DNA from: an uncultured bacterium
GTDB taxonomy: Bacteria; CSSED10-310; CAZUFC01
NCBI GenBank assembly: GCA_964619725.1
Contig: CAZUFC010000007.1
Coordinates: forward strand, 1 to 64,000
Reading direction: 5' to 3'
Length of the DNA stretch: 64,000 nt
The translations under genes were made by a program, and so were the position numbers. The notes under the pieces were generated by a model. The model made no database searches and had not been told where the DNA came from. It saw nothing but the letters and a program-made list of their open reading frames with translations. This document shows positions 1 through 64,000 of the stretch, piece by piece (within the stretch, counting starts at the first letter, position 1; each line of letters opens with the position of its first letter).

Positions 1-307
1 TGATCCATAAACGGGCGAATTTATCTTAAGGCAAGGAAGGCAAGGATTTGCGAGGCAGGGGTAATGCATATACGTTGACTGAGCAAATCCGCATCCTGAC
101 GCAGAATTGGGGGAAATTCGCCGTTTATGGACAAAAACTAGATAGTATGGACTGCAGAAATTATCCTATGGGGAGTGATCAAGCCAAGTTTACACTATTT
201 TCAAAATATTATGTTTATCAGTTTTTCAACGCAGATTAAAAGTCCAGTCTGCAAAAATTCTCAAAAAGCGCCTTTTTGATCAAACTCATAAATCCCTCAT
301 TCTTCGC

Positions 308-2488
308 CTAATCGCATTCCGGACAATAAATTTCCATAAAATCGGACGGTTCCGGTGAGGGATTCCTGAATTGCGGCAAATCTTCAACTTTTTCCGTTTT
401 TTCCGGTTGTTTTTTGTCCTGTTCCCGGTCCGTTTCGATGACCTGGCTTTTTTTGGCGCCGGAGCGGAAGACGGTTATGCCCTTGCAGCCTGATTCCCAG
501 GCCAGGAAGTATGCTTTTTTTATTTCTTCTTGTGTGGCGTCCTGGGGGAAATTTATTGTTTTGGATACGGAATTGTCCACGTATTTCTGGAATGCCGCCT
601 GTATTCTTACATGATTTTCCGGTTTGACGTCGTGAGCGGCCACAAATATTTTTCGTATATTCTCAGGAATTTCTTGCATATCCTGGATGCTTGCTCTGCC
701 TTTTACTTTGTCTGTTAATTCTTTGGAATATATTCCTTCTTTTTTCATCCGTTCTTCGAAGTGGGGATTAATTTCCGTCATCTCTTCTCCGCCCAGGACG
801 TTTCGCCTTGTGAAGGAAACTGCGAAGAGCGGTTCTATGCCGGGCGAGCAGCCGGCTATGATGCTTATGGTTCCCGTAGGCGCGATGGTCGTCGTCACTG
901 CGTTTCTCAGGGGCGGTTCACCCTCTCTTTCGTACAGGCTTCCCTGGTAATTGGGGAAAGCGCCCCGTTTTCCGGCTAATTCACGGGATGCTTTTACGGA
1001 TTCCTCCTGAATGAATTTCATCAGCTTTTCCGCAGTCCTCAGCGCTTCATCAGCATCATACGGTATATTCATTTTGATCAGCATGTCCGCAAAACCCATC
1101 ACGCCTAATCCTATTTTTCGGTTGCCTCTGGTCATCTCTTCAATCTGTTTCAGCGGGTAACGGTTCACTTCCACGACATTGTCCAGGAACCTTACGCCTT
1201 TATGAACCGTATCTTTCAGTTTATCCCAGTCTATCCCCCATTGACCATCGTCCTTTTCTTCAAGCATACGGCTGACGTTTATACTCGCCAGGTTGCAGCT
1301 TTCATACGGAAGGAGGGGAAGCTCGCCGCACGGATTGGTCGCTTCAATTTCGCCCACATTGGGCGTGGGATTCTTCTTATTGATCCTGTCGATAAAAATG
1401 ACGCCGGGATCGCCTGTCTCCCAGGCCCGCTTCACGATCAATCCGAAAACCTTTTCCGCGTTTAATCTTCCCCAGACTTCTTTTGACCTGGGATTGATGA
1501 GATCATATCGTTCATTCCGCCGGGCTTTATGCATAAATTCATCCGTTACGGCTGCGGAAATATTGAAGTTCGACAGTCTTTGTTCGTCGGTCTTGGCGTT
1601 GATGAAGTCCAGGATATCAGGATGATCGATCCTCAATATTCCCATGTTGGCGCCGCGTCTTTTTCCTCCCTGCGAAATCACGGCCGTCGCCCTGTCGAAA
1701 ACCGACATGAATGACAGCGGTCCGCTTGCCGTGCCTTCGGCTGTTTTAACTACATCGCCTTTCGGTCTCAAACCGGCGAAGGAATAACCCGTTCCCCCGC
1801 CGCTCTGATGAATGATCGCACCCTCTTTTACCGCTTCGAATATGCCTTCCAAAGAATCGGGAACGGGCAGAACGAAACATGCGGACAACTGCTGCAGAAC
1901 ATTGCCGGCGTTCATCAGCGTCGGCGAATTGGGCAGAAACTCCAGCGAAGCCGTCATTCTATAAAACTGATCTTCAATCTCTTCGATAGCCTCATCGCTG
2001 ATATCCTCATCAAAACGCCGTTCCGCAGAAGCCATATTCGACGCTACCCTCCTGAACAATTCCTCCGGCGTTTCTATGATTTTACCCTCGTCATTCTTCT
2101 TCAAATAACGAACTTCCAATACTCGCAGGGCATTCGAGCTCAATTTAGTCTGAAAATCTTTATCTTTCAGTATCCATTTATCTTGCCTGATGCGGGTTCT
2201 TTTCTGCCTGTAATCGTGAAAAATCCTCGCCGTTTCCTCCATTTTTTCCCGCTTCAATATTTTCTCCACGGTATCTTGAATTTGCTCGACGTTGGGAATT
2301 TTACCAGAAAAACGACGGTTCAAATCCGCCGTTACTTTATCCGACAAGACGCCGGAAGAAACGGTTTCGCCGCCTTCTGTGCCCGCAGCATCCATCGCTT
2401 TGTCGATCGCTTCCGTGATCCTGCTTTTATCCCAATCGACGACCCTGCCGTCTCTTTTTTCGATTTTTAATATTTCACTTTTCATCAT
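308..2488 (-). CDS. nrdJ: Adenosylcobalamin-dependent (class II) ribonucleotide reductase with N-terminal ATP cone
   Basis: ATP-cone start (KRDGRVVDWDKSRI), FLPNSPTLMNAG, LSACFV, GGGTG, RRGANMG, catalytic TNPCGE, TIAPTGTIS, SVSKTIN; C-terminal CPEC; no nrdB nearby. Confidence 0.93.
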   Translation of the reverse strand: MMKSEILKIEKRDGRVVDWDKSRITEAIDKAMDAAGTEGGETVSSGVLSDKVTADLNRRFSGKIPNVEQIQDTVEKILKREKMEETARIFHDYRQKRTRIRQDKWILKDKDFQTKLSSNALRVLEVRYLKKNDEGKIIETPEELFRRVASNMASAERRFDEDISDEAIEEIEDQFYRMTASLEFLPNSPTLMNAGNVLQQLSACFVLPVPDSLEGIFEAVKEGAIIHQSGGGTGYSFAGLRPKGDVVKTAEGTASGPLSFMSVFDRATAVISQGGKRRGANMGILRIDHPDILDFINAKTDEQRLSNFNISAAVTDEFMHKARRNERYDLINPRSKEVWGRLNAEKVFGLIVKRAWETGDPGVIFIDRINKKNPTPNVGEIEATNPCGELPLLPYESCNLASINVSRMLEEKDDGQWGIDWDKLKDTVHKGVRFLDNVVEVNRYPLKQIEEMTRGNRKIGLGVMGFADMLIKMNIPYDADEALRTAEKLMKFIQEESVKASRELAGKRGAFPNYQGSLYEREGEPPLRNAVTTTIAPTGTISIIAGCSPGIEPLFAVSFTRRNVLGGEEMTEINPHFEERMKKEGIYSKELTDKVKGRASIQDMQEIPENIRKIFVAAHDVKPENHVRIQAAFQKYVDNSVSKTINFPQDATQEEIKKAYFLAWESGCKGITVFRSGAKKSQVIETDREQDKKQPEKTEKVEDLPQFRNPSPEPSDFMEIYCPECD

Positions 2489-2601
2489 CGCTCACCGCCT
2501 TTGTGTTCATCTACATGTTATTATATTTGCGGTTGAATTCAAAAGATAACATCGCTCTTCGGAAGCTTGTCAGTGACTGCCCTTCACGATGATTTATTGG
2601 G

Positions 2602-2668
2602 AAAGGACTAAAGGATTAAGGGACAAAGGGACCTAAGGGACCTAAGGGACGGAAGGGACGGGAAGGAC
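2602..2668 (+). repeat. Degenerate tandem ~9-nt repeat (AAGGGACNN)
   Basis: aaggactaaaggattaagggacaaagggacctaagggacctaagggacggaagggacgggaaggac read directly; same unit at ~24580-24640. Confidence 0.85.
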
Positions 2669-2846
2669 TTATCGCGTTTGTTTTTATTTTGTCTTATTTT
2701 TGGGTTTTTGGGTTTGCAGCGCTTTTCAGGGGGTCGGCTTTACCGGGGTAATTCTGAAGCATCTGATGCATATAACGCAGGAGACACCATATGATGGAAG
2801 AGGAGCAACACACAGGTTCACACGTTTTTTTGCTAACGGTCGCGGG

Positions 2847-3995
2847 TCAGGCCAGCGCCAGTATGACGGCCAGGACTGCCATTACTGTTCCCAGGAGGAT
2901 TTTCAGCAGGGAGAGGTGTGATTGAGTGGTTTTGGCTAATTGACTCCATTTCAGGCCGTAGTAGGCCAGTATCATCACTACCAGCAGCGGCAGCACGAAC
3001 AGGACGTTGTAGAAGAGGAGATATAGCCATCCTGTTACTTTCAGCCCTGATGTTCTGGTCATCAGTATGATGGTCGGCAGGTAGACCTGGCCGGTGCATA
3101 CGGCTTCCAGCAGGGTTACCAGGAAGCCCGTGACTACGGCGCCGGTGATCAGCCTGGTACTGCTCAGGCGGCTGGATATGACTTTATGTATTCTCATTTT
3201 GACCGGTTTGGGCAATTGCAGCTTTATGCCTTCGGTCTTACCCGTTCTTTTGTACGAAAAAGCATCCCAGAAGCTGATTATGGATACTATGCCGGCCAGG
3301 GCCACGGCGGACCATCTTACGGCCTGGGAAATCCAGTGATATTCTTCCAGGGCGATCAGGGCATGGAAAGCGCCGACGCCGAGCAGCAGATAAGTCACGT
3401 ATACGGCGGCGGTAAAGGAAAGGCCGATCACGATAATGTCCGTTTGTTTTCTTTTTTTGGCGGCCATGAAAGAAACCAGAAAGATCATGGTCGCTATGGC
3501 GCATGGATTCACGCCGTCGACAAGCCCGGCAGCCAGGATGCTGAAAAAGGTAAACTCCTGGAATCGATCTTTCAGACTTTTCTTTATTTCTTCGGGCTCT
3601 TCAGCAGTTTCAAGCTGCACGGCATCCCAGGTTTCCGGTCTTTCCAGTCGATTTCGTATCAGAGGGTCCGCATTGTTCATTATCTCTTCGTATCCCGTCA
3701 AAACAACATCGGCGAAGAAGAGTTCCTGGGCGGAACTTTCCTCGAGACCATAGGCTTTTTCCAGTCGGGTCATACGTTGGAAGCCTTCCTCCTTGTCGAT
3801 GTCGAAAAATCGGATGTTCAATCTGTCGGGATATTCCAGGGACAGGGGTTCGAGTATTTCATATTTGATTTCCTGGCATTCGCCGCAGGTAGGCGAGCTG
3901 AAAAAATATACGTCCATTTTGTCCTGAGCATTAACTGCATCCCATGGTAAAAACAAAATAACAAGCGTTGTCGCAAGAAGTCCTAACCTCTGCAT
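2847..3995 (-). CDS. Thioredoxin-like (CxxC) domain fused to CcdA/DsbD-type transmembrane electron-transfer domain
   Basis: Signal peptide, FFSSPTCGEC, then multi-TM domain with DGVNPCA and EAVCTGQVY cysteines typical of CcdA-like proteins; start chosen at MQRLG (ORF extends to 4034). Confidence 0.75.
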   Translation of the reverse strand: MQRLGLLATTLVILFLPWDAVNAQDKMDVYFFSSPTCGECQEIKYEILEPLSLEYPDRLNIRFFDIDKEEGFQRMTRLEKAYGLEESSAQELFFADVVLTGYEEIMNNADPLIRNRLERPETWDAVQLETAEEPEEIKKSLKDRFQEFTFFSILAAGLVDGVNPCAIATMIFLVSFMAAKKRKQTDIIVIGLSFTAAVYVTYLLLGVGAFHALIALEEYHWISQAVRWSAVALAGIVSIISFWDAFSYKRTGKTEGIKLQLPKPVKMRIHKVISSRLSSTRLITGAVVTGFLVTLLEAVCTGQVYLPTIILMTRTSGLKVTGWLYLLFYNVLFVLPLLVVMILAYYGLKWSQLAKTTQSHLSLLKILLGTVMAVLAVILALA

Positions 3996-4328
3996 AAAAC
4001 AGCTCCTTTTCTGCTTATTAACGACAAAATTCATCTCCGCTCATTCATCACTTTCCATTGCCTGATAAGAGACCTTGCAGTTGCAAATTCAGGTTCGTCG
4101 TTTCTTTGATCGTCTGCTCTCATCTGATTCAGGCGCGTCAATGCCTCCTGCCGCGCAAGGCAGTATAATATACATTCAATGTCCGATTAGCAAGCGCCTG
4201 TCCCGCGCAGAAATTTGAATCGGGATTCGATTTAACGGACAGACTCCATTGCCGCATCCGATAAATTTTTGCTCATGCAAAAGGCAAATGGGGCATTGAT
4301 CAAAAATGCTTCTTTTTAGGTTACAATT

Positions 4329-4445
4329 CGACAAAATCTCCCGTCATTTTGTTTCGATTGCGATCCCGATACCGACCCCGACCCTGATCACTAAAACAAA
4401 CCGTCAAAAGTTTTAAAAGAAATGTAACCCCGGTTTGATCAGTCC
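4329..4445 (+). repeat. Partial copy of a dispersed intergenic repeat element
   Basis: Shares aaatctcc...gattgcgat.ccgat.ccga and an exact 17-mer cccggtttgatcagtcc (4429-4445) with 13394-13410. Confidence 0.65.
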
Positions 4446-4493
4446 TGAAAGAATTTTGGGAAAGCGTACCGGAAAGCAAGCTATTATTGCGTT

Positions 4494-5150
4494 TCAGCGG
4501 CTTTTTTTGACTGCGGTGCGATCGCAGTGATCGAATAACACGCAGCGACTGCAGAACGGCGAAATGGGCCGGCATATCTGCTGTCCCCAGACCACAAGCA
4601 GATCGTTAATTTCTATCCAGTATTCCTTCGGCAGTTTTTTCCTTAGGGCCGTCTCAGTTTCATGGGCTTTCCGGGTTTTGACGTATCCCCATCGGTTGGT
4701 TATGCGATGCACGTGCGTATCCACGCATATGCCCGGCTTGCCGAAACCGACGGTTATCACCAGGTTCGCGGTTTTTCTGCCTACGCCCTTTATCGCCAGC
4801 AACCGGTCCAGGTCATCAGGAACTTTCCCCTCATACTTTTCAAGCAATTCCCCGCTGACGTGCTTCAGCGTTTTCGCCTTATTCCTGTAAAAACCGGCAG
4901 GCTTGATCAGCCGTTCGAGTTCCTCCGTTTTCAGCTTCAATATCGATTCCGGCGTGTCCGCAACCCTGAATAACCTCTCTGAAGCGACTTCCGTCATCTC
5001 GTCTTTCGTACGAAGACTCAACAACGTCGCTATCAGTATGCGAAAAGGATCACGCCTTTTCCGGGCCTGCCTCCCCACGATGGGTTCTCGGTAACGGGGA
5101 ACCTCTCGCCTTAATAATCGGATTACTTCATGAATTTTATCGTTGGTCAT
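4494..5150 (-). CDS. nth: Endonuclease III (HhH-GPD, 4Fe-4S)
   Basis: LLSLRTKD, GFYRNKAK, HhH IKGVGRKTANLV, VDTHVHRI, C-terminal C-x6-C-x2-C-x5-C; start uncertain (5150 or 5192). Confidence 0.93.
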   Translation of the reverse strand: MTNDKIHEVIRLLRREVPRYREPIVGRQARKRRDPFRILIATLLSLRTKDEMTEVASERLFRVADTPESILKLKTEELERLIKPAGFYRNKAKTLKHVSGELLEKYEGKVPDDLDRLLAIKGVGRKTANLVITVGFGKPGICVDTHVHRITNRWGYVKTRKAHETETALRKKLPKEYWIEINDLLVVWGQQICRPISPFCSRCVLFDHCDRTAVKKSR

Positions 5151-5262
5151 GCGAACCCCATATTTATTCCTCCGTCCTCGATTTCCATCCATTTATTTAC
5201 TACAGTGAATCCATCTGCACAACCATTTTCACAATTTAAACCTCTCCTATCTAATTCGCAAT

Positions 5263-5523
5263 TTATTTCACAATAATCAGAGCCATTTTGTCCGCATCGT
5301 AGCTTTTCATCCGTGAATATGCAACAGTACTTGCGTGTTCAATATTTGGATGATCATTTCGATTTAAAATACATTCTTGATCAATAGAGCTGTCTTTCAA
5401 GGATGTCCAATTAACGGCCAATACTTCATTGTCTTCATCGGAAGGCTCCGTTATTACAACCCATTAATGTCCGCCGGGAACATTCGGCCTGAAAACCAAT
5501 CCTGGAATAACGTCAACACACAT
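5263..5523 (-). pseudogene. Disrupted PemK/MazF-like toxin gene (in-frame TAA at codon 20)
   Basis: Manual translation: MCVDVIPGLVFRPNVPGGH*WVVITEPSDEDNEVLAVNWTSLKDSSIDQECILNRNDHPNIEHASTVAYSRMKSYDADKMALIIVK*; ATG lies within the last codons of the antitoxin gene; TAA at 5464-5466. Confidence 0.6.
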
Positions 5524-6073
5524 TTTTGCCTAATATGGAGTCAAGATATTCAATCTCGTTTTGTTCTCTGATTACTTTCTTAATTTCCGAACTTTTTCCA
5601 CTTACTTGCAATATTCTTTCAACGCTAATTTCTTTTCTTCCTTTTGTAATACCATGCCATTCCGGACAATTTCTGTGACACCACTCCCGCAATTGATACT
5701 GATTTTTTTCGCCATGCTGCAGATATATTTGATTTATCATTTTCTTCTCAGACTCAGACAATTGATCTGTACCCGGCGATTCAACAATTGTAACCATATG
5801 ATTTTCTCTGTCTGAAATGTATTTTTTCCAATCAGTTTTGACGAAATATAAGGTGCCGGAATTTATCAGGTCTAATATCTCACTTATTACAGGTCCATTT
5901 TTCATTGAAAAATAGTCTCCTCCAACAACTGGAATGCCGCGCCTGACAATAGAGAGTCTGTCAAGAAGATAAATTAATTTTACAAGCTTCATAATATTTA
6001 TTGAGTCTGCCTCTTTTTGAATAAAAAGGCAAGCAACCTGAGTAGCCTTTTTTGCATCAAATTTAAAATTCAT
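5513..6073 (-). CDS. Panacea (DUF4065/SocA-family) antitoxin-like protein
   Basis: KLVKLIYLLDR...G.PVVG..YFSMKNGPV and LREWCHRNCPEW motifs typical of DUF4065; AT-rich relative to flanks. Confidence 0.8.
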   Translation of the reverse strand: MNFKFDAKKATQVACLFIQKEADSINIMKLVKLIYLLDRLSIVRRGIPVVGGDYFSMKNGPVISEILDLINSGTLYFVKTDWKKYISDRENHMVTIVESPGTDQLSESEKKMINQIYLQHGEKNQYQLREWCHRNCPEWHGITKGRKEISVERILQVSGKSSEIKKVIREQNEIEYLDSILGKNVC

Positions 6074-6302
6074 AAAGCAGCCTCCTTCAGTTTGGCAGAG
6101 GAACGAAATGTTCCTTTACAAATTTCTATCACATTTCTTAAGAATAAATTAAATAATTCTTGTTTTTCAAGCTGTCAGAGAGAACAATTGTTTAATCAAA
6201 CGGCAAACCCCATGCCAACGTTGCAACCCGTTGCGAAACCATGATTTAAAATTGTGACAGTGTTCCTATTAATTTTTTTTGACCATCAAGTTTTCAATTT
6301 AA

Positions 6303-6375
<73 letters not shown>

Positions 6376-6418
6376 TATGGTCATAAAAACCGGATTCTGG
6401 TCCGGTTTTCGTCAGGTG

Positions 6419-6447
6419 AAACTAACCGAAGAGAATTATCTTGTCAA
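6419..6447 (-). promoter_or_regulatory. Putative sigma70 promoter for tRNA-Ala
   Basis: TTGACA-N17-TAGTTT about 45 nt upstream of the tRNA. Confidence 0.45.
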
Positions 6448-6455
6448 GTACAAAA

Positions 6456-8201
6456 TCAATCGAGAACGAACTGTTTTCTCCAGTCTTCGGCTTCCTGGAG
6501 GGGATTCTGTTCTTTTTTATCCAGGAGGAACGGTCCCAGGACCAGGTAATCCATGTGCGTTCTCATGAAGCAGAGGTATGCATCTTTGGGCGTGCATACT
6601 ATGGGTTCACCGCGTACGTTGAAGGAAGTGTTGATGATGACGGGGATGCCCGTCAGTTTTTCAAATTCCTTGATCACGTCGTAGTACATGGGATTGGCTT
6701 CTCTTGAGACGGATTGAAGCCTGGCGCTTCCGTCGACGTGAGTGACCGATGGTATGACCCTTTTGTCTTCCTTGACCTGGGCTGTCAGCAGCATATAAGG
6801 ACTCGGACAGTCAATTTCAAAGTATTCGGAAGATTTATCCTCCAGTACGGTCGGAGCGAACGGCCGGAAGGATTCTCTGAACTTGATCTTCAAGTTGACC
6901 GTATCCCTCATTTTGGTGTCCCTGGGGTCAGCCAGGATGCTTCGGCTGCCGAGCGCCCTGGGTCCGAATTCCATTCTGCCCTGGAACCATCCTACCACAT
7001 TCTGCTCGACCAGCAACTTGGCTGTTTCACGAACCAGCTCATCCTTCTCCACGCGCTGATATACCGCGCCGTATTGGTCCAGGACTTCCTTCATTTCTTC
7101 TTCGGTAAATTCAGGACCGAAATAGGGCATCTTGAGAACATAATTCCGCGGTTTGTCCAGCACCGAGTTGTAAAGGAGATAGGCCGCGCCCAGGGCTCCT
7201 CCGGCATCTCCGGCTGCAGGCTGGATAAAGATGTCTTCAAATTCCGTTTCCCTTAACACCCGGCCGTTGGCCACGCAATTAAGCGCGGTACCTCCCGCCA
7301 GGCACAAATGTTTCATACCGCCCGATTCCTTGTGAGCGTGCCGGCACATTTTCAGTACCACTTCTTCAGTCACCTTCTGCAAACTCATGGCGATATCTTT
7401 ATGGACCTGTTCCAGTTTCGATTCCGGCGTGCGGGGCGGAACGCCAAAGAGACGTTCGAATTTCCGGTTGAACATTTTTAGTCCATAGGTATAGGCGAAG
7501 TAGTCCATGTTGAGCTTAAAGCTTCCGTCTTCTTTTATGTCGATGAGATTCTCCCTGACCTGATCGTAATATTTCGGTTCTCCGTACGGCGCCAAACCCA
7601 TCACCTTGTATTCCGCGCTGTTCACTTTAAAACCGAGATAACCCGTTATGGCTGAGTAGAGCAAGCCAATGCTGTGAGGAAATCTCGTTTCCTTGATCAT
7701 CTCGATTTCGTTCTCTTTGCCGTAGCCGATGGCCGAAGTCGTCCATTCGCCCACTCCGTCCACGGTCACTATGGCCGCTTCCTTGAACGGCGAGACCAGG
7801 AATGTGCTGGCGGCATGAGACAAATGATGATCGCTGAACAGTATCTCGCCCTCGTATTCGGGCAATTCCTTATGAATATCGAATCTGACCCATAGTTTTT
7901 CCTTCAGCCAGAGCGGTATCGCCTTTATAAAAGATCTAATGCCTCTCGGAGCGACGGAGAGATAAGTAAGCAGGATTCGTTCGAATTTGGTAAAGGGTTT
8001 GTCGTAAAAAACGACGTAATCCAGGTCTCTGGCCGTTATTTTCGCTTCTGAAAGGCAATAATGAATCGCATTGACAGGAAAATCAAAATCATGCTTTTTC
8101 CTGGTAAAACGTTCCTCTGAGGCGGCGGCTACGACCATTCCTTCCTTGATCAGACAGGCTGCGGAATCGTGGTAATAACATGATAATCCTAAAATATACA
8201 T
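6456..8201 (-). CDS. O-carbamoyltransferase (NodU/CmcH family)
   Basis: YYHDSAA, EERFTRKKH, HHLSHAAS, DGVGE, AGGTALNC, GRMEFGPRALGSRS, NTSFN. Confidence 0.93.
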   Translation of the reverse strand: MYILGLSCYYHDSAACLIKEGMVVAAASEERFTRKKHDFDFPVNAIHYCLSEAKITARDLDYVVFYDKPFTKFERILLTYLSVAPRGIRSFIKAIPLWLKEKLWVRFDIHKELPEYEGEILFSDHHLSHAASTFLVSPFKEAAIVTVDGVGEWTTSAIGYGKENEIEMIKETRFPHSIGLLYSAITGYLGFKVNSAEYKVMGLAPYGEPKYYDQVRENLIDIKEDGSFKLNMDYFAYTYGLKMFNRKFERLFGVPPRTPESKLEQVHKDIAMSLQKVTEEVVLKMCRHAHKESGGMKHLCLAGGTALNCVANGRVLRETEFEDIFIQPAAGDAGGALGAAYLLYNSVLDKPRNYVLKMPYFGPEFTEEEMKEVLDQYGAVYQRVEKDELVRETAKLLVEQNVVGWFQGRMEFGPRALGSRSILADPRDTKMRDTVNLKIKFRESFRPFAPTVLEDKSSEYFEIDCPSPYMLLTAQVKEDKRVIPSVTHVDGSARLQSVSREANPMYYDVIKEFEKLTGIPVIINTSFNVRGEPIVCTPKDAYLCFMRTHMDYLVLGPFLLDKKEQNPLQEAEDWRKQFVLD

Positions 8202-8223
8202 CGATGTCTCCTCAATGATTCAT

Positions 8224-8475
8224 TTAATATTGCTTTCGTAAAAATTCCATATCTATTTCCCGGCGTTCCCTGGGAATCCAGTAAGAATCGTTGACCGGTT
8301 TCATGCGGATTCTCAAGGGGTCCTTACGCAAAATCCTTGCAACGATGGAAACGGGAAAAAATATGAAATAAAACATGAAGCTCAGTATCACGAGCGTATT
8401 GAAGCGTCCAATGGCGTGAGCGACTTTCAGCCATCCGGAGTAGAGAGTTTTGAAAAATTCCTTGAGTGGATTCAT
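8224..8475 (-). CDS. SxtJ-like small membrane protein
   Basis: W.K.AHAIG.FN..VIL..MFY.IF.P...V..ILRKDPL...SYWI.R...QY pattern; directly upstream of carbamoyltransferase. Confidence 0.7.
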   Translation of the reverse strand: MNPLKEFFKTLYSGWLKVAHAIGRFNTLVILSFMFYFIFFPVSIVARILRKDPLRIRMKPVNDSYWIPRERREIDMEFLRKQY

Positions 8476-8675
8476 TTTAATTTCCTCAATTCAAAAGATT
8501 GAAAGCGATATTCAGGCGACAGGCCGGAAAATCTCGCGGCAGTATAAGGCAAAAAAGCGTTCAGTGCAATTTTTTTTCTTAAACATGTTGCAAGGTGAGC
8601 GAGATTTTTTTATGATCATTGAGCGGAAAAAGCGTCGAGAAGGAAAGAGAAAAAAACCAACCAAAGGAGGAAATA

Positions 8676-9827
8676 TTGAAGATTGATCGCTTCATATTTC
8701 AATTTTTGATATGGATTGCGGGTGTGCTTTTTTTCGTTACATGTTTTCATGGAGGAGCGAAATCAGCCGCCTGCCTGGAGAGTTTCACTGCGACGGACAC
8801 GCCGAACGACGGCGGAGGTTCGATAACTCTCCGATGGAAATTACGTGAAGGGTGCGATGCAGGCGGATCAGCAACGATTTACCGGCGTGAAGAAGGCGAT
8901 GCGACGTACGAGGAAGCGGGGACGGTGCGGATAATGAGTCTCGAATATGAAGACGAGTCGGTAAGGAGCGGCGTTTTTTATGAATACAGGATTGAGACGG
9001 GCGTCGGTGGGGAACTGGAATCCATGACGAGTGCGGCGGTGAAGGCGAAACTGCAGTTATTCAACCGGAATCGTTTGAATGCTTTTTTATTGTTTCTGGT
9101 ATTCTGCAGCATCGTTATTGTCATGATCATAATGGCACGACAGGGCAAGAAGCTTTTCATCCGGCGCATTTCGGGATTGAATGCGATAGATGAGGCGATA
9201 GGCCGGGCGACCGAGATGGGCCGTAAGGTGTTGTATATTCCCGGAATCATGAGCATGGATGAGATACAGACGATAGCGAGCATATCGATACTGGGATACA
9301 TCGCACGGTACGCGGCTGAATTCAGGACCAATCTTGAAGTGCCGAACAAGGACCCGATAACGTTCGCGGCGACTCGTGAAACGGTGCGGGAAGCATTCAT
9401 GGCTTCCGGTCATCCCGATGCTTACAGCGAGGACATGGTGACGTATCTGACTTACGATCAGTTTGCCTACACGGCATCGATCAGCGGTAAGATGGTGCGT
9501 GAAAAGCCTGCCACCAATTTTTTAATCGGTTCGTTTTTTGCCGAATCCCTCCTTCTGGCAGAGATGGGCCAAAGCATAGGAGCGATCCAGATAGCGGGAA
9601 CGGCCGAGATATCGCAACTGCCTTTTTTCGTTGCGGCGTGCGATTATACGATGATCGGAGAGGAACTTTATGCGGCCAGCGCTTATATTTCGAAGGACCC
9701 TCTTATGGTGGGCAGCATCAAGGGTCAGGACTGGATGAAGCTAATCCTTTTGATTCTGCTTGTGCTGGGCGTTCTTCTGGAATCATTCGGAATAGGTATT
9801 TTAAGCGATTTTTTTACGCCGATGTAA
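8676..9827 (+). CDS. Fn3-like domain + DUF6754-like membrane-anchored protein
   Basis: GGAGG then TTG at 8676; signal, DTPNDGGGSITLRW Fn3-like domain, TM, IRRISGLNAIDEAIGRATEMG...GEELYAASAY...GQDW, C-terminal TM. Confidence 0.7.
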   Translation: MKIDRFIFQFLIWIAGVLFFVTCFHGGAKSAACLESFTATDTPNDGGGSITLRWKLREGCDAGGSATIYRREEGDATYEEAGTVRIMSLEYEDESVRSGVFYEYRIETGVGGELESMTSAAVKAKLQLFNRNRLNAFLLFLVFCSIVIVMIIMARQGKKLFIRRISGLNAIDEAIGRATEMGRKVLYIPGIMSMDEIQTIASISILGYIARYAAEFRTNLEVPNKDPITFAATRETVREAFMASGHPDAYSEDMVTYLTYDQFAYTASISGKMVREKPATNFLIGSFFAESLLLAEMGQSIGAIQIAGTAEISQLPFFVAACDYTMIGEELYAASAYISKDPLMVGSIKGQDWMKLILLILLVLGVLLESFGIGILSDFFTPM

Positions 9828-9859
9828 TTCATAATTCAGCATGATAGAAGGAGAAATCA

Positions 9860-10549
9860 ATGGATAAGAGAAAAATGCCGCTTATTTTAGCGTTCTGTTT
9901 CGGTATAAGTCCAATAATCGCTTTTTTCATAAATCAGAAACAGGTGAAGGAAATTTTGAGTGCGGAACTGGATAAATGGATGATCATCATTGCGGGGTTC
10001 GCTCTGCTTCTGGGTATCGTCAACGTGGTTCAGAACAGCGTGGTAAAAATAAAGAAGAGGCAGTCCGGCTGGTTTTATGCCGTCGTTCTGTTGCTGGGAT
10101 TATTCGTTATGGCTTTCTTCGGATTCTTCGGCGCGTTAGGATTCTTCGGCGGGATCGGCGTAAGGCCGGACGGCACTCATACGCCGTTCAACTGGATAGC
10201 GACCAACATGTTCATACCTCTGCAATCCACCATGTTTGCGCTTCTGGCTTTTTACATCGCCTCGGCGGCTTACCGTGCTTTCCGTGCGCATAACATTGAG
10301 GCGACGATCCTTCTGGCGGCCGGGATAATCGTGATGCTGGGCCGGATACCCTTCGGGGATATGCTTTTCAACTGGATTCCGGGGGTCGAGACGCCGATGT
10401 CTTCCTTAACGGAATGGATCATGGATAAGCCCAATACCGCGGCACAGCGCGGGATCATCATCGGAGCGGCCCTGGGCGCGGCATCAATGTCTTTAAAGGT
10501 TATCCTGGGAATAGAACGTTCGTATCTCGGATCGGAAAAGGAGAGCTGA
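9860..10549 (+). CDS. Uncharacterised polytopic membrane protein
   Basis: ~6 hydrophobic segments; STMFALLAFYIASAAYRAFRA, PNTAAQRGIIIGAALG; RBS AAGGAG. Confidence 0.75.
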   Translation: MDKRKMPLILAFCFGISPIIAFFINQKQVKEILSAELDKWMIIIAGFALLLGIVNVVQNSVVKIKKRQSGWFYAVVLLLGLFVMAFFGFFGALGFFGGIGVRPDGTHTPFNWIATNMFIPLQSTMFALLAFYIASAAYRAFRAHNIEATILLAAGIIVMLGRIPFGDMLFNWIPGVETPMSSLTEWIMDKPNTAAQRGIIIGAALGAASMSLKVILGIERSYLGSEKES

Positions 10550-10551
10550 TC

Positions 10552-11430
10552 ATGGATTTCAAGAAACTGCTGTCAAAAATCGGAGATATGGACAGGCGTT
10601 GGATATACCTTCTGGTCGGACTGGGCACCATGGTACCGATCATCAAGCCGCTGGGACTGCCCGTGACTACGACGGAACCGGTGCGTCGCATTTTCAACTA
10701 CATTGAAAACCTCAATCCGGACGACAAGGTAATCATTTCTTTTGATTACGGGCCTTCCTCAGCCCCGGAAAACGAACCCATGGCCCTGGCGGTAATGAGA
10801 CACTGCGTAAAAAAGGACATCCGACTGATCGTGCTGGCCCTTTATCCGCTGGGAGGCCTCACCATGGCCGTCAACATGGTCGATCAGATCGAGCGGGATT
10901 TCCCGAACCTCAAGTACGGCATCGATTACGTCAACCTGGGGTACAAGGACGGCGGACAGGCTTCCATGAAGAAAATGGGTGAGAATATTCAGGAGGTCTT
11001 CCCGGAAGACTTCAAGCGACAGCCAGTGGATGAGTTTGAGATCATGCAGGATGTTTACGATTACAGCGACGTGGAGCTGGTTGTCAGCCTGGCTACCGGC
11101 GTCATCGGCGAATGGTGGGCGAACCTCGTCAACGCTCAGTTCGGCGTTCCCGTTGCAGTTGGTCCGACTGCCGTTTCAGCGCCGAAATATTATGCCTATT
11201 ACCGGGCCGGGCAGATGCTCGGACTTATGGGCGGACTCAAGGGAGCCTCAGAATATGAGCGGCTCCTCCTCGACCATTACCCGGACCTGACGCCGTTTTA
11301 TACGAAAGTCGGCGTTTATACGGCCACGAAAGGCATGGACGCCCAATCGATAGTGCACAGCATCATCATCATTTTCATCATACTCGGCAACCTGACTTTT
11401 CTCGTTAAAGTCGAAAAGAAAATCGCATAG
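10552..11430 (+). CDS. Uncharacterised membrane protein (TM - soluble alpha/beta domain - TM)
   Basis: DRRWIY TM, FDYGPSSAPENEP, YGIDYVNLGY, GLMGGLKGASEYE, MDAQS, C-terminal TM; 2-nt gap to the upstream gene. Confidence 0.75.
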   Translation: MDFKKLLSKIGDMDRRWIYLLVGLGTMVPIIKPLGLPVTTTEPVRRIFNYIENLNPDDKVIISFDYGPSSAPENEPMALAVMRHCVKKDIRLIVLALYPLGGLTMAVNMVDQIERDFPNLKYGIDYVNLGYKDGGQASMKKMGENIQEVFPEDFKRQPVDEFEIMQDVYDYSDVELVVSLATGVIGEWWANLVNAQFGVPVAVGPTAVSAPKYYAYYRAGQMLGLMGGLKGASEYERLLLDHYPDLTPFYTKVGVYTATKGMDAQSIVHSIIIIFIILGNLTFLVKVEKKIA

Positions 11431-11445
11431 AAGGAGCAATCCCTT

Positions 11446-12081
11446 ATGAACGAATTATTCAATACATGGGTCGCAGCCCTGCTCACATTAGGCATCCTCA
11501 GTTTCCTCTACAAAGATAATCCCTTCTTCCGGTTCACTGAAGCTCTTTTCGCCGGCGTTTCCCTCGGTTATTACGTCGGAATAACCATGGACAACACACT
11601 CATACCCAACCTCTTCAGACCGCTCATCAGAGACTTCGGTACAAATTTTTTCCTGGTCATCCCAGCGCTTCTGGGCATCATGCTTTATACCCGCTATATC
11701 CCCAAAATATCCTGGATCGGAAGGTTTTCACTGGCCGCTTTCATCGGCTACTATGCCGGGGTCATCATGCTGCAGAAACTTCACGGCGAAGTTCTTCCGC
11801 AGATGAAAAACACCTTTCTGCCTTTGAACGGCTTCAACGTTGAGATGTTGAACAATCTTGTCATCATAATCGGCGTACTGACGGTCCTGGTTTACTTCTT
11901 TTTCTCCGTCGAACATAAAGGCGCGCTCAAACCGGTATCAAAAATCGGCATTTACTTCATCATGCTCTCTTTCGGCGCGGCCTTCGGTTATACCGTCATG
12001 GGCCGTATCTCACTGCTGATCGGAAGAATGGATTTCCTTATCAATCAATGGATCATGGGTACCATTCATGCCGTATTCTAG
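11446..12081 (+). CDS. Uncharacterised polytopic membrane protein
   Basis: SFLYKDNPFFRFTE, YFFFS.EH, FGAAFGYTVMGRISLLIGR; 6-7 TMs; RBS AAGGAG. Confidence 0.75.
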   Translation: MNELFNTWVAALLTLGILSFLYKDNPFFRFTEALFAGVSLGYYVGITMDNTLIPNLFRPLIRDFGTNFFLVIPALLGIMLYTRYIPKISWIGRFSLAAFIGYYAGVIMLQKLHGEVLPQMKNTFLPLNGFNVEMLNNLVIIIGVLTVLVYFFFSVEHKGALKPVSKIGIYFIMLSFGAAFGYTVMGRISLLIGRMDFLINQWIMGTIHAVF

Positions 12082-12423
12082 CTCTATGACTTGTTGCTGA
12101 CATTCTCTACAACCTGAACCTTTAACATCACCATCATCAGACGTCATAATTCATCAGCCCGGAAAACCCATGCGAATTCAGGAAAACCGCTGCCGGCCGA
12201 TGAAGCTTCTCAGTCCGTCGAAGAATGCTTTTAAGCATTTTGTTGTTATCTTTACTGTCCCCCATTGCGACTGCCGCATTATCGCTGCAGCCGGAGAAAC
12301 GGTTTTGCGAACGTATCAAAACATCCCGAATAATCCCCGGAGGCGCAACTTATGTTCCCTTTACAAGAAGTTTCCAAACCGGCCGATCTCCCGGAACCAG
12401 ACCGGGACTCAGATGGAAAATCT

Positions 12424-12981
12424 ATGGAAAAAGAAAAAAATACCATCGATCAAAAACATGTCGAATCTCTTCTAAGACTCTTTAAATATGCCGGCAAACT
12501 CAAATCAATAAAAAGAACCGGTTGGGTCGAAAGAAATATCGAGAACCCCGAATCCGTCGCTGAGCACTCCTTCAGAACTGCCCTCATGGCCATATTCACG
12601 GGCGACGGCTTTGATATGAAAAAACTTCTTATTACTGCCCTCATCCATGATCTCTGCGAAAGCATTACGGGCGACTTGACGCCCAGAAACGGCGTAGACC
12701 CCGAACTGAAAAAACAAAAGGAATTCCAGGCGCTCAGACAGATTCTCGGTAACCTCGATCCCAACGGGTATTTCCATCAGTTATGGCGACACTTTGCTGA
12801 CGAATCCTCGCCGGAAGGAAAATTCGTCAAACAACTGGATAAACTGGAAATGGCCCTGCAAGCAAGTGAATATGCCGAAACCGGCCATGAAGGATTAACG
12901 GAATTCCTGGAGTGCGCCGATGAGAACATCGAAAACCCGCTGCTCAAAGAGTTACTGATCCGATTGAAAAAAGTAGATTGA
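12424..12981 (+). CDS. HD-domain hydrolase (YfbR/HDDC2-like 5'-deoxynucleotidase)
   Basis: LKSIKRTGW, ESVAEHSFR, IHDLCESITGD, VKQLDKLEM; start uncertain. Confidence 0.85.
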   Translation: MEKEKNTIDQKHVESLLRLFKYAGKLKSIKRTGWVERNIENPESVAEHSFRTALMAIFTGDGFDMKKLLITALIHDLCESITGDLTPRNGVDPELKKQKEFQALRQILGNLDPNGYFHQLWRHFADESSPEGKFVKQLDKLEMALQASEYAETGHEGLTEFLECADENIENPLLKELLIRLKKVD

Positions 12982-13163
12982 CGATGATATGCGGTCTCAG
13001 CAGATTGTCCCCCCCACGTTTGGACTTACAACACAGACTTGCTGACCTTTTGAATTCATTGGTATTTTTTACTTTACGACTCGGCGTGAAAATTGTCCGG
13101 TTTCTTGCCCTCTTATATCCGTTAAAAGAGCTTGATTTAATCGACAATCGATACGTTCATTGA

Positions 13164-13411
13164 TCAAATATCCGTGTTTCGAGGTTTCAATTTTCGCAAC
13201 CCTTCAAATCTGATAAACATAAAACAAATCTCCTCGTAATTATTTATTGCGATTGCGATACCGATGCCGATGCCGAAACAGACGGCCTTCGATGACAAAA
13301 CAGCGGTGAGTTCGTCAAACAAATATTTTCGGATCAGGTTTAGTTTCTTCATAGGGATTTCGATGTGTTAGATGTTTTATGAAAAAGTTTGATCCCGGTT
13401 TGATCAGTCCC
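13164..13411 (-). repeat. Dispersed intergenic repeat element (longest copy)
   Basis: Reverse complement aligns by eye to 24791-25007 (gggactgat..., ctttttcataaaac, cggtatcgcaatcg, ggagatttgtttt, aacctc.aaacacggatat). Confidence 0.75.
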
Positions 13412-13742
13412 TCATTTTTTTGATCTCTTTGTCTGGTTTTCGTAAACCGTTTCACAATTTATGATCAAGCCTGTCAGGAGCTCAAACGGTATAAATTTTT
13501 GCAAAGGTCTTTACTTTTACACGAATAGGCGCTATGTTTTATTTGTTGTCTTAGCCGAGGAGGGTGGCATACGCGCATTTTATCATCCTGTGAAATAAGT
13601 CGAAGGAAAATTTAAAACTTATCCGAAAGGCGTTGGAATTATAGGAATTGTTTTCGTATTTGAGTCCCCGGAATTAAATTTGTTTGTATAAAGGCGTTAA
13701 ATTTCTATCCAGCGAATAACGTATCGTAAGGGAATCACGACG

Positions 13743-16610
13743 ATGGACGGTATGCTTGAGGAATCGCCAGGTTCAAGCAAAGACAGTAAAAGAGAAGCCG
13801 GCGACAATTCATTAAAAAAGAAATATGAAGAACTGAAAGCGAAATATGAATCGCTTTTCGATTCATCTCCTTATGCCGTGGTTACATTCGATTTATCGGG
13901 TTACGTAACTTCATGCAACAAGTCCGCTGCCGCATTTACAGGCAAACCTGCAGAGGAGATAGTGGGTTTGCATTATTCACAAGCGGGAGTAATGGATGAG
14001 GAGCAAACGCGGAATTTCGAGAGACTTTTCAAGGGATTGACAGCGGGCAAGAGTTATGCTGCGGTGGAGATAACCCTAAGGGGGCCGGACGGAAGTACAC
14101 GGCGTCTTGAGACGTTTCCTCGTCTGATAGTATACGAAGGGGTTCCCGGCGGAGTGCAGATAACGGCGCACGATGTAACGAAAAAGAAGGATGCTGAATT
14201 GCGGCGTACCTTAATGAATACGAAGCTGATAAAGCTGGCTAAAGACCCGCTGTTGCATGATGGTAATTTCAATGAAGCATTGAATTTACTTACGGAGAGC
14301 GCTGCAGAGTCTTTATCGGTTTTTGCGGTGTGCGTATGTCTTTTCGGCGAGTTCAAAAAGGAGTTGAAGATATATGATTTTTATAATGCGGAGGAAGGCA
14401 GTCACACGGCGGGGGCTGTAATACCTTTCACGGATGATCCCGATTTTCGGCTGGAGTTATTGACCAGGCGAGTGTATACGAAGAACCGGGGAGATTCTGA
14501 GATTAGATCGATCAATCCGATAGCCGCGTATTTTCCGACGTGCGGGAAACATGCTTTCATGACGTCTCAGATCATATACAAGGGAGATGTAGCAGGATTC
14601 GTATATTTTGAAAAATCGACTGATTACTGGAAATGGACCTATGAGGAGGAGAATTTTGCCGGTTCGATAGCGGATTATATCGCCATAGCGAAAGAGTCTG
14701 CAGAGAGAAGGTCATGGGAAGAGCGTCTTCAGTTTCAATCGGATATTTTAAATATGATCAGCGACCACATACTGGTCACAGACCCCAACGGCATAATCAC
14801 TTATGTGAATGAGACAGAAAAAAGGACTTTACAAAAACCTGAAAGGGAGATTATCGGCGAGAGCGTTTTTTCTCTGGGAGATAACAAACAAAAGGGAGCG
14901 ACGCAGGAGGAGATACTTGAAAAGACGGTAAAGAATGGTTCGTGGAGAGGAGAGGTCGTCAATCGTGCGGGAACAGGCGAAGAAATAATCTTTGATTGTC
15001 GGACACAGTTAATGCTTGACGAGAAGGGGGCTCCCAAGGCGCTGGTGGGCATATCGACGGATGTAACGGAGCAGAAGAAAGCAGAGGAGAAGCTTCGTTC
15101 GAGTGAAGAGAAATTTCGAGCTTTCATAAATTCGACGACAGACATGGCCTTTCTGAAGGACGACCGGTTCCTTCACATTCTGGCAAATAAAGCCTATCAA
15201 GGGTTTTTAGGCAAAGAGCATGAGGAGATCGTCGGTAAATCGGATTTCGAGCTTTTGCCGAAGGAATTGGCGGAAGGGTGCCGTGAAACCGATTTGCGAG
15301 CCTTGAAGGCCGGTCACACCATTACATTCGAAGAAACTTTCGGCGAAAAGAGTTTTATGAGCAACAAATTTCCCGTGGTATTAGGAACAGGTAAAATCGG
15401 CGTCGGCGGTCTCATCAGGGACATAACCGAACAAAAGCGTGCTGAAGAAATAAAGAGAAGAGCCGAAGCGATGGAATCGCTGGGAGCATTGGCCGGCGGG
15501 GTAGCCCATGATCTGAATAATATACTGGGCCCGCTGGTGGGATATCCTGAATTGCTGCTCATGAAACTGCCTGAAGACAGTCCGTTAAGGGAAGATATAC
15601 TGCAAATCAAACAAGCTGCTTCCCGGGCGGCAGATGAAGTCCAGGACCTCCTGACGCTTTCCAGGCGAGCTCATTACCTGATGAGTCCCCTAAACATTAA
15701 TACCATGATAAAGAACCTGATCAACTGTCCTGAATTCAATAAACTGAAAGAAGAATCCTCCGAAATCCGGCTTGAAGTAAATCCGAGCGATAATTTGCTT
15801 CCGGTAAAAGGCTCGGAAAACCATCTTTCCAAGGCTTTGATGAATCTGGTCATTAATGCTTATGATGCGATGCCGGAGGGGGGCACGCTGAAGATTTCCA
15901 CCAGGAACCTGTATGTTGAAAAGGTTGAAGAGGAAAAAGGACCTGCGCTGGAAATGGATAAAGGCGAATATATTGAGATAGTTGTAGAGGATAATGGCGC
16001 CGGCATACCGGACGAGTTTATTCACAAAATATTCGAGCCTTTTTTTTCAAAAAAGAAACTGGGACGCCGTTCGGGATCAGGGCTTGGTCTGGCCGTTGTA
16101 AACGGGGTTATTTCCGATCATCACGGATATATAACGGTTAAATCAAGAATCAATGAAGGAACGTCGTTTCGAATACTATTGCCGGCGATCAGGGATAACA
16201 TAGTTTCTCCGCTTCATCCGCCGAGTGATTTAAAAGGCCAGGGCACGATTCTTATCGTCGACGACGATGAAGGGCAAAGAAATATAATGGAAAAATTGCT
16301 CAACTCGTTGGGATACGACGTATCCTCGGTCTCCAACGGCTATTCGGCATTGGAATATCTGGAAGAGAATGATCCTGACATCGTCATTCTGGACATGATT
16401 ATGCCCGATATGGACGGACTGGACACCTTCAAAGAGATTCGCAAAAAAGCGCCCAACCAGAAAACAGTTATCGCCAGCGGTTTCTCCCAGTCCAGACGCG
16501 TCAGGGAAGCGCAAAAGCTGGGTGCCGGAGAATTCATAAAAAAACCAATGACGCTTGAAAGTCTGGGTACTGTCGTCAGCAACGCCCTGAGCAAAAAAAA
16601 CCGGGCTTGA
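13743..16610 (+). CDS. Cytoplasmic hybrid sensor kinase PAS-GAF-PAS-PAS-HisKA-HATPase-REC
   Basis: PAS ends (HDVT, TDVT, RDIT), H-box AHDLNN, N-box NLVINAYDAM, DNGAGI, GSGLGL, receiver LDMIMP. Confidence 0.92.
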   Translation: MDGMLEESPGSSKDSKREAGDNSLKKKYEELKAKYESLFDSSPYAVVTFDLSGYVTSCNKSAAAFTGKPAEEIVGLHYSQAGVMDEEQTRNFERLFKGLTAGKSYAAVEITLRGPDGSTRRLETFPRLIVYEGVPGGVQITAHDVTKKKDAELRRTLMNTKLIKLAKDPLLHDGNFNEALNLLTESAAESLSVFAVCVCLFGEFKKELKIYDFYNAEEGSHTAGAVIPFTDDPDFRLELLTRRVYTKNRGDSEIRSINPIAAYFPTCGKHAFMTSQIIYKGDVAGFVYFEKSTDYWKWTYEEENFAGSIADYIAIAKESAERRSWEERLQFQSDILNMISDHILVTDPNGIITYVNETEKRTLQKPEREIIGESVFSLGDNKQKGATQEEILEKTVKNGSWRGEVVNRAGTGEEIIFDCRTQLMLDEKGAPKALVGISTDVTEQKKAEEKLRSSEEKFRAFINSTTDMAFLKDDRFLHILANKAYQGFLGKEHEEIVGKSDFELLPKELAEGCRETDLRALKAGHTITFEETFGEKSFMSNKFPVVLGTGKIGVGGLIRDITEQKRAEEIKRRAEAMESLGALAGGVAHDLNNILGPLVGYPELLLMKLPEDSPLREDILQIKQAASRAADEVQDLLTLSRRAHYLMSPLNINTMIKNLINCPEFNKLKEESSEIRLEVNPSDNLLPVKGSENHLSKALMNLVINAYDAMPEGGTLKISTRNLYVEKVEEEKGPALEMDKGEYIEIVVEDNGAGIPDEFIHKIFEPFFSKKKLGRRSGSGLGLAVVNGVISDHHGYITVKSRINEGTSFRILLPAIRDNIVSPLHPPSDLKGQGTILIVDDDEGQRNIMEKLLNSLGYDVSSVSNGYSALEYLEENDPDIVILDMIMPDMDGLDTFKEIRKKAPNQKTVIASGFSQSRRVREAQKLGAGEFIKKPMTLESLGTVVSNALSKKNRA

Positions 16611-16743
16611 TTGCAGAGACATACCGATTGGTTAATTCCATATGAACAGCACCCTTCTTTTGTATCCGATAGAAAGAGATTCCGAATATAGACCTTCCAT
16701 GCATCCTTGCAGTTTTTCCAATTTTTCGACCGCCGCGGCTGAA

Positions 16744-17250
16744 TTATTTACTCATCAGTTCATCGCGGATCAAACGACACAAACGGGGAATCAATTCTTC
16801 AAGTTCCGGTGAGAGTTCCATCCCCAGCTCGATGCATTTCGGTTCTATTCCGAAAACGACTATTTCTGGAAGGTGAACCAACTGAAGGTCCCATAATTTA
16901 ACGGCATCGGCGAGGCTCAGGGAATGCAATGATATGACGGGATTTGAGTCTGAATATAAATCCTGGGCGGACAGCTTGTAAACGGTTCCCGGGGAATTAT
17001 TCCCTGAAACGGCATCGATCAGAACAACGAATTTCTTGCCGTCGAGCAGGGGAACAAGGTCCAGTGCGCTCGTTCCAGCATCCACCAGGTCCACGCCTTG
17101 TGGAAGGTCGTAATCTTTGAGCGCTGCAACGACCTTTATGCCGACTCCGTCATCTCCCATCAAGGGATTGCCGAATCCTGCAACCAGGGCCCAATTATCC
17201 GTCATATTACGCCTTGAGTCTTCAGAGTCCATGATTTCAGTTTCTCCCAT
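16744..17250 (-). CDS. Hydrogenase maturation protease
   Basis: GFGNPLMGDDGVG, DAGT, IDAV, SLH; downstream of large subunit; true start may be further in. Confidence 0.9.
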   Translation of the reverse strand: MGETEIMDSEDSRRNMTDNWALVAGFGNPLMGDDGVGIKVVAALKDYDLPQGVDLVDAGTSALDLVPLLDGKKFVVLIDAVSGNNSPGTVYKLSAQDLYSDSNPVISLHSLSLADAVKLWDLQLVHLPEIVVFGIEPKCIELGMELSPELEELIPRLCRLIRDELMSK

Positions 17251-17388
17251 ACGATCCTGGAATCCCTATTGCGCTGCCCGCAGAATCTTCCAATTGACAA
17301 GCTTGTCGGTGAATCATGAAGCGGGATAACATTTTGACGGTAGGGGACCGCTTTTTCGTATTCAATGCGGAATGATTTGCGGTTACAG

Positions 17389-17451
17389 GAAACTGCGTCT
17401 CGTTTTCAGAACGCTTTTCTCATAACGTTCATTCCGACGAGACGCAGCTTC
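17389..17451. other. Long intergenic hairpin between hydrogenase large subunit and protease
   Basis: aactgcgtctcgt ... acgagacgcagct outer stem with inner gaacg/cgttc stem. Confidence 0.65.
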
Positions 17452-17471
17452 ACCGAATACCGGTATTTAAA

Positions 17472-19049
17472 TCAGAAGACCGGCAGTTCTATGGTTTTCT
17501 TTTCGACAGATTTATCAATGTGCGACAAATGGATAGCGCATGCCAGGCAGGGATCGAATGAACGAACGATCCTGGCAGGTTCCATCGGCGCGTCATGGTC
17601 TGTTACGGGGGCATCCATAAGGGCTTTTTCTATCGGCCCCATATTCTTGTCGTCATCTCTGGGGCCGGCGTTCCAGGTAGTAGGAACCACGGCCTGGTAA
17701 TTGGCGATTTTACCGTTTTCTATAAGGATCCAATGACCGAGGGCGCCGCGCGGCGCTTCGGTTAAACCCATGCCTTTGGCCTTATCGGGAATGCTGAAAG
17801 GCGTATGGAAAGGCTCGCCTGGTTTGAGCTGGTCAACGTAGTCGAGTAATTTATGGGCGACGATGCTCGTTTCGAGCGCACGAGCCAGATGCCTTCCTGC
17901 AGCCGTGTTGATGATGCTTAAATTCGCATCGAGCTTATTCAGAGCCTCATCGAATTTTTTCTTCACATCTTCATGGCCCTTCATATAAGCAACGACCATT
18001 CGAGCTCCGGGACCGACTTCCATAGGTTCTCCGTCATAACGGGGAGCCTTGACCCACGAATAAGCCTTCTTCTTTTCAAATTCGGGTTCCGTTTTACCTT
18101 CATGCGGGTAGGCCGGGTCCATTTTTTTGAACCGGGAGAATCTGACATGCTCGGAAATCTTCGTATGATCAAAATCCTCTACTGTAGAAATTTTAACCAC
18201 TCCCGCAGGCAGATACCTTTCAACTGCATCGTTCGTTTCCTCGAAAACGCCGTACGAAAGATAATTGCCGTAACTCTTGCCGACTTCGGCGCAACCGGGA
18301 AATAATCCCGCCAGAGCGATAATATCGGGAACATAAACATCATCGATGAATTCAATTAAAGAAGCCAACCTCATTTTGTATCCGACGATTTTATCCACGG
18401 TGGGTTTCTGAGTGGCTCCGCCCGGAGCTATGGCCAGTTGATGCGGCATACGACCGCCGAAAACGGTCAACATCTCATGGGCCAGCCTTCTCGCATCCAG
18501 GGCCTTCAGATAATGATCTATCAACTGTATGTTTACATCAACATCTTTTACATAAAAATCGCCTTCATATCGGGGAAGAAAAGGACCTAATGCGACGGGT
18601 TCTCCGGCTTCAGCCTGTTTGAGGCCGTTCAAAACCCAATTTTTCAGTTTGATGAGTCTGTTGTCCGACCCCTTGTATTTCGCAATAGCCGTTATGTCTA
18701 CATAATCCAGGGCCGCCAAATGATAAAAGTGGAGGACGTGCGATTGAATGAAATTCGCGCCCAGCATCAGATTACGTATCAGACGGCCGTTATCCGGCGG
18801 TTCTATGCCGAAGGCCGCGTCCAGATTCAGGGTTGATGCTTGAGCATGACTGGAGGGACAAACGCCGCAGATTCGTTGAGTGATATGCTGCGCATCGACG
18901 GGATTCCTTCCTGCCAGTATGTTTTCGAATCCTCGGAACATCTCTCCGCAGGAGTAAGCATCAACAACCTTCCCATCTTTTACTTCTACATCTATCTTCA
19001 GATGCCCTTCTATTCTTGTAATAGGGTCTATCGTAATTTTTTTCTTCAT
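17472..19049 (-). CDS. [NiFe] hydrogenase large subunit (group 1, probably 1a)
   Basis: DPITRIEGH, L1 TQRICGVCPSSH, EAPRGALGH, L2 SFDPCLACAIH plus cleavable C-terminal extension. Confidence 0.95.
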   Translation of the reverse strand: MKKKITIDPITRIEGHLKIDVEVKDGKVVDAYSCGEMFRGFENILAGRNPVDAQHITQRICGVCPSSHAQASTLNLDAAFGIEPPDNGRLIRNLMLGANFIQSHVLHFYHLAALDYVDITAIAKYKGSDNRLIKLKNWVLNGLKQAEAGEPVALGPFLPRYEGDFYVKDVDVNIQLIDHYLKALDARRLAHEMLTVFGGRMPHQLAIAPGGATQKPTVDKIVGYKMRLASLIEFIDDVYVPDIIALAGLFPGCAEVGKSYGNYLSYGVFEETNDAVERYLPAGVVKISTVEDFDHTKISEHVRFSRFKKMDPAYPHEGKTEPEFEKKKAYSWVKAPRYDGEPMEVGPGARMVVAYMKGHEDVKKKFDEALNKLDANLSIINTAAGRHLARALETSIVAHKLLDYVDQLKPGEPFHTPFSIPDKAKGMGLTEAPRGALGHWILIENGKIANYQAVVPTTWNAGPRDDDKNMGPIEKALMDAPVTDHDAPMEPARIVRSFDPCLACAIHLSHIDKSVEKKTIELPVF

Positions 19050-19071
19050 TATCTGCGCTCCTTATTCGGCC

Positions 19072-20019
19072 TTAGGCTATTTGTTGTACTTTAATTTTGT
19101 CTTTCGCCACCGCGCCTCGCAGACCTACGCCGAAATGATCGGGAAATGTCGAAGCGGTGCAACCGATACACGGCGATCCGCACGTAATGCAGTTGTTGAC
19201 GCCGCCGTTCCAGCCTCTTTTCATGACGTCGCAGTGGGAAACAGGGCCCTTGCAGCCTAATTCCAGCAGACAATAAGGTTCGCCGTAATCTTTCGCGAAT
19301 TTTCCTTCCTCATAATAACTGTATCTTTCGCAGTTCTCATGAACATCAGGATAAAATATGGCCGGGCGTCCTTCGCCGTCCAGCTTGGGAACGCCGTACC
19401 ACAAATAGTGGGCGATTGTGCCGACCATCCAGTCGGGATGAGGCGGACAACCCGAAACATTAATGACCGGTATTTGAATGTCATTTTGTTTCAACCAGTC
19501 CGTAAGATGTACGGCTCCCGTCAGATTACCCTCCCCAGCGGGAATGCCGCCGAAGGCAGCGCAAGTTCCTACGGCAATGGCGGCCTGCGATTCGACTGCT
19601 ATTTCTTTGACGAGGTCTCCGAAGTAAATATGTTCGCCCTCTCTTTGTCCTAACGTGCAGCATACTTCATGAGCAGTCGGTATGGAACCTTCGACTACGA
19701 GAACCACCTTGCCCTTCTTGGCGGCAAGCGTTTCATCGATTGCCTGAGTCGAAACATCGCCCGTTCCAGCCATGATAGTCGCATGGTATTTCATGCTTAT
19801 GACTTGCGTAATGACTTTCGCTATGTCCGGATACTGAGCGTTCAGAATGGAAACGCTGCAGCCGGAACAGGATTGACCTTGCACCCAGATGACCGGCGGC
19901 AGAGCCGGCGTCTCTGCGAGCGCTTTCGCGATTTTCATCATTCCCAGTTTTGAAGACCCGGCAACGGCTCCCGTCGCCAAAGCCAACTTAAGAAACTGTC
20001 TTCTTGAAATTTTCTCCAT
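19072..20019 (-). CDS. [NiFe] hydrogenase small subunit, Tat-exported
   Basis: SRRQFLK twin-Arg signal, CSGC, GTCA, GCPPHP, HENC, CLLELGC, NNCITCGSPCIGC. Confidence 0.95.
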   Translation of the reverse strand: MEKISRRQFLKLALATGAVAGSSKLGMMKIAKALAETPALPPVIWVQGQSCSGCSVSILNAQYPDIAKVITQVISMKYHATIMAGTGDVSTQAIDETLAAKKGKVVLVVEGSIPTAHEVCCTLGQREGEHIYFGDLVKEIAVESQAAIAVGTCAAFGGIPAGEGNLTGAVHLTDWLKQNDIQIPVINVSGCPPHPDWMVGTIAHYLWYGVPKLDGEGRPAIFYPDVHENCERYSYYEEGKFAKDYGEPYCLLELGCKGPVSHCDVMKRGWNGGVNNCITCGSPCIGCTASTFPDHFGVGLRGAVAKDKIKVQQIA

Positions 20020-20207
20020 TTATTCCTCCCTCTGGAGTTTGACTTAATTCTAGTGAAATCCGCCCTCACTTTATCATAGCGACTTCGCCAAGGATGTCAA
20101 TAAAATATTGATGCGGAATCCCAACAGTATGCCCGGCGAGAATAAGCCATTTCACGATCCTTCAGCGTGCTTTCGCAGCATTGGAGAAAATCGGCCTTTC
20201 ATGGACA

Positions 20208-20254
20208 AAAAAGAGTTAACCCGCATTTCTCCTATTCGATAGATCAATGCGGGC
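20208..20254 (-). terminator. Possible intrinsic terminator after the 1278-aa gene
   Basis: cccgcatt/aatgcggg stem followed on the minus strand by a T-run. Confidence 0.35.
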
Positions 20255-20328
20255 TACATTAATTTATTTTTCAGTCGCTTAACTCAGATACGCCATTGGC
20301 CGGCTTTTTCAGCTATAATCCTTTCGCT

Positions 20329-23300
20329 TTACCGTTTTTTCCTCGTCAGGTATCCAGTAATTCCCAAGGCCGGTAAAATCAGGAGTAGTATGATGCCTCC
20401 CTCTCGAAGCGCCGGAATGCTGGGCGGCGTGGGAACAGCAGTGGGCGTAAAGGTTATAGCGTCAGTAGGGGTTTCGGTCGGGGGGTTCGACGGCGTAAGC
20501 GTTGGCGTTTCGGTGGGAACTGAGGAAGGAGTCAGCGTGGGCGAATGCGAAGGGGTCATTGAGGGAGTCCGGGTCGGAGATTCCGTCGGCGGAACGGTAG
20601 GTGTATTTTCCGGCGTTTCCGTGGGAACAGGAGTGGGCATCAAGGGAGCAGTTTCTTCTGGCATGTACTGCAGGTAGTCCGAGGGATAGGAAGTCATGTT
20701 GTAAGTTGCCTGAATCCAGCTTGAGCTCCGGGCAATCTTTGAAATACGCAATTCATCGATACAGCCTGCGATGGTATGTTGATCCGCCTCATAGGTTATG
20801 TATCTTCCTATTGCAGGTTGTCTTCCGTCTAAACTCAGCGGCAGATCGCATACCGGCAGGGAATCCTCGAAATCACCTCCGTCGACATACAATTTATGCT
20901 GACCGTTTCTTTCTGCGGTTGCTGCGGCCATATGCCAGTCTCCGTCGTGATATCCGTTTCCGTTGGAATAAATGAAATTTTCGCAGGGTCCTGAGCGACG
21001 GTCCAAGGCTTTAATTCGACCGTCGTCGCCGATAATTATGCCGATCCTATGATAGTTGCTTTCATCTTCGATATATAGCGTTGAGGGATATTCATCATTT
21101 GCCCGTATCCACCCCAGAATGGTATAATCATTTTGATTCTGGAACATTTCGCTACCCAGGATATAGTCGTCGTTTCCATCGAAGATTTGAGCGAGTCCGA
21201 CCTGTCCCGGCATCTGAGAAGGTTCCGCGGCGCTCTTTTTCGAGGCGTGATTCGTTCCGGCGCTGTCTTCGACCACGGCATCCTGGTTATCGTCAGCCAT
21301 GTGCCAGACTGCAAGATAATCCGGGTCCCAAACGCCTGCCCTGTTTTGCTGTGAACCGCATGCCGCATTGCCGTAATACATGTAAATGACCGTGTTCTCA
21401 GAAGCGGAAAGATGGGGTATTCTGACCCAGGCCGTCAGAATGGCGTTCATATCGTCGAATAACTCTATCTCATGATCGAGCTTGCTCGTGCCGTCCTGAG
21501 CCGTAAAGAGAATATCGTCTCCGTCCGGCTGTGCTGATGTGAATACAGGATTCTTGGATAAATTTATAGCGACGTGTACGGGGAAATCAGTTAAATCCGT
21601 TTCGCAGACGTCCGAAGAAATTACGATCTCCTGCCTGTAACCCCAGTTCATATCGTACCAGGAAGCTTCTCCGTCGGGCAGGACGATCCTGTCCACAGTC
21701 CCGTCGCCGTCATCATCAATGTAAAGGTTAGGGTCCACTTCCGATTCCTGCACGTACGTTTTTAAAATCGCTCCCGCATTCACCTCCACATCAGAATAGG
21801 CGAACCTGTTTTTCGTTTCGTCCGAAGCGTCGATAGTCTGAGCGCTTATCGTCACCGTAGAGTTCTCCAAAGCCTCAAATACATAATTATAATCTTCCGC
21901 TCCATAATCTGCGGAAATAACCTCGCCGATGACATAATCGATATCATTTTCCTCATCATACGCTGCCGTATCCTCGTAATAAGCGCCCGGAATCTCAAAA
22001 TCGATTTCGCCGCTCTGGTTTACTCCGACATGATTGCCGGCGGCATCATACAAATGCATACGCCCGGCAGGTCCGTATTCCGAATGCTTTCCATAATCCT
22101 TCTCACTCAGATCATCAAACCAGGGTATCCAGTCAGAAGCATACTTGACCGATGAACTGAAATGTTCATTCGGATGTATCGTGAAGACTCCATGATTAGC
22201 GTCAATTTTACGATAACCTTTGTCCTCGCCCGACGCGTCCGTTATGACGTGCAGGGGCAACTCCCCGGAATAATCCGAAGTGTTTATAACGCTGCCGTAT
22301 GGGACAGGGATGTATGTCGCATTATAAGGATTGTCCGATTTATATACGAATGAACTGTGCCAATGGCCGCTCAAAACCAATGAAGCCGAATCGCCGAGTC
22401 GGCCGTCGTGGTCCGGATCACGAAGAGTGGACCAGGTTTCCGTGCGATTCTGGATTATGCAGCCGTTTCCGCAGTCATCTTCATCGTAATTGTGACTCGA
22501 ACTGCAGCACACAACCGGGTGATGCATAAAGACTACTTTATACCGATAAGGATACTCCTGCAGCCGGCTTTCCAGCCAGGTATGCTGACTGCCGCTTAAT
22601 CCGCTTCCTTCTGGGAACCAATCGATTATGGGCCATATACAGACAGGCCATATATAAAGTTTGCATCCTTCATACCAGTCTGCGTCGCAACCGGAATTGA
22701 CCGAGATTAAACTAATATTATTGATGTTCACGCGGTAATTCAGGTCATTTTCAACATAATACTGATAGTTTCCCATGCCGGCTATCCTGCAGTCATGATT
22801 ACCCGGAGTCGTATAATAGGGCATGTTCAGGTCTGAAACGATATCCACGAAATCCTGATAATATGAAGAACCGACGGCCCCGCTGCCCCAATGAACCAGG
22901 TCGCCTGAAATGACCACGAAATCAGGCGCGGGACTCATGTTGTTTATAAACGTAACCAGGTCCTCAAACCTGTCCGCTGCGCCTGTGGTTCCTACATGCG
23001 GGTCTGTTACATGCAGGAAGGAATAATTTGAGACAGGCGTCGACGTATGAATCTGCGTCGGAGTCCGCGTCGGCGTCTTGGTAGGGGTCCGGGTTGGAGT
23101 GCGGCTGGGAGCTCCTGTAGGCGTTCGAGTGGGAGTGCGCGTCGGATATCCCGTGGGGGTTCGGGTCGGCGTCCTGGTGGGCGTTCGAGTAGACGGGTTG
23201 CTGGTCGGCGTTCTGGTCGGCGTGCGGGTGGGCTCCTGCGAATACTCGCTGGGATAAACAGCGATGAAAAAAGTCCACGCATTATCTTGCGTATTTCCAT

Positions 23301-24165
23301 CATGATCTGTCATCGCCAATTCGAAATCGTCCGAGCCTAAATTCACCGCCCCGGTTATTCGAGGAGTCCAGCCCCATTGAGCGCATGTTATCGCACATGG
23401 ATTCCCGGGAAAATTCACATCGTAGTAAATCGTATCATGATCCCCGTACTGCCCTAATGCCGACTCTATCCTTAATCCGGTAGAGGCGTTAACATATTCC
23501 GACGGATATACCGCCAACCATAACACATAGGCGTTGTCGACGTCATTGCCCTCATGGTCCTTTAAAGCCAGTGAAAAACCGGAGCTGCTGTGATTGACCG
23601 GACAGGACATGTGAGGCACACCATAGGATTGAGCGCTGGTTACGACATGAGGCGTCCCCGGAAAATTCTGATTGTACGTAACGGAATCTTGATGACCGAG
23701 TTGCTGACAACGCGCCTCTATCATCAGTCCCGTTCCCGGATCGCTGAACTCATTGGGATAAACCGCTATCCACAAAACCCAGGCATCCTGCTCTTCGTTC
23801 CCTTCATGATCCCGCAGCTTTATTCGAAATCTGTCCGCCGTATGGTCCGCAGCACACGCGGGCTTCGGTTCGTAAAGCTCCTGAGCGCATACCACCACAG
23901 TCGGTGTCGAGGGAAAATCCAGGTCATAATAAACATAATCATTGTGATCCATCTGAGTGCAGCCCGTTTCAATCATTAAACCCTTTTCCCTATCCATAAA
24001 CGTATGGCGATAAGGCTTCATGACTTCGATCCGGTCCTCTTGCTCTTCGGCCATTCCCTGAGTTACAGGGCATCCGCACAAGAAACCGACCGTTATGAAA
24101 AAAACTGTGGTCAATAAAATACTTAACCTGCTTAAAGTAAACATAATGCCTCCCATTCTTGCCAT
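20329..24165 (-). CDS. Large secreted multidomain protein: 3x H-type-lectin-like repeats, P/T linker, metallophosphoesterase, DUF2341-like + LamG-like domains, P/T linker, IPTL-CTERM-like anchor
   Basis: Signal peptide; three ~84-aa repeats; DPH, GDLV, GNHD, HHP, GHWH motifs; DDILFT..DG..KLDHEIE...WVRIP..IYMYYGN; IDELRIS; C-term IPALRE-TM-RKKR. Confidence 0.8.
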   Translation of the reverse strand: MARMGGIMFTLSRLSILLTTVFFITVGFLCGCPVTQGMAEEQEDRIEVMKPYRHTFMDREKGLMIETGCTQMDHNDYVYYDLDFPSTPTVVVCAQELYEPKPACAADHTADRFRIKLRDHEGNEEQDAWVLWIAVYPNEFSDPGTGLMIEARCQQLGHQDSVTYNQNFPGTPHVVTSAQSYGVPHMSCPVNHSSSGFSLALKDHEGNDVDNAYVLWLAVYPSEYVNASTGLRIESALGQYGDHDTIYYDVNFPGNPCAITCAQWGWTPRITGAVNLGSDDFELAMTDHDGNTQDNAWTFFIAVYPSEYSQEPTRTPTRTPTSNPSTRTPTRTPTRTPTGYPTRTPTRTPTGAPSRTPTRTPTKTPTRTPTQIHTSTPVSNYSFLHVTDPHVGTTGAADRFEDLVTFINNMSPAPDFVVISGDLVHWGSGAVGSSYYQDFVDIVSDLNMPYYTTPGNHDCRIAGMGNYQYYVENDLNYRVNINNISLISVNSGCDADWYEGCKLYIWPVCIWPIIDWFPEGSGLSGSQHTWLESRLQEYPYRYKVVFMHHPVVCCSSSHNYDEDDCGNGCIIQNRTETWSTLRDPDHDGRLGDSASLVLSGHWHSSFVYKSDNPYNATYIPVPYGSVINTSDYSGELPLHVITDASGEDKGYRKIDANHGVFTIHPNEHFSSSVKYASDWIPWFDDLSEKDYGKHSEYGPAGRMHLYDAAGNHVGVNQSGEIDFEIPGAYYEDTAAYDEENDIDYVIGEVISADYGAEDYNYVFEALENSTVTISAQTIDASDETKNRFAYSDVEVNAGAILKTYVQESEVDPNLYIDDDGDGTVDRIVLPDGEASWYDMNWGYRQEIVISSDVCETDLTDFPVHVAINLSKNPVFTSAQPDGDDILFTAQDGTSKLDHEIELFDDMNAILTAWVRIPHLSASENTVIYMYYGNAACGSQQNRAGVWDPDYLAVWHMADDNQDAVVEDSAGTNHASKKSAAEPSQMPGQVGLAQIFDGNDDYILGSEMFQNQNDYTILGWIRANDEYPSTLYIEDESNYHRIGIIIGDDGRIKALDRRSGPCENFIYSNGNGYHDGDWHMAAATAERNGQHKLYVDGGDFEDSLPVCDLPLSLDGRQPAIGRYITYEADQHTIAGCIDELRISKIARSSSWIQATYNMTSYPSDYLQYMPEETAPLMPTPVPTETPENTPTVPPTESPTRTPSMTPSHSPTLTPSSVPTETPTLTPSNPPTETPTDAITFTPTAVPTPPSIPALREGGIILLLILPALGITGYLTRKKR

Positions 24166-24385
24166 TTCAGCAAATCTTGCGAAATAAAATCAAATATTAA
24201 CGCCTTGTTTCCCTTTTCCCATTTTATTAAATCTTTCACTTTTCCTACTCCAGCCTCTGCAGACCCTTCGGATTTGAATATAAATCAAATTCTTTTAAAA
24301 ATCAAATCTCACTTATATGTCGCTGCTGAAACTACTTTTTAAGCGTACAAAATGACTTCTGTTGTCCTTTTCGTCCCTTTAAAAA

Positions 24386-24580
24386 ATGAATTTCGATAAG
24401 GCGGACTTTGAAACGGGGACCACGAAAATTACCATTCCAAAAGAATTCACCTGGCCCGATACAGGCTAAAAAGAAATTCAGGGACTTACATTCCGGGGCG
24501 TCATGCTGGATGAAACAGTGAACTATATCAAGGGTGATTATGCCTTGGTTGTGGGTACTGGTCTTACTAGCAAAGAAGAA
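24386..24580 (+). pseudogene. Probable degraded gene fragment (in-frame TAA at 24467-24469)
   Basis: Frame reads MNFDKADFETGTTKITIPKEFTWPDTG*KEIQGLTFRGVMLDETVNYIKGDYALVVG and runs into the 9-mer repeat. Confidence 0.35.
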
Positions 24581-24640
24581 AGGGACGAAGGGACGAAGGG
24601 ACCTAAGGGACCTAAGAGACCTAAGGGACAGAAGGGACGG
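24579..24640 (+). repeat. Degenerate tandem 8-9-nt repeat (AAGGGACNN)
   Basis: aagggacgaagggacgaagggacctaagggacctaagagacctaagggacagaagggacgg. Confidence 0.85.
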
Positions 24641-24691
24641 TTGTAATATAAAATCTTCTTATTATCAAAAAACGGTATCGGAAAATTAACC

Positions 24692-24803
24692 GTCTCAGAG
24701 AAGAAACGGATTTTGGGGACTGATTATATACGCGGACGTTGCCGTCTTGTTCGGCGATAAATCTTTGTCTCAGAGAAGAAACGGATTTTGGGGACTGATT
24801 ATA
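24692..24803. CRISPR. CRISPR-like mini-unit: two identical 37-nt repeats with one 38-nt spacer, no cas genes in window
   Basis: GTCTCAGAGAAGAAACGGATTTTGGGGACTGATTATA at 24692-24728 and 24767-24803; the direct repeat is certain, the CRISPR interpretation is not. Confidence 0.3.
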
Positions 24804-25007
24804 CTTGGGCTGGACTTTTTCATAAAACCTTTGACTGACTGAAATCCACTGTTTTTTTTCATCAAGGGCTGCTTGTTTCGATATCAGTACCGGTATCGCA
24901 ATCGGAATACTTAATTGCATGGAGATTTGTTTTGCCTTTATCTTATTTTCAGGGCTTCCTGATTATTCAAGTCTGCAAAAAATGTAACCTCAAAACACGG
25001 ATATCTG
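24791..25007 (+). repeat. Dispersed intergenic repeat element (second long copy)
   Basis: Homologous to reverse complement of 13164-13411 with internal indels. Confidence 0.75.
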
Positions 25008-25079
25008 GTTCAGCGCCGGAATTTTTTAAGCTTCCAAAATGGCTTCCGTTCTCCTTTTCGTCCTTTTTGAAATCTTACA

Positions 25080-28000
25080 TTACTGAATTACTTGTTTTTT
25101 TTTAAACGCAGCGGCCATGCAAACCGATATAAGGAGAATCACGATCGCCAGGACGCTTGTGGAAGCGGCAGGAATCTGGTGCTGCTGGGGTATGGTCGGC
25201 GTGGGAGTGGGCGTCGGCGCCGGCGCGCCGCTGCAGTCGTAAACGAATTCGCCGTCAATGACGTTGAATCCTGCCGTATGATCTTTAAGCTCGGATATCG
25301 TAACTGCACTTCGATCACCTTCTTCGCAACCGTCGCATTTAACCCGGAACCTTAGTATCGCGAAATCGCCTTCGGCATTCTGAGAGACCTTTGCATCGGG
25401 ATCGAATCCCCCGATTCTGACAACGCCCGGTTCGATACGGTTGCCGGCGAAGAATTCGAAACCGGAAATCAGGCCGGTTTTGCGGCATGAATCGTACTGA
25501 AGCATGTTCGGATCGTAATGTACTTCAAAAGCGAACGCTTCTATGTTTCTCTGCCCGTTTTGCAGTCTGACGGCCGTTTCTATGTAATCGTCGTTGCAGC
25601 CTTGCGCATCGGAAACGGTGATCGTTCCGCCCGCGGGTTCGGGCAGGGACAGGTCGGACATGGACATGAACCTTCCTGCTTCTGCGGACTTCTGCACTTC
25701 GTGCACGCAGTCGCAGTCAAGCATCAGGTAGTGCAGGAATATGCATTGACCGTCTCCGGGCGACACCTGGTCGTTGCCGTTGCAGTCGGCCGAGCAGAGT
25801 TCTTCATAAGTGGGATGCGCTATGTACATCAGGTAAATCTTGTAGGCCATGAGCGCGTCGTAGGGGGTCATGCTGAAGTCGTTGTTGACGTCTCCGTCGT
25901 GTATGCAGCCGGGCGGGCAGAGATCGTCCTGGGGATATCCCAGCCAGGGTTCGTATATGACGTATCCCCAAATTTCATCGCCGCCGCCTATTCCCCAGCC
26001 GGAAGGTCCGTCGGAAGCGCCCCACCAGTTGAAGTCGGCCCGTACTGGTCCGTCCAGGGCTTCATCGTCCACGATGAGACCGTACTGGTCGTTGTTCGCT
26101 ATATTGTTGTATTCGATGAAGCCGCCCGGCATGACGTAAGGTCCGCCGTAAGGACCCGATCCTGAAAACACGTATATGCCTTCCGCATTGTCGGTGATGT
26201 CGTTGCACATCATGGTTATGTCTTCTATATCCCATAACCGTACGGCCTGACCTTCGCCTTCGTCGCCCTGGCTGACTCCCGTTATCGTGTTGTCCCGGAC
26301 TTCCGCTTCCAGCGCATGGTTTATCTCCAGCGCGGCTATGAAGTCGCCGGACTGTCCCTGAATGCCGCCTATGTTCTCCCAGACGTTGTCCCGCACCTCA
26401 AGATGAGTGATTTTGTCGCCGTGATTGCCCCTCAGAGCCACCGTGCCGTTGCAGTCATGAATGTGATTGCCTGTGAAGGTCACATGCGTCAGTTCGTACT
26501 CGTTTTCTCCGTCCCATCCCGGCACGGACGGGTCCGTATCGAAAACGGCGCCGCCCAATATGTTTTTGAATTCCGTGTCGGTCACCGTCAGCGTTCCCGT
26601 CAGCCTGTTGCCGTAGAACCCGTGCCTGTGGCTCACGTTTTCTCCGTCTATGACGCAGTCGTTTATCGTCAGGTCCTTGATTATGCCTGAATTAGTCAAT
26701 TGAACCACGCGGTTATATCCGGCGTATCCTTTCAGATAGAGATTTTCGATGGTCAGTCCGTCCAGCGCGTAAATGTTCTGGAATTTTAATCCTCCGTCAA
26801 TGACTGGACGATTTTGCGCATCGCCTCTGACGGTGATTCCCGTTTTCTCGAATCCCGTATCGAAAAGCACAGTCTCGGAATAGGAACCGGGATTCACAAG
26901 AACAAGTCCGCCTGAAGAGACAGCGGTCACTGCTTCCTTGACCTTTGCGAACGCGTCGTACCCGAAAGTGTATCCCGGACCCACTATTTCGCCGGGAGCG
27001 CTGCCGGTCCAGTCGTCGTCAACATTGACCGTATTCGGCTGCGGGGTTGAAGTGGACGACGGCGTGGAAGTCGGGGACATCGTGGGCGTCCGTGTAGGCG
27101 TATAAGACCCTGCGGGCGTATCGGTCACGGTAGCGGTCGGCGTCGAAGTCACCGTGGGCGTGGGGCTGACCGTCGGCGTCAGGGTTACTGTGGGCGAAGG
27201 CGTCGCCGTGGGGACAAGGAGCTCAAAATCACGGTTCACAAGTATATTGCTCATCACTTCTAGGCCGGTAAGCGTCTGGGGAGAATAACCGGAAGCTCCG
27301 GCTGTCACGTCGTATGTCCCGTTCGGAAGATGTTCGATACGATAATAACCGTTCTCGTCCGTTCCGTCTGGATCATGATAACCGCCGCTTGCGGTCACCG
27401 ATGCTCCCTCGAGCGGATCAAGCGTGTCGCCGTCCCTCACATAGCCGGTTATGCCGCCGCCTACCCTGAAATTCCAGTTCCACTCCGGACAGTCGTAACA
27501 ATTGGAATAATTGCCCGTTTCATGCGCTTCCACCTTCAGTTGAATGTCCGGAGAACCCGAAGGCACAGTCCAATACCATGTATGAAACTCCTCGTCGTTA
27601 TGATCGAAAACCACGTTCCAGTCTTCGCCTTCGGCATGGCTGTCCCATTCGACCGTTCCCGTATCACCGTCCGTATCAATCTTCAACGTATAAGTCGTTT
27701 CATATTGATCGAAAGGATGAGGATTCTCGCCTCTGACCATGATCCTGGCCGTATCGCCCGGATAGAAAACCCTCTGAGACTCTCCCTGAAGGTTCAGAAT
27801 ACTCACCGACTGAACACGCGGGTCAAGATCAAACGTTATCTCGTCGCAGAAATGAGGAAACGTCTGAGCTATCGCATCGGCCTGCGCCTGGTCTTCCGCA
27901 CAGACGTACGTCGTGGTCGAATCAAGCGTTATCATGGCCATTGAATTGGTCGTCACGACATAATGGCCGCCGTTGAAATGCTGCGTTCTTATCTCGAACC

Positions 28001-31000
28001 GGTTGCCGGCAGTGCCGTTCGGATTCACGTTCAAAAAGACGGGATCGAATGAAAAACCGTAAGTCCCGCTCGGTATCATATCGTTCAATTCCGCGATAAG
28101 ATGACCGTTCACATATAAATCAATGTAATGCGGCCTTACATCGGAACGGGGCGAAAAATGCGTATAAATGACCGCACGGGTTACCTCTTCCATGCCGACC
28201 GATACTCTGAATCCCATCGATATTCGCGGCCGGTTCGTGCAGAACCAGCCCGACATGCCGTAGCAGAATTCCGACCCCGGAACCGTCGCGGCATAGATCG
28301 ATTTCGGCGCTTCACATTCGTAGGTCAACGGCAGAACGACCTCTTCCCCGCCCGCCGTCGCCTTCAGCTCCCCGGACAACGTGCTCTCACCGGGACTGAA
28401 TACCGGTTCGGCCTGAAATTCGACGTACTCCGCATGACCCAGACGATAATGCTCCACCTGCGGGATAAACAACACGCGTCCCAGCAGGCCTCCCTGGTCA
28501 GTCACCGACAGGTCCGTCAGGGTATCTCCGTCGTTCGATACTCTTAACGTTTTAACCAGGGTCGTTTCGTCTTCGCTCTCTTCCGTCATGGCGTAATCTA
28601 CGTTGGGCCATATGACTTTAATCAGCGTCGGAGCGCAATCGGTAATCGGATCGGACTGTTCATTTGCGGTAAGGCTTACGACTATGTCTTCAAAAATAAC
28701 ATGTCCCTGTCCGTCCACAGGTTCAACGTCCTGAGCGTGAATCACCAGCTCCACCTGCTCGCTTTCGCCCGGACCCAGGACTATCGTTTCGTCTTCGCTG
28801 CCCGGACCCGTGAAGTTTACAATCAGCTCCCCGTTCGGATTATCTATGCTCAATTCCGCTTCATGTCCTACAACATCGTCGTTGCGAACCGTTACCGAGG
28901 CATGCTGATCATAGTCGCGGTCCACGACGAACACATAATCGTCGCTCGTAAATACCACGCCTTTCCTCGTGTGGAAAGTCCACACCTGCGTGTCTGTAGT
29001 CCCGCACAACGATTCCGCATGCACATACCATATATAAGTTGTACTCCGTTCAAATCCCTCCACTTCAACGCTGTGGAACTTCTGATCGGAGCCCATGGAA
29101 ACCTCCGTCCAGGCTCCCGGACCGTTTTTGCGATAATACAGGGTCGTATCGCTTTCCGCTGACGTCCGGCAACTGAACGTTATGTCGTTGCTTGCCGTTT
29201 TGGCATCGTCTTTCGGATATCTGAGCGATACTTCGATGCTCGAGGTTACTTCCAGTTCGCCGTCTGCAGCAAAATCCTGTCCCATTTCCTGGGATGCCGC
29301 ATGGAACTGAAACGGATAATCACCCGTATCGCCGCAATCGGAAGAAACGTCCACGGAGAAAATGCATACTTCAGAGTCGCCTGCGTTGACGAACATCTGC
29401 GCAGGATTGACGTCATACCAGCTTACAGGCAGAGAACCCGTCACCGACATGTCGAACGTATCCGGCCCGTAATTGTCGTTAGTCAATGTAACGAAATAAT
29501 AGGGATTGGTTCCGACGGGAGCCGACTGAAGTTCCGGCGAAAGCTGCAATCCCACCTGATCGGGACAGTAAAGAATAGGAACTGTGCGTGCGCCGGTATT
29601 ATTCCCTTCATCCGTTTCGGAAACTTCATCAAGAACGTCAGCCGCCGCTGAACAGACATATCCGCATACGGCAGTCCACGTCTGATAAACAGTCGTCGTC
29701 TCATCCGGCGACAATCCCGGTACTGTATGATCGTCACCGATCTGAACAGCTCCCGTACCGTCGTCTTCGTAAAACCTTACGGTAAAGGAACCCGAAGAGG
29801 CATCACCCCGGTTCCATATCCGAAGACTTAACGTCGTCGTCTGATTTTCCTCGGGATTCACAGGATCGAAACCGATATATTGGTTTTTGACCACCAGGTC
29901 GGGTCCCGGAGTCGGAGTATCCGTTGGCAAAGGCGAAGCCGTAAAGGTGCTGCTGGCCGTCGGAGTAGGACTGAGCGTCGGCGTGTTCGTCACCGTCCTG
30001 GTCGGACTCAGTGTCGGCGTCGAAGATAAAGTGGGCGTGGCGCTAAGCGTGGGCGTCTGAGTCACGGTCGGCGTATTGGTTATCGTCGGGGTCAGCGTCG
30101 CCGTCGGTATAAGCAGATTGAAATTACGGTTGATCAGAACTTCTCCCTGAACTTCAAGGTCGGTCAGAGTCTGAGGAGCATATCCCGATGCCCCTGCCGT
30201 CACATTATACGTTCCGTTTCTCATTCTGTTTATTTCATAGTAACCGTTTTCATCCGTACCGTCCGGATCGCGATATCCACCGCTCGCCGTTACCGATGCC
30301 CCCTCAATCGGCTGCTCCGTATCCTCATCTTTCACATATCCCGTTATGCCGCCGCCTACGCTGAAGTTCCAGTTCCAGCCGGGACAATCCCAGCATTCGT
30401 CGTAATCCTGAGCGTTATGCGCTTCCACCTTCAGACGGATCGACGGATGTCCCGAAGGAACCCTCCACGACCACGTATGAAAGTCCTCGCTGTTGTGAGG
30501 CAGTATCACGCGCCAGTCGGACGCTTCTTCGTGACTGTCGTAATCCGGTATGTCGTCCCCGTCCGTATCGATTTTTAAACTGTATTTTACGTCGTAAGTA
30601 TCGAATGGATGAGGATTCTCCGCTCTCACCTCCACGTTTACCGTCTCATCCGGATAAAAAACCCGGCATGGATTCCCGTAATCATCCAGTATTCTTATCG
30701 TCTGAACCCTCGGATCAAGATCGAAATCATACTCATCGCAATTATGAGGCAATATCTGCGCTATCGCTTCTGCCTGCGCCTCGTTCTCCGCGCAGATGAA
30801 GGCAGTTGTCGGCTCAAGCATCACGACGGCCAGCGATGATGAAGAGACGACATAATGACCGCCGTTGAAATGCTGCGTTCGTATGCTGAAAGTGTTTTTC
30901 GCCGTCCCTCCTGGATTCTCGTTTAAATAGGCCGGATCGAATGAGAATCCGTATGTCCCGCTCGGCACTATATCGTTCAGTTCGCCGATCAGATGATCGT

Positions 31001-34000
31001 TGATGAAAAGGTCTATGAAATGAGGCCTTACATCCGAACGCGGATCGAACGACGTGTATATCGCCGCAGCCTCCACCTCTTCTATCGCCACGGACGTCCT
31101 GAATCCCATGTTGATGTTGGGCCGGTTCGTGCAGAACCAGCTCGCCATCGAATAACAATACTCCGATTCAGGAACAGCCGTTTCATATATCTCCTTCGGC
31201 GATACGCATTCGAAAATCACCGGCAATTCGCTCTCCACTCCCGCAGCCGTCGCCTTCAACGTTCCCGAAAGCTCCGTATCGCCCGCATGAAATAACGGCT
31301 CCAACTCAAAGTCAATGTGATGATCGCGTCTTAAAAGGAAATGGTCCACGTTCGGCAGCAACAACACGCGGCCCAACAGTCCGCCGTGAGCCGTCACGCT
31401 TACATCCGTCAACGGATCGCCCTCATTCTGAACACGCATCGTCTTCACCAGCGTATTCGGGTCCTCGCTCTCCTCGCTTAACGTAAAATCTATGTCAGGC
31501 CATCGCACGTTTATGATCGTCGGAGCGCTGTCCGTGATGGGCTCCCCCGACTCATCAGCAACCAGCGATACCGTTATGTTGGAAAAACGCACATTTTCCG
31601 GCTTCGATCCATCACTCTCCACGTCCTGAGCATGTATCACCAGCTCAATTTCCCGCGTCTCTCCCGGAGCCAGGTACACCGTCTCCTCCTCGCTTCCCGG
31701 TCCTACGAAATTAACGATCAGCTCGTCGTTGGGATTCGTTATCGACAGCTCCGTTTCGTGCTCAATCACATCTTCATTCTTCACCGCAACAAACCGTTGT
31801 TGATCATAATCACGATCCACTACAAAATTGTAGGCATTCTGAGTGAAAACCACCCCGTTGCCCACGGAAAAATGCCGTACGCCCGTGTCCATATCCCCGC
31901 ATTGAGACTCAAGATGGATGAACCATTCGTAATTTTCATTGCGGGACAGATGCATCACGTCGACCTGATGATCGGTCGTATTTGATCCCGAAGGCAGCGT
32001 TATCCAGTAAGTCGCATCCGTTTGCTTGTAATACAACGTTCCGTCGCAGGCCGCCGACGTCTTCCAACTGAACGTCACGTCGCGGCTGCCCGTGGTCGTC
32101 CCATTCGCCGGAAAACGCTGGCTTACGCTCAACTGTCCGTCAACCTCCAACTGAGCCGTCCGCACATAGTTTATCCCCATCTGGCGCGACGATGCCACAA
32201 CCTCAAACGGATAATCGCCAATGACGGAACATGTATCCGGTATCTCCACCGTAATAATGGCTATGCCTGCGCCGCCCGCTTCGATCTCCAGTTCCGTCTG
32301 ATCGATCTCATACCAAGACGGCGGCAAGGAACCCGTAAGCGTCAAATCGAATATGTCCGCCCCTTGGTTGTCGTTCAATATCAAAATTAAAAACCATGTT
32401 TCATTCCCCACGATGCCCGTACCGATTTCGGGCCACAGCCAGTAAGTTATCGCCCCCTCGCAATAGTTTATCGGCACATGCCTCCAGGCCGAATTGTTCG
32501 ACTCCTTCGATTCCTCCACATCATCGTAAACGTCCGCTTCAACCTTCACCCTTGCATCACATACAGCAGTGAAAGGTATCGATACAGTCTGCTCGTTACC
32601 CGGCGATATGTATCCCAGAACCTTTTCACTTCCGATCTGGATGTACCCCGCGCCGTAATCAGCATAAAAACGCACCGTGCAAGGTCCCGACGTCGCTGAA
32701 CCCTCGTTGTGCACCGTCGCCGATAATGTCGTCTCCTCGTTCTCCTCCGGATAGGAAGGATCGAACACTATGTCGCCGCCCGATATGACCAGATCAGGCC
32801 GGGGAGAAGGGGTATCAGTAGCGGTCGGAGTCACCGTCCACGTCGGAGTATTCGTCCGCGTCGGCGATATCGTCGGACTCCGCGTCGGCGTCCGGGTCGG
32901 ACTCCGGGTCGGGGTCTTCGTCGGCGTTCGAGTCGGAGACAACGTTGGAGACAATGTCGGCGTCCTCGTCGGTGATCTCGTCGGCGATATCGTCGGCGTC
33001 TTCGTCGGCGTGCGTGTCGGCGTACGCGTCGGCGTGAGCGTTATCGTCGGCGTCTTCGTCGGCGAACGGGTCGGCGTGCGCGTTGGAGTTAACGTCCTGG
33101 TCGGAGTTCTCGTCGGCGTTCGCGTCCGCGTCGGCGTCTTCGTCGGAGTCCTTGTCGGGGCAACTCCCAGATTTACGTAAGCTGCTCCCGCATCCGTCCC
33201 GTGATCATCATCGCCTATCGCTCCCATAATTATGAAACTGCCCGATATGTGCACCGAATAACCCAACTGATCGCCGCCCTGACCGTCATACGCTATGTAT
33301 TTCGCATCCTGTATCCAGTTGGAACCGCTGCGACGGAACTTGTAAGCAGAACCGGAGTTTCCTCCGTTGTCGTCATCCTGATACGCCCCGATGACCGCAT
33401 AATCGCCGTACAACTGAACCGAGAACCCAAAAAAATCTTCGCCCGATGCATCTGATGCCGTTATCTTATCCTGCTGAGACCAAGTCGAACCGCTTCGGAC
33501 AAAAACGTAGGCGCTGCCTGAACTTTCTCCGTCATCATCGTCAAAAGGAGCCCCTATTAAGGCATAACTTCCATAAATTGATACAGAACGGGCAAAACTA
33601 TCTGAACTTGTCCCGTCAGATGACTGCAGCGTATCCTGAAGAGACCAGCTCGATCCGCTTCGGACATATACATAGGCAACGCCGACGTCATATGCATAGG
33701 GAGACCCTACGATCACATAACTCCCGTAAATATCTACTGTCCATCCTGTAAAAACCAAGTTTTCCGGAGGATAAAGCTTCTGCTGCAACGACCACGTGGA
33801 GCCGCTTCTGTAATATACATACGCCGATCCGAAATAGTTGGGATCAGATCGATCGAAGGGAACTCCAACAACAAAGTAATCCCCATAAATGGCCACAGAA
33901 TATCCCATAAGCGTTGCCTGAGCCGCGTATACCTTGTGCTGATATACCCAACTGCTGCCGTTCCATCGGTAAATGTAAACCGATCCGTAGGCATTTCCCC

Positions 34001-34367
34001 CAAGCTCATCATCGCCCTGTGCGCCTGCTACAATGTAATTCCCATATATATCCACAGAGAATCCGAAATAATCTTCAGCCTCTCCGTCCGACGGAACAAG
34101 TTTCTGAAACTGGGACCACGATGAACCGTTATAATGATAAACGTAAACGGAACCTGAATTCTGCCCCTTGGGATCATCCTTATAGGCTCCCACCACAGCC
34201 CAATTGCCGTACACCGCCGTTGAATATCCGAAATTGTCGCCGTTAGAACCGTCCGATGCCGTCAGCTTGGCTGCCGCTTCAGTCGATCCGGCGAAAAAAG
34301 TCAAACTAAAGAGACTCAATATGATAATCGCTGATACTCTCAATTGAAACCCCCTTGGATCATGCAA
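25080..34367 (-). CDS. Giant (3095 aa) surface protein: FG-GAP beta-propeller, P/T linkers, duplicated ~900-aa CARDB/Fn3/unknown/CarboxypepD-reg module, right-handed beta-helix, dockerin-like + cohesin-like domains, IPTL-CTERM-like anchor
   Basis: Signal peptide; seven FGYS...VVGA..DD...GSAY repeats; PDLV...NEG...E.NN CARDB twice; NWWG..GPSG; DGDVNND...[30 protein letters not shown]. Confidence 0.82.
32805..33160 (-). repeat. Low-complexity (TPTR/TPTK)n linker-coding repeat
   Basis: gtcggcgt-rich tandem units encoding [10 protein letters not shown]...; similar tracts at ~29905-30105, ~27040-27210, ~23035-23235 and ~20420-20640. Confidence 0.9.
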
Positions 34368-34769
34368 ATAATAATTTTTCTGTTTCCATTATCCCCCGAA
34401 TATTTAAAAATTGCAAGCTTCAAATGAATTTTATGCGCCCGTTTATCCCAACCTGCTCAACATACATAAAAATCCTCCAAATGGGCGTTTAAGCCGAAAT
34501 TGATCCCGCATCACGAGAAAGAAAAGAAGCAATTAATTTGACATTCAGAACCAAAGGATTATAACCATAATGAGGGTTTGATTGGGGGTTGTCCCGTTCT
34601 GATCGACATAACCAAAAAAAACAAATGAAAAGGCGCTTGAGATCGTCGTTTTTCATTTTAAATTCATTGATTACCAGTAATTTAACGGCATGCAGCCGGC
34701 ATAATTGCTGATTATTTTCGGACAATTTTTTCTTGTCATTCCCGTGAGACGCCAAAAACGGAGACGGAT

Positions 34770-37103
34770 ATGCAAAACGAATCGAAGAATAAAGAGGTTA
34801 CGCCAAAAACCAATGATGAAAAAAACGAGATTCCTGATTACTTGAAGGCCATAGACAAAGTTTTATTGGAAGTTTTCGACGGAATCCAGAACGGATTAAG
34901 CGTCATCGACACCGACTTTAATATCCTTGGCGCCAACAAATGGTTTCGAGAAATTTTCTCTGATTCAGCTCCTTTAGTCGGCAAGAAATGTTATGAGGTG
35001 TACCAGCAGAGGCAAGAGCCCTGTCCTTATTGTCCGGCCGCTGCAACGATAGAAACCGGGTCTATGCAGGTCACGATAGCGCCCTTGCGTAAAAACAATA
35101 AGGACAAAGGACTGCTGGAACTCACGACCCTTCCCTATAAAGATGAACAGGGCGCTGTCAGAGGGGTCATAGCACACGTTAAAAATATAACGGATCAGTT
35201 TGAAGCTGAGGAAAAATTCCGCGCTTTGGCTTATGCCATGGAATTATTGGCGGATGGAGTCGCAGCGTTGAATACTGAAGGAGAATTGCGGTACAGCAAC
35301 CAATCTTTTGCCGAGCAATTGGGTTGCTCTAAGGCTGAATTGATCGGCAAACAATTCACCGATTTCATGACGGACAGACAAAAAGATCAGTTTCTGCAGG
35401 ATATGGAAAAAATACGACAGGGCAACGTCGTTTCTTCGGTGGAATATACAGGGAAAAAAAGTGACGGTACTTTGATCAATTGGAGTCTCAGTCTTTCAGG
35501 AACGAACAATGACAATGGATATCCATCCACAATAATCGTAGCCGCCCGGGACCTGTCCAGGCAGAAAAAAACGGAAGCCGCGCTGGAAAAGCAGGAAAAA
35601 AAATACAGATTCCTGATAGAAAATTCTCCGCTGGGGATATTATCGACAGATACTGACGGCAACCTTGTCGATGCGAACAGAATGGCCCTGAATATATTGG
35701 GATTGCGGTCAGCTTCTGCAGCCCGGTCCGTCAATGTTCTTAAATTTCCTCCTCTCGTCGGCGCCGGAATAGCCGGCGATATTGAGGAATGTATTCGCTC
35801 CGGCAAGCCTGACATCCACGAACGCCGCTATACATCATTGAAAGGCAAGCAGATGGTCCTTATGTACCATACCACGCCCATTTTAAATCAGGATGGAAGC
35901 ATACTGGGAGTGCAGGGAATAATGGAGGACATCACTGAACGCAAGAGACTGCAGAAACACCTTTACCAGGCGCAGAAAATGGAGGCAGTGGGAACGCTTG
36001 CCGGGGGCATCGCTCACGATTTCAATAACCTGCTTATGGGAATCCAGGGCCGTACGTCATTAATGCTGATGGACATTGACAAAGACCACGAACATTATGA
36101 ACATGTCAAAGGCATAGAAACTTGCATTAAAAGCGCCGTGTCCCTGACGGGACAGTTGCTCGGATTCGCCAGACGCGGCAAATATGAAGTCCGCGCTGCC
36201 GATATGAACGACATCGTCCTGAACGCGTCTGAAATGTTCGGTCGAACGCGGAGGGAGATTCAAATCGTAAAGGATTTACAGCAAAACCTGTGGAACGTTG
36301 AAGTCGACCGTGGTCAAATAGAGCAGGTGATCCTTAATCTTTACGTCAATGCCCGGCAGGCCATGCCCGGAGGCGGGAAAATAGATATTGAAACGCGGAA
36401 TATAACGGTTAATGAAGAATTTTCCCGTCTTTACGAGCTTAAACCCGGCCGATTCATCAAAATCTCAATATCCGATGAAGGGGTAGGCATGGATGAAGAG
36501 ACCCAGCAGAGAATCTTCGAACCCTTTTTCACTACGAAAGAAATGGGCCGGGGAAATGGACTGGGCCTGGCATCAGCGTACGGCATTATCCGTAATCATG
36601 GCGGCAGCATTGCGGTCCACAGCATTAAAGGTGAAGGCGCCACTTTCGATATTTACCTTCCGGCTTCCGACAAGGAAATCCGTCATAAAGACGAATCCGA
36701 CGGAAAAATCAGAAAAGGCGCTGAAACAGTATTATTAATCGATGACGAAAAAACGGTCATTGATGTGGGAATCAAGCTTCTCCAAAAACTCGGTTATAAA
36801 GCCCTTTCCGCGGACAACGGGAAATACGCAGTCGAAATCTTTAAAAATCGCCATAACGAAATCGATCTGGTAATCCTCGATCTCATCATGCCTGAAATGA
36901 ACGGCGGGACCGTGTTCAGAGAACTCAGGACAATAGATGAACACGTCAAAGTGCTGCTTGCCAGCGGATACAGCCTGGAAGCCGAAGCGGAAAAGCTGAT
37001 GAATGACCCCGGCGTCAGTTATATCCAAAAACCCTTCAGCCTCTCCGAATTTTCACAGAAAATAAGACAAGTCCTCGATTCGCCTCTATTGCATTCCGCA
37101 TAA
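34770..37103 (+). CDS. Cytoplasmic hybrid sensor kinase 3xPAS-HisKA-HATPase-REC
   Basis: QAQKMEAVGTLAGGIAHDFNN, NLYVNARQAM, DEGVGM, FEPFFTTK, GLGLAS, receiver LDLIMP. Confidence 0.93.
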   Translation: MQNESKNKEVTPKTNDEKNEIPDYLKAIDKVLLEVFDGIQNGLSVIDTDFNILGANKWFREIFSDSAPLVGKKCYEVYQQRQEPCPYCPAAATIETGSMQVTIAPLRKNNKDKGLLELTTLPYKDEQGAVRGVIAHVKNITDQFEAEEKFRALAYAMELLADGVAALNTEGELRYSNQSFAEQLGCSKAELIGKQFTDFMTDRQKDQFLQDMEKIRQGNVVSSVEYTGKKSDGTLINWSLSLSGTNNDNGYPSTIIVAARDLSRQKKTEAALEKQEKKYRFLIENSPLGILSTDTDGNLVDANRMALNILGLRSASAARSVNVLKFPPLVGAGIAGDIEECIRSGKPDIHERRYTSLKGKQMVLMYHTTPILNQDGSILGVQGIMEDITERKRLQKHLYQAQKMEAVGTLAGGIAHDFNNLLMGIQGRTSLMLMDIDKDHEHYEHVKGIETCIKSAVSLTGQLLGFARRGKYEVRAADMNDIVLNASEMFGRTRREIQIVKDLQQNLWNVEVDRGQIEQVILNLYVNARQAMPGGGKIDIETRNITVNEEFSRLYELKPGRFIKISISDEGVGMDEETQQRIFEPFFTTKEMGRGNGLGLASAYGIIRNHGGSIAVHSIKGEGATFDIYLPASDKEIRHKDESDGKIRKGAETVLLIDDEKTVIDVGIKLLQKLGYKALSADNGKYAVEIFKNRHNEIDLVILDLIMPEMNGGTVFRELRTIDEHVKVLLASGYSLEAEAEKLMNDPGVSYIQKPFSLSEFSQKIRQVLDSPLLHSA

Positions 37104-37131
37104 TCGCCGACATGCTTCCTGATATTCTCCT

Positions 37132-39075
37132 TTACGCGTTCTCCTTATTCTTTATATAATTCAGCAAACCTCCCGCCAGGATTATATCACGGCTTCTTTC
37201 CGACAACATGTGAACGACCGGAATCCGTATGTTCCTGGTAACATTATGCAGCGTCAGGTTCTCGTCATTCTCCAGTTTTTTTCTGACGTCCGGAACGGCG
37301 ACATGATCGCCCTGATCAATCTTGTCGTAATCTGTCTCATCGGCAAAGGACAAGGGCAGTATGCCGAAATTGACCAGATTCCCCGTGTGAATCCTTTCCA
37401 GGCTTTTAGCGATTACGGCTTTGACCCCCAGATACATGGGGCACAGAGCGGCGTGTTCTCTGGAAGAGCCTTGACCGTAACTTAAACCGCCTACGATAAA
37501 ACTGTGTTCTCCTTTTTTCTTTGCGTCGAGAGTCCTTTCAGGGAAGGCAGGATCGACAGGTTCAAAAACGAATGTGGAATACTTGGGCACATTTGATCGA
37601 TATTTGAGGCGAGAACCGGCCGGCATGATATGGTCTGTGGTTATCTTGTCTCCCACCTTCAGCATAATTCTGCCCTGAATCACTTCCGGCAGCGGTTCAT
37701 TGGACGGCGGATCGCCTATGTTCGGACCCCGTTTTATCTCCACCCCGGACGGGTCTTCCGCCGGCTCAACCACCATACTGTCGTCAATATAAAATTTATC
37801 GGGCATTTCTACCGAAGGATACTCCATACCCAGGTCGCGAGGATCGGTTATGACTCCTTTGACGGCGGCTGCAGCCGCTGCTTCAGGACTGACCAGGAAA
37901 ATTTTTGCGGACCTGGTTCCGGAACGTCCCAGGAAATTCCTGTTGTTGGTTCTAAGCGATACGGCTTCCGTGTTCGGGGCCTGACCGTTGCCAATGCAGA
38001 AACCGCATGTCGACTCCATTATCCTGGCGCCCGCTGATATCAAATCAGCTAAAGCGCCGTTGTCCGCGATCATTTTAAAAACCTGCTTGGAACCGGGAGC
38101 TACGGCTAAGCTCACGTTCGGATGTACCGTTTTGCCCTTCAGTATCCTTGCCGTCGTCACCAGGTCCTTATACGAAGAGTTGGTACAACTGCCGATGCAA
38201 ACCTGGTCCACTTTCATCCCGGTAAGTTCCCTGATCGTCACCACGTTGTCCGGGCTGTGCGGTTTTGCCGTTAAAGGAACAACCTCGGACAGATCGATAA
38301 CGATTTCTTTCTGATATTTCGCGTCATGGTCCGCTTTCAGCTCTGTCCAGGCTTCCTCTCGTTCCTGCGCTTTTAAAAATTCCCTGGTGGTTTCGTCGCT
38401 GGGAAATATCGAAGTGGTTACGCCCAATTCAGCGCCCATATTGGTAATCGTCGCCCTTTCCGGAACAGACAACGTTTTTACTCCGTCTCCGGCATATTCA
38501 ATGACGGTCCCCACATTGCCCTTGGTCGAGAGGATTTGCAGCAACCGGAGAATAACATCCTTGGCCGTAACCCAGGGATTCAGCCCGTTCTTCAACACAA
38601 CCCGGGTTACGGCGGGACAGGTCAGATAAAAAGGACTTCCGCCCATGGCCGCCGCCACGTCCAGACCGCCCGCTCCAATAGCTATCATTCCTATGCCTCC
38701 ACACGTGGGCGTATGACTGTCCGATCCCAGCAGCGTTTTACCGGGCGTGCCGAACCTCTCCAGATGCACCTGATGACATATGCCGTTCCCGGCCCGCGAA
38801 TATTTTATCCCGTATCTGGCCGCAACAGACTGCAGATAACGATGATCGTCCGCATTCTCAAAACCTTCCTGCAACGTATTATGATCCACATAACTGACCG
38901 ACAGCTCCGTCTTCACCCTCGGCAACTCCATCGCCTCAAACTGCAGATAAGCCATGGTCCCCGTCGCATCCTGCGTCAACGTCTGATCTATCCGTATGCC
39001 GATCGGCTCTCCCGGCTCCGTTCGCCCATCTTCAAGATGCGAATTGATTACTTTTTGAACAATATTGTATCCCAT
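37132..39075 (-). CDS. Aconitate hydratase (short ~650-aa type)
   Basis: QTLTQDATG, DHN, GICHQ, DSHT, IGSCTN, CGFCIG, RTNNRNF, TTDHI, GSSREHA. Confidence 0.92.
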   Translation of the reverse strand: MGYNIVQKVINSHLEDGRTEPGEPIGIRIDQTLTQDATGTMAYLQFEAMELPRVKTELSVSYVDHNTLQEGFENADDHRYLQSVAARYGIKYSRAGNGICHQVHLERFGTPGKTLLGSDSHTPTCGGIGMIAIGAGGLDVAAAMGGSPFYLTCPAVTRVVLKNGLNPWVTAKDVILRLLQILSTKGNVGTVIEYAGDGVKTLSVPERATITNMGAELGVTTSIFPSDETTREFLKAQEREEAWTELKADHDAKYQKEIVIDLSEVVPLTAKPHSPDNVVTIRELTGMKVDQVCIGSCTNSSYKDLVTTARILKGKTVHPNVSLAVAPGSKQVFKMIADNGALADLISAGARIMESTCGFCIGNGQAPNTEAVSLRTNNRNFLGRSGTRSAKIFLVSPEAAAAAAVKGVITDPRDLGMEYPSVEMPDKFYIDDSMVVEPAEDPSGVEIKRGPNIGDPPSNEPLPEVIQGRIMLKVGDKITTDHIMPAGSRLKYRSNVPKYSTFVFEPVDPAFPERTLDAKKKGEHSFIVGGLSYGQGSSREHAALCPMYLGVKAVIAKSLERIHTGNLVNFGILPLSFADETDYDKIDQGDHVAVPDVRKKLENDENLTLHNVTRNIRIPVVHMLSERSRDIILAGGLLNYIKNKENA

Positions 39076-39306
39076 ATCTCCTCCCGAAAAATCCAACGCC
39101 CGTTATATCAGACCGTTTTTCGTTAAATGAACAGCGGGGCTCGATTATTTTCAGGCTCATCTACCGTACCAGACATCCATCAGGCACGCCTTAAAAACAA
39201 CCGAACCCCGTTTCCGGTTTTTTTCGCTTCGCCGCCTCAACAGCCGATGACCTTCTTAAACCGCCATCACCGATGCGCAGTAAGCTACTCAAAACCCTCT
39301 GTTATA

Positions 39307-40584
39307 TTACGCTACGCCGATAGCTTTCTTCACGCCCTGAGTCGTCAGCGATTTGGGCCTGGTTATCGGCTCGCCCATCGCTCTCGACATCACAGCCTGT
39401 GAACAAAGTCCCAAGGCACGAGATACCGCAAAAGGCACTGTGTAATAAGGAAATTCCTTTATTCCAAAGTAATACAGCAACGAACCCGAACCCGCATCCA
39501 CATTCGGCCACGGATTCTTCGCCTTGCCATGCTCTTTCAGCACTTCGGGCACGATGTTGAACATCTTTTCTACAATCTGGAACGCCGACGAATCTGAGCA
39601 ATACTTTTTACCGAAATCTATAAAGGCGCTGAATCTCGGGTCCGTCACCCTCAACACCGCATGGCCGTATCCCGGTATCACCCGGCCTGAATTCAGCGTA
39701 TCCCAGCAGAACTGAGTCAATTCCTCGTCGGAAGGAACGCGTCCGTACTTGTCATAGATGCTCAATACGAAACCGAGACATTCCTGATTGGCCAGTCCGT
39801 GAAGCGGTCCCGCCAATCCGTTGAATCCGGCAGATACCGAGTAATACAGATCGGAAAGCGCCGAATTCACTATATGACAGGTGAACGCGCTTACGTTGCC
39901 GCCCTCGTGATCGCTGTGCAATACCAGATACAAGCGCATCAAATCCATGAACTCATCCTTGTCGTTCACTCCAAGCATCCGGGCATAATTGGCCGCCCAG
40001 GACAAGTTCGGATCAAAATCTATCCGGGGTCCCTTGTTATACCTGATCCTATATACGCCGGCAGCTATGCTCGGCATCTTCGCCAGCAAACTTAAAGCAT
40101 CCTCGAGCGTCGGGCGCCAATAGTCCATCTTGCTCATGCCTTCATCATATTTCTTCTTGAATATCGAATACTTCTGCATCGATAATATCGCCGTATCCAG
40201 CATCGCCATCGGATGAAAATCATCAGGAAGCGCTTCAAGAACCTTCCATACGTATTCCGGCACCTCGGCTCGCTTGTTCAATTCCTGCTGTAAGTCCTTC
40301 AATCCCTCCTCATCAGGCAGCTCACCCGTCAACAACAGGAAAAAAATCTCCTCCGGCAAACGATCCTTTAAATCAAATATCGGACGCCCGCGGATGATCA
40401 ATCCCGCATCAGGAGACACCAACGAAGTATTGCAGAATAATCCCTTTACTCCGCGCATCCCTCCGAATGCCTGCGTCACAGTCACATCGGACAACTTCTT
40501 GTCCCCATGCTCCTTCAACAGATCGCGGATTTCACCCTGCCATTCGGGTATCTTCTTTTCCAATGTTTGCATAAGAGTCGCCAT
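39307..40584 (-). CDS. gltA: Citrate (Si)-synthase, eukaryote-like type
   Basis: GGMRG, HPM, LHSDHEGGNVSA, GLAGPLHGLANQE, PGYGHAVLR.TDPR, NPWPNVDA, RPKS. Confidence 0.93.
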   Translation of the reverse strand: MATLMQTLEKKIPEWQGEIRDLLKEHGDKKLSDVTVTQAFGGMRGVKGLFCNTSLVSPDAGLIIRGRPIFDLKDRLPEEIFFLLLTGELPDEEGLKDLQQELNKRAEVPEYVWKVLEALPDDFHPMAMLDTAILSMQKYSIFKKKYDEGMSKMDYWRPTLEDALSLLAKMPSIAAGVYRIRYNKGPRIDFDPNLSWAANYARMLGVNDKDEFMDLMRLYLVLHSDHEGGNVSAFTCHIVNSALSDLYYSVSAGFNGLAGPLHGLANQECLGFVLSIYDKYGRVPSDEELTQFCWDTLNSGRVIPGYGHAVLRVTDPRFSAFIDFGKKYCSDSSAFQIVEKMFNIVPEVLKEHGKAKNPWPNVDAGSGSLLYYFGIKEFPYYTVPFAVSRALGLCSQAVMSRAMGEPITRPKSLTTQGVKKAIGVA

Positions 40585-41160
40585 TCCACCTGCTCCTTTC
40601 AAAAAAGTTTAATTCGTTAAATGAAACACTTCTCACATCTCGCTGAAATGTTGATCTTTCACCCCCTTCTTCAATCCTTAAAGATTATGAAAAAAATCTT
40701 TCTTCTTGAAATTATCTGCTGGATTATTCTCAGTATTGTTCTCCTTAAAAGCAAGAGCGGAAAACGTTCAATAACCGCTAATATACAATTTTTTCATGGA
40801 AAATCAACCCTTTTTGTAAATTTTTCGGAAAAATCCAGTTAAAAATAATTTTGCCTGCATGCCGGTTTCGGGGTCCGTGAGAGCGGCTTGATTCGAAAGC
40901 TCTATTCTTTTAAGATAATTCCACGTTTCACAGGTCCCAGGGGCCGAATAAATCCGGCGGCTCCCCTGAAAAGCAATGAAGAATTGACCGGGAAGTGAAA
41001 AGAGAAATTCCTGCGGATGGACCGGGAAAGGGGACCGGAGGGAACAGAAATTCAGAAGTCCCGGTTGCGAAAAGGCGAAGAACGAACAGGAGCTGATTAT
41101 GCCGGAGAGTTTCAAAATAGGTGCGTCAAGTGCAACGCATTGCATCGGAAGGGCATTACA

Positions 41161-43167
41161 GTGAAAATTTCATCTGACGCCGGGACACTGGTGGGCGTGG
41201 ATATCGGTGGAACCTTTACCGATTTTTTTATGGTCAAAGGTGACAAGACGACCGTTTTCAAATTGCCCTCGAATCCGGCATATCCTGGGCAGCCTTTAAT
41301 AGAAGGATTGGAGTTTCTGGAACCCGGGGATGCCGCTGCGGTAACTCACGGCTCCACCGTCGCCATAAACGCGGTGCTGGAAAACAAGACTGCGGAGACT
41401 GCTTTGATAAGCACGAAAGGTTTCAAGGATATAGTAGCCATAGGCCGTCAATCCCGCAGCGAATTATACGATCTTTTTTTTGAGCAGCCAGAGGAATTGG
41501 TTTCTTCTGGTCTGCGTTTTGGAGTAACTGAGCGCGTTAATTGCCGGGGTGAAATAGTAACTGAGCTGGACTTGAAAGAGGTTCAGGAGGTCGTATTTCG
41601 AATTGGGGAGCGTAAAGCCGCAGCCGCGGTATGTTTTTTATTTTCATTTTTGGAGCCGCGTCATGAAAAAGCTGTGGGCGAACTACTGGAAAAAGCGGGA
41701 ATATCCTGCTGTTTATCCTGCGAGGTATTGCCGGAATTCAGGGAATACGAAAGAACAACGGCGACCATTTTAAACGCCTCATTGAAACCCGTAATGGACG
41801 GTTATTTAAAGAAATTGACGCAAAGCAGCCTTTTCAGTCGATTCACAGATTTCAGGATTATGCAGTCCAACGGCGGGACGATACCGGTTCAAGCAGCGCG
41901 GGAATTCCCTGTAAAGACATTGTTTTCAGGTCCTGCGGCAGGCGTCATAGGCGCTTTTTCCATAGCTGAAACTTCAAACTACAAGGATATAATCACCTTT
42001 GACATGGGCGGCACTTCCACCGACGTCTGCTTATGCCCCGGAAAAATACGCTATACCCGGGAATTCAAGATAGCCGGTCATCCTTTGGCGATACCCATGA
42101 TAGATATTCATTCCGTCGGCACAGGCGGAGGCTCCCTGGCGAAACTGGAAAAAGGCGCCTTTCTCAGAGTAGGCCCTCAAAGCGCAGGAGCCGATCCCGG
42201 ACCTGCCTGCTACGGAAAAGGAAAGAATCCGACCGTTACGGATGCGAATCTGGTTCTCGGTAGAATCATACCCCGGTTCTTTATGGGCGGAAAGATGAAG
42301 CTGTACCCCGAAAGAAGCAGGGATGCCGTTAAGAAACTCGGCGATAAGATGGGCTTATCCCTGAAGCAGGCTGCAGAGGGAATAATAAAAGTGGCGGTCA
42401 GCAGCATGGGTCGCGCAGTAAAAGTGGTTTCAGTTCAGAAAGGTTATGATGTGCGGAATTTCACATTATTTGCTTACGGTGGAGCGGGCGGACTGCATGC
42501 CGCGGAACTGGCTGAAAGCGCCGGCATAACCAGAGTCGTCATTCCGCCTCATCCCGGTATTTTATCCGCTGTCGGGCTGGCTGTTGCGGATGCTCGTCGA
42601 GATGCGGGAAAAACCGTTATGAAACCCCTGAGCAGAGAGCATTATATTGAATTTCAGGAATGCTTTGGGAGTTTGATGAGAGGACTTGAAAAACAATTAA
42701 TCAATGAAGGACATTCTCCCGAAAGCATACTGTTTCAACTGTCCGCAGACATGAGATATAAAGGACAGTCGCATGAACTTACAGTCGAAGTCGACAATCC
42801 TCCTTATTTCTCCGCCTGGGACAATAAATTTCACGAAACTCATTTAAAGAGTTATGCCTGTTTCGATGCACGGAATGCAATCGAAGTCGTTACTTTGCGC
42901 GTCACAGCAGTCGTCAGAACCGTTAAACCCGACCTTCAAAAACTGATGACGGATGTCGACCGATCCGGACGATCAGATCAATTGTCCCGACAGATCAATT
43001 CAAGCAACGGTCCTTTTCCCGTTAGAGCTCGCAATCGACTTGCACCGGGGGAAATCTTACGTGGACCTTCGGTGATCGTATCGCCCTATTCCACAGTTTA
43101 TCTGCCTGAAAAATGGCGATTGAGCACGGACGGACATCAGAACATCGTAATGGAGTTGAACGAATGA
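41161..43167 (+). CDS. Hydantoinase/oxoprolinase subunit A
   Basis: DIGGTFTD, HGSTVAINA, REYERT, SGPAAG, DMGGTSTD, GPQSAGADPGPACY, TVTDAN. Confidence 0.92.
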   Translation: MKISSDAGTLVGVDIGGTFTDFFMVKGDKTTVFKLPSNPAYPGQPLIEGLEFLEPGDAAAVTHGSTVAINAVLENKTAETALISTKGFKDIVAIGRQSRSELYDLFFEQPEELVSSGLRFGVTERVNCRGEIVTELDLKEVQEVVFRIGERKAAAAVCFLFSFLEPRHEKAVGELLEKAGISCCLSCEVLPEFREYERTTATILNASLKPVMDGYLKKLTQSSLFSRFTDFRIMQSNGGTIPVQAAREFPVKTLFSGPAAGVIGAFSIAETSNYKDIITFDMGGTSTDVCLCPGKIRYTREFKIAGHPLAIPMIDIHSVGTGGGSLAKLEKGAFLRVGPQSAGADPGPACYGKGKNPTVTDANLVLGRIIPRFFMGGKMKLYPERSRDAVKKLGDKMGLSLKQAAEGIIKVAVSSMGRAVKVVSVQKGYDVRNFTLFAYGGAGGLHAAELAESAGITRVVIPPHPGILSAVGLAVADARRDAGKTVMKPLSREHYIEFQECFGSLMRGLEKQLINEGHSPESILFQLSADMRYKGQSHELTVEVDNPPYFSAWDNKFHETHLKSYACFDARNAIEVVTLRVTAVVRTVKPDLQKLMTDVDRSGRSDQLSRQINSSNGPFPVRARNRLAPGEILRGPSVIVSPYSTVYLPEKWRLSTDGHQNIVMELNE

Positions 43168-44750
43168 AGGATAAACGAAGACTCGATCCTGTTGAGCTTG
43201 AGATTTATAATCATCTTTTCTCATCAATAGCAGAAGAAATGGGCGCCGTCCTCGAAAGAACCGGTTTTTCTCCCAATATCAAAGAACGAAGAGATTTTTC
43301 ATGCGCTCTGTTCACAAACAAGGGAGAAATGTTCGCTCAGGCCGCCCATATACCCGTTCATCTGGGTTCCATGGGTTCGGCTATCCGTACGACGATCAAA
43401 CGAATGACTCTGGATGAAGGCGATGTAGCCATCCTTAACGATCCTTTCCTGGGGGGGACCCATCTTCCCGACATCACCCTGATAGCGCCCCTGTTTTTCT
43501 GCAGTGAGTGCGCCGGCTATGCGGCAGCAAGAGCACATCACAGCGATATCGGCGGCATTTCTCCCGGGTCCATGCCTTTGTCGAATGAAATATTTCAGGA
43601 AGGCCTGATAATACCTCCTCTGAAATTATTTCAAAATAATAAACTGAATAAAGATGCCCTGAATCTTATCCTTTCCAACGTCCGGACTCCTGAAGAACGA
43701 AAAGGGGACATCGACGCGCAGAAAGCAGCGCTGGATAAAGGCATATCGCGAATCTTGACCCTGATCCGTCAATACGGTCTCCCGGACATACAAAACGCAT
43801 TCCGGCAACTGCTGGACGCCTCTGAAAAAGGTATGCGAAACGAAATCCGGCAGCTCGGAGAAGTTCAGTGCCAATTCGAGGATTTCCTGGACGACGACGG
43901 CTGGACGAATAATCCCTTGAGAATACGCTGCAAAATATATTTCTCGAATGGAAACGCCTTCCTGGACTTCAAAGGCTCTTCCCCTCAAACAGACGGTCCC
44001 GTCAATGCAGTCAGGGCCGTCTCGGAATCCGCCGCCCGTTATGTTTTTAAAGCCGTTTTCGGGAAAGAATTACCCGCTAACGACGGCGCCTTCCGACCCA
44101 TAATCCTGAAAACCGAACCGGGAACCATCGTGGATGCCCTATTTCCGGCTGCTGTCGCTGCAGGAAATGTGGAAACTTCGCAGCGAATAGTCGACGTGCT
44201 GTTGGGCGCCCTGTCGAAAATCATACCCGGTAAAATACCTGCCGCAGCGGCAGGTACAATGTCGAATCTCAGCCTGGGTGGAAAAGACTCCGGTATAAAC
44301 AGCGAACCTTTTTCCTATTACGAAACGATCGCCGGCGGCATGGGCGGCGGGGAAGGGAAAAACGGAGCCCATGCCGTCCAAACGCATATGACCAACACCA
44401 GAAATACACCGGTCGAAGCGCTTGAGTTTTCCTATCCGTTGCAAGTCGTTCGTTACGAAATAAGAAAAAACAGCGGCGGTAAAGGACAGTTCTACGGCGG
44501 CAATGGTCTGATCAGAGAAATTAAAACGCTGGTCCCGGCCAGAGGCGCTCTGCTGGCGGACAGATTCAAAAGAGCCCCCTACGGATTGAAAGAAGGAAAA
44601 CCCGGAAATACCGCTAAAGCCTATATTATAGATAACAGAAAACGAAACGATATTAAATCAAAATGCAATTTTGAACTGCCGCCGCAATCCTCCATCTGCA
44701 TAGAAACACCGGGAGGAGGCGGCTACGGTTCCTGTGACGATAAAGAATGA
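43164..44750 (+). CDS. Hydantoinase B/oxoprolinase subunit
   Basis: SPNIKERRDFSCA, HIPVHLGS, NDPFLGGTHLPD, HHSDIGG, MTNTRNTPVE, TPGGGGYG; ATGA overlap with subunit A. Confidence 0.92.
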   Translation: MKDKRRLDPVELEIYNHLFSSIAEEMGAVLERTGFSPNIKERRDFSCALFTNKGEMFAQAAHIPVHLGSMGSAIRTTIKRMTLDEGDVAILNDPFLGGTHLPDITLIAPLFFCSECAGYAAARAHHSDIGGISPGSMPLSNEIFQEGLIIPPLKLFQNNKLNKDALNLILSNVRTPEERKGDIDAQKAALDKGISRILTLIRQYGLPDIQNAFRQLLDASEKGMRNEIRQLGEVQCQFEDFLDDDGWTNNPLRIRCKIYFSNGNAFLDFKGSSPQTDGPVNAVRAVSESAARYVFKAVFGKELPANDGAFRPIILKTEPGTIVDALFPAAVAAGNVETSQRIVDVLLGALSKIIPGKIPAAAAGTMSNLSLGGKDSGINSEPFSYYETIAGGMGGGEGKNGAHAVQTHMTNTRNTPVEALEFSYPLQVVRYEIRKNSGGKGQFYGGNGLIREIKTLVPARGALLADRFKRAPYGLKEGKPGNTAKAYIIDNRKRNDIKSKCNFELPPQSSICIETPGGGGYGSCDDKE

Positions 44751-44925
44751 ATTCAATTTCTGACATGTCAGGGAGCTCTAAGAAGCGATATTTAGACGAA
44801 AAAGACCGTAAGAACAGCCATTTCGCAGAAATGGACGGTACCTATATTTCACCGTAACCGGAATGAAACGGCTAATCCCTGCATAAAACTCTTGCCCTTG
44901 CGAACCCGGCATCCAGCTTCCGCCG

Positions 44926-46032
44926 CTATCCTGGCGGCGATTCTGTATCCTTTGTCACTGATTGTCTTTTTCTATACAACATATCGACGAATGCTTCCAG
45001 CCTTGTTTCAACGCCTGTTTTCGACGCATGTTCATCGAAAACCAAAGACATGATCGGTATATTGTAATCTCTGGATACTCTTGTCAGAATAGTCTGAGCC
45101 ACCATTTCCGGCATGCATGTGAAAGGCAGGATATGCACTATCCCGTCGTATCCCTGCCTGGCGAATCGAATCGCTGTACCGACCGAAAGGAGCGATTCCC
45201 CGCCGGCGTTTTCTCTTAAATATTTTTTCGCTTCGCGCTCCGCCTTTTTCAAAGGACTGGATCGAAGCGGCGCGAAGTGAATCCTTTCGTTAAACCAGTC
45301 CGTTAATGTCACGGCCCTTTTTACTGCCGCCCCAGCTTCTCCCAGCATTATTTCTATGTCCAGGTTGGCGAAAGCCTCCAATACCATGAAAATTTCGCCG
45401 ATCAATCCTATCTTGACCGGTTTTCTCGATCTGTCCAAGGAAATTTCCTCATAATGCTTCTTCAGATTACGCTCCAATCTCATCAACTCAAACAAACCGG
45501 ACGTCTGATCGATCATATCCTGCAGCTTCTGATGTATTTTTGTCGTCGCTCCTTTAACTTTTTCGTAAGGACGGAATACGTTTGCAAAATTGTGAGCTTT
45601 ATCCAGAGCTATAAGTCTCCTGAAAATGAAATAGAAATTTTTAATCAGGCGGCTCCTGCTGTTAATGCCGCTTACTTCTCTCATGGTATGCAATATGTTT
45701 TTCAAATGGTCAGGATCATCCGTCCTGATTATTTCAAACCGATAACCCAGCCTTTTCAATATCTGCTCCTGAACCACGCTGTAATACCCCAACCGGCAAG
45801 GTCCCGAACCTCCGATCATCACGATCGTATCAGCGCCCTTTTCCAGTCCTTCGATAAAATTTCCCAGCGTCATTTTGAAAGGCAAACACGCGCCTTCAGG
45901 GCTATGAGGGCTTCCTATCTTCAATGAACGGGAAGCGGTTCGGTCCGGTTCCACGACTTCAACGCCCAGATTCCTCAGAGCGCCCATAAAGGCGAGACTC
46001 ATCGTACCCATATGTGGAAAAACGATTTTCAA
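44926..46032 (-). CDS. 2-hydroxyacyl-CoA dehydratase/CoA-activase-associated protein
   Basis: KIVFPHMG, SPEGACLPFK..LGN, GPCRLGYY, IGEIF, PFTCMPE, DEH...G..TRLEAFVD; start inferred at TTG 46032 (ORF to 46149). Confidence 0.75.
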   Translation of the reverse strand: MKIVFPHMGTMSLAFMGALRNLGVEVVEPDRTASRSLKIGSPHSPEGACLPFKMTLGNFIEGLEKGADTIVMIGGSGPCRLGYYSVVQEQILKRLGYRFEIIRTDDPDHLKNILHTMREVSGINSRSRLIKNFYFIFRRLIALDKAHNFANVFRPYEKVKGATTKIHQKLQDMIDQTSGLFELMRLERNLKKHYEEISLDRSRKPVKIGLIGEIFMVLEAFANLDIEIMLGEAGAAVKRAVTLTDWFNERIHFAPLRSSPLKKAEREAKKYLRENAGGESLLSVGTAIRFARQGYDGIVHILPFTCMPEMVAQTILTRVSRDYNIPIMSLVFDEHASKTGVETRLEAFVDMLYRKRQSVTKDTESPPG

Positions 46033-46253
46033 TTGAGCGATAGAGGATGCAATCCGATTATTTTCTGAACGCAAATGACGCCTTTTCCGTTTTGCCGGAT
46101 CATCTTTCGTTTTATACCAGGCCGCTCCCGCTGACCCGCGTTTCCCCAATTCAGCGCTTCTTCAATGGAAGAAAAAAAATAAACATTGCGGATCACAAAA
46201 TTACTGCGACTGTCGCCTCTGCATATCCATGAAAATAAGCCTGCAGACCGCCG

Positions 46254-47075
46254 CTAGTTATTGATATGAGAAAAACTCTTCTGAGAACTCTGTCCCATGA
46301 AACCCATTCCCGTGACATATTCATAAATCTGCTGCTCTTCTTCTTCACTCAGGTCGCCGGATTTCATTTTGTCCTTCAGCGCATAAAGATCGCCTAATTC
46401 CACCTTCTGCTCGCTTTTCGTTCTTTTCGACCCCGGCCCCTTGATTATGTCTATTTCTCTCGCCTGGGCCGTTTTCCGCTCCGGTTTTCTCTCAACGACT
46501 TCAACATCCTTTTCCGCTTCCTTTATCATCTGCTCCAGGGCCGCAATAATTATCCTTCCTTCAAGTTCGTTAATCTTCGACGCCAACCGGCTTCCGGGGT
46601 CCTTAGACGATATGCTCCAGGCCTTCTCATATACTTCCAGCGCACTCATGTATAAACCTTCCTGAAGATAAAGGTCTCCTTTTTCAACGAGATTATCCAG
46701 CCGGCGGCTTTGCAGATTCTCGATTCTCTTCCTTACCTGCTCCGTCCTGTTCGACCCGGCACGGATAAGAAGTATCAATATTTTCTCATATTGCTCCAGA
46801 GCGGCATCATAACTCCCCTTCTCATACAAGGAATCAGCCACCGTCTTTATATTCTCGGCCTGCGCCAGAGCTTTGCATTCTTTCAGAAGACGCCGGGCTT
46901 CGTCCCGAAATTCGCTCTTCGGATGGTCCCGTATGACGCGCCTGAATTCCGCTGTCGCACGCTCATACATCCCCGCGTCCATGTAACGCTTGCCCTTGTC
47001 CAAATGAACTTTTCCGTCACAAGCAGAAAACAGGACGATACAGGCCGTCAATAAACAGTATGAAAATATTTTCAT
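46254..47075 (-). CDS. TPR-repeat lipoprotein
   Basis: Lipobox FSAC after hydrophobic signal; TPR-like helices (GKRYMDAGMYERA, ADSLYEKGSYDAA, GDLYLQEGLYMSA). Confidence 0.7.
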   Translation of the reverse strand: MKIFSYCLLTACIVLFSACDGKVHLDKGKRYMDAGMYERATAEFRRVIRDHPKSEFRDEARRLLKECKALAQAENIKTVADSLYEKGSYDAALEQYEKILILLIRAGSNRTEQVRKRIENLQSRRLDNLVEKGDLYLQEGLYMSALEVYEKAWSISSKDPGSRLASKINELEGRIIIAALEQMIKEAEKDVEVVERKPERKTAQAREIDIIKGPGSKRTKSEQKVELGDLYALKDKMKSGDLSEEEEQQIYEYVTGMGFMGQSSQKSFSHINN

Positions 47076-47116
47076 GCTCACTAATCGCCTGATGAAATTC
47101 ACGTTTATGATCAATT

Positions 47117-49615
47117 CTACAGCAATTCCGGGTCCCCGCCCGCCAGAATTTCCACCATGTAATCATGAAAATAATCATGCTCGTCGCTTATCTCTGAGGG
47201 GACTTTTTCTAAATACAAACTTCTGCCGCGAGCAATTTCCTCGCCTAAGCTCATGAGTATATTTTCATTGCTTCTGGCAGTCTCCAATTGCTCCTTGTTA
47301 TAGTTCTTTATATCAAGAAGAATCGTTCGAGCCAGTCTCTTCGCTTTCTCTCTCGCCTCCGACATAGGGTCCTGGCGGCCTGGAGGTGCAGCGGCTTGCG
47401 GAGCGCCCCTTCTCATTCCGGCTTTATATTCTGTCGATTCTTCCCGCTCAACTTCGTCTACAAGCTCAGACACCCAATCTTCCCCTTCCGTATCCGCTCC
47501 AAAATCTGTCTCCATTTTCTCTTCTTCGCCGGGCTTCTCATCCTGTAATTCTCTTTCCTCTTCTTCAAGTCCGAAATCGTATTCCTCCTCCTGCATCGCT
47601 CCTGAATACGCATCTCTCTTCTCTTCGGATTTCCCGGCTTTCTTCGTCTCATCGGTTGTGCCGATTACACCCTGTAAAAGATCGGATACCCATTTCTCAT
47701 CCCTCTTCGGCTTGTCTTGCCGGTCGCCCGCCCCTTCAGTGGGACCCATTATTTTCTCCATCCAGTCTTCCGATTCCTCTTCCTTCCGCTCCTGCCTTCG
47801 ATGTTTTCTCTTTTCAATCAAACGATTCAGCAAGTGTTCCGAACCTACTCCCTTTTCCTCGCTTTCTTCCTCTTCAAACTCCTCCGATATCTCTTCCCCC
47901 TCTTCAGTCTCCTTTTCCTCCGGGAATTCTTCTATTTCCGCTTCCGATTCCTCAACACCCGCTGCAATGCCTTCTTCAACAGCCGCCGGTTTCTCTTCCT
48001 CAGGCTCTTCCGGCTCTTCCGGCTCTTCCGGCTCTTCCGGCTCTTCCGGCTCTTCCGCTCCCTTCATTTCTTCCGCTCCAACTTCTTCTTCAACCGCAAT
48101 CCGTTCCTCCTGCTCCTCTTCGGTTATCTCCTTCGCTTCAATCGGCCCCTCTTCCGCTTCGTCTGCTTCTTCAACCTCTTCCTTTACTGCATCGGTTTGC
48201 TGCGTCGACGATACCGGTTCACTGACTTTGACTTCTTCCCTCTTTTCAACGACTTCCGCTTCAACCTTTTCTTCAGCTCTTTCCTTCTCCTCATCAACTT
48301 TCGGCTCCACTTCCGCTTCAACCTCAGCTTCCGTGATCTTCTTTTCCTCCTCCTTAACCTCAATATCCTCGTCCTTTTCCTCTTCCGCTTCAACCCCGGC
48401 TTTCGCCGCCTTTTCTTCCTCCGCTTTCGATTCTTTCTGCCTGAGCGCTTCAACCGCCTCTTCCGGTTCTGCCTTCTCTTCTGCTTCAACCTCTTCAACC
48501 TTATCCCCGGTTTCCGCATCCTCGCTGGTTCTGTAGGCTATCTCAATAACCTTCTCCTTCACCGCCGGCTCTCTCTTCTCCTCTTCCTCCGTAAGCTCCT
48601 CCTCGACTTTCTTTTCTTCCTTCCCGGCAACCGGTTCTTCCGGCGTTTCTTCCGCCTGAACATCTTCCGTTTCCCTGATTTCCGCCTCTTCAGAAGTCTC
48701 CTTAACAACCTCCTCCTCAAACACGGTCGCCTGCTCTTCCTTCCCTGCCGGTTCAGATTCTTTGGCTTCCAGTTGCGCTTCCTCCGCCTCCAGCTTCTCT
48801 TCTCCCGGTTCCAATTTCTCTATCCCCTTCAGAATCTCTTCAGACATCTTGCGTTCCGCTTCGCTCTTCTCTGCGTCCTTCTCTGCTTCCTTCTCTTCAA
48901 ACGTTTCAAGCGATTTGAGCCGGTCTTCAATCTTATCGAATGAATCCAGGTCTATCTCGTCAGCTTCCTTACCGGCCTGCTCTTTGCCCAATACCTCAAT
49001 TTCTTCGCTAATTCGCCCGTAATCATCCTCCCGGGAATCAACCGTTTCCAGCTTGTCCGTTATGCTGTCCTCTAGAAATCCCCTTTCTTCGAGCAATTCG
49101 TCGATCATTTCATCATGATCTTCCGTATCCCCTGTCAGAGAAAATTCATCTCCCGTCTCTTCCACAATTTCCAGCTCTGATTCCTTCAACGCGTCCGATC
49201 CTAATTCAACCTCCGTACCGGAAACCGGAAACTCCTCATCTTCCTCTATTTCCCTTTCTGCAAACTCGTCAATCTTTCGTTCGTCCTGAAAAGAAAATTT
49301 TTCTATTTCCGTTTCAATTTCCGGCTCCGCCTCATCCTCAACTTCCAACTCTTCTTCCGCCGTCATCTCAGGCTTCATATCATACTTTTCGTGATACACT
49401 TCCGTCAGCGTATCCGCCTCGAATTCAAACTTCTCGGGTATCTCCGGATAATCTTCCACTCCAATCGAAGACTCTTCCCGGTCCAGTGCGCCGCCGCTTC
49501 TGGTTGAAGGAGTCTGCGACTCTTTTTTCGGTTTAAAAAATGTCAAAAAGAGTCCGATCAGGATCAGCAAAAGTCCAAAAAAGGCTATGATGTAAACATA
49601 ATTCATTGCGCTCAT
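47117..49615 (-). CDS. Single-TM, Glu-rich low-complexity protein with folded C-terminal RomX-like domain
   Basis: N-terminal TM, ~700 aa dominated by Glu, C-term KAKRLARTILLDIKNYN...EEIARGRSLYLEKV...YFHDYMVEILA. Confidence 0.65.
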   Translation of the reverse strand: MSAMNYVYIIAFFGLLLILIGLFLTFFKPKKESQTPSTRSGGALDREESSIGVEDYPEIPEKFEFEADTLTEVYHEKYDMKPEMTAEEELEVEDEAEPEIETEIEKFSFQDERKIDEFAEREIEEDEEFPVSGTEVELGSDALKESELEIVEETGDEFSLTGDTEDHDEMIDELLEERGFLEDSITDKLETVDSREDDYGRISEEIEVLGKEQAGKEADEIDLDSFDKIEDRLKSLETFEEKEAEKDAEKSEAERKMSEEILKGIEKLEPGEEKLEAEEAQLEAKESEPAGKEEQATVFEEEVVKETSEEAEIRETEDVQAEETPEEPVAGKEEKKVEEELTEEEEKREPAVKEKVIEIAYRTSEDAETGDKVEEVEAEEKAEPEEAVEALRQKESKAEEEKAAKAGVEAEEEKDEDIEVKEEEKKITEAEVEAEVEPKVDEEKERAEEKVEAEVVEKREEVKVSEPVSSTQQTDAVKEEVEEADEAEEGPIEAKEITEEEQEERIAVEEEVGAEEMKGAEEPEEPEEPEEPEEPEEPEEEKPAAVEEGIAAGVEESEAEIEEFPEEKETEEGEEISEEFEEEESEEKGVGSEHLLNRLIEKRKHRRQERKEEESEDWMEKIMGPTEGAGDRQDKPKRDEKWVSDLLQGVIGTTDETKKAGKSEEKRDAYSGAMQEEEYDFGLEEEERELQDEKPGEEEKMETDFGADTEGEDWVSELVDEVEREESTEYKAGMRRGAPQAAAPPGRQDPMSEAREKAKRLARTILLDIKNYNKEQLETARSNENILMSLGEEIARGRSLYLEKVPSEISDEHDYFHDYMVEILAGGDPELL
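47993..48056 (-). repeat. 9-nt tandem repeat encoding (EEP)n
   Basis: ggctcttcc repeated six times on the + strand. Confidence 0.9.
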
Positions 49616-49757
49616 GTGTTCAGCCTCAAGTTATCTTCATTTGAAAATTTTAAATATAAGAATCAAGCGCTCACCGTTCCAACAGAAAATTAACAAAGGA
49701 TTCCCCTGTTGTCAAATACGGGAAAAGCGAAAAGCGAGTCTTCATCATATCATAATT

Positions 49758-50792
49758 CTAATTCGGGGCCCTGTTTTCCCAGCAGTGATCGCAAATGGAA
49801 AGCATGCTTTTACTTCCCTTGATCATCGAATTTCTTATTTCCATCATTTTCTGTCCGTTCCAGCAATCCTCTTCGTGAATATTACCGAATTCTTTTCTCG
49901 GAATAATCACGCAACATGGAGATATATTACCATCGCCGTCAATAGTCAACATCCGGAAAGGATGCGGACAACAGGTCGTGGTCAGGTCAGGACGAACGAG
50001 CCTGGGCGGCAAAATTTCCATCGAGCCGACAGACAAGGGAATTGCGGCGATTTTCTTTCTCATTTCATTAGTATCGTAGAGACACTTTTCATGGCTTGTC
50101 ATCTCTGAGCATTCGTAAGACAAAAGATTTTGAAATAAAACGCGGTCAACTCCCAGAGTCGTACCGAGTTTTATAAAATCATTCATTTTATCATAATTAT
50201 CCGTGCTTACGACATGTGAGAGAGCTATTTTCAGTCCTGATCCTTCTTTTTCTCTTTCGGAGGCGAGAGTCTCAATCCCCTTGACGATTCTCCAGTATAA
50301 TTCTTCGGACCCTTTGCGCAGACGTTTATACCCATCAGGATCAGAAGCATCCAGGCTGACATTGAGAACATCGAGCGGAGAACGCAGCAATTTCTTTATA
50401 TTATCCTCTGTTAAGAGCGTTCCGTTCGTTGAGACGGTCGTATGAAGATCATTGTTCGACGATATTCGTATAAATTCAAACAGGCGCTCGTGCAAAAACG
50501 GCTCGCCTCCCACCAGGCCGATGGATTCAGCAGAACGGTTCTCCGCTGTGAATTTTTTAAACATCTCAACGGTCATATCCTGAAAAGGCTTTTCAGGTCC
50601 GAAATTCGAATGCGAGGCGAAAGGACATGTGTTGCAGCTCATATTGCAGCGATGAGTGATAAAAGCCATCAATTCCAGGGGTCTGTAATTCAATCTGGGA
50701 GAATCCGTCCCAAAAATTTTGCGCTTCATCCGGTTCAGAAGCTGCCGACGATTCAATCTCCCGGCCAGAGCCAATTTTGATCTTAAACCCAA
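49758..50792 (-). CDS. Radical SAM protein with SPASM/twitch domain
   Basis: CNMSCNTC, GGEPFLH, STNGTLL, VSLD, CPHPF...DGNISPCC...GNI...CDHC. Confidence 0.88.
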   Translation of the reverse strand: MGLRSKLALAGRLNRRQLLNRMKRKIFGTDSPRLNYRPLELMAFITHRCNMSCNTCPFASHSNFGPEKPFQDMTVEMFKKFTAENRSAESIGLVGGEPFLHERLFEFIRISSNNDLHTTVSTNGTLLTEDNIKKLLRSPLDVLNVSLDASDPDGYKRLRKGSEELYWRIVKGIETLASEREKEGSGLKIALSHVVSTDNYDKMNDFIKLGTTLGVDRVLFQNLLSYECSEMTSHEKCLYDTNEMRKKIAAIPLSVGSMEILPPRLVRPDLTTTCCPHPFRMLTIDGDGNISPCCVIIPRKEFGNIHEEDCWNGQKMMEIRNSMIKGSKSMLSICDHCWENRAPN

Positions 50793-50842
50793 ATTTCTCC
50801 TCCGTATGAAAACTGCTCACAAGCAGACGGTTGAATCGCCTG

Positions 50843-51319
50843 TCATCCTGCCGCCGTTATCAGGGCCGTGAACCATCCCGCGGCCATGAAGGGGAGAAAA
50901 GGCGCCCTGATCTCCCCACAATCCCTTTTAACAAAAAAGCGATTTAAATACCAGATAAAATGAATGAGCGCTGCGGCAATGAATGCGACCGGTATAAAGA
51001 GCCATGGAAACGCGGGAGGATGACAGCAAAAGATCAGAGCAATGGAGGCTTTCACGTCTGCAGGATGAACAAGTCCTGAAAATAGGTAGAAAACAATGAC
51101 AAGAGCAGAAAAACCAAGCGGAGCCAGAAAGGAACTTATATTTTTCTCATCGGTCAGATAAAGAAAAATCGCCATCAGGAATATGAAAAACCATATCCCG
51201 TTTGAGAATTTCCTGAATCTCCAATCCTGGATGCTTCCCCACACCAGCAAAGCCGAGACGATAATCTTGACCGTGGTTATCGACGACGGCAAATCGTTTA
51301 ACGTTTCATCACCCAACAA
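50843..51319 (-). CDS. A24-family (TadV/CpaA-like) prepilin peptidase
   Basis: Hydrophobic; QDWRFRKFSN and PADVKA supply the two Asp motifs; C-terminal PFLPFM. Confidence 0.55.
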   Translation of the reverse strand: MLGDETLNDLPSSITTVKIIVSALLVWGSIQDWRFRKFSNGIWFFIFLMAIFLYLTDEKNISSFLAPLGFSALVIVFYLFSGLVHPADVKASIALIFCCHPPAFPWLFIPVAFIAAALIHFIWYLNRFFVKRDCGEIRAPFLPFMAAGWFTALITAAG

Positions 51320-51402
51320 GCATTATCCCCAATTTTGCGTTGTCCTTCCACATGGAACCTTCAGCATGCCGTCTCCGTTTTTATTCCCCATTAACAGCAA
51401 CA

Positions 51403-52476
51403 TCAACAGCAATCGCAACAGAACGTATCAATAGCCCAGCATGCGCAAAGTTGCTCCACGCATCGATCAGACTCCGAATAACGTTTTCCGCAACACATCC
51501 TTGAAAAACATAAAAACAGAAAACAGCATGCTATGCAGCCGCCGCATTCCTCTATGATGCCCTCCTGGGCCGTCAGAAAATGTCCGATCCGGCTGTTGAA
51601 CACCGGGTCTGTTTCGGGCAGCTTTTTCGGAAGATGAACAAGCAGCGAGCTATCGAATATTCTTTTGCATATTTCATAATTCGGCAGCTCCGTTAACTCA
51701 TCCCATAAGGAATTCAGAATCGTCATCTCTTTTTCAAAGGCTTCTCTGATCGGCCTTATGTCCACAGCCATCACATCTTCGCTGATCTGAAGCGTAAAAC
51801 AATTTAAAACCGCGTTGAAATAACGCCTTCTGACATCCTTTTTAAAATCAAGACAGGCGTCCAGCAAATAAATCATCCGGCCCAGGCGCTTACCGAACTC
51901 TCCCAATACTTCAACCGTCCTTGAAATAAAACCTGCCCTCACGCCTGACGCTTGCAGAATGTATTTTAAGCCTTCAGCGGAAGATTCAGCATAAACTTCA
52001 TATTGATCCCGGTCATCTTTTTCATTGCTCGCCTGCTTCCTGAACAATCCGTGAAGCCTTTTCATATCCAGTCCGCAGCTTTCCTTCACTCGGGTCTTCA
52101 TCCTGTCGAATGTCCTCCCGTAAAAACGATAAAATAACTTGTCCCTTAAACCGCCCCTGTCTTCAATGTGATCAATCGCCTTAAAATATCCCAGAAGAAC
52201 GCTCATATCGGCAGCCCTGTCGAACATCGGATCAGACAGACTTACGGATATCTTTCTTAAAGGATTAACAGGACACTTTCCACGGAATTCGACAAATGAA
52301 GCCTTCGCGTTGGACGTCAGCAATGATGTGAAAAGCGCATCATGACTCGTCATCATAGCTGCCTTGCCGCCGTAACGGTTTCTTAATGCGCTGCAGACGC
52401 TGCAATAATATCCCCTGTATACTTTTTGAAAATCTTTTTCGCCGGCGGGTGTTCGAGGTTTTAAAAAACCATACAT
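51403..52476 (-). CDS. DUF5685-like protein with Cys-rich C-terminal tail
   Basis: MYGFLKP...YRGYYCSVCSALRNRYG, CPVNP, KAIDHIED, GRMIYLLDACLD; 14 Cys in last 47 residues. Confidence 0.7.
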   Translation of the reverse strand: MYGFLKPRTPAGEKDFQKVYRGYYCSVCSALRNRYGGKAAMMTSHDALFTSLLTSNAKASFVEFRGKCPVNPLRKISVSLSDPMFDRAADMSVLLGYFKAIDHIEDRGGLRDKLFYRFYGRTFDRMKTRVKESCGLDMKRLHGLFRKQASNEKDDRDQYEVYAESSAEGLKYILQASGVRAGFISRTVEVLGEFGKRLGRMIYLLDACLDFKKDVRRRYFNAVLNCFTLQISEDVMAVDIRPIREAFEKEMTILNSLWDELTELPNYEICKRIFDSSLLVHLPKKLPETDPVFNSRIGHFLTAQEGIIEECGGCIACCFLFLCFSRMCCGKRYSESDRCVEQLCACWAIDTFCCDCC

Positions 52477-52479
52477 CCT

Positions 52480-53088
52480 CTATGCCTCCCGTATTTTGAA
52501 AACTTTATAAAATAAAAACGCTGCCGATAACGCAATCAGAAAAAGAACGAACTGTACTGCAGATAAACGTTCCCTCAACGTTTCCCCAAAATAATACGAA
52601 ATCCCGGAGAAAATGAAAACATAAAACAGGGAGCCTGCCGCGGTCGTCCAGATAAATCGGAGATAATTAATCCTGACGACGCCTGCCATACCGGTGAAAT
52701 ATTTGCCTATTTTCGGCACAAAACGGCACCAGAATATAATGGAACGGGGATAACGCCGCATCCAGTTTTCAATTTTATCCGTGTATGAGCGTATTTTATC
52801 CCTTCTCGACAGATAATCCTTCAATCGATCTCGAACCAGGACTCCCGCAAGGTAAAACAACTGATCGCCCAGGCAGCAACCGAAGAAGGCGCTGATGATG
52901 ATCTTATGCAATTCAAGCCCGCCCATAGCGGCGATTATGCCGCCGGCGAGCAGCGCCGTGGGAATGCCTGACCTGTCCCAGACCGAAATGACGAATATGC
53001 CTGCATATCCCCACTGATTAATAAATTGATTGACGTCAAAATCGAAAAACATATAATCCATCCATAAACCGCCAAAATGTTCGAACAC
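52480..53088 (-). CDS. DedA/SNARE-associated membrane protein
   Basis: GY.GIF, GIP, LGDQLFYLAG, IFWCRFVP, AG...Y.RF. Confidence 0.85.
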   Translation of the reverse strand: MFEHFGGLWMDYMFFDFDVNQFINQWGYAGIFVISVWDRSGIPTALLAGGIIAAMGGLELHKIIISAFFGCCLGDQLFYLAGVLVRDRLKDYLSRRDKIRSYTDKIENWMRRYPRSIIFWCRFVPKIGKYFTGMAGVVRINYLRFIWTTAAGSLFYVFIFSGISYYFGETLRERLSAVQFVLFLIALSAAFLFYKVFKIREA

Positions 53089-53255
53089 CCGGAATTTCCG
53101 CGCCGGCTAAACATTACAGGATTTCCTCACTCGTGACAAACGCAGGTCCACCATATCTCTGAAAGCCAGTCACCTCTTACTTCGAACCAGAATGAATTAC
53201 CGCTGAATGAGGACTGAATCCGGGACAGCTCCCTCGAAACAGCGCCAGACTGCTT

Positions 53256-53519
53256 CTACTCACTGCGTAAATCGCTCAGGTCCGAATTTGTAAATTTATC
53301 TCTTATCCTCCGAATCACGCCTACATCAGGTTCCGCGCTTTCCACTGCGCTCTCGTTCGCCTGCATCACTTTTTCCTGCAGCTCTCCTCTTAGTATTCGG
53401 ATATCTTTAGGGGCTTTAATTCCAATTTTAACCTGTTCTCCAGCGACTTGAAGTATTCTGACCTCAATATGAGGGGAAATACTTATCCATTCATTTTCTT
53501 TTCTTTGAAGAACAAGCAT
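53256..53519 (-). CDS. csrA: Carbon storage regulator
   Basis: MLVLQRKENE.I.I...IEV......QVKIGIKAPKDIRILRGEL. Confidence 0.93.
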   Translation of the reverse strand: MLVLQRKENEWISISPHIEVRILQVAGEQVKIGIKAPKDIRILRGELQEKVMQANESAVESAEPDVGVIRRIRDKFTNSDLSDLRSE

Positions 53520-53947
53520 TATTCACATTCTTTATACAGAGGATAATTAATTTCGTAATCGCAATCCTGAATAATAAATTGCAGCCCCTTTTTTTCCGCT
53601 GAATTGATCAATACGGGCGCCTGGAGATTTATGGTTATTTTCTGAGGATTCTTTCGGAACGTCGTTACGAGGAAAACGCTGAGGTCTTCAGCTTTTTCGG
53701 CCTTGAGCATTTCCTGTTCTCTATCGGGGAAAGTAAACTGGTAATCGTTCAGATACGCTGCGCTGAAAATGAAAAAGGAAACATGGGGCTGTTCGATGGA
53801 TTGCAGCAGCATAAAAGGTTCAATGCAGGGATCATCGATGAGGATAAACTTTTTATCGTTCGGAAAACCGAGCATACCCTCATCGAATTGAATAATGGAA
53901 TTTTGATTAACTTCGATCTCGCCGAAACGTGAGGTTTTGATTTTCAC
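53519..53947 (-). CDS. fliW: Flagellar assembly factor FliW
   Basis: TSRFGEIE, F.EGMLGF, LQS, TINLQAPVLIN; adjacent to csrA. Confidence 0.92.
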   Translation of the reverse strand: MKIKTSRFGEIEVNQNSIIQFDEGMLGFPNDKKFILIDDPCIEPFMLLQSIEQPHVSFFIFSAAYLNDYQFTFPDREQEMLKAEKAEDLSVFLVTTFRKNPQKITINLQAPVLINSAEKKGLQFIIQDCDYEINYPLYKECE

Positions 53948-53950
53948 TTT

Positions 53951-54835
53951 TTATCCCAGGAAGTCCATCAGACTCAGATTCTCCACACGCGCCATAAAAG
54001 ATAAAGTAGATTTAACGGAAATTTGCTCTTTTGTCAGCTCCATGATCGCCTCGGCATAATCCGTTCCTTCCAAATCGCCTTTCAAACCTTTATAAACGAC
54101 TTCCAGGTCCAGATATCGATTCTGCATTTCATCGATATGCTGGATTCTGGCGCCAATTTCCGTTTGAGCCGAGATGATCTGATTTTCAATAACGCCCAGG
54201 CGGTCCAGTTGATCCTGCAGAGTAGCCTGATCGTTATTTCTTATGGATTCGGCAATCGTATGCATTACATCGAAGACATCATCATTTTCCAGGAAAACCT
54301 GTGAACCCGGGATGTTTTTCTTGACCTGCACGCCCGAACCTATCACCATTTCGGTATACTCATCGTTGCCGTGGTATACTACATGGTCTTCATCCCATTC
54401 AAAGGGTTCCTCCATGGTTTCGGTCCCGCCGAAAATATAAAAATTCAAATGCTTGGAATTGGCTGTCGCCATTATTCGATCAAACAGCGCATCCATTGAT
54501 TCTGCAAGTATTTCCCTTGTTTCCGCGCTGTTCTCCGAAGAAATAGCGCTCATGGCGGTTTCCCGCGCTTCCACGACGATATCGTAAAGATCGTCCAGAT
54601 TCGTTTCAGTCACGCTCATCCAACTGTAAGCGGAATCCACCGTTTTGATGTACGCCCGGGATTCCTGTATCAAGTTTTTTAAATTGGAGATTTTTACTGC
54701 GTCCACGGGATCGTCGGAAGGTTTATGAATTCTTTTGGCGGTAGCGATATTTTCTTCATAGGTCTGCAATCGATCATACGAACGGTTGAGATATTCAAGA
54801 AGGTTTCTCATCCGCATTGATGCTACTACTCGCAT
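53951..54835 (-). CDS. flgL: Hook-associated protein 3
   Basis: KRIHKPSDDP, ANSK....YIFGG....PF, IGAR, DYAEAI, SLMDFL. Confidence 0.92.
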   Translation of the reverse strand: MRVVASMRMRNLLEYLNRSYDRLQTYEENIATAKRIHKPSDDPVDAVKISNLKNLIQESRAYIKTVDSAYSWMSVTETNLDDLYDIVVEARETAMSAISSENSAETREILAESMDALFDRIMATANSKHLNFYIFGGTETMEEPFEWDEDHVVYHGNDEYTEMVIGSGVQVKKNIPGSQVFLENDDVFDVMHTIAESIRNNDQATLQDQLDRLGVIENQIISAQTEIGARIQHIDEMQNRYLDLEVVYKGLKGDLEGTDYAEAIMELTKEQISVKSTLSFMARVENLSLMDFLG

Positions 54836-54894
54836 TATTACACTCCTTTATATTCTGCGACGATCATCCGGAACTCCCCTGAAATAATTCATCA

Positions 54895-56283
54895 TCAAAC
54901 CATTTCAAAAACCCGGTCGCACATCTCATTAACTGTCTGTAAAAACTTCATAGCCGCCTGGTAGGAATTCTGATACACCAGCAGATTGGCGGCTTCCTCA
55001 TCCAACGAAACGCCTGAAACGCTGTCTTTTTTATTCCTCAAAAAAAGCATTACATCCGCCTGCGTATCTTCTCTTTCAGTCAATTGCTGCACTTCCAGAC
55101 CCAGTTCCGAGGATATTCCGTCAATGTATTGATAATAGGTCATGGTATTACCGTTCATGGTTTGTTCGGAAGCCAAATCAAAGATCAGAAGGGCATTGGC
55201 ATTGTCTCCCGGCGAATCTGTTCCCGCAGCGGCCAGCAACCCCGGATCATCTACAATGTCTTCATTTACTTCTATCTGGGAAGCGGCTAATTCAGGATCG
55301 GCATAAGCCTCAAAAAACAAGTTTCCCGTTTCGCCTTCTAAGCCGTATCCTGTCGAATGAAGCCCGTTCACTCTGTCTATCAGATCGATCGCCAGTTCAT
55401 TCAGTTGATCGATCCTTTCAGGAAGAACTTCATCGCGCAAACTTATCAAGCCTCCGATTTTCCCGCTTTCAATGACATCATCCATCTTTATCGACTTGCC
55501 CGAATAGTTCCAATAAATCGAATGAAAACTGTTCTCAGCGTTCTTTTGTATTTCCAATTCATAATTCGTAGAGCCGAGAACCAGCGCCTGCCCCTTTCCT
55601 GCCGAAATAGTCATGGACCCGTCATCCATCTCATGCGATTCGAAATCAATATAGCCCGCAAGCTCCTCCATCAACACATCCCTTTGATCTCTGAAATCGG
55701 AAGCTTCTGATTGCAATTCCGCTTCCTTAATCTTTGCGTTCAGCTCAGCAATATTTTCCGTTATCGAATTTATTCTTCCCACTGCAATCACGATTTCTTC
55801 ATCAGTGTCCGACTGCTGATTCATCAGATGACTGTATTTTTCCTTGATGCCGGCGGCCAGATCGATCCCCTGATGTATCACGCTCTGTCTTAACGCCATA
55901 TCCTCCGGTTCCGATGCCAGCTCCTGCCAGGCTCCGAAATAATCATATAAATTCGCGGTCAATCCCTCATTGTCCAGCTCGTTAAAGTAAGATTCAACCA
56001 GCTCAAGTCCCTCACGCTTCGTTTTCAGTTCCTGATGCAAGCTTTCGCCTTTATTTATCTGACGAACGACGAATCCGTCGTGCATTCTTCGTATGGCTTT
56101 AACATTGACGCCCAGTCCGATATATTTGTCATACGACCCCCCGCAGCTCGAAGTCAGAACAAGCTGCTGTCGCGAATATCCGGGCGTATTTACATTGGAA
56201 ATGTTGTGACCGGCCACCCATATACCGGTCTGGGAAGCATGCAAAGCCTTCATCCCCATATTCAGCGCTCCGTATATGCTCAT
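54895..56283 (-). CDS. flgK: Hook-associated protein 1
   Basis: GHNISNVNTPGYSRQ, DQRD, SGKIGGL, SGVSLDEE..NL..YQ.SYQA. Confidence 0.95.
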   Translation of the reverse strand: MSIYGALNMGMKALHASQTGIWVAGHNISNVNTPGYSRQQLVLTSSCGGSYDKYIGLGVNVKAIRRMHDGFVVRQINKGESLHQELKTKREGLELVESYFNELDNEGLTANLYDYFGAWQELASEPEDMALRQSVIHQGIDLAAGIKEKYSHLMNQQSDTDEEIVIAVGRINSITENIAELNAKIKEAELQSEASDFRDQRDVLMEELAGYIDFESHEMDDGSMTISAGKGQALVLGSTNYELEIQKNAENSFHSIYWNYSGKSIKMDDVIESGKIGGLISLRDEVLPERIDQLNELAIDLIDRVNGLHSTGYGLEGETGNLFFEAYADPELAASQIEVNEDIVDDPGLLAAAGTDSPGDNANALLIFDLASEQTMNGNTMTYYQYIDGISSELGLEVQQLTEREDTQADVMLFLRNKKDSVSGVSLDEEAANLLVYQNSYQAAMKFLQTVNEMCDRVFEMV

Positions 56284-56408
56284 CAGTTCCTCCCACGTCT
56301 GTTCCGATAAATTACATAGCTCATCGTTATCTTCTTATTCATATATTCCGTTCTTATCGCTTCCCATGATTCAGCCGACGCTTATCCCTTTTCCTTACGT
56401 TTAAATAA

Positions 56409-56810
56409 TCAGATATTTTTGTAACTCATTAAGCCTTCCGGACCATAGAACTGATCCCGGTCTTCTCCGCTCATCATCATATTCTGAAATTCAAAACTCA
56501 TGTTCATAACGCTCGTCATTAAAGCGGCCAGACGATGATTCGCCTTCCTAAGCTCTCTCGTCTCCTCAAGAAGGATTCTCCTCCTGGCTTCTCCTGCTTC
56601 TTCCCCTATGTAATCATGCATCCGGGTCTCCGTCAGCTTCGTCTGCTTGATTAATTCGATCGTTTCCTCTTCCAGCTTTATGCCCGCATAAGTCCCCGTT
56701 TCGATTATCCGCTTCCGCTCTTCATTCAGCAACTCTCTCAATCTTCTGCATTTCGCTCTCCGCTCCTCGAATATCTTTTCGTCCGCGCTTTTCTCTTCCT
56801 GTCTCATCAT
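56409..56810 (-). CDS. flgN: Probable flagellar chaperone FlgN
   Basis: Helical, lies between flgM and flgK, ELRKAN and C-terminal YG..G; mainly positional. Confidence 0.55.
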   Translation of the reverse strand: MMRQEEKSADEKIFEERRAKCRRLRELLNEERKRIIETGTYAGIKLEEETIELIKQTKLTETRMHDYIGEEAGEARRRILLEETRELRKANHRLAALMTSVMNMSFEFQNMMMSGEDRDQFYGPEGLMSYKNI

Positions 56811-57106
56811 GCTTCTTCCGGCGCCATGTCTTCCAGAATTTTTTCCGCCAGCATCCTGTCATCAATCTTATAACTGTCGTTATCCAGCTTCTGCTGTAAT
56901 TCCCGGACCTTCGACAACCTTATCTCAGGCTCGCTCTTAACCGCCTTGTAAAGTTTCGCATACAATCCTACTTCCGAAGAAATTTCTATCCTGTCCTGAC
57001 TCAATGAAGCCTTTTTCAACTTGGCCTTTTCTTCGGAAGAATTCTGGTTTTGATCAACGATGCGACCGAATGCTTTGTCCGGTCCTTCTGTTCCTGATAT
57101 TTTCAT
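56807..57106 (-). CDS. flgM: Anti-sigma28 factor FlgM
   Basis: DRIEIS, IR.SKV.ELQ......Y.ID...LAEKIL. Confidence 0.88.
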   Translation of the reverse strand: MKISGTEGPDKAFGRIVDQNQNSSEEKAKLKKASLSQDRIEISSEVGLYAKLYKAVKSEPEIRLSKVRELQQKLDNDSYKIDDRMLAEKILEDMAPEEA

Positions 57107-57142
57107 CTTCTTTCCTCCTCAACCCCAAACTACTCACCCTAT

Positions 57143-57169
57143 TCATCGGAAGTTTTTTGAAAAACTTTA
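57143..57169 (-). promoter_or_regulatory. Sigma28 (FliA) promoter upstream of flgM
   Basis: TAAA-N15-TCCGATGA versus consensus TAAA-N15-GCCGATAA. Confidence 0.7.
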
Positions 57170-57192
57170 GAAAAAAACTTCGCTTGCAAGCT

Positions 57193-57516
57193 TCAGGTTG
57201 ATTCATTTTTTGAGGTCAATTGCTTATAAAGCATTTCCGATAAATAGTCCTCGGTCGATTCTGCCGTCGTCTGCGACATATGTTTTTGGAAAAAAAATGA
57301 GACCAGGGAATTTTGAGAGTTTTCCTCATCCGACAGTTGTTCCAGTCCTTTGGTCATGCTTTTTAAAACATACATCCAGAAAACGGACGAGAATTCTTTG
57401 CATTTTTGCTTCAGGTCCGCTTCTTCGTTTTGAATGGCCCGATTAATTTTTTCCCGGCCCGGATTCTCTGCCAAACGTTTGAACGCGTCGACCGGGGCCT
57501 GATTCGTTATTTTCAT
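57193..57516 (-). CDS. flgJ: Short rod-binding FlgJ (no muramidase domain)
   Basis: LKQKCKEFSSVFWMYVLKSM...LSEMLYKQL; follows flgI. Confidence 0.7.
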   Translation of the reverse strand: MKITNQAPVDAFKRLAENPGREKINRAIQNEEADLKQKCKEFSSVFWMYVLKSMTKGLEQLSDEENSQNSLVSFFFQKHMSQTTAESTEDYLSEMLYKQLTSKNEST

Positions 57517-57565
57517 TTAAGTCTCCTTTCCCTGCCGTTTTTATGACGCTTCAACATAAGCAACA

Positions 57566-58708
57566 TCAGATCACCACGAGTTCGGCTTGAAGTCCTCCTG
57601 CAGCTTTGATGGCCTGGAGAATTGAGATGAGGTCCCTGGGGGTGACGCCTAGTGCGTTGAGCGCTGTGACTATCTCTGAGATTGCGGCGCCTTCCATGAC
57701 CGAAAGATTAGATTTTTCTTCTTCGACATCTATTTCCGATTCGGTGGTGACCGTGGTTTTTCCTCTCGACATAGGCGGAGGCTGACTGACATAATCCTGA
57801 GTAATAATTTTCAGCGTTAAATCTCCATGCGCCACTGCGACCTTTTTTATTCTTACGTCCGCTCCCATTACGACTGTCCCTGTCTTTTCATCTATAACGA
57901 CTTTTGCGGAAACGGCCGGGTCTATTTCCAGATTTTCGAGTTTCGAGAGGAATTCCACTTTATGAGCATTCATCGATTCAGGCATTGAAACCCTTATCGT
58001 TCGGGAATCCATAGCTTCGACGGAATATTCGGGGAAGCCTGTCCTCAAGGCGGAAGCGGTTCTGGCGGCTGACGTGAAGTCGCCGTCTCTCAATACAATG
58101 TTGAATTCATTCATATCTTTCAATCTGAAAGGAAGGCTTTTCTCTACAATAGCTCCGCCCGGCGCTTTGGCTACGGTGGGGTGATTCTTCTGAGTCTTGC
58201 TTCCTTCCGAGCCTGTGGACCAGCCGCCTACGACCAGCGGCCCCTGAGCCACCGCATATACCTGGTCGTCCGCTCCCCTCAAAGGCGTCATCAGCAAAAC
58301 TCCGCCTAAAAGACTTTTGGCATCTCCAATAGACGAAGCCACGGCGTCTATTCGGCTACCGGTTCTCATAAATGGAGGCAGAACGGCAGTTACCATTACT
58401 GTCGCTACATTTTTCACCTTGACCGATTTCTGATCGACCGAAATGCCCATTCTCTCCAGCATGCTCGACATCGATTGCTGGATAAACTTGACGTTATTGG
58501 GCGAATCTCCCGTGCCGTTTAATCCCACCACCAGGCCGTAACCAATCAGAAGGTTATCCCTGACGCCCTGAATATCCGCAATGTCCTTTAATTTTGCCGA
58601 ATAAGCCGCTTCCGGCCCATAAAAACCGGTCAATGCCAGAACAAAGAGCAAACATCCGCAGTGTATTCGTAAATCTTTAATTATCCTTAGCGTCCTATTT
58701 TTTTCCAT
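57566..58708 (-). CDS. flgI: Flagellar P-ring protein
   Basis: GVRDN.LIGYGLVVGLNGTGD, NVATVMVTA, KVVIDEKTGTVV, LQAIKAAGGL. Confidence 0.96.
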   Translation of the reverse strand: MEKNRTLRIIKDLRIHCGCLLFVLALTGFYGPEAAYSAKLKDIADIQGVRDNLLIGYGLVVGLNGTGDSPNNVKFIQQSMSSMLERMGISVDQKSVKVKNVATVMVTAVLPPFMRTGSRIDAVASSIGDAKSLLGGVLLMTPLRGADDQVYAVAQGPLVVGGWSTGSEGSKTQKNHPTVAKAPGGAIVEKSLPFRLKDMNEFNIVLRDGDFTSAARTASALRTGFPEYSVEAMDSRTIRVSMPESMNAHKVEFLSKLENLEIDPAVSAKVVIDEKTGTVVMGADVRIKKVAVAHGDLTLKIITQDYVSQPPPMSRGKTTVTTESEIDVEEEKSNLSVMEGAAISEIVTALNALGVTPRDLISILQAIKAAGGLQAELVVI

Positions 58709-58731
58709 GTCTTATTTCTCACTCATCCTTT

Positions 58732-59478
58732 TTAAAACGGCCAAACCCAGTCCAGCATCCACGTCAACCATCCCCGTCGCTGGTCCGCACTGATGATGCC
58801 CCTTCCTCCATACACCACCTGAAGGTCCGAAATATTGGTCGAAATAACGCAATTCGAATCGTCGATGTCTTGAGGCCTCACCAGTCCCTGGATGCTCAAT
58901 ATCTGTCTTTCATCGTTAATTACCAGCTCACGATGCCCTTTTATCACAAGATAACCGTTCGGCAGAACATCCACGACCCGGGCAGCCATGGTTGCGACAA
59001 GATTTCCGCTGCGCTTCGTAGAACCCTCGCCTTCAAACGATTTCGCTCCCTTCGTCTTTATCATTGTCGATGGGCTTATCATATCATTGGACCATTCGGG
59101 AATTTTCGTCTCCAGCCCGAAAAGATTCTCAATCCCCATGTCCATTTCCGATTCCTTCGAAGTCGCTGTCGTCGCTGATTGAGAAGCATCCACAGTCTCC
59201 ACGATCCTCACAGTTATTATGTCGTTGATGCGGCGCGCTTTGGAATCCGTGAAAAGGTCCAGGCCGATACGGGACGGCCGCCATATCGATGCCGGCTCCT
59301 TATAAGCATCATCCAGCCCCGTCTCATAAATCTCTGGTTCTTCCGTCATTTCCGCTTCCGGAGGCTTCTTCCTTTTGAACATGCAACCGTTGATCAAAAC
59401 GCAGGCCGTTAACATAACCACAAATACAAATCCGCAGCGGTATCTTTTGCTTCTCATCCTTATCTCACGGCGCTTCAT
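58732..59478 (-). CDS. flgH: Flagellar L-ring protein
   Basis: Lipobox INGC, LFTD.KA..INDIIT, VLPNG.L.I.G, GLVRP.DI, GWL....D.VWPF. Confidence 0.94.
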   Translation of the reverse strand: MKRREIRMRSKRYRCGFVFVVMLTACVLINGCMFKRKKPPEAEMTEEPEIYETGLDDAYKEPASIWRPSRIGLDLFTDSKARRINDIITVRIVETVDASQSATTATSKESEMDMGIENLFGLETKIPEWSNDMISPSTMIKTKGAKSFEGEGSTKRSGNLVATMAARVVDVLPNGYLVIKGHRELVINDERQILSIQGLVRPQDIDDSNCVISTNISDLQVVYGGRGIISADQRRGWLTWMLDWVWPF

Positions 59479-60226
59479 ACCATAAATTTCCTTCCGTTCC
59501 GACGGTCGCCTGAAGTATCTTCCGAGAACTCGAATTCTTCACCTTTATACTCTCGCCGGCATAGCCGTTCTCACACGCTTCCACAAACATGCTTATCTCC
59601 AGGTTTTCCTTACGACAAAAAAGCTTGGCCCGTTCCCCTCTGCGTATCACCGGGGTCTTATCCAGACAGTTCAAGGAAACAGTCTCCCCTTTCGTCATGC
59701 TGATCCTGGTTTTCTTTCCGATCACAGAGGCCGGCGTTAAAGCCGGATTCTTTTCAGATTTTGAAATCTCCTTTAAACGCCACTCAATGTCCTCTTTACC
59801 TATGACGGAACCCGCCGGCAAATCACGCATCAAAACCGCCGCTTTCACCGTTACTTTAGTCTCAGCCAATATCCAGCAGTTTTTCTCCCGCTCCCCGTTC
59901 CGCCTGACTGTCAGCAGTAAACGCAACATTCCCCAGGAAATATCGCCCACCTTTCGCGAAATTTCCAACTCAGTATCTGCCCGCAACAGATAATCGCGGA
60001 TGCTCGAAGGATATCGCAATTCTCCAATGGTCACAGAATGAGGCTGCCAATCGGTCTTTTGAAGAATATAGTCCTTTACTTCGCTGCGAAGCCTCTCTTC
60101 TGCTTTCTGAAGTCCCGTCGAGGCGGCGGACATGCCTGCAGCGCCCAGGATCATTGCGCCCATACACATACAAACGATCAACCATCTTAAATTTTTCATT
60201 TTTCTTTCGTTCCCAGGAGATTTCAT
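59465..60226 (-). CDS. flgA: P-ring formation chaperone FlgA
   Basis: Signal peptide, SAF-like domain, VIRRGE, A..NG..GE.IKVKN.SS.KI; between flgG and flgH. Confidence 0.82.
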   Translation of the reverse strand: MKSPGNERKMKNLRWLIVCMCMGAMILGAAGMSAASTGLQKAEERLRSEVKDYILQKTDWQPHSVTIGELRYPSSIRDYLLRADTELEISRKVGDISWGMLRLLLTVRRNGEREKNCWILAETKVTVKAAVLMRDLPAGSVIGKEDIEWRLKEISKSEKNPALTPASVIGKKTRISMTKGETVSLNCLDKTPVIRRGERAKLFCRKENLEISMFVEACENGYAGESIKVKNSSSRKILQATVGTEGNLWYEAP

Positions 60227-60254
60227 TCAATCAACTGCCGCCTGCCCTTATATT

Positions 60255-61043
60255 TTACCTATGAAGATTACTCACCTGAGCAAGCATCTCATCAGCCGTT
60301 CTTACCGCCCTGCTGTTAATCTCATAAGCCCTTTGCCCGACTATCATCCTTACCATTTCTTCGACCATATCCACGTTGGATTTTTCCAGGTAACTCTGCA
60401 CCAGCTTACCCAGCGAACCGGTTCCGGGCGTCCCCACTATCGGTTCTCCCGAAGCTGAAGAGGGCCTGTATAAATTCCTTCCCATGCTGATTAATCCGGA
60501 AGGATTAACGAACTGAGCCAGTTCGATTGTTCCCAGTTCCGCCGGCGCCGACTGATCCGGTAAAGTCGCCGACACCTTTCCGTCTGATGAAACGTTTATG
60601 GCCAAAGCATTGCTGGGGATCGTTATGTTCGGTTCCAGAAAATACCCCTCCGAATTGACCATGTTGCCGTCACCGTCCTTCTTGAAATTTCCCGCACGCG
60701 TGTAGGCCATCTCTCCCGAAGGCAAACGAATCTGAAAAAAACCTGATCCTTCAATAAGAACATCCAGCGGATCACTCGTCGTCTGGTAATCTCCCTGAGA
60801 AAAATTCCTGTTGGTACATACCATCCTTACGCCATGTCCGACTTGTATCCCCGTGGGTATGCGCCCCACCTCGCCCGCGGGCGCCCCAGGTCCCGACAGC
60901 ATCTGGTAAAAAAGGTCCTGGAATTCAGCACGGCTCTTCTTGAATCCGTCAGTATTGACGTTGGCTAAATTGTGCGACGTTACCTCAATGGAAAGTTGCT
61001 GCGCCTTCATTCCTGACGCCGCTATCCAGAGCGCTCTGTTCAT
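60255..61043 (-). CDS. flgG: Distal rod protein FlgG
   Basis: ALWIAASGM.AQQ, NLANVNT.GFKK, FQDLFYQ, YTRAG.F, LEKSNV.MVEEMV. Confidence 0.96.
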   Translation of the reverse strand: MNRALWIAASGMKAQQLSIEVTSHNLANVNTDGFKKSRAEFQDLFYQMLSGPGAPAGEVGRIPTGIQVGHGVRMVCTNRNFSQGDYQTTSDPLDVLIEGSGFFQIRLPSGEMAYTRAGNFKKDGDGNMVNSEGYFLEPNITIPSNALAINVSSDGKVSATLPDQSAPAELGTIELAQFVNPSGLISMGRNLYRPSSASGEPIVGTPGTGSLGKLVQSYLEKSNVDMVEEMVRMIVGQRAYEINSRAVRTADEMLAQVSNLHR

Positions 61044-61152
61044 TTTTTTCTCCTTCTTGTTTCGCTTTCCTCTACGATCTGTTTTCCTGTGCCTCTCTTA
61101 TATCTTATTAATAATTGAAATATTACAGGGCCGCTCTCCGCATTAAACTTCA

Positions 61153-61866
61153 CTACGGTATCCTCCCCAGTTCGTTCGCACGGGTCGCCGATTGGGTCAG
61201 CAGTTGACGCACCACTCGCTGACTGTATTCAAAATGTCGCAACGCCGTTATCATCCCCGCCATGCTGTCCACTATCGATACGTTGGAACTCTCCAAATAT
61301 CCCTGAAGCACTTCAACATCCGTCTTATCGTTCGCCGGCTGCTCACGCTCACCGCTCCGATAAAGCGAATTCCCCTCCCGCATTAAATTGTGCGGCGCAT
61401 TGAATTGAACGACCTTAATCCTGTCCAGCTCAACTCCATCCTGAAAAATCGTCCCGTCAGGCTTTACCTCTATCGCTCCCGCTCCCAGAATTATGGCGCC
61501 GCCCTCGCCCATAACACGACCTGATCCCTCCAATATCAAATAACCGTAATTGTCCGTCTTGAAACTGCCGTTGCGCGTATAACGCCGCCCGGCGCCGCTC
61601 TGGATAACAAAAAATCCGTCACCCTTTATCGACAGGTCCAATTCCCGCTCCGTCATCCTGTGTTCGCCTTCCTCCAAATTAAGGGCCTGGCGGTTATGAA
61701 TATTGTATATGCCGACTTTATCCGTCGTCTCCCACAGCACTTCATTGAACGATACGTCGCCTTTGAAACCGGCCGTCGTCGAATTCGCCAGCTTATCCGT
61801 CTGATTCTCCAAGTTACGCAACTGGCTCTTCATTGCAGAACCGCTGAGATAAATCGAATTGTTCAT
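61153..61866 (-). CDS. flgF: Proximal rod protein FlgF
   Basis: LAN.TT.GFK, LDLSI.G.GFF, YTRNGSF, QGYLESSNV; upstream of flgG. Confidence 0.88.
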   Translation of the reverse strand: MNNSIYLSGSAMKSQLRNLENQTDKLANSTTAGFKGDVSFNEVLWETTDKVGIYNIHNRQALNLEEGEHRMTERELDLSIKGDGFFVIQSGAGRRYTRNGSFKTDNYGYLILEGSGRVMGEGGAIILGAGAIEVKPDGTIFQDGVELDRIKVVQFNAPHNLMREGNSLYRSGEREQPANDKTDVEVLQGYLESSNVSIVDSMAGMITALRHFEYSQRVVRQLLTQSATRANELGRIP

Positions 61867-61919
61867 CGCTTATCTCCCGTCAGGAAACCGACTTCATACG
61901 TTCCCCCGAACTGAAAAGA

Positions 61920-61935
61920 AGCAACATTTATGCCT
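61920..61935 (-). promoter_or_regulatory. Putative sigma54 -24/-12 promoter upstream of flgF
   Basis: AGGCATAAATGTTGCT: GG-N10-GC spacing. Confidence 0.55.
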
Positions 61936-61944
61936 AATGTACCT

Positions 61945-61971
61945 TTATCGGCCATTTCTTCCGAATCTTTA
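61945..61971 (-). promoter_or_regulatory. Sigma28 promoter upstream of flgF
   Basis: TAAA-N15-GCCGATAA, perfect consensus. Confidence 0.75.
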
Positions 61972-62041
61972 GCAGTTTTTTTAATTAAATTCATTATCTC
62001 CCTTTTTACAATCAGTTACAACAAGTTTGCCGGCACTCTTC

Positions 62042-62344
62042 CTAACCGTTCAACTTCCTTACCAGCCGGAAGACTACACCCGGATACAACGATTCTATTT
62101 TCACCAGCACCCTGTCTCCCTTTCGCATCCGCGCCCGGAAACGGGCGACCACCCAGAAATCTTCAAAACGTAATGCCGCTCTCTCCTCGTCCAACAATCG
62201 CACCACATAACCGGACAGATAGTCCCCTTTTTTGAGACATAATTCATCCGCTTCCATTTTTTCATTGGTTTCGGGGTCTCTTAATGGTCCGCCGTGGACT
62301 TTCAAGCCGGTCTTCCCCGATCCCGTAAATACACGTCTATCCAT
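62042..62344 (-). CDS. Hypothetical small beta-barrel-like protein
   Basis: Co-oriented ORF in flagellar region; LKKGD.LSG.VV...KGDRV.VKI....P.VVFRL. Confidence 0.55.
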   Translation of the reverse strand: MDRRVFTGSGKTGLKVHGGPLRDPETNEKMEADELCLKKGDYLSGYVVRLLDEERAALRFEDFWVVARFRARMRKGDRVLVKIESLYPGVVFRLVRKLNG

Positions 62345-63129
62345 TTGTCCCTGGTTTCCATTCGTATCCAGAATCCGGAATTGTATTTCCCCCCGCCGGA
62401 TATGCTGTATTCTGAATCGTCGATAGAACGGACAATTCTGTCCAGACCGTCCACATCATCCAGTGAAATTGAGTGTTCGGTTTTATTCTCTGTGCTTTGC
62501 TGTCCGTCAGAGTAATATTTCTGCAGCGCCTCCTGAAGCGCTGAGTCGTCGGTCACCAGGATCGACAGTTCGACTCTCAAAACAGATTCGATAAAGTCTA
62601 TAACCTCTCCATTGCCCGGATTCTCCATTACCGCCAGCAGCCTGTTGTGCCTCCAGTCCCATTCCAGGGGCAAAATTCCGGCATTGAGAGCAATGAACGG
62701 CGGTATCATCGCCAGCGTCTTCGCAGGAATATTCACCCTACGGACATCGATCCACGGCAGATTGTACTGCTTGCTCAAGGCAAGCGTTATATCACGCTCC
62801 TCAGCCAGTCCCATATCGACCAGTCGTCTGCCTATCTTCTCTTCCTTCCCATCCTCGTTTTTTAAAACCATGTCCAATTGCTCACCCGATATCTTCTTCA
62901 TGACAAGCAACTGCTCCCCAATCCTTAATTTAGGCTCTATCCTTCTTTTTCTTCTGTTTACGGACAATCCCGCCGATATCTTTTCCCGGATATAATTCAG
63001 TCGGCATTCCCGGGAGCAAAACCACATCCCTTCCCATTCCTCGCCTTTTCTCTTTGAAAACAGTCCGGCCAGACCCATAGATCGTTTTCCCGGACACTTC
63101 TCGTTACTGCATTTCCTGATCGGCATCAT
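62302..63129 (-). CDS. Stand-alone MshEN/T2SSE-N domain protein with N-terminal Cys motifs
   Basis: CSNEKC...WFCSREC; RIGEQLL...KIGRRLVDMGL...LALSKQY; LP.ID...IP...A....LP...MENP; no ATPase domain. Confidence 0.7.
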   Translation of the reverse strand: MMPIRKCSNEKCPGKRSMGLAGLFSKRKGEEWEGMWFCSRECRLNYIREKISAGLSVNRRKRRIEPKLRIGEQLLVMKKISGEQLDMVLKNEDGKEEKIGRRLVDMGLAEERDITLALSKQYNLPWIDVRRVNIPAKTLAMIPPFIALNAGILPLEWDWRHNRLLAVMENPGNGEVIDFIESVLRVELSILVTDDSALQEALQKYYSDGQQSTENKTEHSISLDDVDGLDRIVRSIDDSEYSISGGGKYNSGFWIRMETRDKWIDVYLRDRGRPA

Positions 63130-63601
63130 CTTTCGAACATCCTTGTTCATTCTCGGACAGCGGCGTCAGTTTTCTGAAAAATTTCTGGATCATCTCCACC
63201 TCCGCACGCGGCCTGTCTAAATTCTCAGCTATCTCCTGCGTCGTACATCCCTTATCCGTCATTGAACGCACGTCAGATAAGAATCCGTTCCCCTTACTAG
63301 ACAATAATTCGTTGTCGCCTCCCGACCTCTGCTTCACCATCTGACCCGCTAACGACAGTTTAAATTCCACTCCTTCACTCACCTGCTCGATCTTCTTTAA
63401 CTTCCTGTTCAGCCTTTTCTCCGCCTTGACCTGCTCCTTCAATTTCTCCTCCACCAGATGAGAAGCCTCTATCAGCCTCTCCTCCAATGAACCGTTGCGC
63501 CTTATGCTGAGAATCAAACCTGTTATCGTTATGCATGTTATTATGATTAAAGCAGTAATATTTACTGCCAGCATCCATGCCTGTAAGCCGTCCATAATCA
63601 T
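63104..63601 (-). CDS. TM + coiled-coil protein with C-terminal HTH-like motif
   Basis: N-terminal TM, coiled coil, G.TTQEIAENLDRPRAEVEMI. Confidence 0.65.
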   Translation of the reverse strand: MIMDGLQAWMLAVNITALIIITCITITGLILSIRRNGSLEERLIEASHLVEEKLKEQVKAEKRLNRKLKKIEQVSEGVEFKLSLAGQMVKQRSGGDNELLSSKGNGFLSDVRSMTDKGCTTQEIAENLDRPRAEVEMIQKFFRKLTPLSENEQGCSKDDADQEMQ

Positions 63602-63777
63602 ACGCCCCTGAACCCGTCAACTATTTCCGTACATTAAGTCCTTGACGCCCATGCTCCTGAAGTCGGCCCCCATTGCGACGGCCGAAAAATTTAAACGCTC
63701 CGGATAATTCGCTTCGGTTGTTTCTGATTTTTTCATCTCCTCTAGGCTCCCTTGTATCCAGTAACTGACTATAATCC

Positions 63778-63999
63778 TCATATCTTGATATGAAGCAGCA
63801 TCCCCGGATAATTGTACATTCCCTCGACCATCCCCGTTTCCTCGCCTTCTTTAGAATCCTTTATTCCGGCTTCTGAACTGTTCGCTCCGTTCGTCCTGTT
63901 CCTCGCCCTCAACGCTACAGCATCTTTAGCGGTTTTCTTTCCATCCTGCCCATCTTTCTTTAAATCTCCGGCATATTCCTCTCCTAGGCTGAATCCCTC
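63778..63999 (-). CDS. 3' end of a hypothetical CDS truncated by the window edge
   Basis: Open frame ...EGFSLGEEYAG...YPGMLLHIKI* runs off the window. Confidence 0.4.
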   Translation of the reverse strand, partial: EGFSLGEEYAGDLKKDGQDGKKTAKDAVALRARNRTNGANSSEAGIKDSKEGEETGMVEGMYNYPGMLLHIKI

Positions 64000-64000
64000 C

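Follow-up and report, generated by a model that had tools for sequence, protein, structure and literature searches.

Work on RomX has so far been confined to its role as small partner to the response regulator RomR in Myxococcus. In M. xanthus it is a free, monomeric protein (the solved chain, 8ZNA, has 95 residues), placed in the cell by the receiver (REC) domain of RomR, which binds it via helix-3 residues L75/R76 and W87. For its interface with the GTPase MglA the only sources are an AlphaFold model and mutants, and binding is weak (Kd 4.8 μM): mutations at RomX R11, R14, and D19 abolish MglA-GTP binding or exchange, and in the model E108, E111, and E115 of MglA face RomX (10.1101/2024.02.20.581209). 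The same preprint reports response regulators composed of a Zn-ribbon, a REC domain, and a RomX-like domain, and the RomX authors suggest that the RomX-like domain contacts REC in such fusions, which they read as a conserved contact. Its Foldseek hits comprise 302 uncharacterised ones, among which membrane-anchored members may already figure.

Other described proteins share individual features with the system presented here. HubP and FimV (PMC12918733) have a membrane span, a very long acidic cytoplasmic region, and a small, conserved helical C-terminal domain that recruits partners. PMC4316618 defines group 1 MglA by an intrinsic arginine in G2 and TVPGQ in G3, and counts 59 of 449 MglA proteins as orphans, with SofG (M. 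xanthus) and the Bdellovibrio MglA given there as the only characterised ones. Finally, the TPR protein SgmX is a known MglA partner in M. xanthus.

The window, a 64,000-nt stretch at the start of a contig (C7) from an uncultured bacterium, encodes an 832-residue protein which combines an N-terminal transmembrane (TM) helix, a very long acidic linker, and a C-terminal domain of about 85 residues; the coordinates of the locus are collected in the table. The ORF opens at an ATG with GAGG 8 nt upstream. Neither Pfam nor NCBIfam has a family above threshold for the whole protein, and both gave nothing useful for its last 94 and 114 residues. The C-terminal domain, whose boundaries differ by at most 4 nt from the 47117–47370 of the earlier note, is nevertheless a true relative of RomX as judged by sequence and modelled fold. 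With the last 94 residues as query, phmmer finds 8ZNA among all PDB chains at E 1.7e-7 (query 15–85 against chain 4–74, 71 residues; 31–32% identity), the next PDB match having an E of 1.1. The AlphaFold2 model of the same 94 residues (pLDDT 90.7) has 8ZNA as its top Foldseek match (probability 1.00, TM 0.75/0.76; next match E 4.1), and a VIA wide search gives 8ZNA a Z of 12.3 with an rmsd of 2.3 Å over 80 aligned residues, making it the only chain among 48,161 with Z ≥ 8. The runners-up, Sey1p (Z 6.7) and atlastin (Z 5.9), are fold neighbours of RomX reported by the RomX authors too. The likeness to RomX that the earlier note had suggested, and for which it had proposed a structural comparison, is thereby borne out in both sequence and fold.

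Features of the locus (window coordinates).
Feature	Position	Strand	Basis
TPR lipoprotein ORF, 273 aa from ATG at 47075	46254..47075	−	TPR matches; lipobox read from sequence
832-aa ORF (TM anchor, acidic linker, RomX-like domain)	47117..49615, stop included	−	ORF reading
RomX-like helical domain, residues 748–832	47120..47374	−	phmmer, AlphaFold2, Foldseek, VIA
Short Trp-containing acidic motif, residues 712–724, ~35 residues before the domain	47444..47482	−	Alignment
Acidic low-complexity linker, residues 36–738	47402..49510	−	Composition; low pLDDT at residues 601–747
Perfect 9-nt × 6.1 tandem repeat encoding (EEP)6, residues 521–538	48003..48057	.	Sequence
KPKK basic cluster after TM helix, residues 28–31	49523..49534	−	Read from sequence
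N-terminal TM helix, residues 7–27	49535..49597	−	Read from sequence
Sigma-70-like promoter match upstream of 832-aa ORF	49653..49682	−	Consensus match only
Terminator-like hairpin preceding promoter match	49692–49710		Consensus match only

The two binding surfaces of RomX have fared differently. In the domain alignment and with phmmer, RomX R11, R14, and D19 correspond to R760, R763, and D768, of which R760 never varies across an alignment of 25 sequences and R763 hardly does. At the RomR-contact positions L75 is kept as L824, R76 is replaced by A825, and the protein stops 4 residues before W87 (the R76 and W87 positions were read by extending the 8ZNA sequence and fold alignments). On these alignments, the residues for MglA contact are conserved, while R76 and W87, which bind RomR, are absent.

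A matching GTPase is present. The genome (90.9% complete) holds a single MglA, encoded on contig C5 outside the window and sharing no neighbourhood with the 832-aa gene on C7; its alignment to M. xanthus MglA (5YMX) runs without gaps through residues 1–193 (E 1.7e-74). It has the group 1 features, namely the intrinsic Arg53 in G2 and TVPGQ in G3, and carries D108, D111, and E115 at the patch matching E108, E111, and E115. Thus, like RomX, the domain co-occurs with an MglA of the group 1 type, and it is the single RomX-like domain found in the genome. The P-loop of this MglA has a glycine where all 13 aligned relatives have a cysteine, and a C-terminal extension of ~125 residues contains a conserved beta-rich block.

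The other components of the Myxococcus module are a different matter. The Roadblock/MglB family (PF03259) has no match in the 90.9% complete genome, and 8 of the phylum's 13 other genomes (a count of rows) likewise gave none. REC matches in the window's genome number 100, and none of the 35 REC ORFs whose tails reach 100 residues or more has a RomR-like tail in a crude screen that used our own REC profile and no RomR reference sequence. The search for mglA, mglB, and romR that the earlier note had called for therefore yields one mglA, no mglB, and, within that crude screen, no RomR-like protein; an MglA homologue is present, and a RomR/RomX-type module as such, with the RomR-contact residues also gone, is not supported. 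The orphan group 1 proteins SofG and Bdellovibrio MglA resemble this MglA in having no coupled MglB, and differ from it in that the latter has the ~125-residue extension and comes from a genome without any Roadblock match.

We consider it probable, though by no means assured, that the 832-aa protein acts as a RomR-independent, membrane-tethered docking or exchange factor for MglA-GTP, a proposal built on sequence comparison, modelling, and co-occurrence across genomes. It would be a bitopic inner-membrane protein with ~6 residues outside, one TM helix, and the rest in the cytoplasm. Like M. xanthus RomX, the RomX-family domain would use its helix 1 to engage MglA-GTP, here from the only MglA of the genome, and it may promote exchange of the nucleotide as well, so that active MglA would be concentrated at the membrane by the tethered domain. 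Where RomX is placed by RomR in trans, the anchor and linker fused in cis would here replace RomR, with the RomR-binding surface lost; the window's domain is the C-terminal end of a large membrane protein and not a free chain. The acidic linker could be a long spacer that the membrane repels, or else a scaffold.

The predicted topology follows from the N-terminus, where the TM helix and the KPKK cluster of the earlier note are both present in the sequence (K28-P-K-K31). Since no charge precedes the 21 hydrophobic residues of the helix and an AXA site is missing, the helix is best taken as a membrane anchor and not as a signal peptide that is cleaved off. By the positive-inside rule, the C-terminus would lie inside, and K/R directly follows the helix in approximately 22 of 24 relatives with an N-terminal TM, as read from the alignment rows after setting aside P0016 (a TIR protein) and P0149.

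Between anchor and domain lies the Glu-rich region of the earlier note, 703 residues long and including the perfect (EEP)6 repeat. It is composed of 32.7% Glu and 6.5% Asp (39% D + E) against 12.8% Lys + Arg. In an AlphaFold2 model of the last 232 residues, residues 601–747 have a pLDDT of ~46–59 and only the last ~85 are confident; the ~700-residue linker is thus probably disordered throughout, with composition as the basis for residues 36–600. No RNA run is listed as containing the sequence. Logan contigs from 4 DNA runs of one study match the locus without differences, yet they break at the EEP repeat and none bridges it, and the copy number of 6 is for this reason without independent confirmation. 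The short Trp motif has aligned counterparts in P0044, P0107, and a protein of G057, a genome of another phylum. In the 232-residue model, made to see whether this motif docks on the domain, the motif region has a pLDDT below 50 and no docking is seen.

With 85% of the protein taken up by the linker and a net charge of −186 on it, it could be argued that this polyanionic segment is itself the functional part (a divalent-cation buffer, a condensate, or a crowding scaffold), with the C-terminal domain only regulating or oligomerising it. Acidic or Pro-rich linkers of 150–730 residues are indeed kept in the TM-anchored relatives, and the perfect nucleotide repeat suggests a length that is free to vary. 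Their sequence, however, is not kept: conservation in these relatives is limited to the TM helix, the Trp motif, and the C-terminal domain. Moreover, the roughly three-fold range of linker lengths among orthologues (about 230–730 residues) is ill-suited to dosed buffering, and the monomeric state of RomX speaks against an oligomerising role. We regard this explanation as quite improbable, and keep the linker as a spacer or scaffold for a tethered MglA-docking domain.

The layout of the protein resembles that of HubP and FimV, in architecture only and not by homology; unlike these, the 832-aa protein has, in Pfam and NCBIfam searches, no periplasmic LysM and no FimV C-terminal domain. The term “polar landmark” used in the earlier note is thus an analogy, and any polar location of the protein is conjectural. 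The flagellated host that the note had assumed does agree with its surroundings, where flagellar rod, L/P-ring, and hook-associated proteins are encoded nearby.

The same note had coupled the landmark to a TPR lipoprotein. The next ORF downstream (46254..47114, minus strand) matches TPR_11 at E 4.4e-10, and its likeliest start, the ATG at 47075, would give a signal peptide ending in an LFSAC lipobox. This ATG lies 41 nt past the stop of the 832-aa ORF on the same strand, with no convincing terminator between them, and the two are probably co-transcribed. That a TPR protein (SgmX) is an MglA partner in M. xanthus, together with the HubP/FimV-like layout, lends some appeal to a polar landmark coupling the envelope TPR lipoprotein to an MglA switch. 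The coupling nevertheless does not hold up well. The predicted lipoprotein would lie on the periplasmic side, to which the 832-aa protein would present ~6 residues; Pfam and NCBIfam show no peptidoglycan-binding or other periplasmic domain in the latter. SgmX-type TPR effectors, by contrast, are cytoplasmic. In addition, the phylum's 13 other genomes contain no homologue of the TPR protein at E ≤ 1e-5, and the gene is absent from all 19 related loci within flanks of ~1.5 kb on each side. We therefore think a TPR-coupled landmark very unlikely, and the docking or exchange factor is considered below on its own.

The domain belongs to a very broad family, with 1970 representatives at E ≤ 1e-3 after clustering at 50% identity. 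Its members are fused to REC/Zn-ribbon, TIR, kinase, weakly matching GAF, and HU modules; a REC match is found in 13 of 102 scanned relatives, and REC-type relatives often hold 2–5 copies of the domain, some of them adjoining chemosensory genes as read from the ORFs. A weak PF09192 match on REC-type relatives (5 of 102) falls on the RomX-like domain and was taken as chance. The REC/Zn-ribbon regulators thus carry a domain of the same family, fused in cis to a possible localising or regulating module; they are soluble and often multi-copy, whereas the 832-aa protein combines a single copy with a TM anchor and lacks a REC domain. Two arrangements link the family to MglA: P0049 joins an MglA-like GTPase and three RomX-like domains in one protein, and a second mglA paralogue is directly followed by an HU-RomX-like gene in 4 of the phylum's genomes, from 3 genera.

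Across 201 genomes, MglA is found in 44 of the 48 with the domain and in 42 of the 153 without it (thresholds fixed beforehand; related genomes are not independent), and outside the window's phylum the proportions are 31 of 34 and 42 of 153. Within the phylum, the domain occurs in all 13 other genomes, where the ORFs read are mostly of the TM-acidic-domain type, and a long MglA in 12 of the 13; G057 likewise has both a TM-acidic-RomX-like protein and a long MglA. MglA was not detected in 4 of the 48 domain-bearing genomes (G011, which is 60% complete, G047, G089, and G182), and because of these the domain may have partners besides MglA. The domain and MglA may also both be just markers of complex lifestyles.

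These exceptions, the breadth of the family, its varied fusions, the RomX authors' reading of REC fusions, and the 100 REC matches of this genome would all suit a general three-helix adaptor whose partner is a receiver domain or another protein, the co-occurrence with MglA being indirect. We find this unlikely, if less so than the alternatives above: it is the RomR-REC residues R76 and W87 that are absent here and the MglA-contact residues that are kept, the association with MglA is strong outside the phylum as well, and both fused and adjacent MglA copies are known. A docking or exchange factor for MglA-GTP accounts for the residue pattern better.

More tentatively, and with less confidence than in that function for the 832-aa protein itself, RomX-like domains in general might be a portable and widespread MglA-GTP docking module, carried on disordered linkers with varied address labels. 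In this wider reading the TM-acidic-RomX-like protein and the long MglA, with the conserved beta block at its C-terminus, would form an old two-protein module free of MglB and RomR, present in at least two phyla and fixing active MglA to the membrane or the pole in a HubP/FimV-like manner. The labels seen in the family are a membrane anchor, REC/Zn-ribbon, coiled-coil/GAF-like, TIR, kinase, HU, and MglA itself.

The locus provides an apparent natural case of a RomX domain with its membrane tether in cis; the genome around it has a single MglA and no MglB that could be detected, and the family of the domain tracks MglA across phyla. If the predicted binding is true, MglA could be localised without RomR, and the pair, being just two proteins, would make a simple system in which to ask how the GTP state is read by RomX-type domains. 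A function is also suggested for domain-bearing proteins otherwise called “hypothetical protein,” the name carried by all four relatives that have a source name. The best ESM Atlas matches (scores 0.86–0.89) are likewise all unnamed “hypothetical protein” clusters and serve as leads only, and locus searches (the domain against genome contigs, the domain alignment against metagenome contigs) confirmed no relatives. Promoter-like sites number 5 against 3.2 expected, all of them consensus matches only. The domain tree (166 rows, 92 columns) is poorly resolved, with stars on 22 of its 163 branches; in it the window's domain groups with P0044 and P0020 with a support of 87.

The C-terminal domain of the 832-aa protein belongs to the RomX family, by sequence as well as by fold. 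It matches no known family in Pfam or NCBIfam; a search of every PDB sequence with the last 94 residues finds Myxococcus xanthus RomX (8ZNA) with E 1.7e-7 across 71 residues, the second match being at E 1.1. An AlphaFold2 model of these 94 residues, with a 25-sequence alignment as input, has a pLDDT of 90.7, and Foldseek ranks 8ZNA first with it (probability 1.00, TM 0.75/0.76, identity 32%), with no other match below E 4. A Foldseek-independent aligner places 80 residues on 8ZNA at Z 12.3 and an rmsd of 2.3 Å; no other of the 48,161 chains reaches a Z of at least 8. The runners-up, Sey1p (Z 6.7) and atlastin (Z 5.9), are the structural neighbours given for RomX itself by its authors in the preprint's main text (10.1101/2024.02.20.581209). 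The RomX likeness that the earlier note had proposed, and had suggested checking by Foldseek, is thus correct.

The other elements of that note (the open reading frame, transmembrane (TM) helix, KPKK, Glu-rich region, EEP repeat, C-terminal domain and TPR ORF) all lie where it had placed them. The frame holds 832 open codons and starts at an ATG with GAGG 8 nt upstream. Six uncharged residues precede a 21-residue hydrophobic helix (residues 7–27), which K-P-K-K follows directly. Glu makes up 32.7% and Asp 6.5% of residues 36–738; this region has a net charge of −186 and includes (EEP)6 at residues 521–538, encoded by a perfect tandem repeat of 6.1 copies of a 9-nt unit. Logan contigs from all four of four runs end at this 54-nt repeat within the coding region, so its copy number could vary or be mis-assembled. 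Confident folding is limited to the last ~85 residues, also when the last 232 residues are modelled with AlphaFold2. The protein has only three tryptophans, each within a short motif, acidic and amphipathic, of the linker's last quarter. Two relatives (P0044 and P0107) and the orthologue from genome G057 keep the last of these motifs, and the 232-residue model has it nowhere docked on the RomX-like domain.

Coordinates of the features discussed
Feature	Position	Strand	Remark
832-aa ORF	window 47117..49615	−	
Tandem repeat encoding (EEP)6	window 48003-48057		
Trp motif 1	residues about 616-624		read from sequence
Trp motif 2	residues about 641-652		read from sequence
Trp motif 3	residues 712-724 (window 47444-47482)		read from sequence
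TPR ORF	window 46254..47114	−	ATG at 47075
MglA of the window's genome	contig C5:75717-76706 = locus L021:5717-6706	−	
HU-RomX-like ORF, genome G005	locus L046:1588-2130	+	
HU-RomX-like ORF, genome G003	locus L047:2094-2636	+	
HU-RomX-like ORF, genome G008	locus L048:2044-2718	−	
HU-RomX-like ORF, genome G012	locus L049:2226-2756	−	
Three ORFs upstream of the 832-aa gene	window 49758-52476	−	
Giant ORF	window 25080-34367	−	3095 aa
MshEN ORF	window 62302-63150	−	282 aa

According to the main text of the RomX preprint, helix-1 residues R11, R14 and D19 are required for MglA-GTP binding or nucleotide exchange, while helix-3 residues L75/R76 and W87 hold RomR-REC (10.1101/2024.02.20.581209). The first three align with R760, R763 and D768 of the 832-aa protein, R760 being invariant and R763 nearly so over 25 aligned relatives. 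Extending the sequence and structural alignments to the RomR contacts shows that L824 is kept, that R76 is replaced by Ala and that the chain stops short of the W87 position. The 832-aa protein is not a RomR/RomX module: it lacks the RomR interface, it is no small free-standing protein, and the genome gave no MglB match and, in a crude screen, no RomR.

The window's genome (9.17 Mb in 344 contigs, 90.9% complete) has one MglA, an ORF of 330 aa, and the 832-aa ORF is the only place in it where a RomX-like domain was found. Residues 1–193 of this MglA align ungapped to M. xanthus MglA (E 1.7e-74), and it carries Arg53 and the TVPGQ motif, which define MglA group 1 (PMC4316618). The acidic patch E108, E111 and E115, which a model in the preprint places against RomX (10.1101/2024.02.20.581209), reads D108, D111 and E115. 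Of the three genes that the earlier note proposed to look for, mglA is thus present in a single copy; the Roadblock/MglB family has no match in the 90.9% complete assembly, no MglB-like gene adjoins mglA, and a crude screen of the genome found no RomR partner. SofG and the MglA of Bdellovibrio are earlier cases of an MglA that has no MglB (PMC4316618). Flagellar genes lie 4–12 kb from the 832-aa ORF within the window. Type IV filament systems are a usual output of MglA, and these are plentiful in the genome, judging by PilM and 25 PilB/PilT-family ATPase matches above cut-off. The MglA of the window's phylum (read in the window's genome and in relatives at loci L023–L034 and L050) is extended at its C-terminus by an acidic or Pro-rich linker and a beta-rich block of ~40 aa, which is conserved. 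Of 12 relatives, 11 also have an amphipathic polybasic tail that looks like a membrane-targeting helix; the MglA of the window's genome keeps the block and has no such tail, and its P-loop has Gly where 13 of 13 aligned relatives have Cys.

The domain and MglA also tend to occur together. With profile cut-offs set in advance (E<=1e-5 for the domain, E<=1e-25 for MglA), 201 sampled genomes gave the domain in 48 and MglA in 86: both in 44, the domain only in 4 (G011, 60% complete; G047; G089; G182), MglA only in 42 and neither in 111. Outside the window's phylum, where the genomes are mostly from different families, MglA is found in 31 of 34 genomes with the domain versus 42 of 153 without it (Fisher p 4e-12, which overstates the association because related genomes are not independent). 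Three further findings point the same way. Directly downstream of a second mglA paralogue, four genomes from three genera of the window's phylum have an HU-RomX-like fusion gene, an open frame of 177–225 aa with an HU/IHF DNA-binding domain (the three of four that were scanned match PF00216 at E 1e-19 to 1e-23); the arrangement would tie a nucleoid protein to a small GTPase. All 13 other sampled species of the phylum (14 with the window's own) have the domain, mostly, in the ORFs read, in the TM-acidic-domain layout at 370–460 aa, and 12 of the 13 have an MglA orthologue with the long extension, 66–69% identical; 8 of the 13 gave no Roadblock match, as counted from profile-search rows. Finally, a genome of another phylum, G057, encodes a TM-acidic-RomX-like protein of 390 aa, in which the same short Trp motif precedes the domain, together with a long MglA bearing the same beta block.

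HMMER, run in full with the domain over 1.84 billion cluster representatives, finds 1970 proteins with E<=1e-3, of which 151 reach E<=1e-10; the four relatives whose source supplies a name are all called "hypothetical protein". Among the best 150 of the 1970, most have the domain at the extreme C-terminus after a low-complexity linker, and ~22 carry, as read by eye, basic residues after an N-terminal TM helix, with linkers of about 230–730 aa in TM-anchored relatives. P0044 (628 aa) has the layout of the window's protein (TM helix, basic cluster, acidic or Pro-rich linker, domain) and a domain 49% identical to it, and in P0049 (914 aa) three RomX-like domains, with low-complexity linkers between them, are fused to an MglA-like G domain. 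Some other relatives are free proteins of about 90–150 aa, many have an N-terminal coiled coil, and the 102 scanned include 13 with REC, some of these with a Zn-ribbon and 2–5 domain copies, three with weak GAF matches and two with TIR, one of these also with a kinase. REC and Zn-finger fusions have been described in the preprint, the main text of which does not contain the word "transmembrane" and uses "membrane" solely of atlastin, although its supplementary hit list may contain membrane-anchored proteins (10.1101/2024.02.20.581209). Zn-ribbon-REC-RomX-like genes at loci L016, L017 and L020 (genomes G036, G023 and G031) have, by eye, putative MCP-like or CheW-like ORFs upstream and a putative HEAT-repeat-like ORF of ~480 aa downstream.

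We propose that the 832-aa protein is anchored N-out, C-in, and that its RomX-like domain would capture MglA-GTP via helix 1 and possibly promote nucleotide exchange. Placement, which RomR provides in Myxococcus, would here fall to the TM helix and linker, and that the RomR-binding residues are lost fits this. The linker, with its strong negative charge and varying length, would be pushed away by the membrane and could serve as a long leash or scaffold. Homology, conserved residues, gene content, co-occurrence, the fusion and the gene neighbourhood are shown, whereas binding, exchange activity, topology and location are inferred. The layout resembles that of HubP/FimV, in which a membrane span is followed by a long, acidic region in the cytoplasm and a small helical domain at the C-terminus (PMC12918733); unlike these, the 832-aa protein has neither LysM nor a FimV domain in Pfam and NCBIfam.

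The coupling to the TPR lipoprotein put forward in the earlier note is not supported, for the lipoprotein is not a conserved partner: it is found in 0 of 19 related loci (phmmer, E<=10) and 0 of 13 other genomes of the phylum (six-frame search, E<=1e-5). The next ORF downstream does have TPR matches and, from its ATG, a signal peptide ending in a lipobox, and it is probably co-transcribed with the 832-aa gene, given a gap of 41 nt and no convincing terminator between the two. Its predicted place is the periplasm, where the 832-aa protein would expose only ~six residues; a link confined to this lineage is possible.

Upstream of the 832-aa gene, three ORFs encode a radical SAM/SPASM protein, a small membrane protein with a weak prepilin-peptidase (A24) match and a Cys-rich DUF5685 protein; they look like a peptide-maturation set and seem unrelated to the RomX finding. 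The giant ORF of the window combines FG-GAP, CARDB, carboxypeptidase-regulatory-like, beta-helix and cohesin domains, and an ORF adjoining the flagellar rod genes has an MshEN domain (E 5.1e-11), a domain that binds c-di-GMP.
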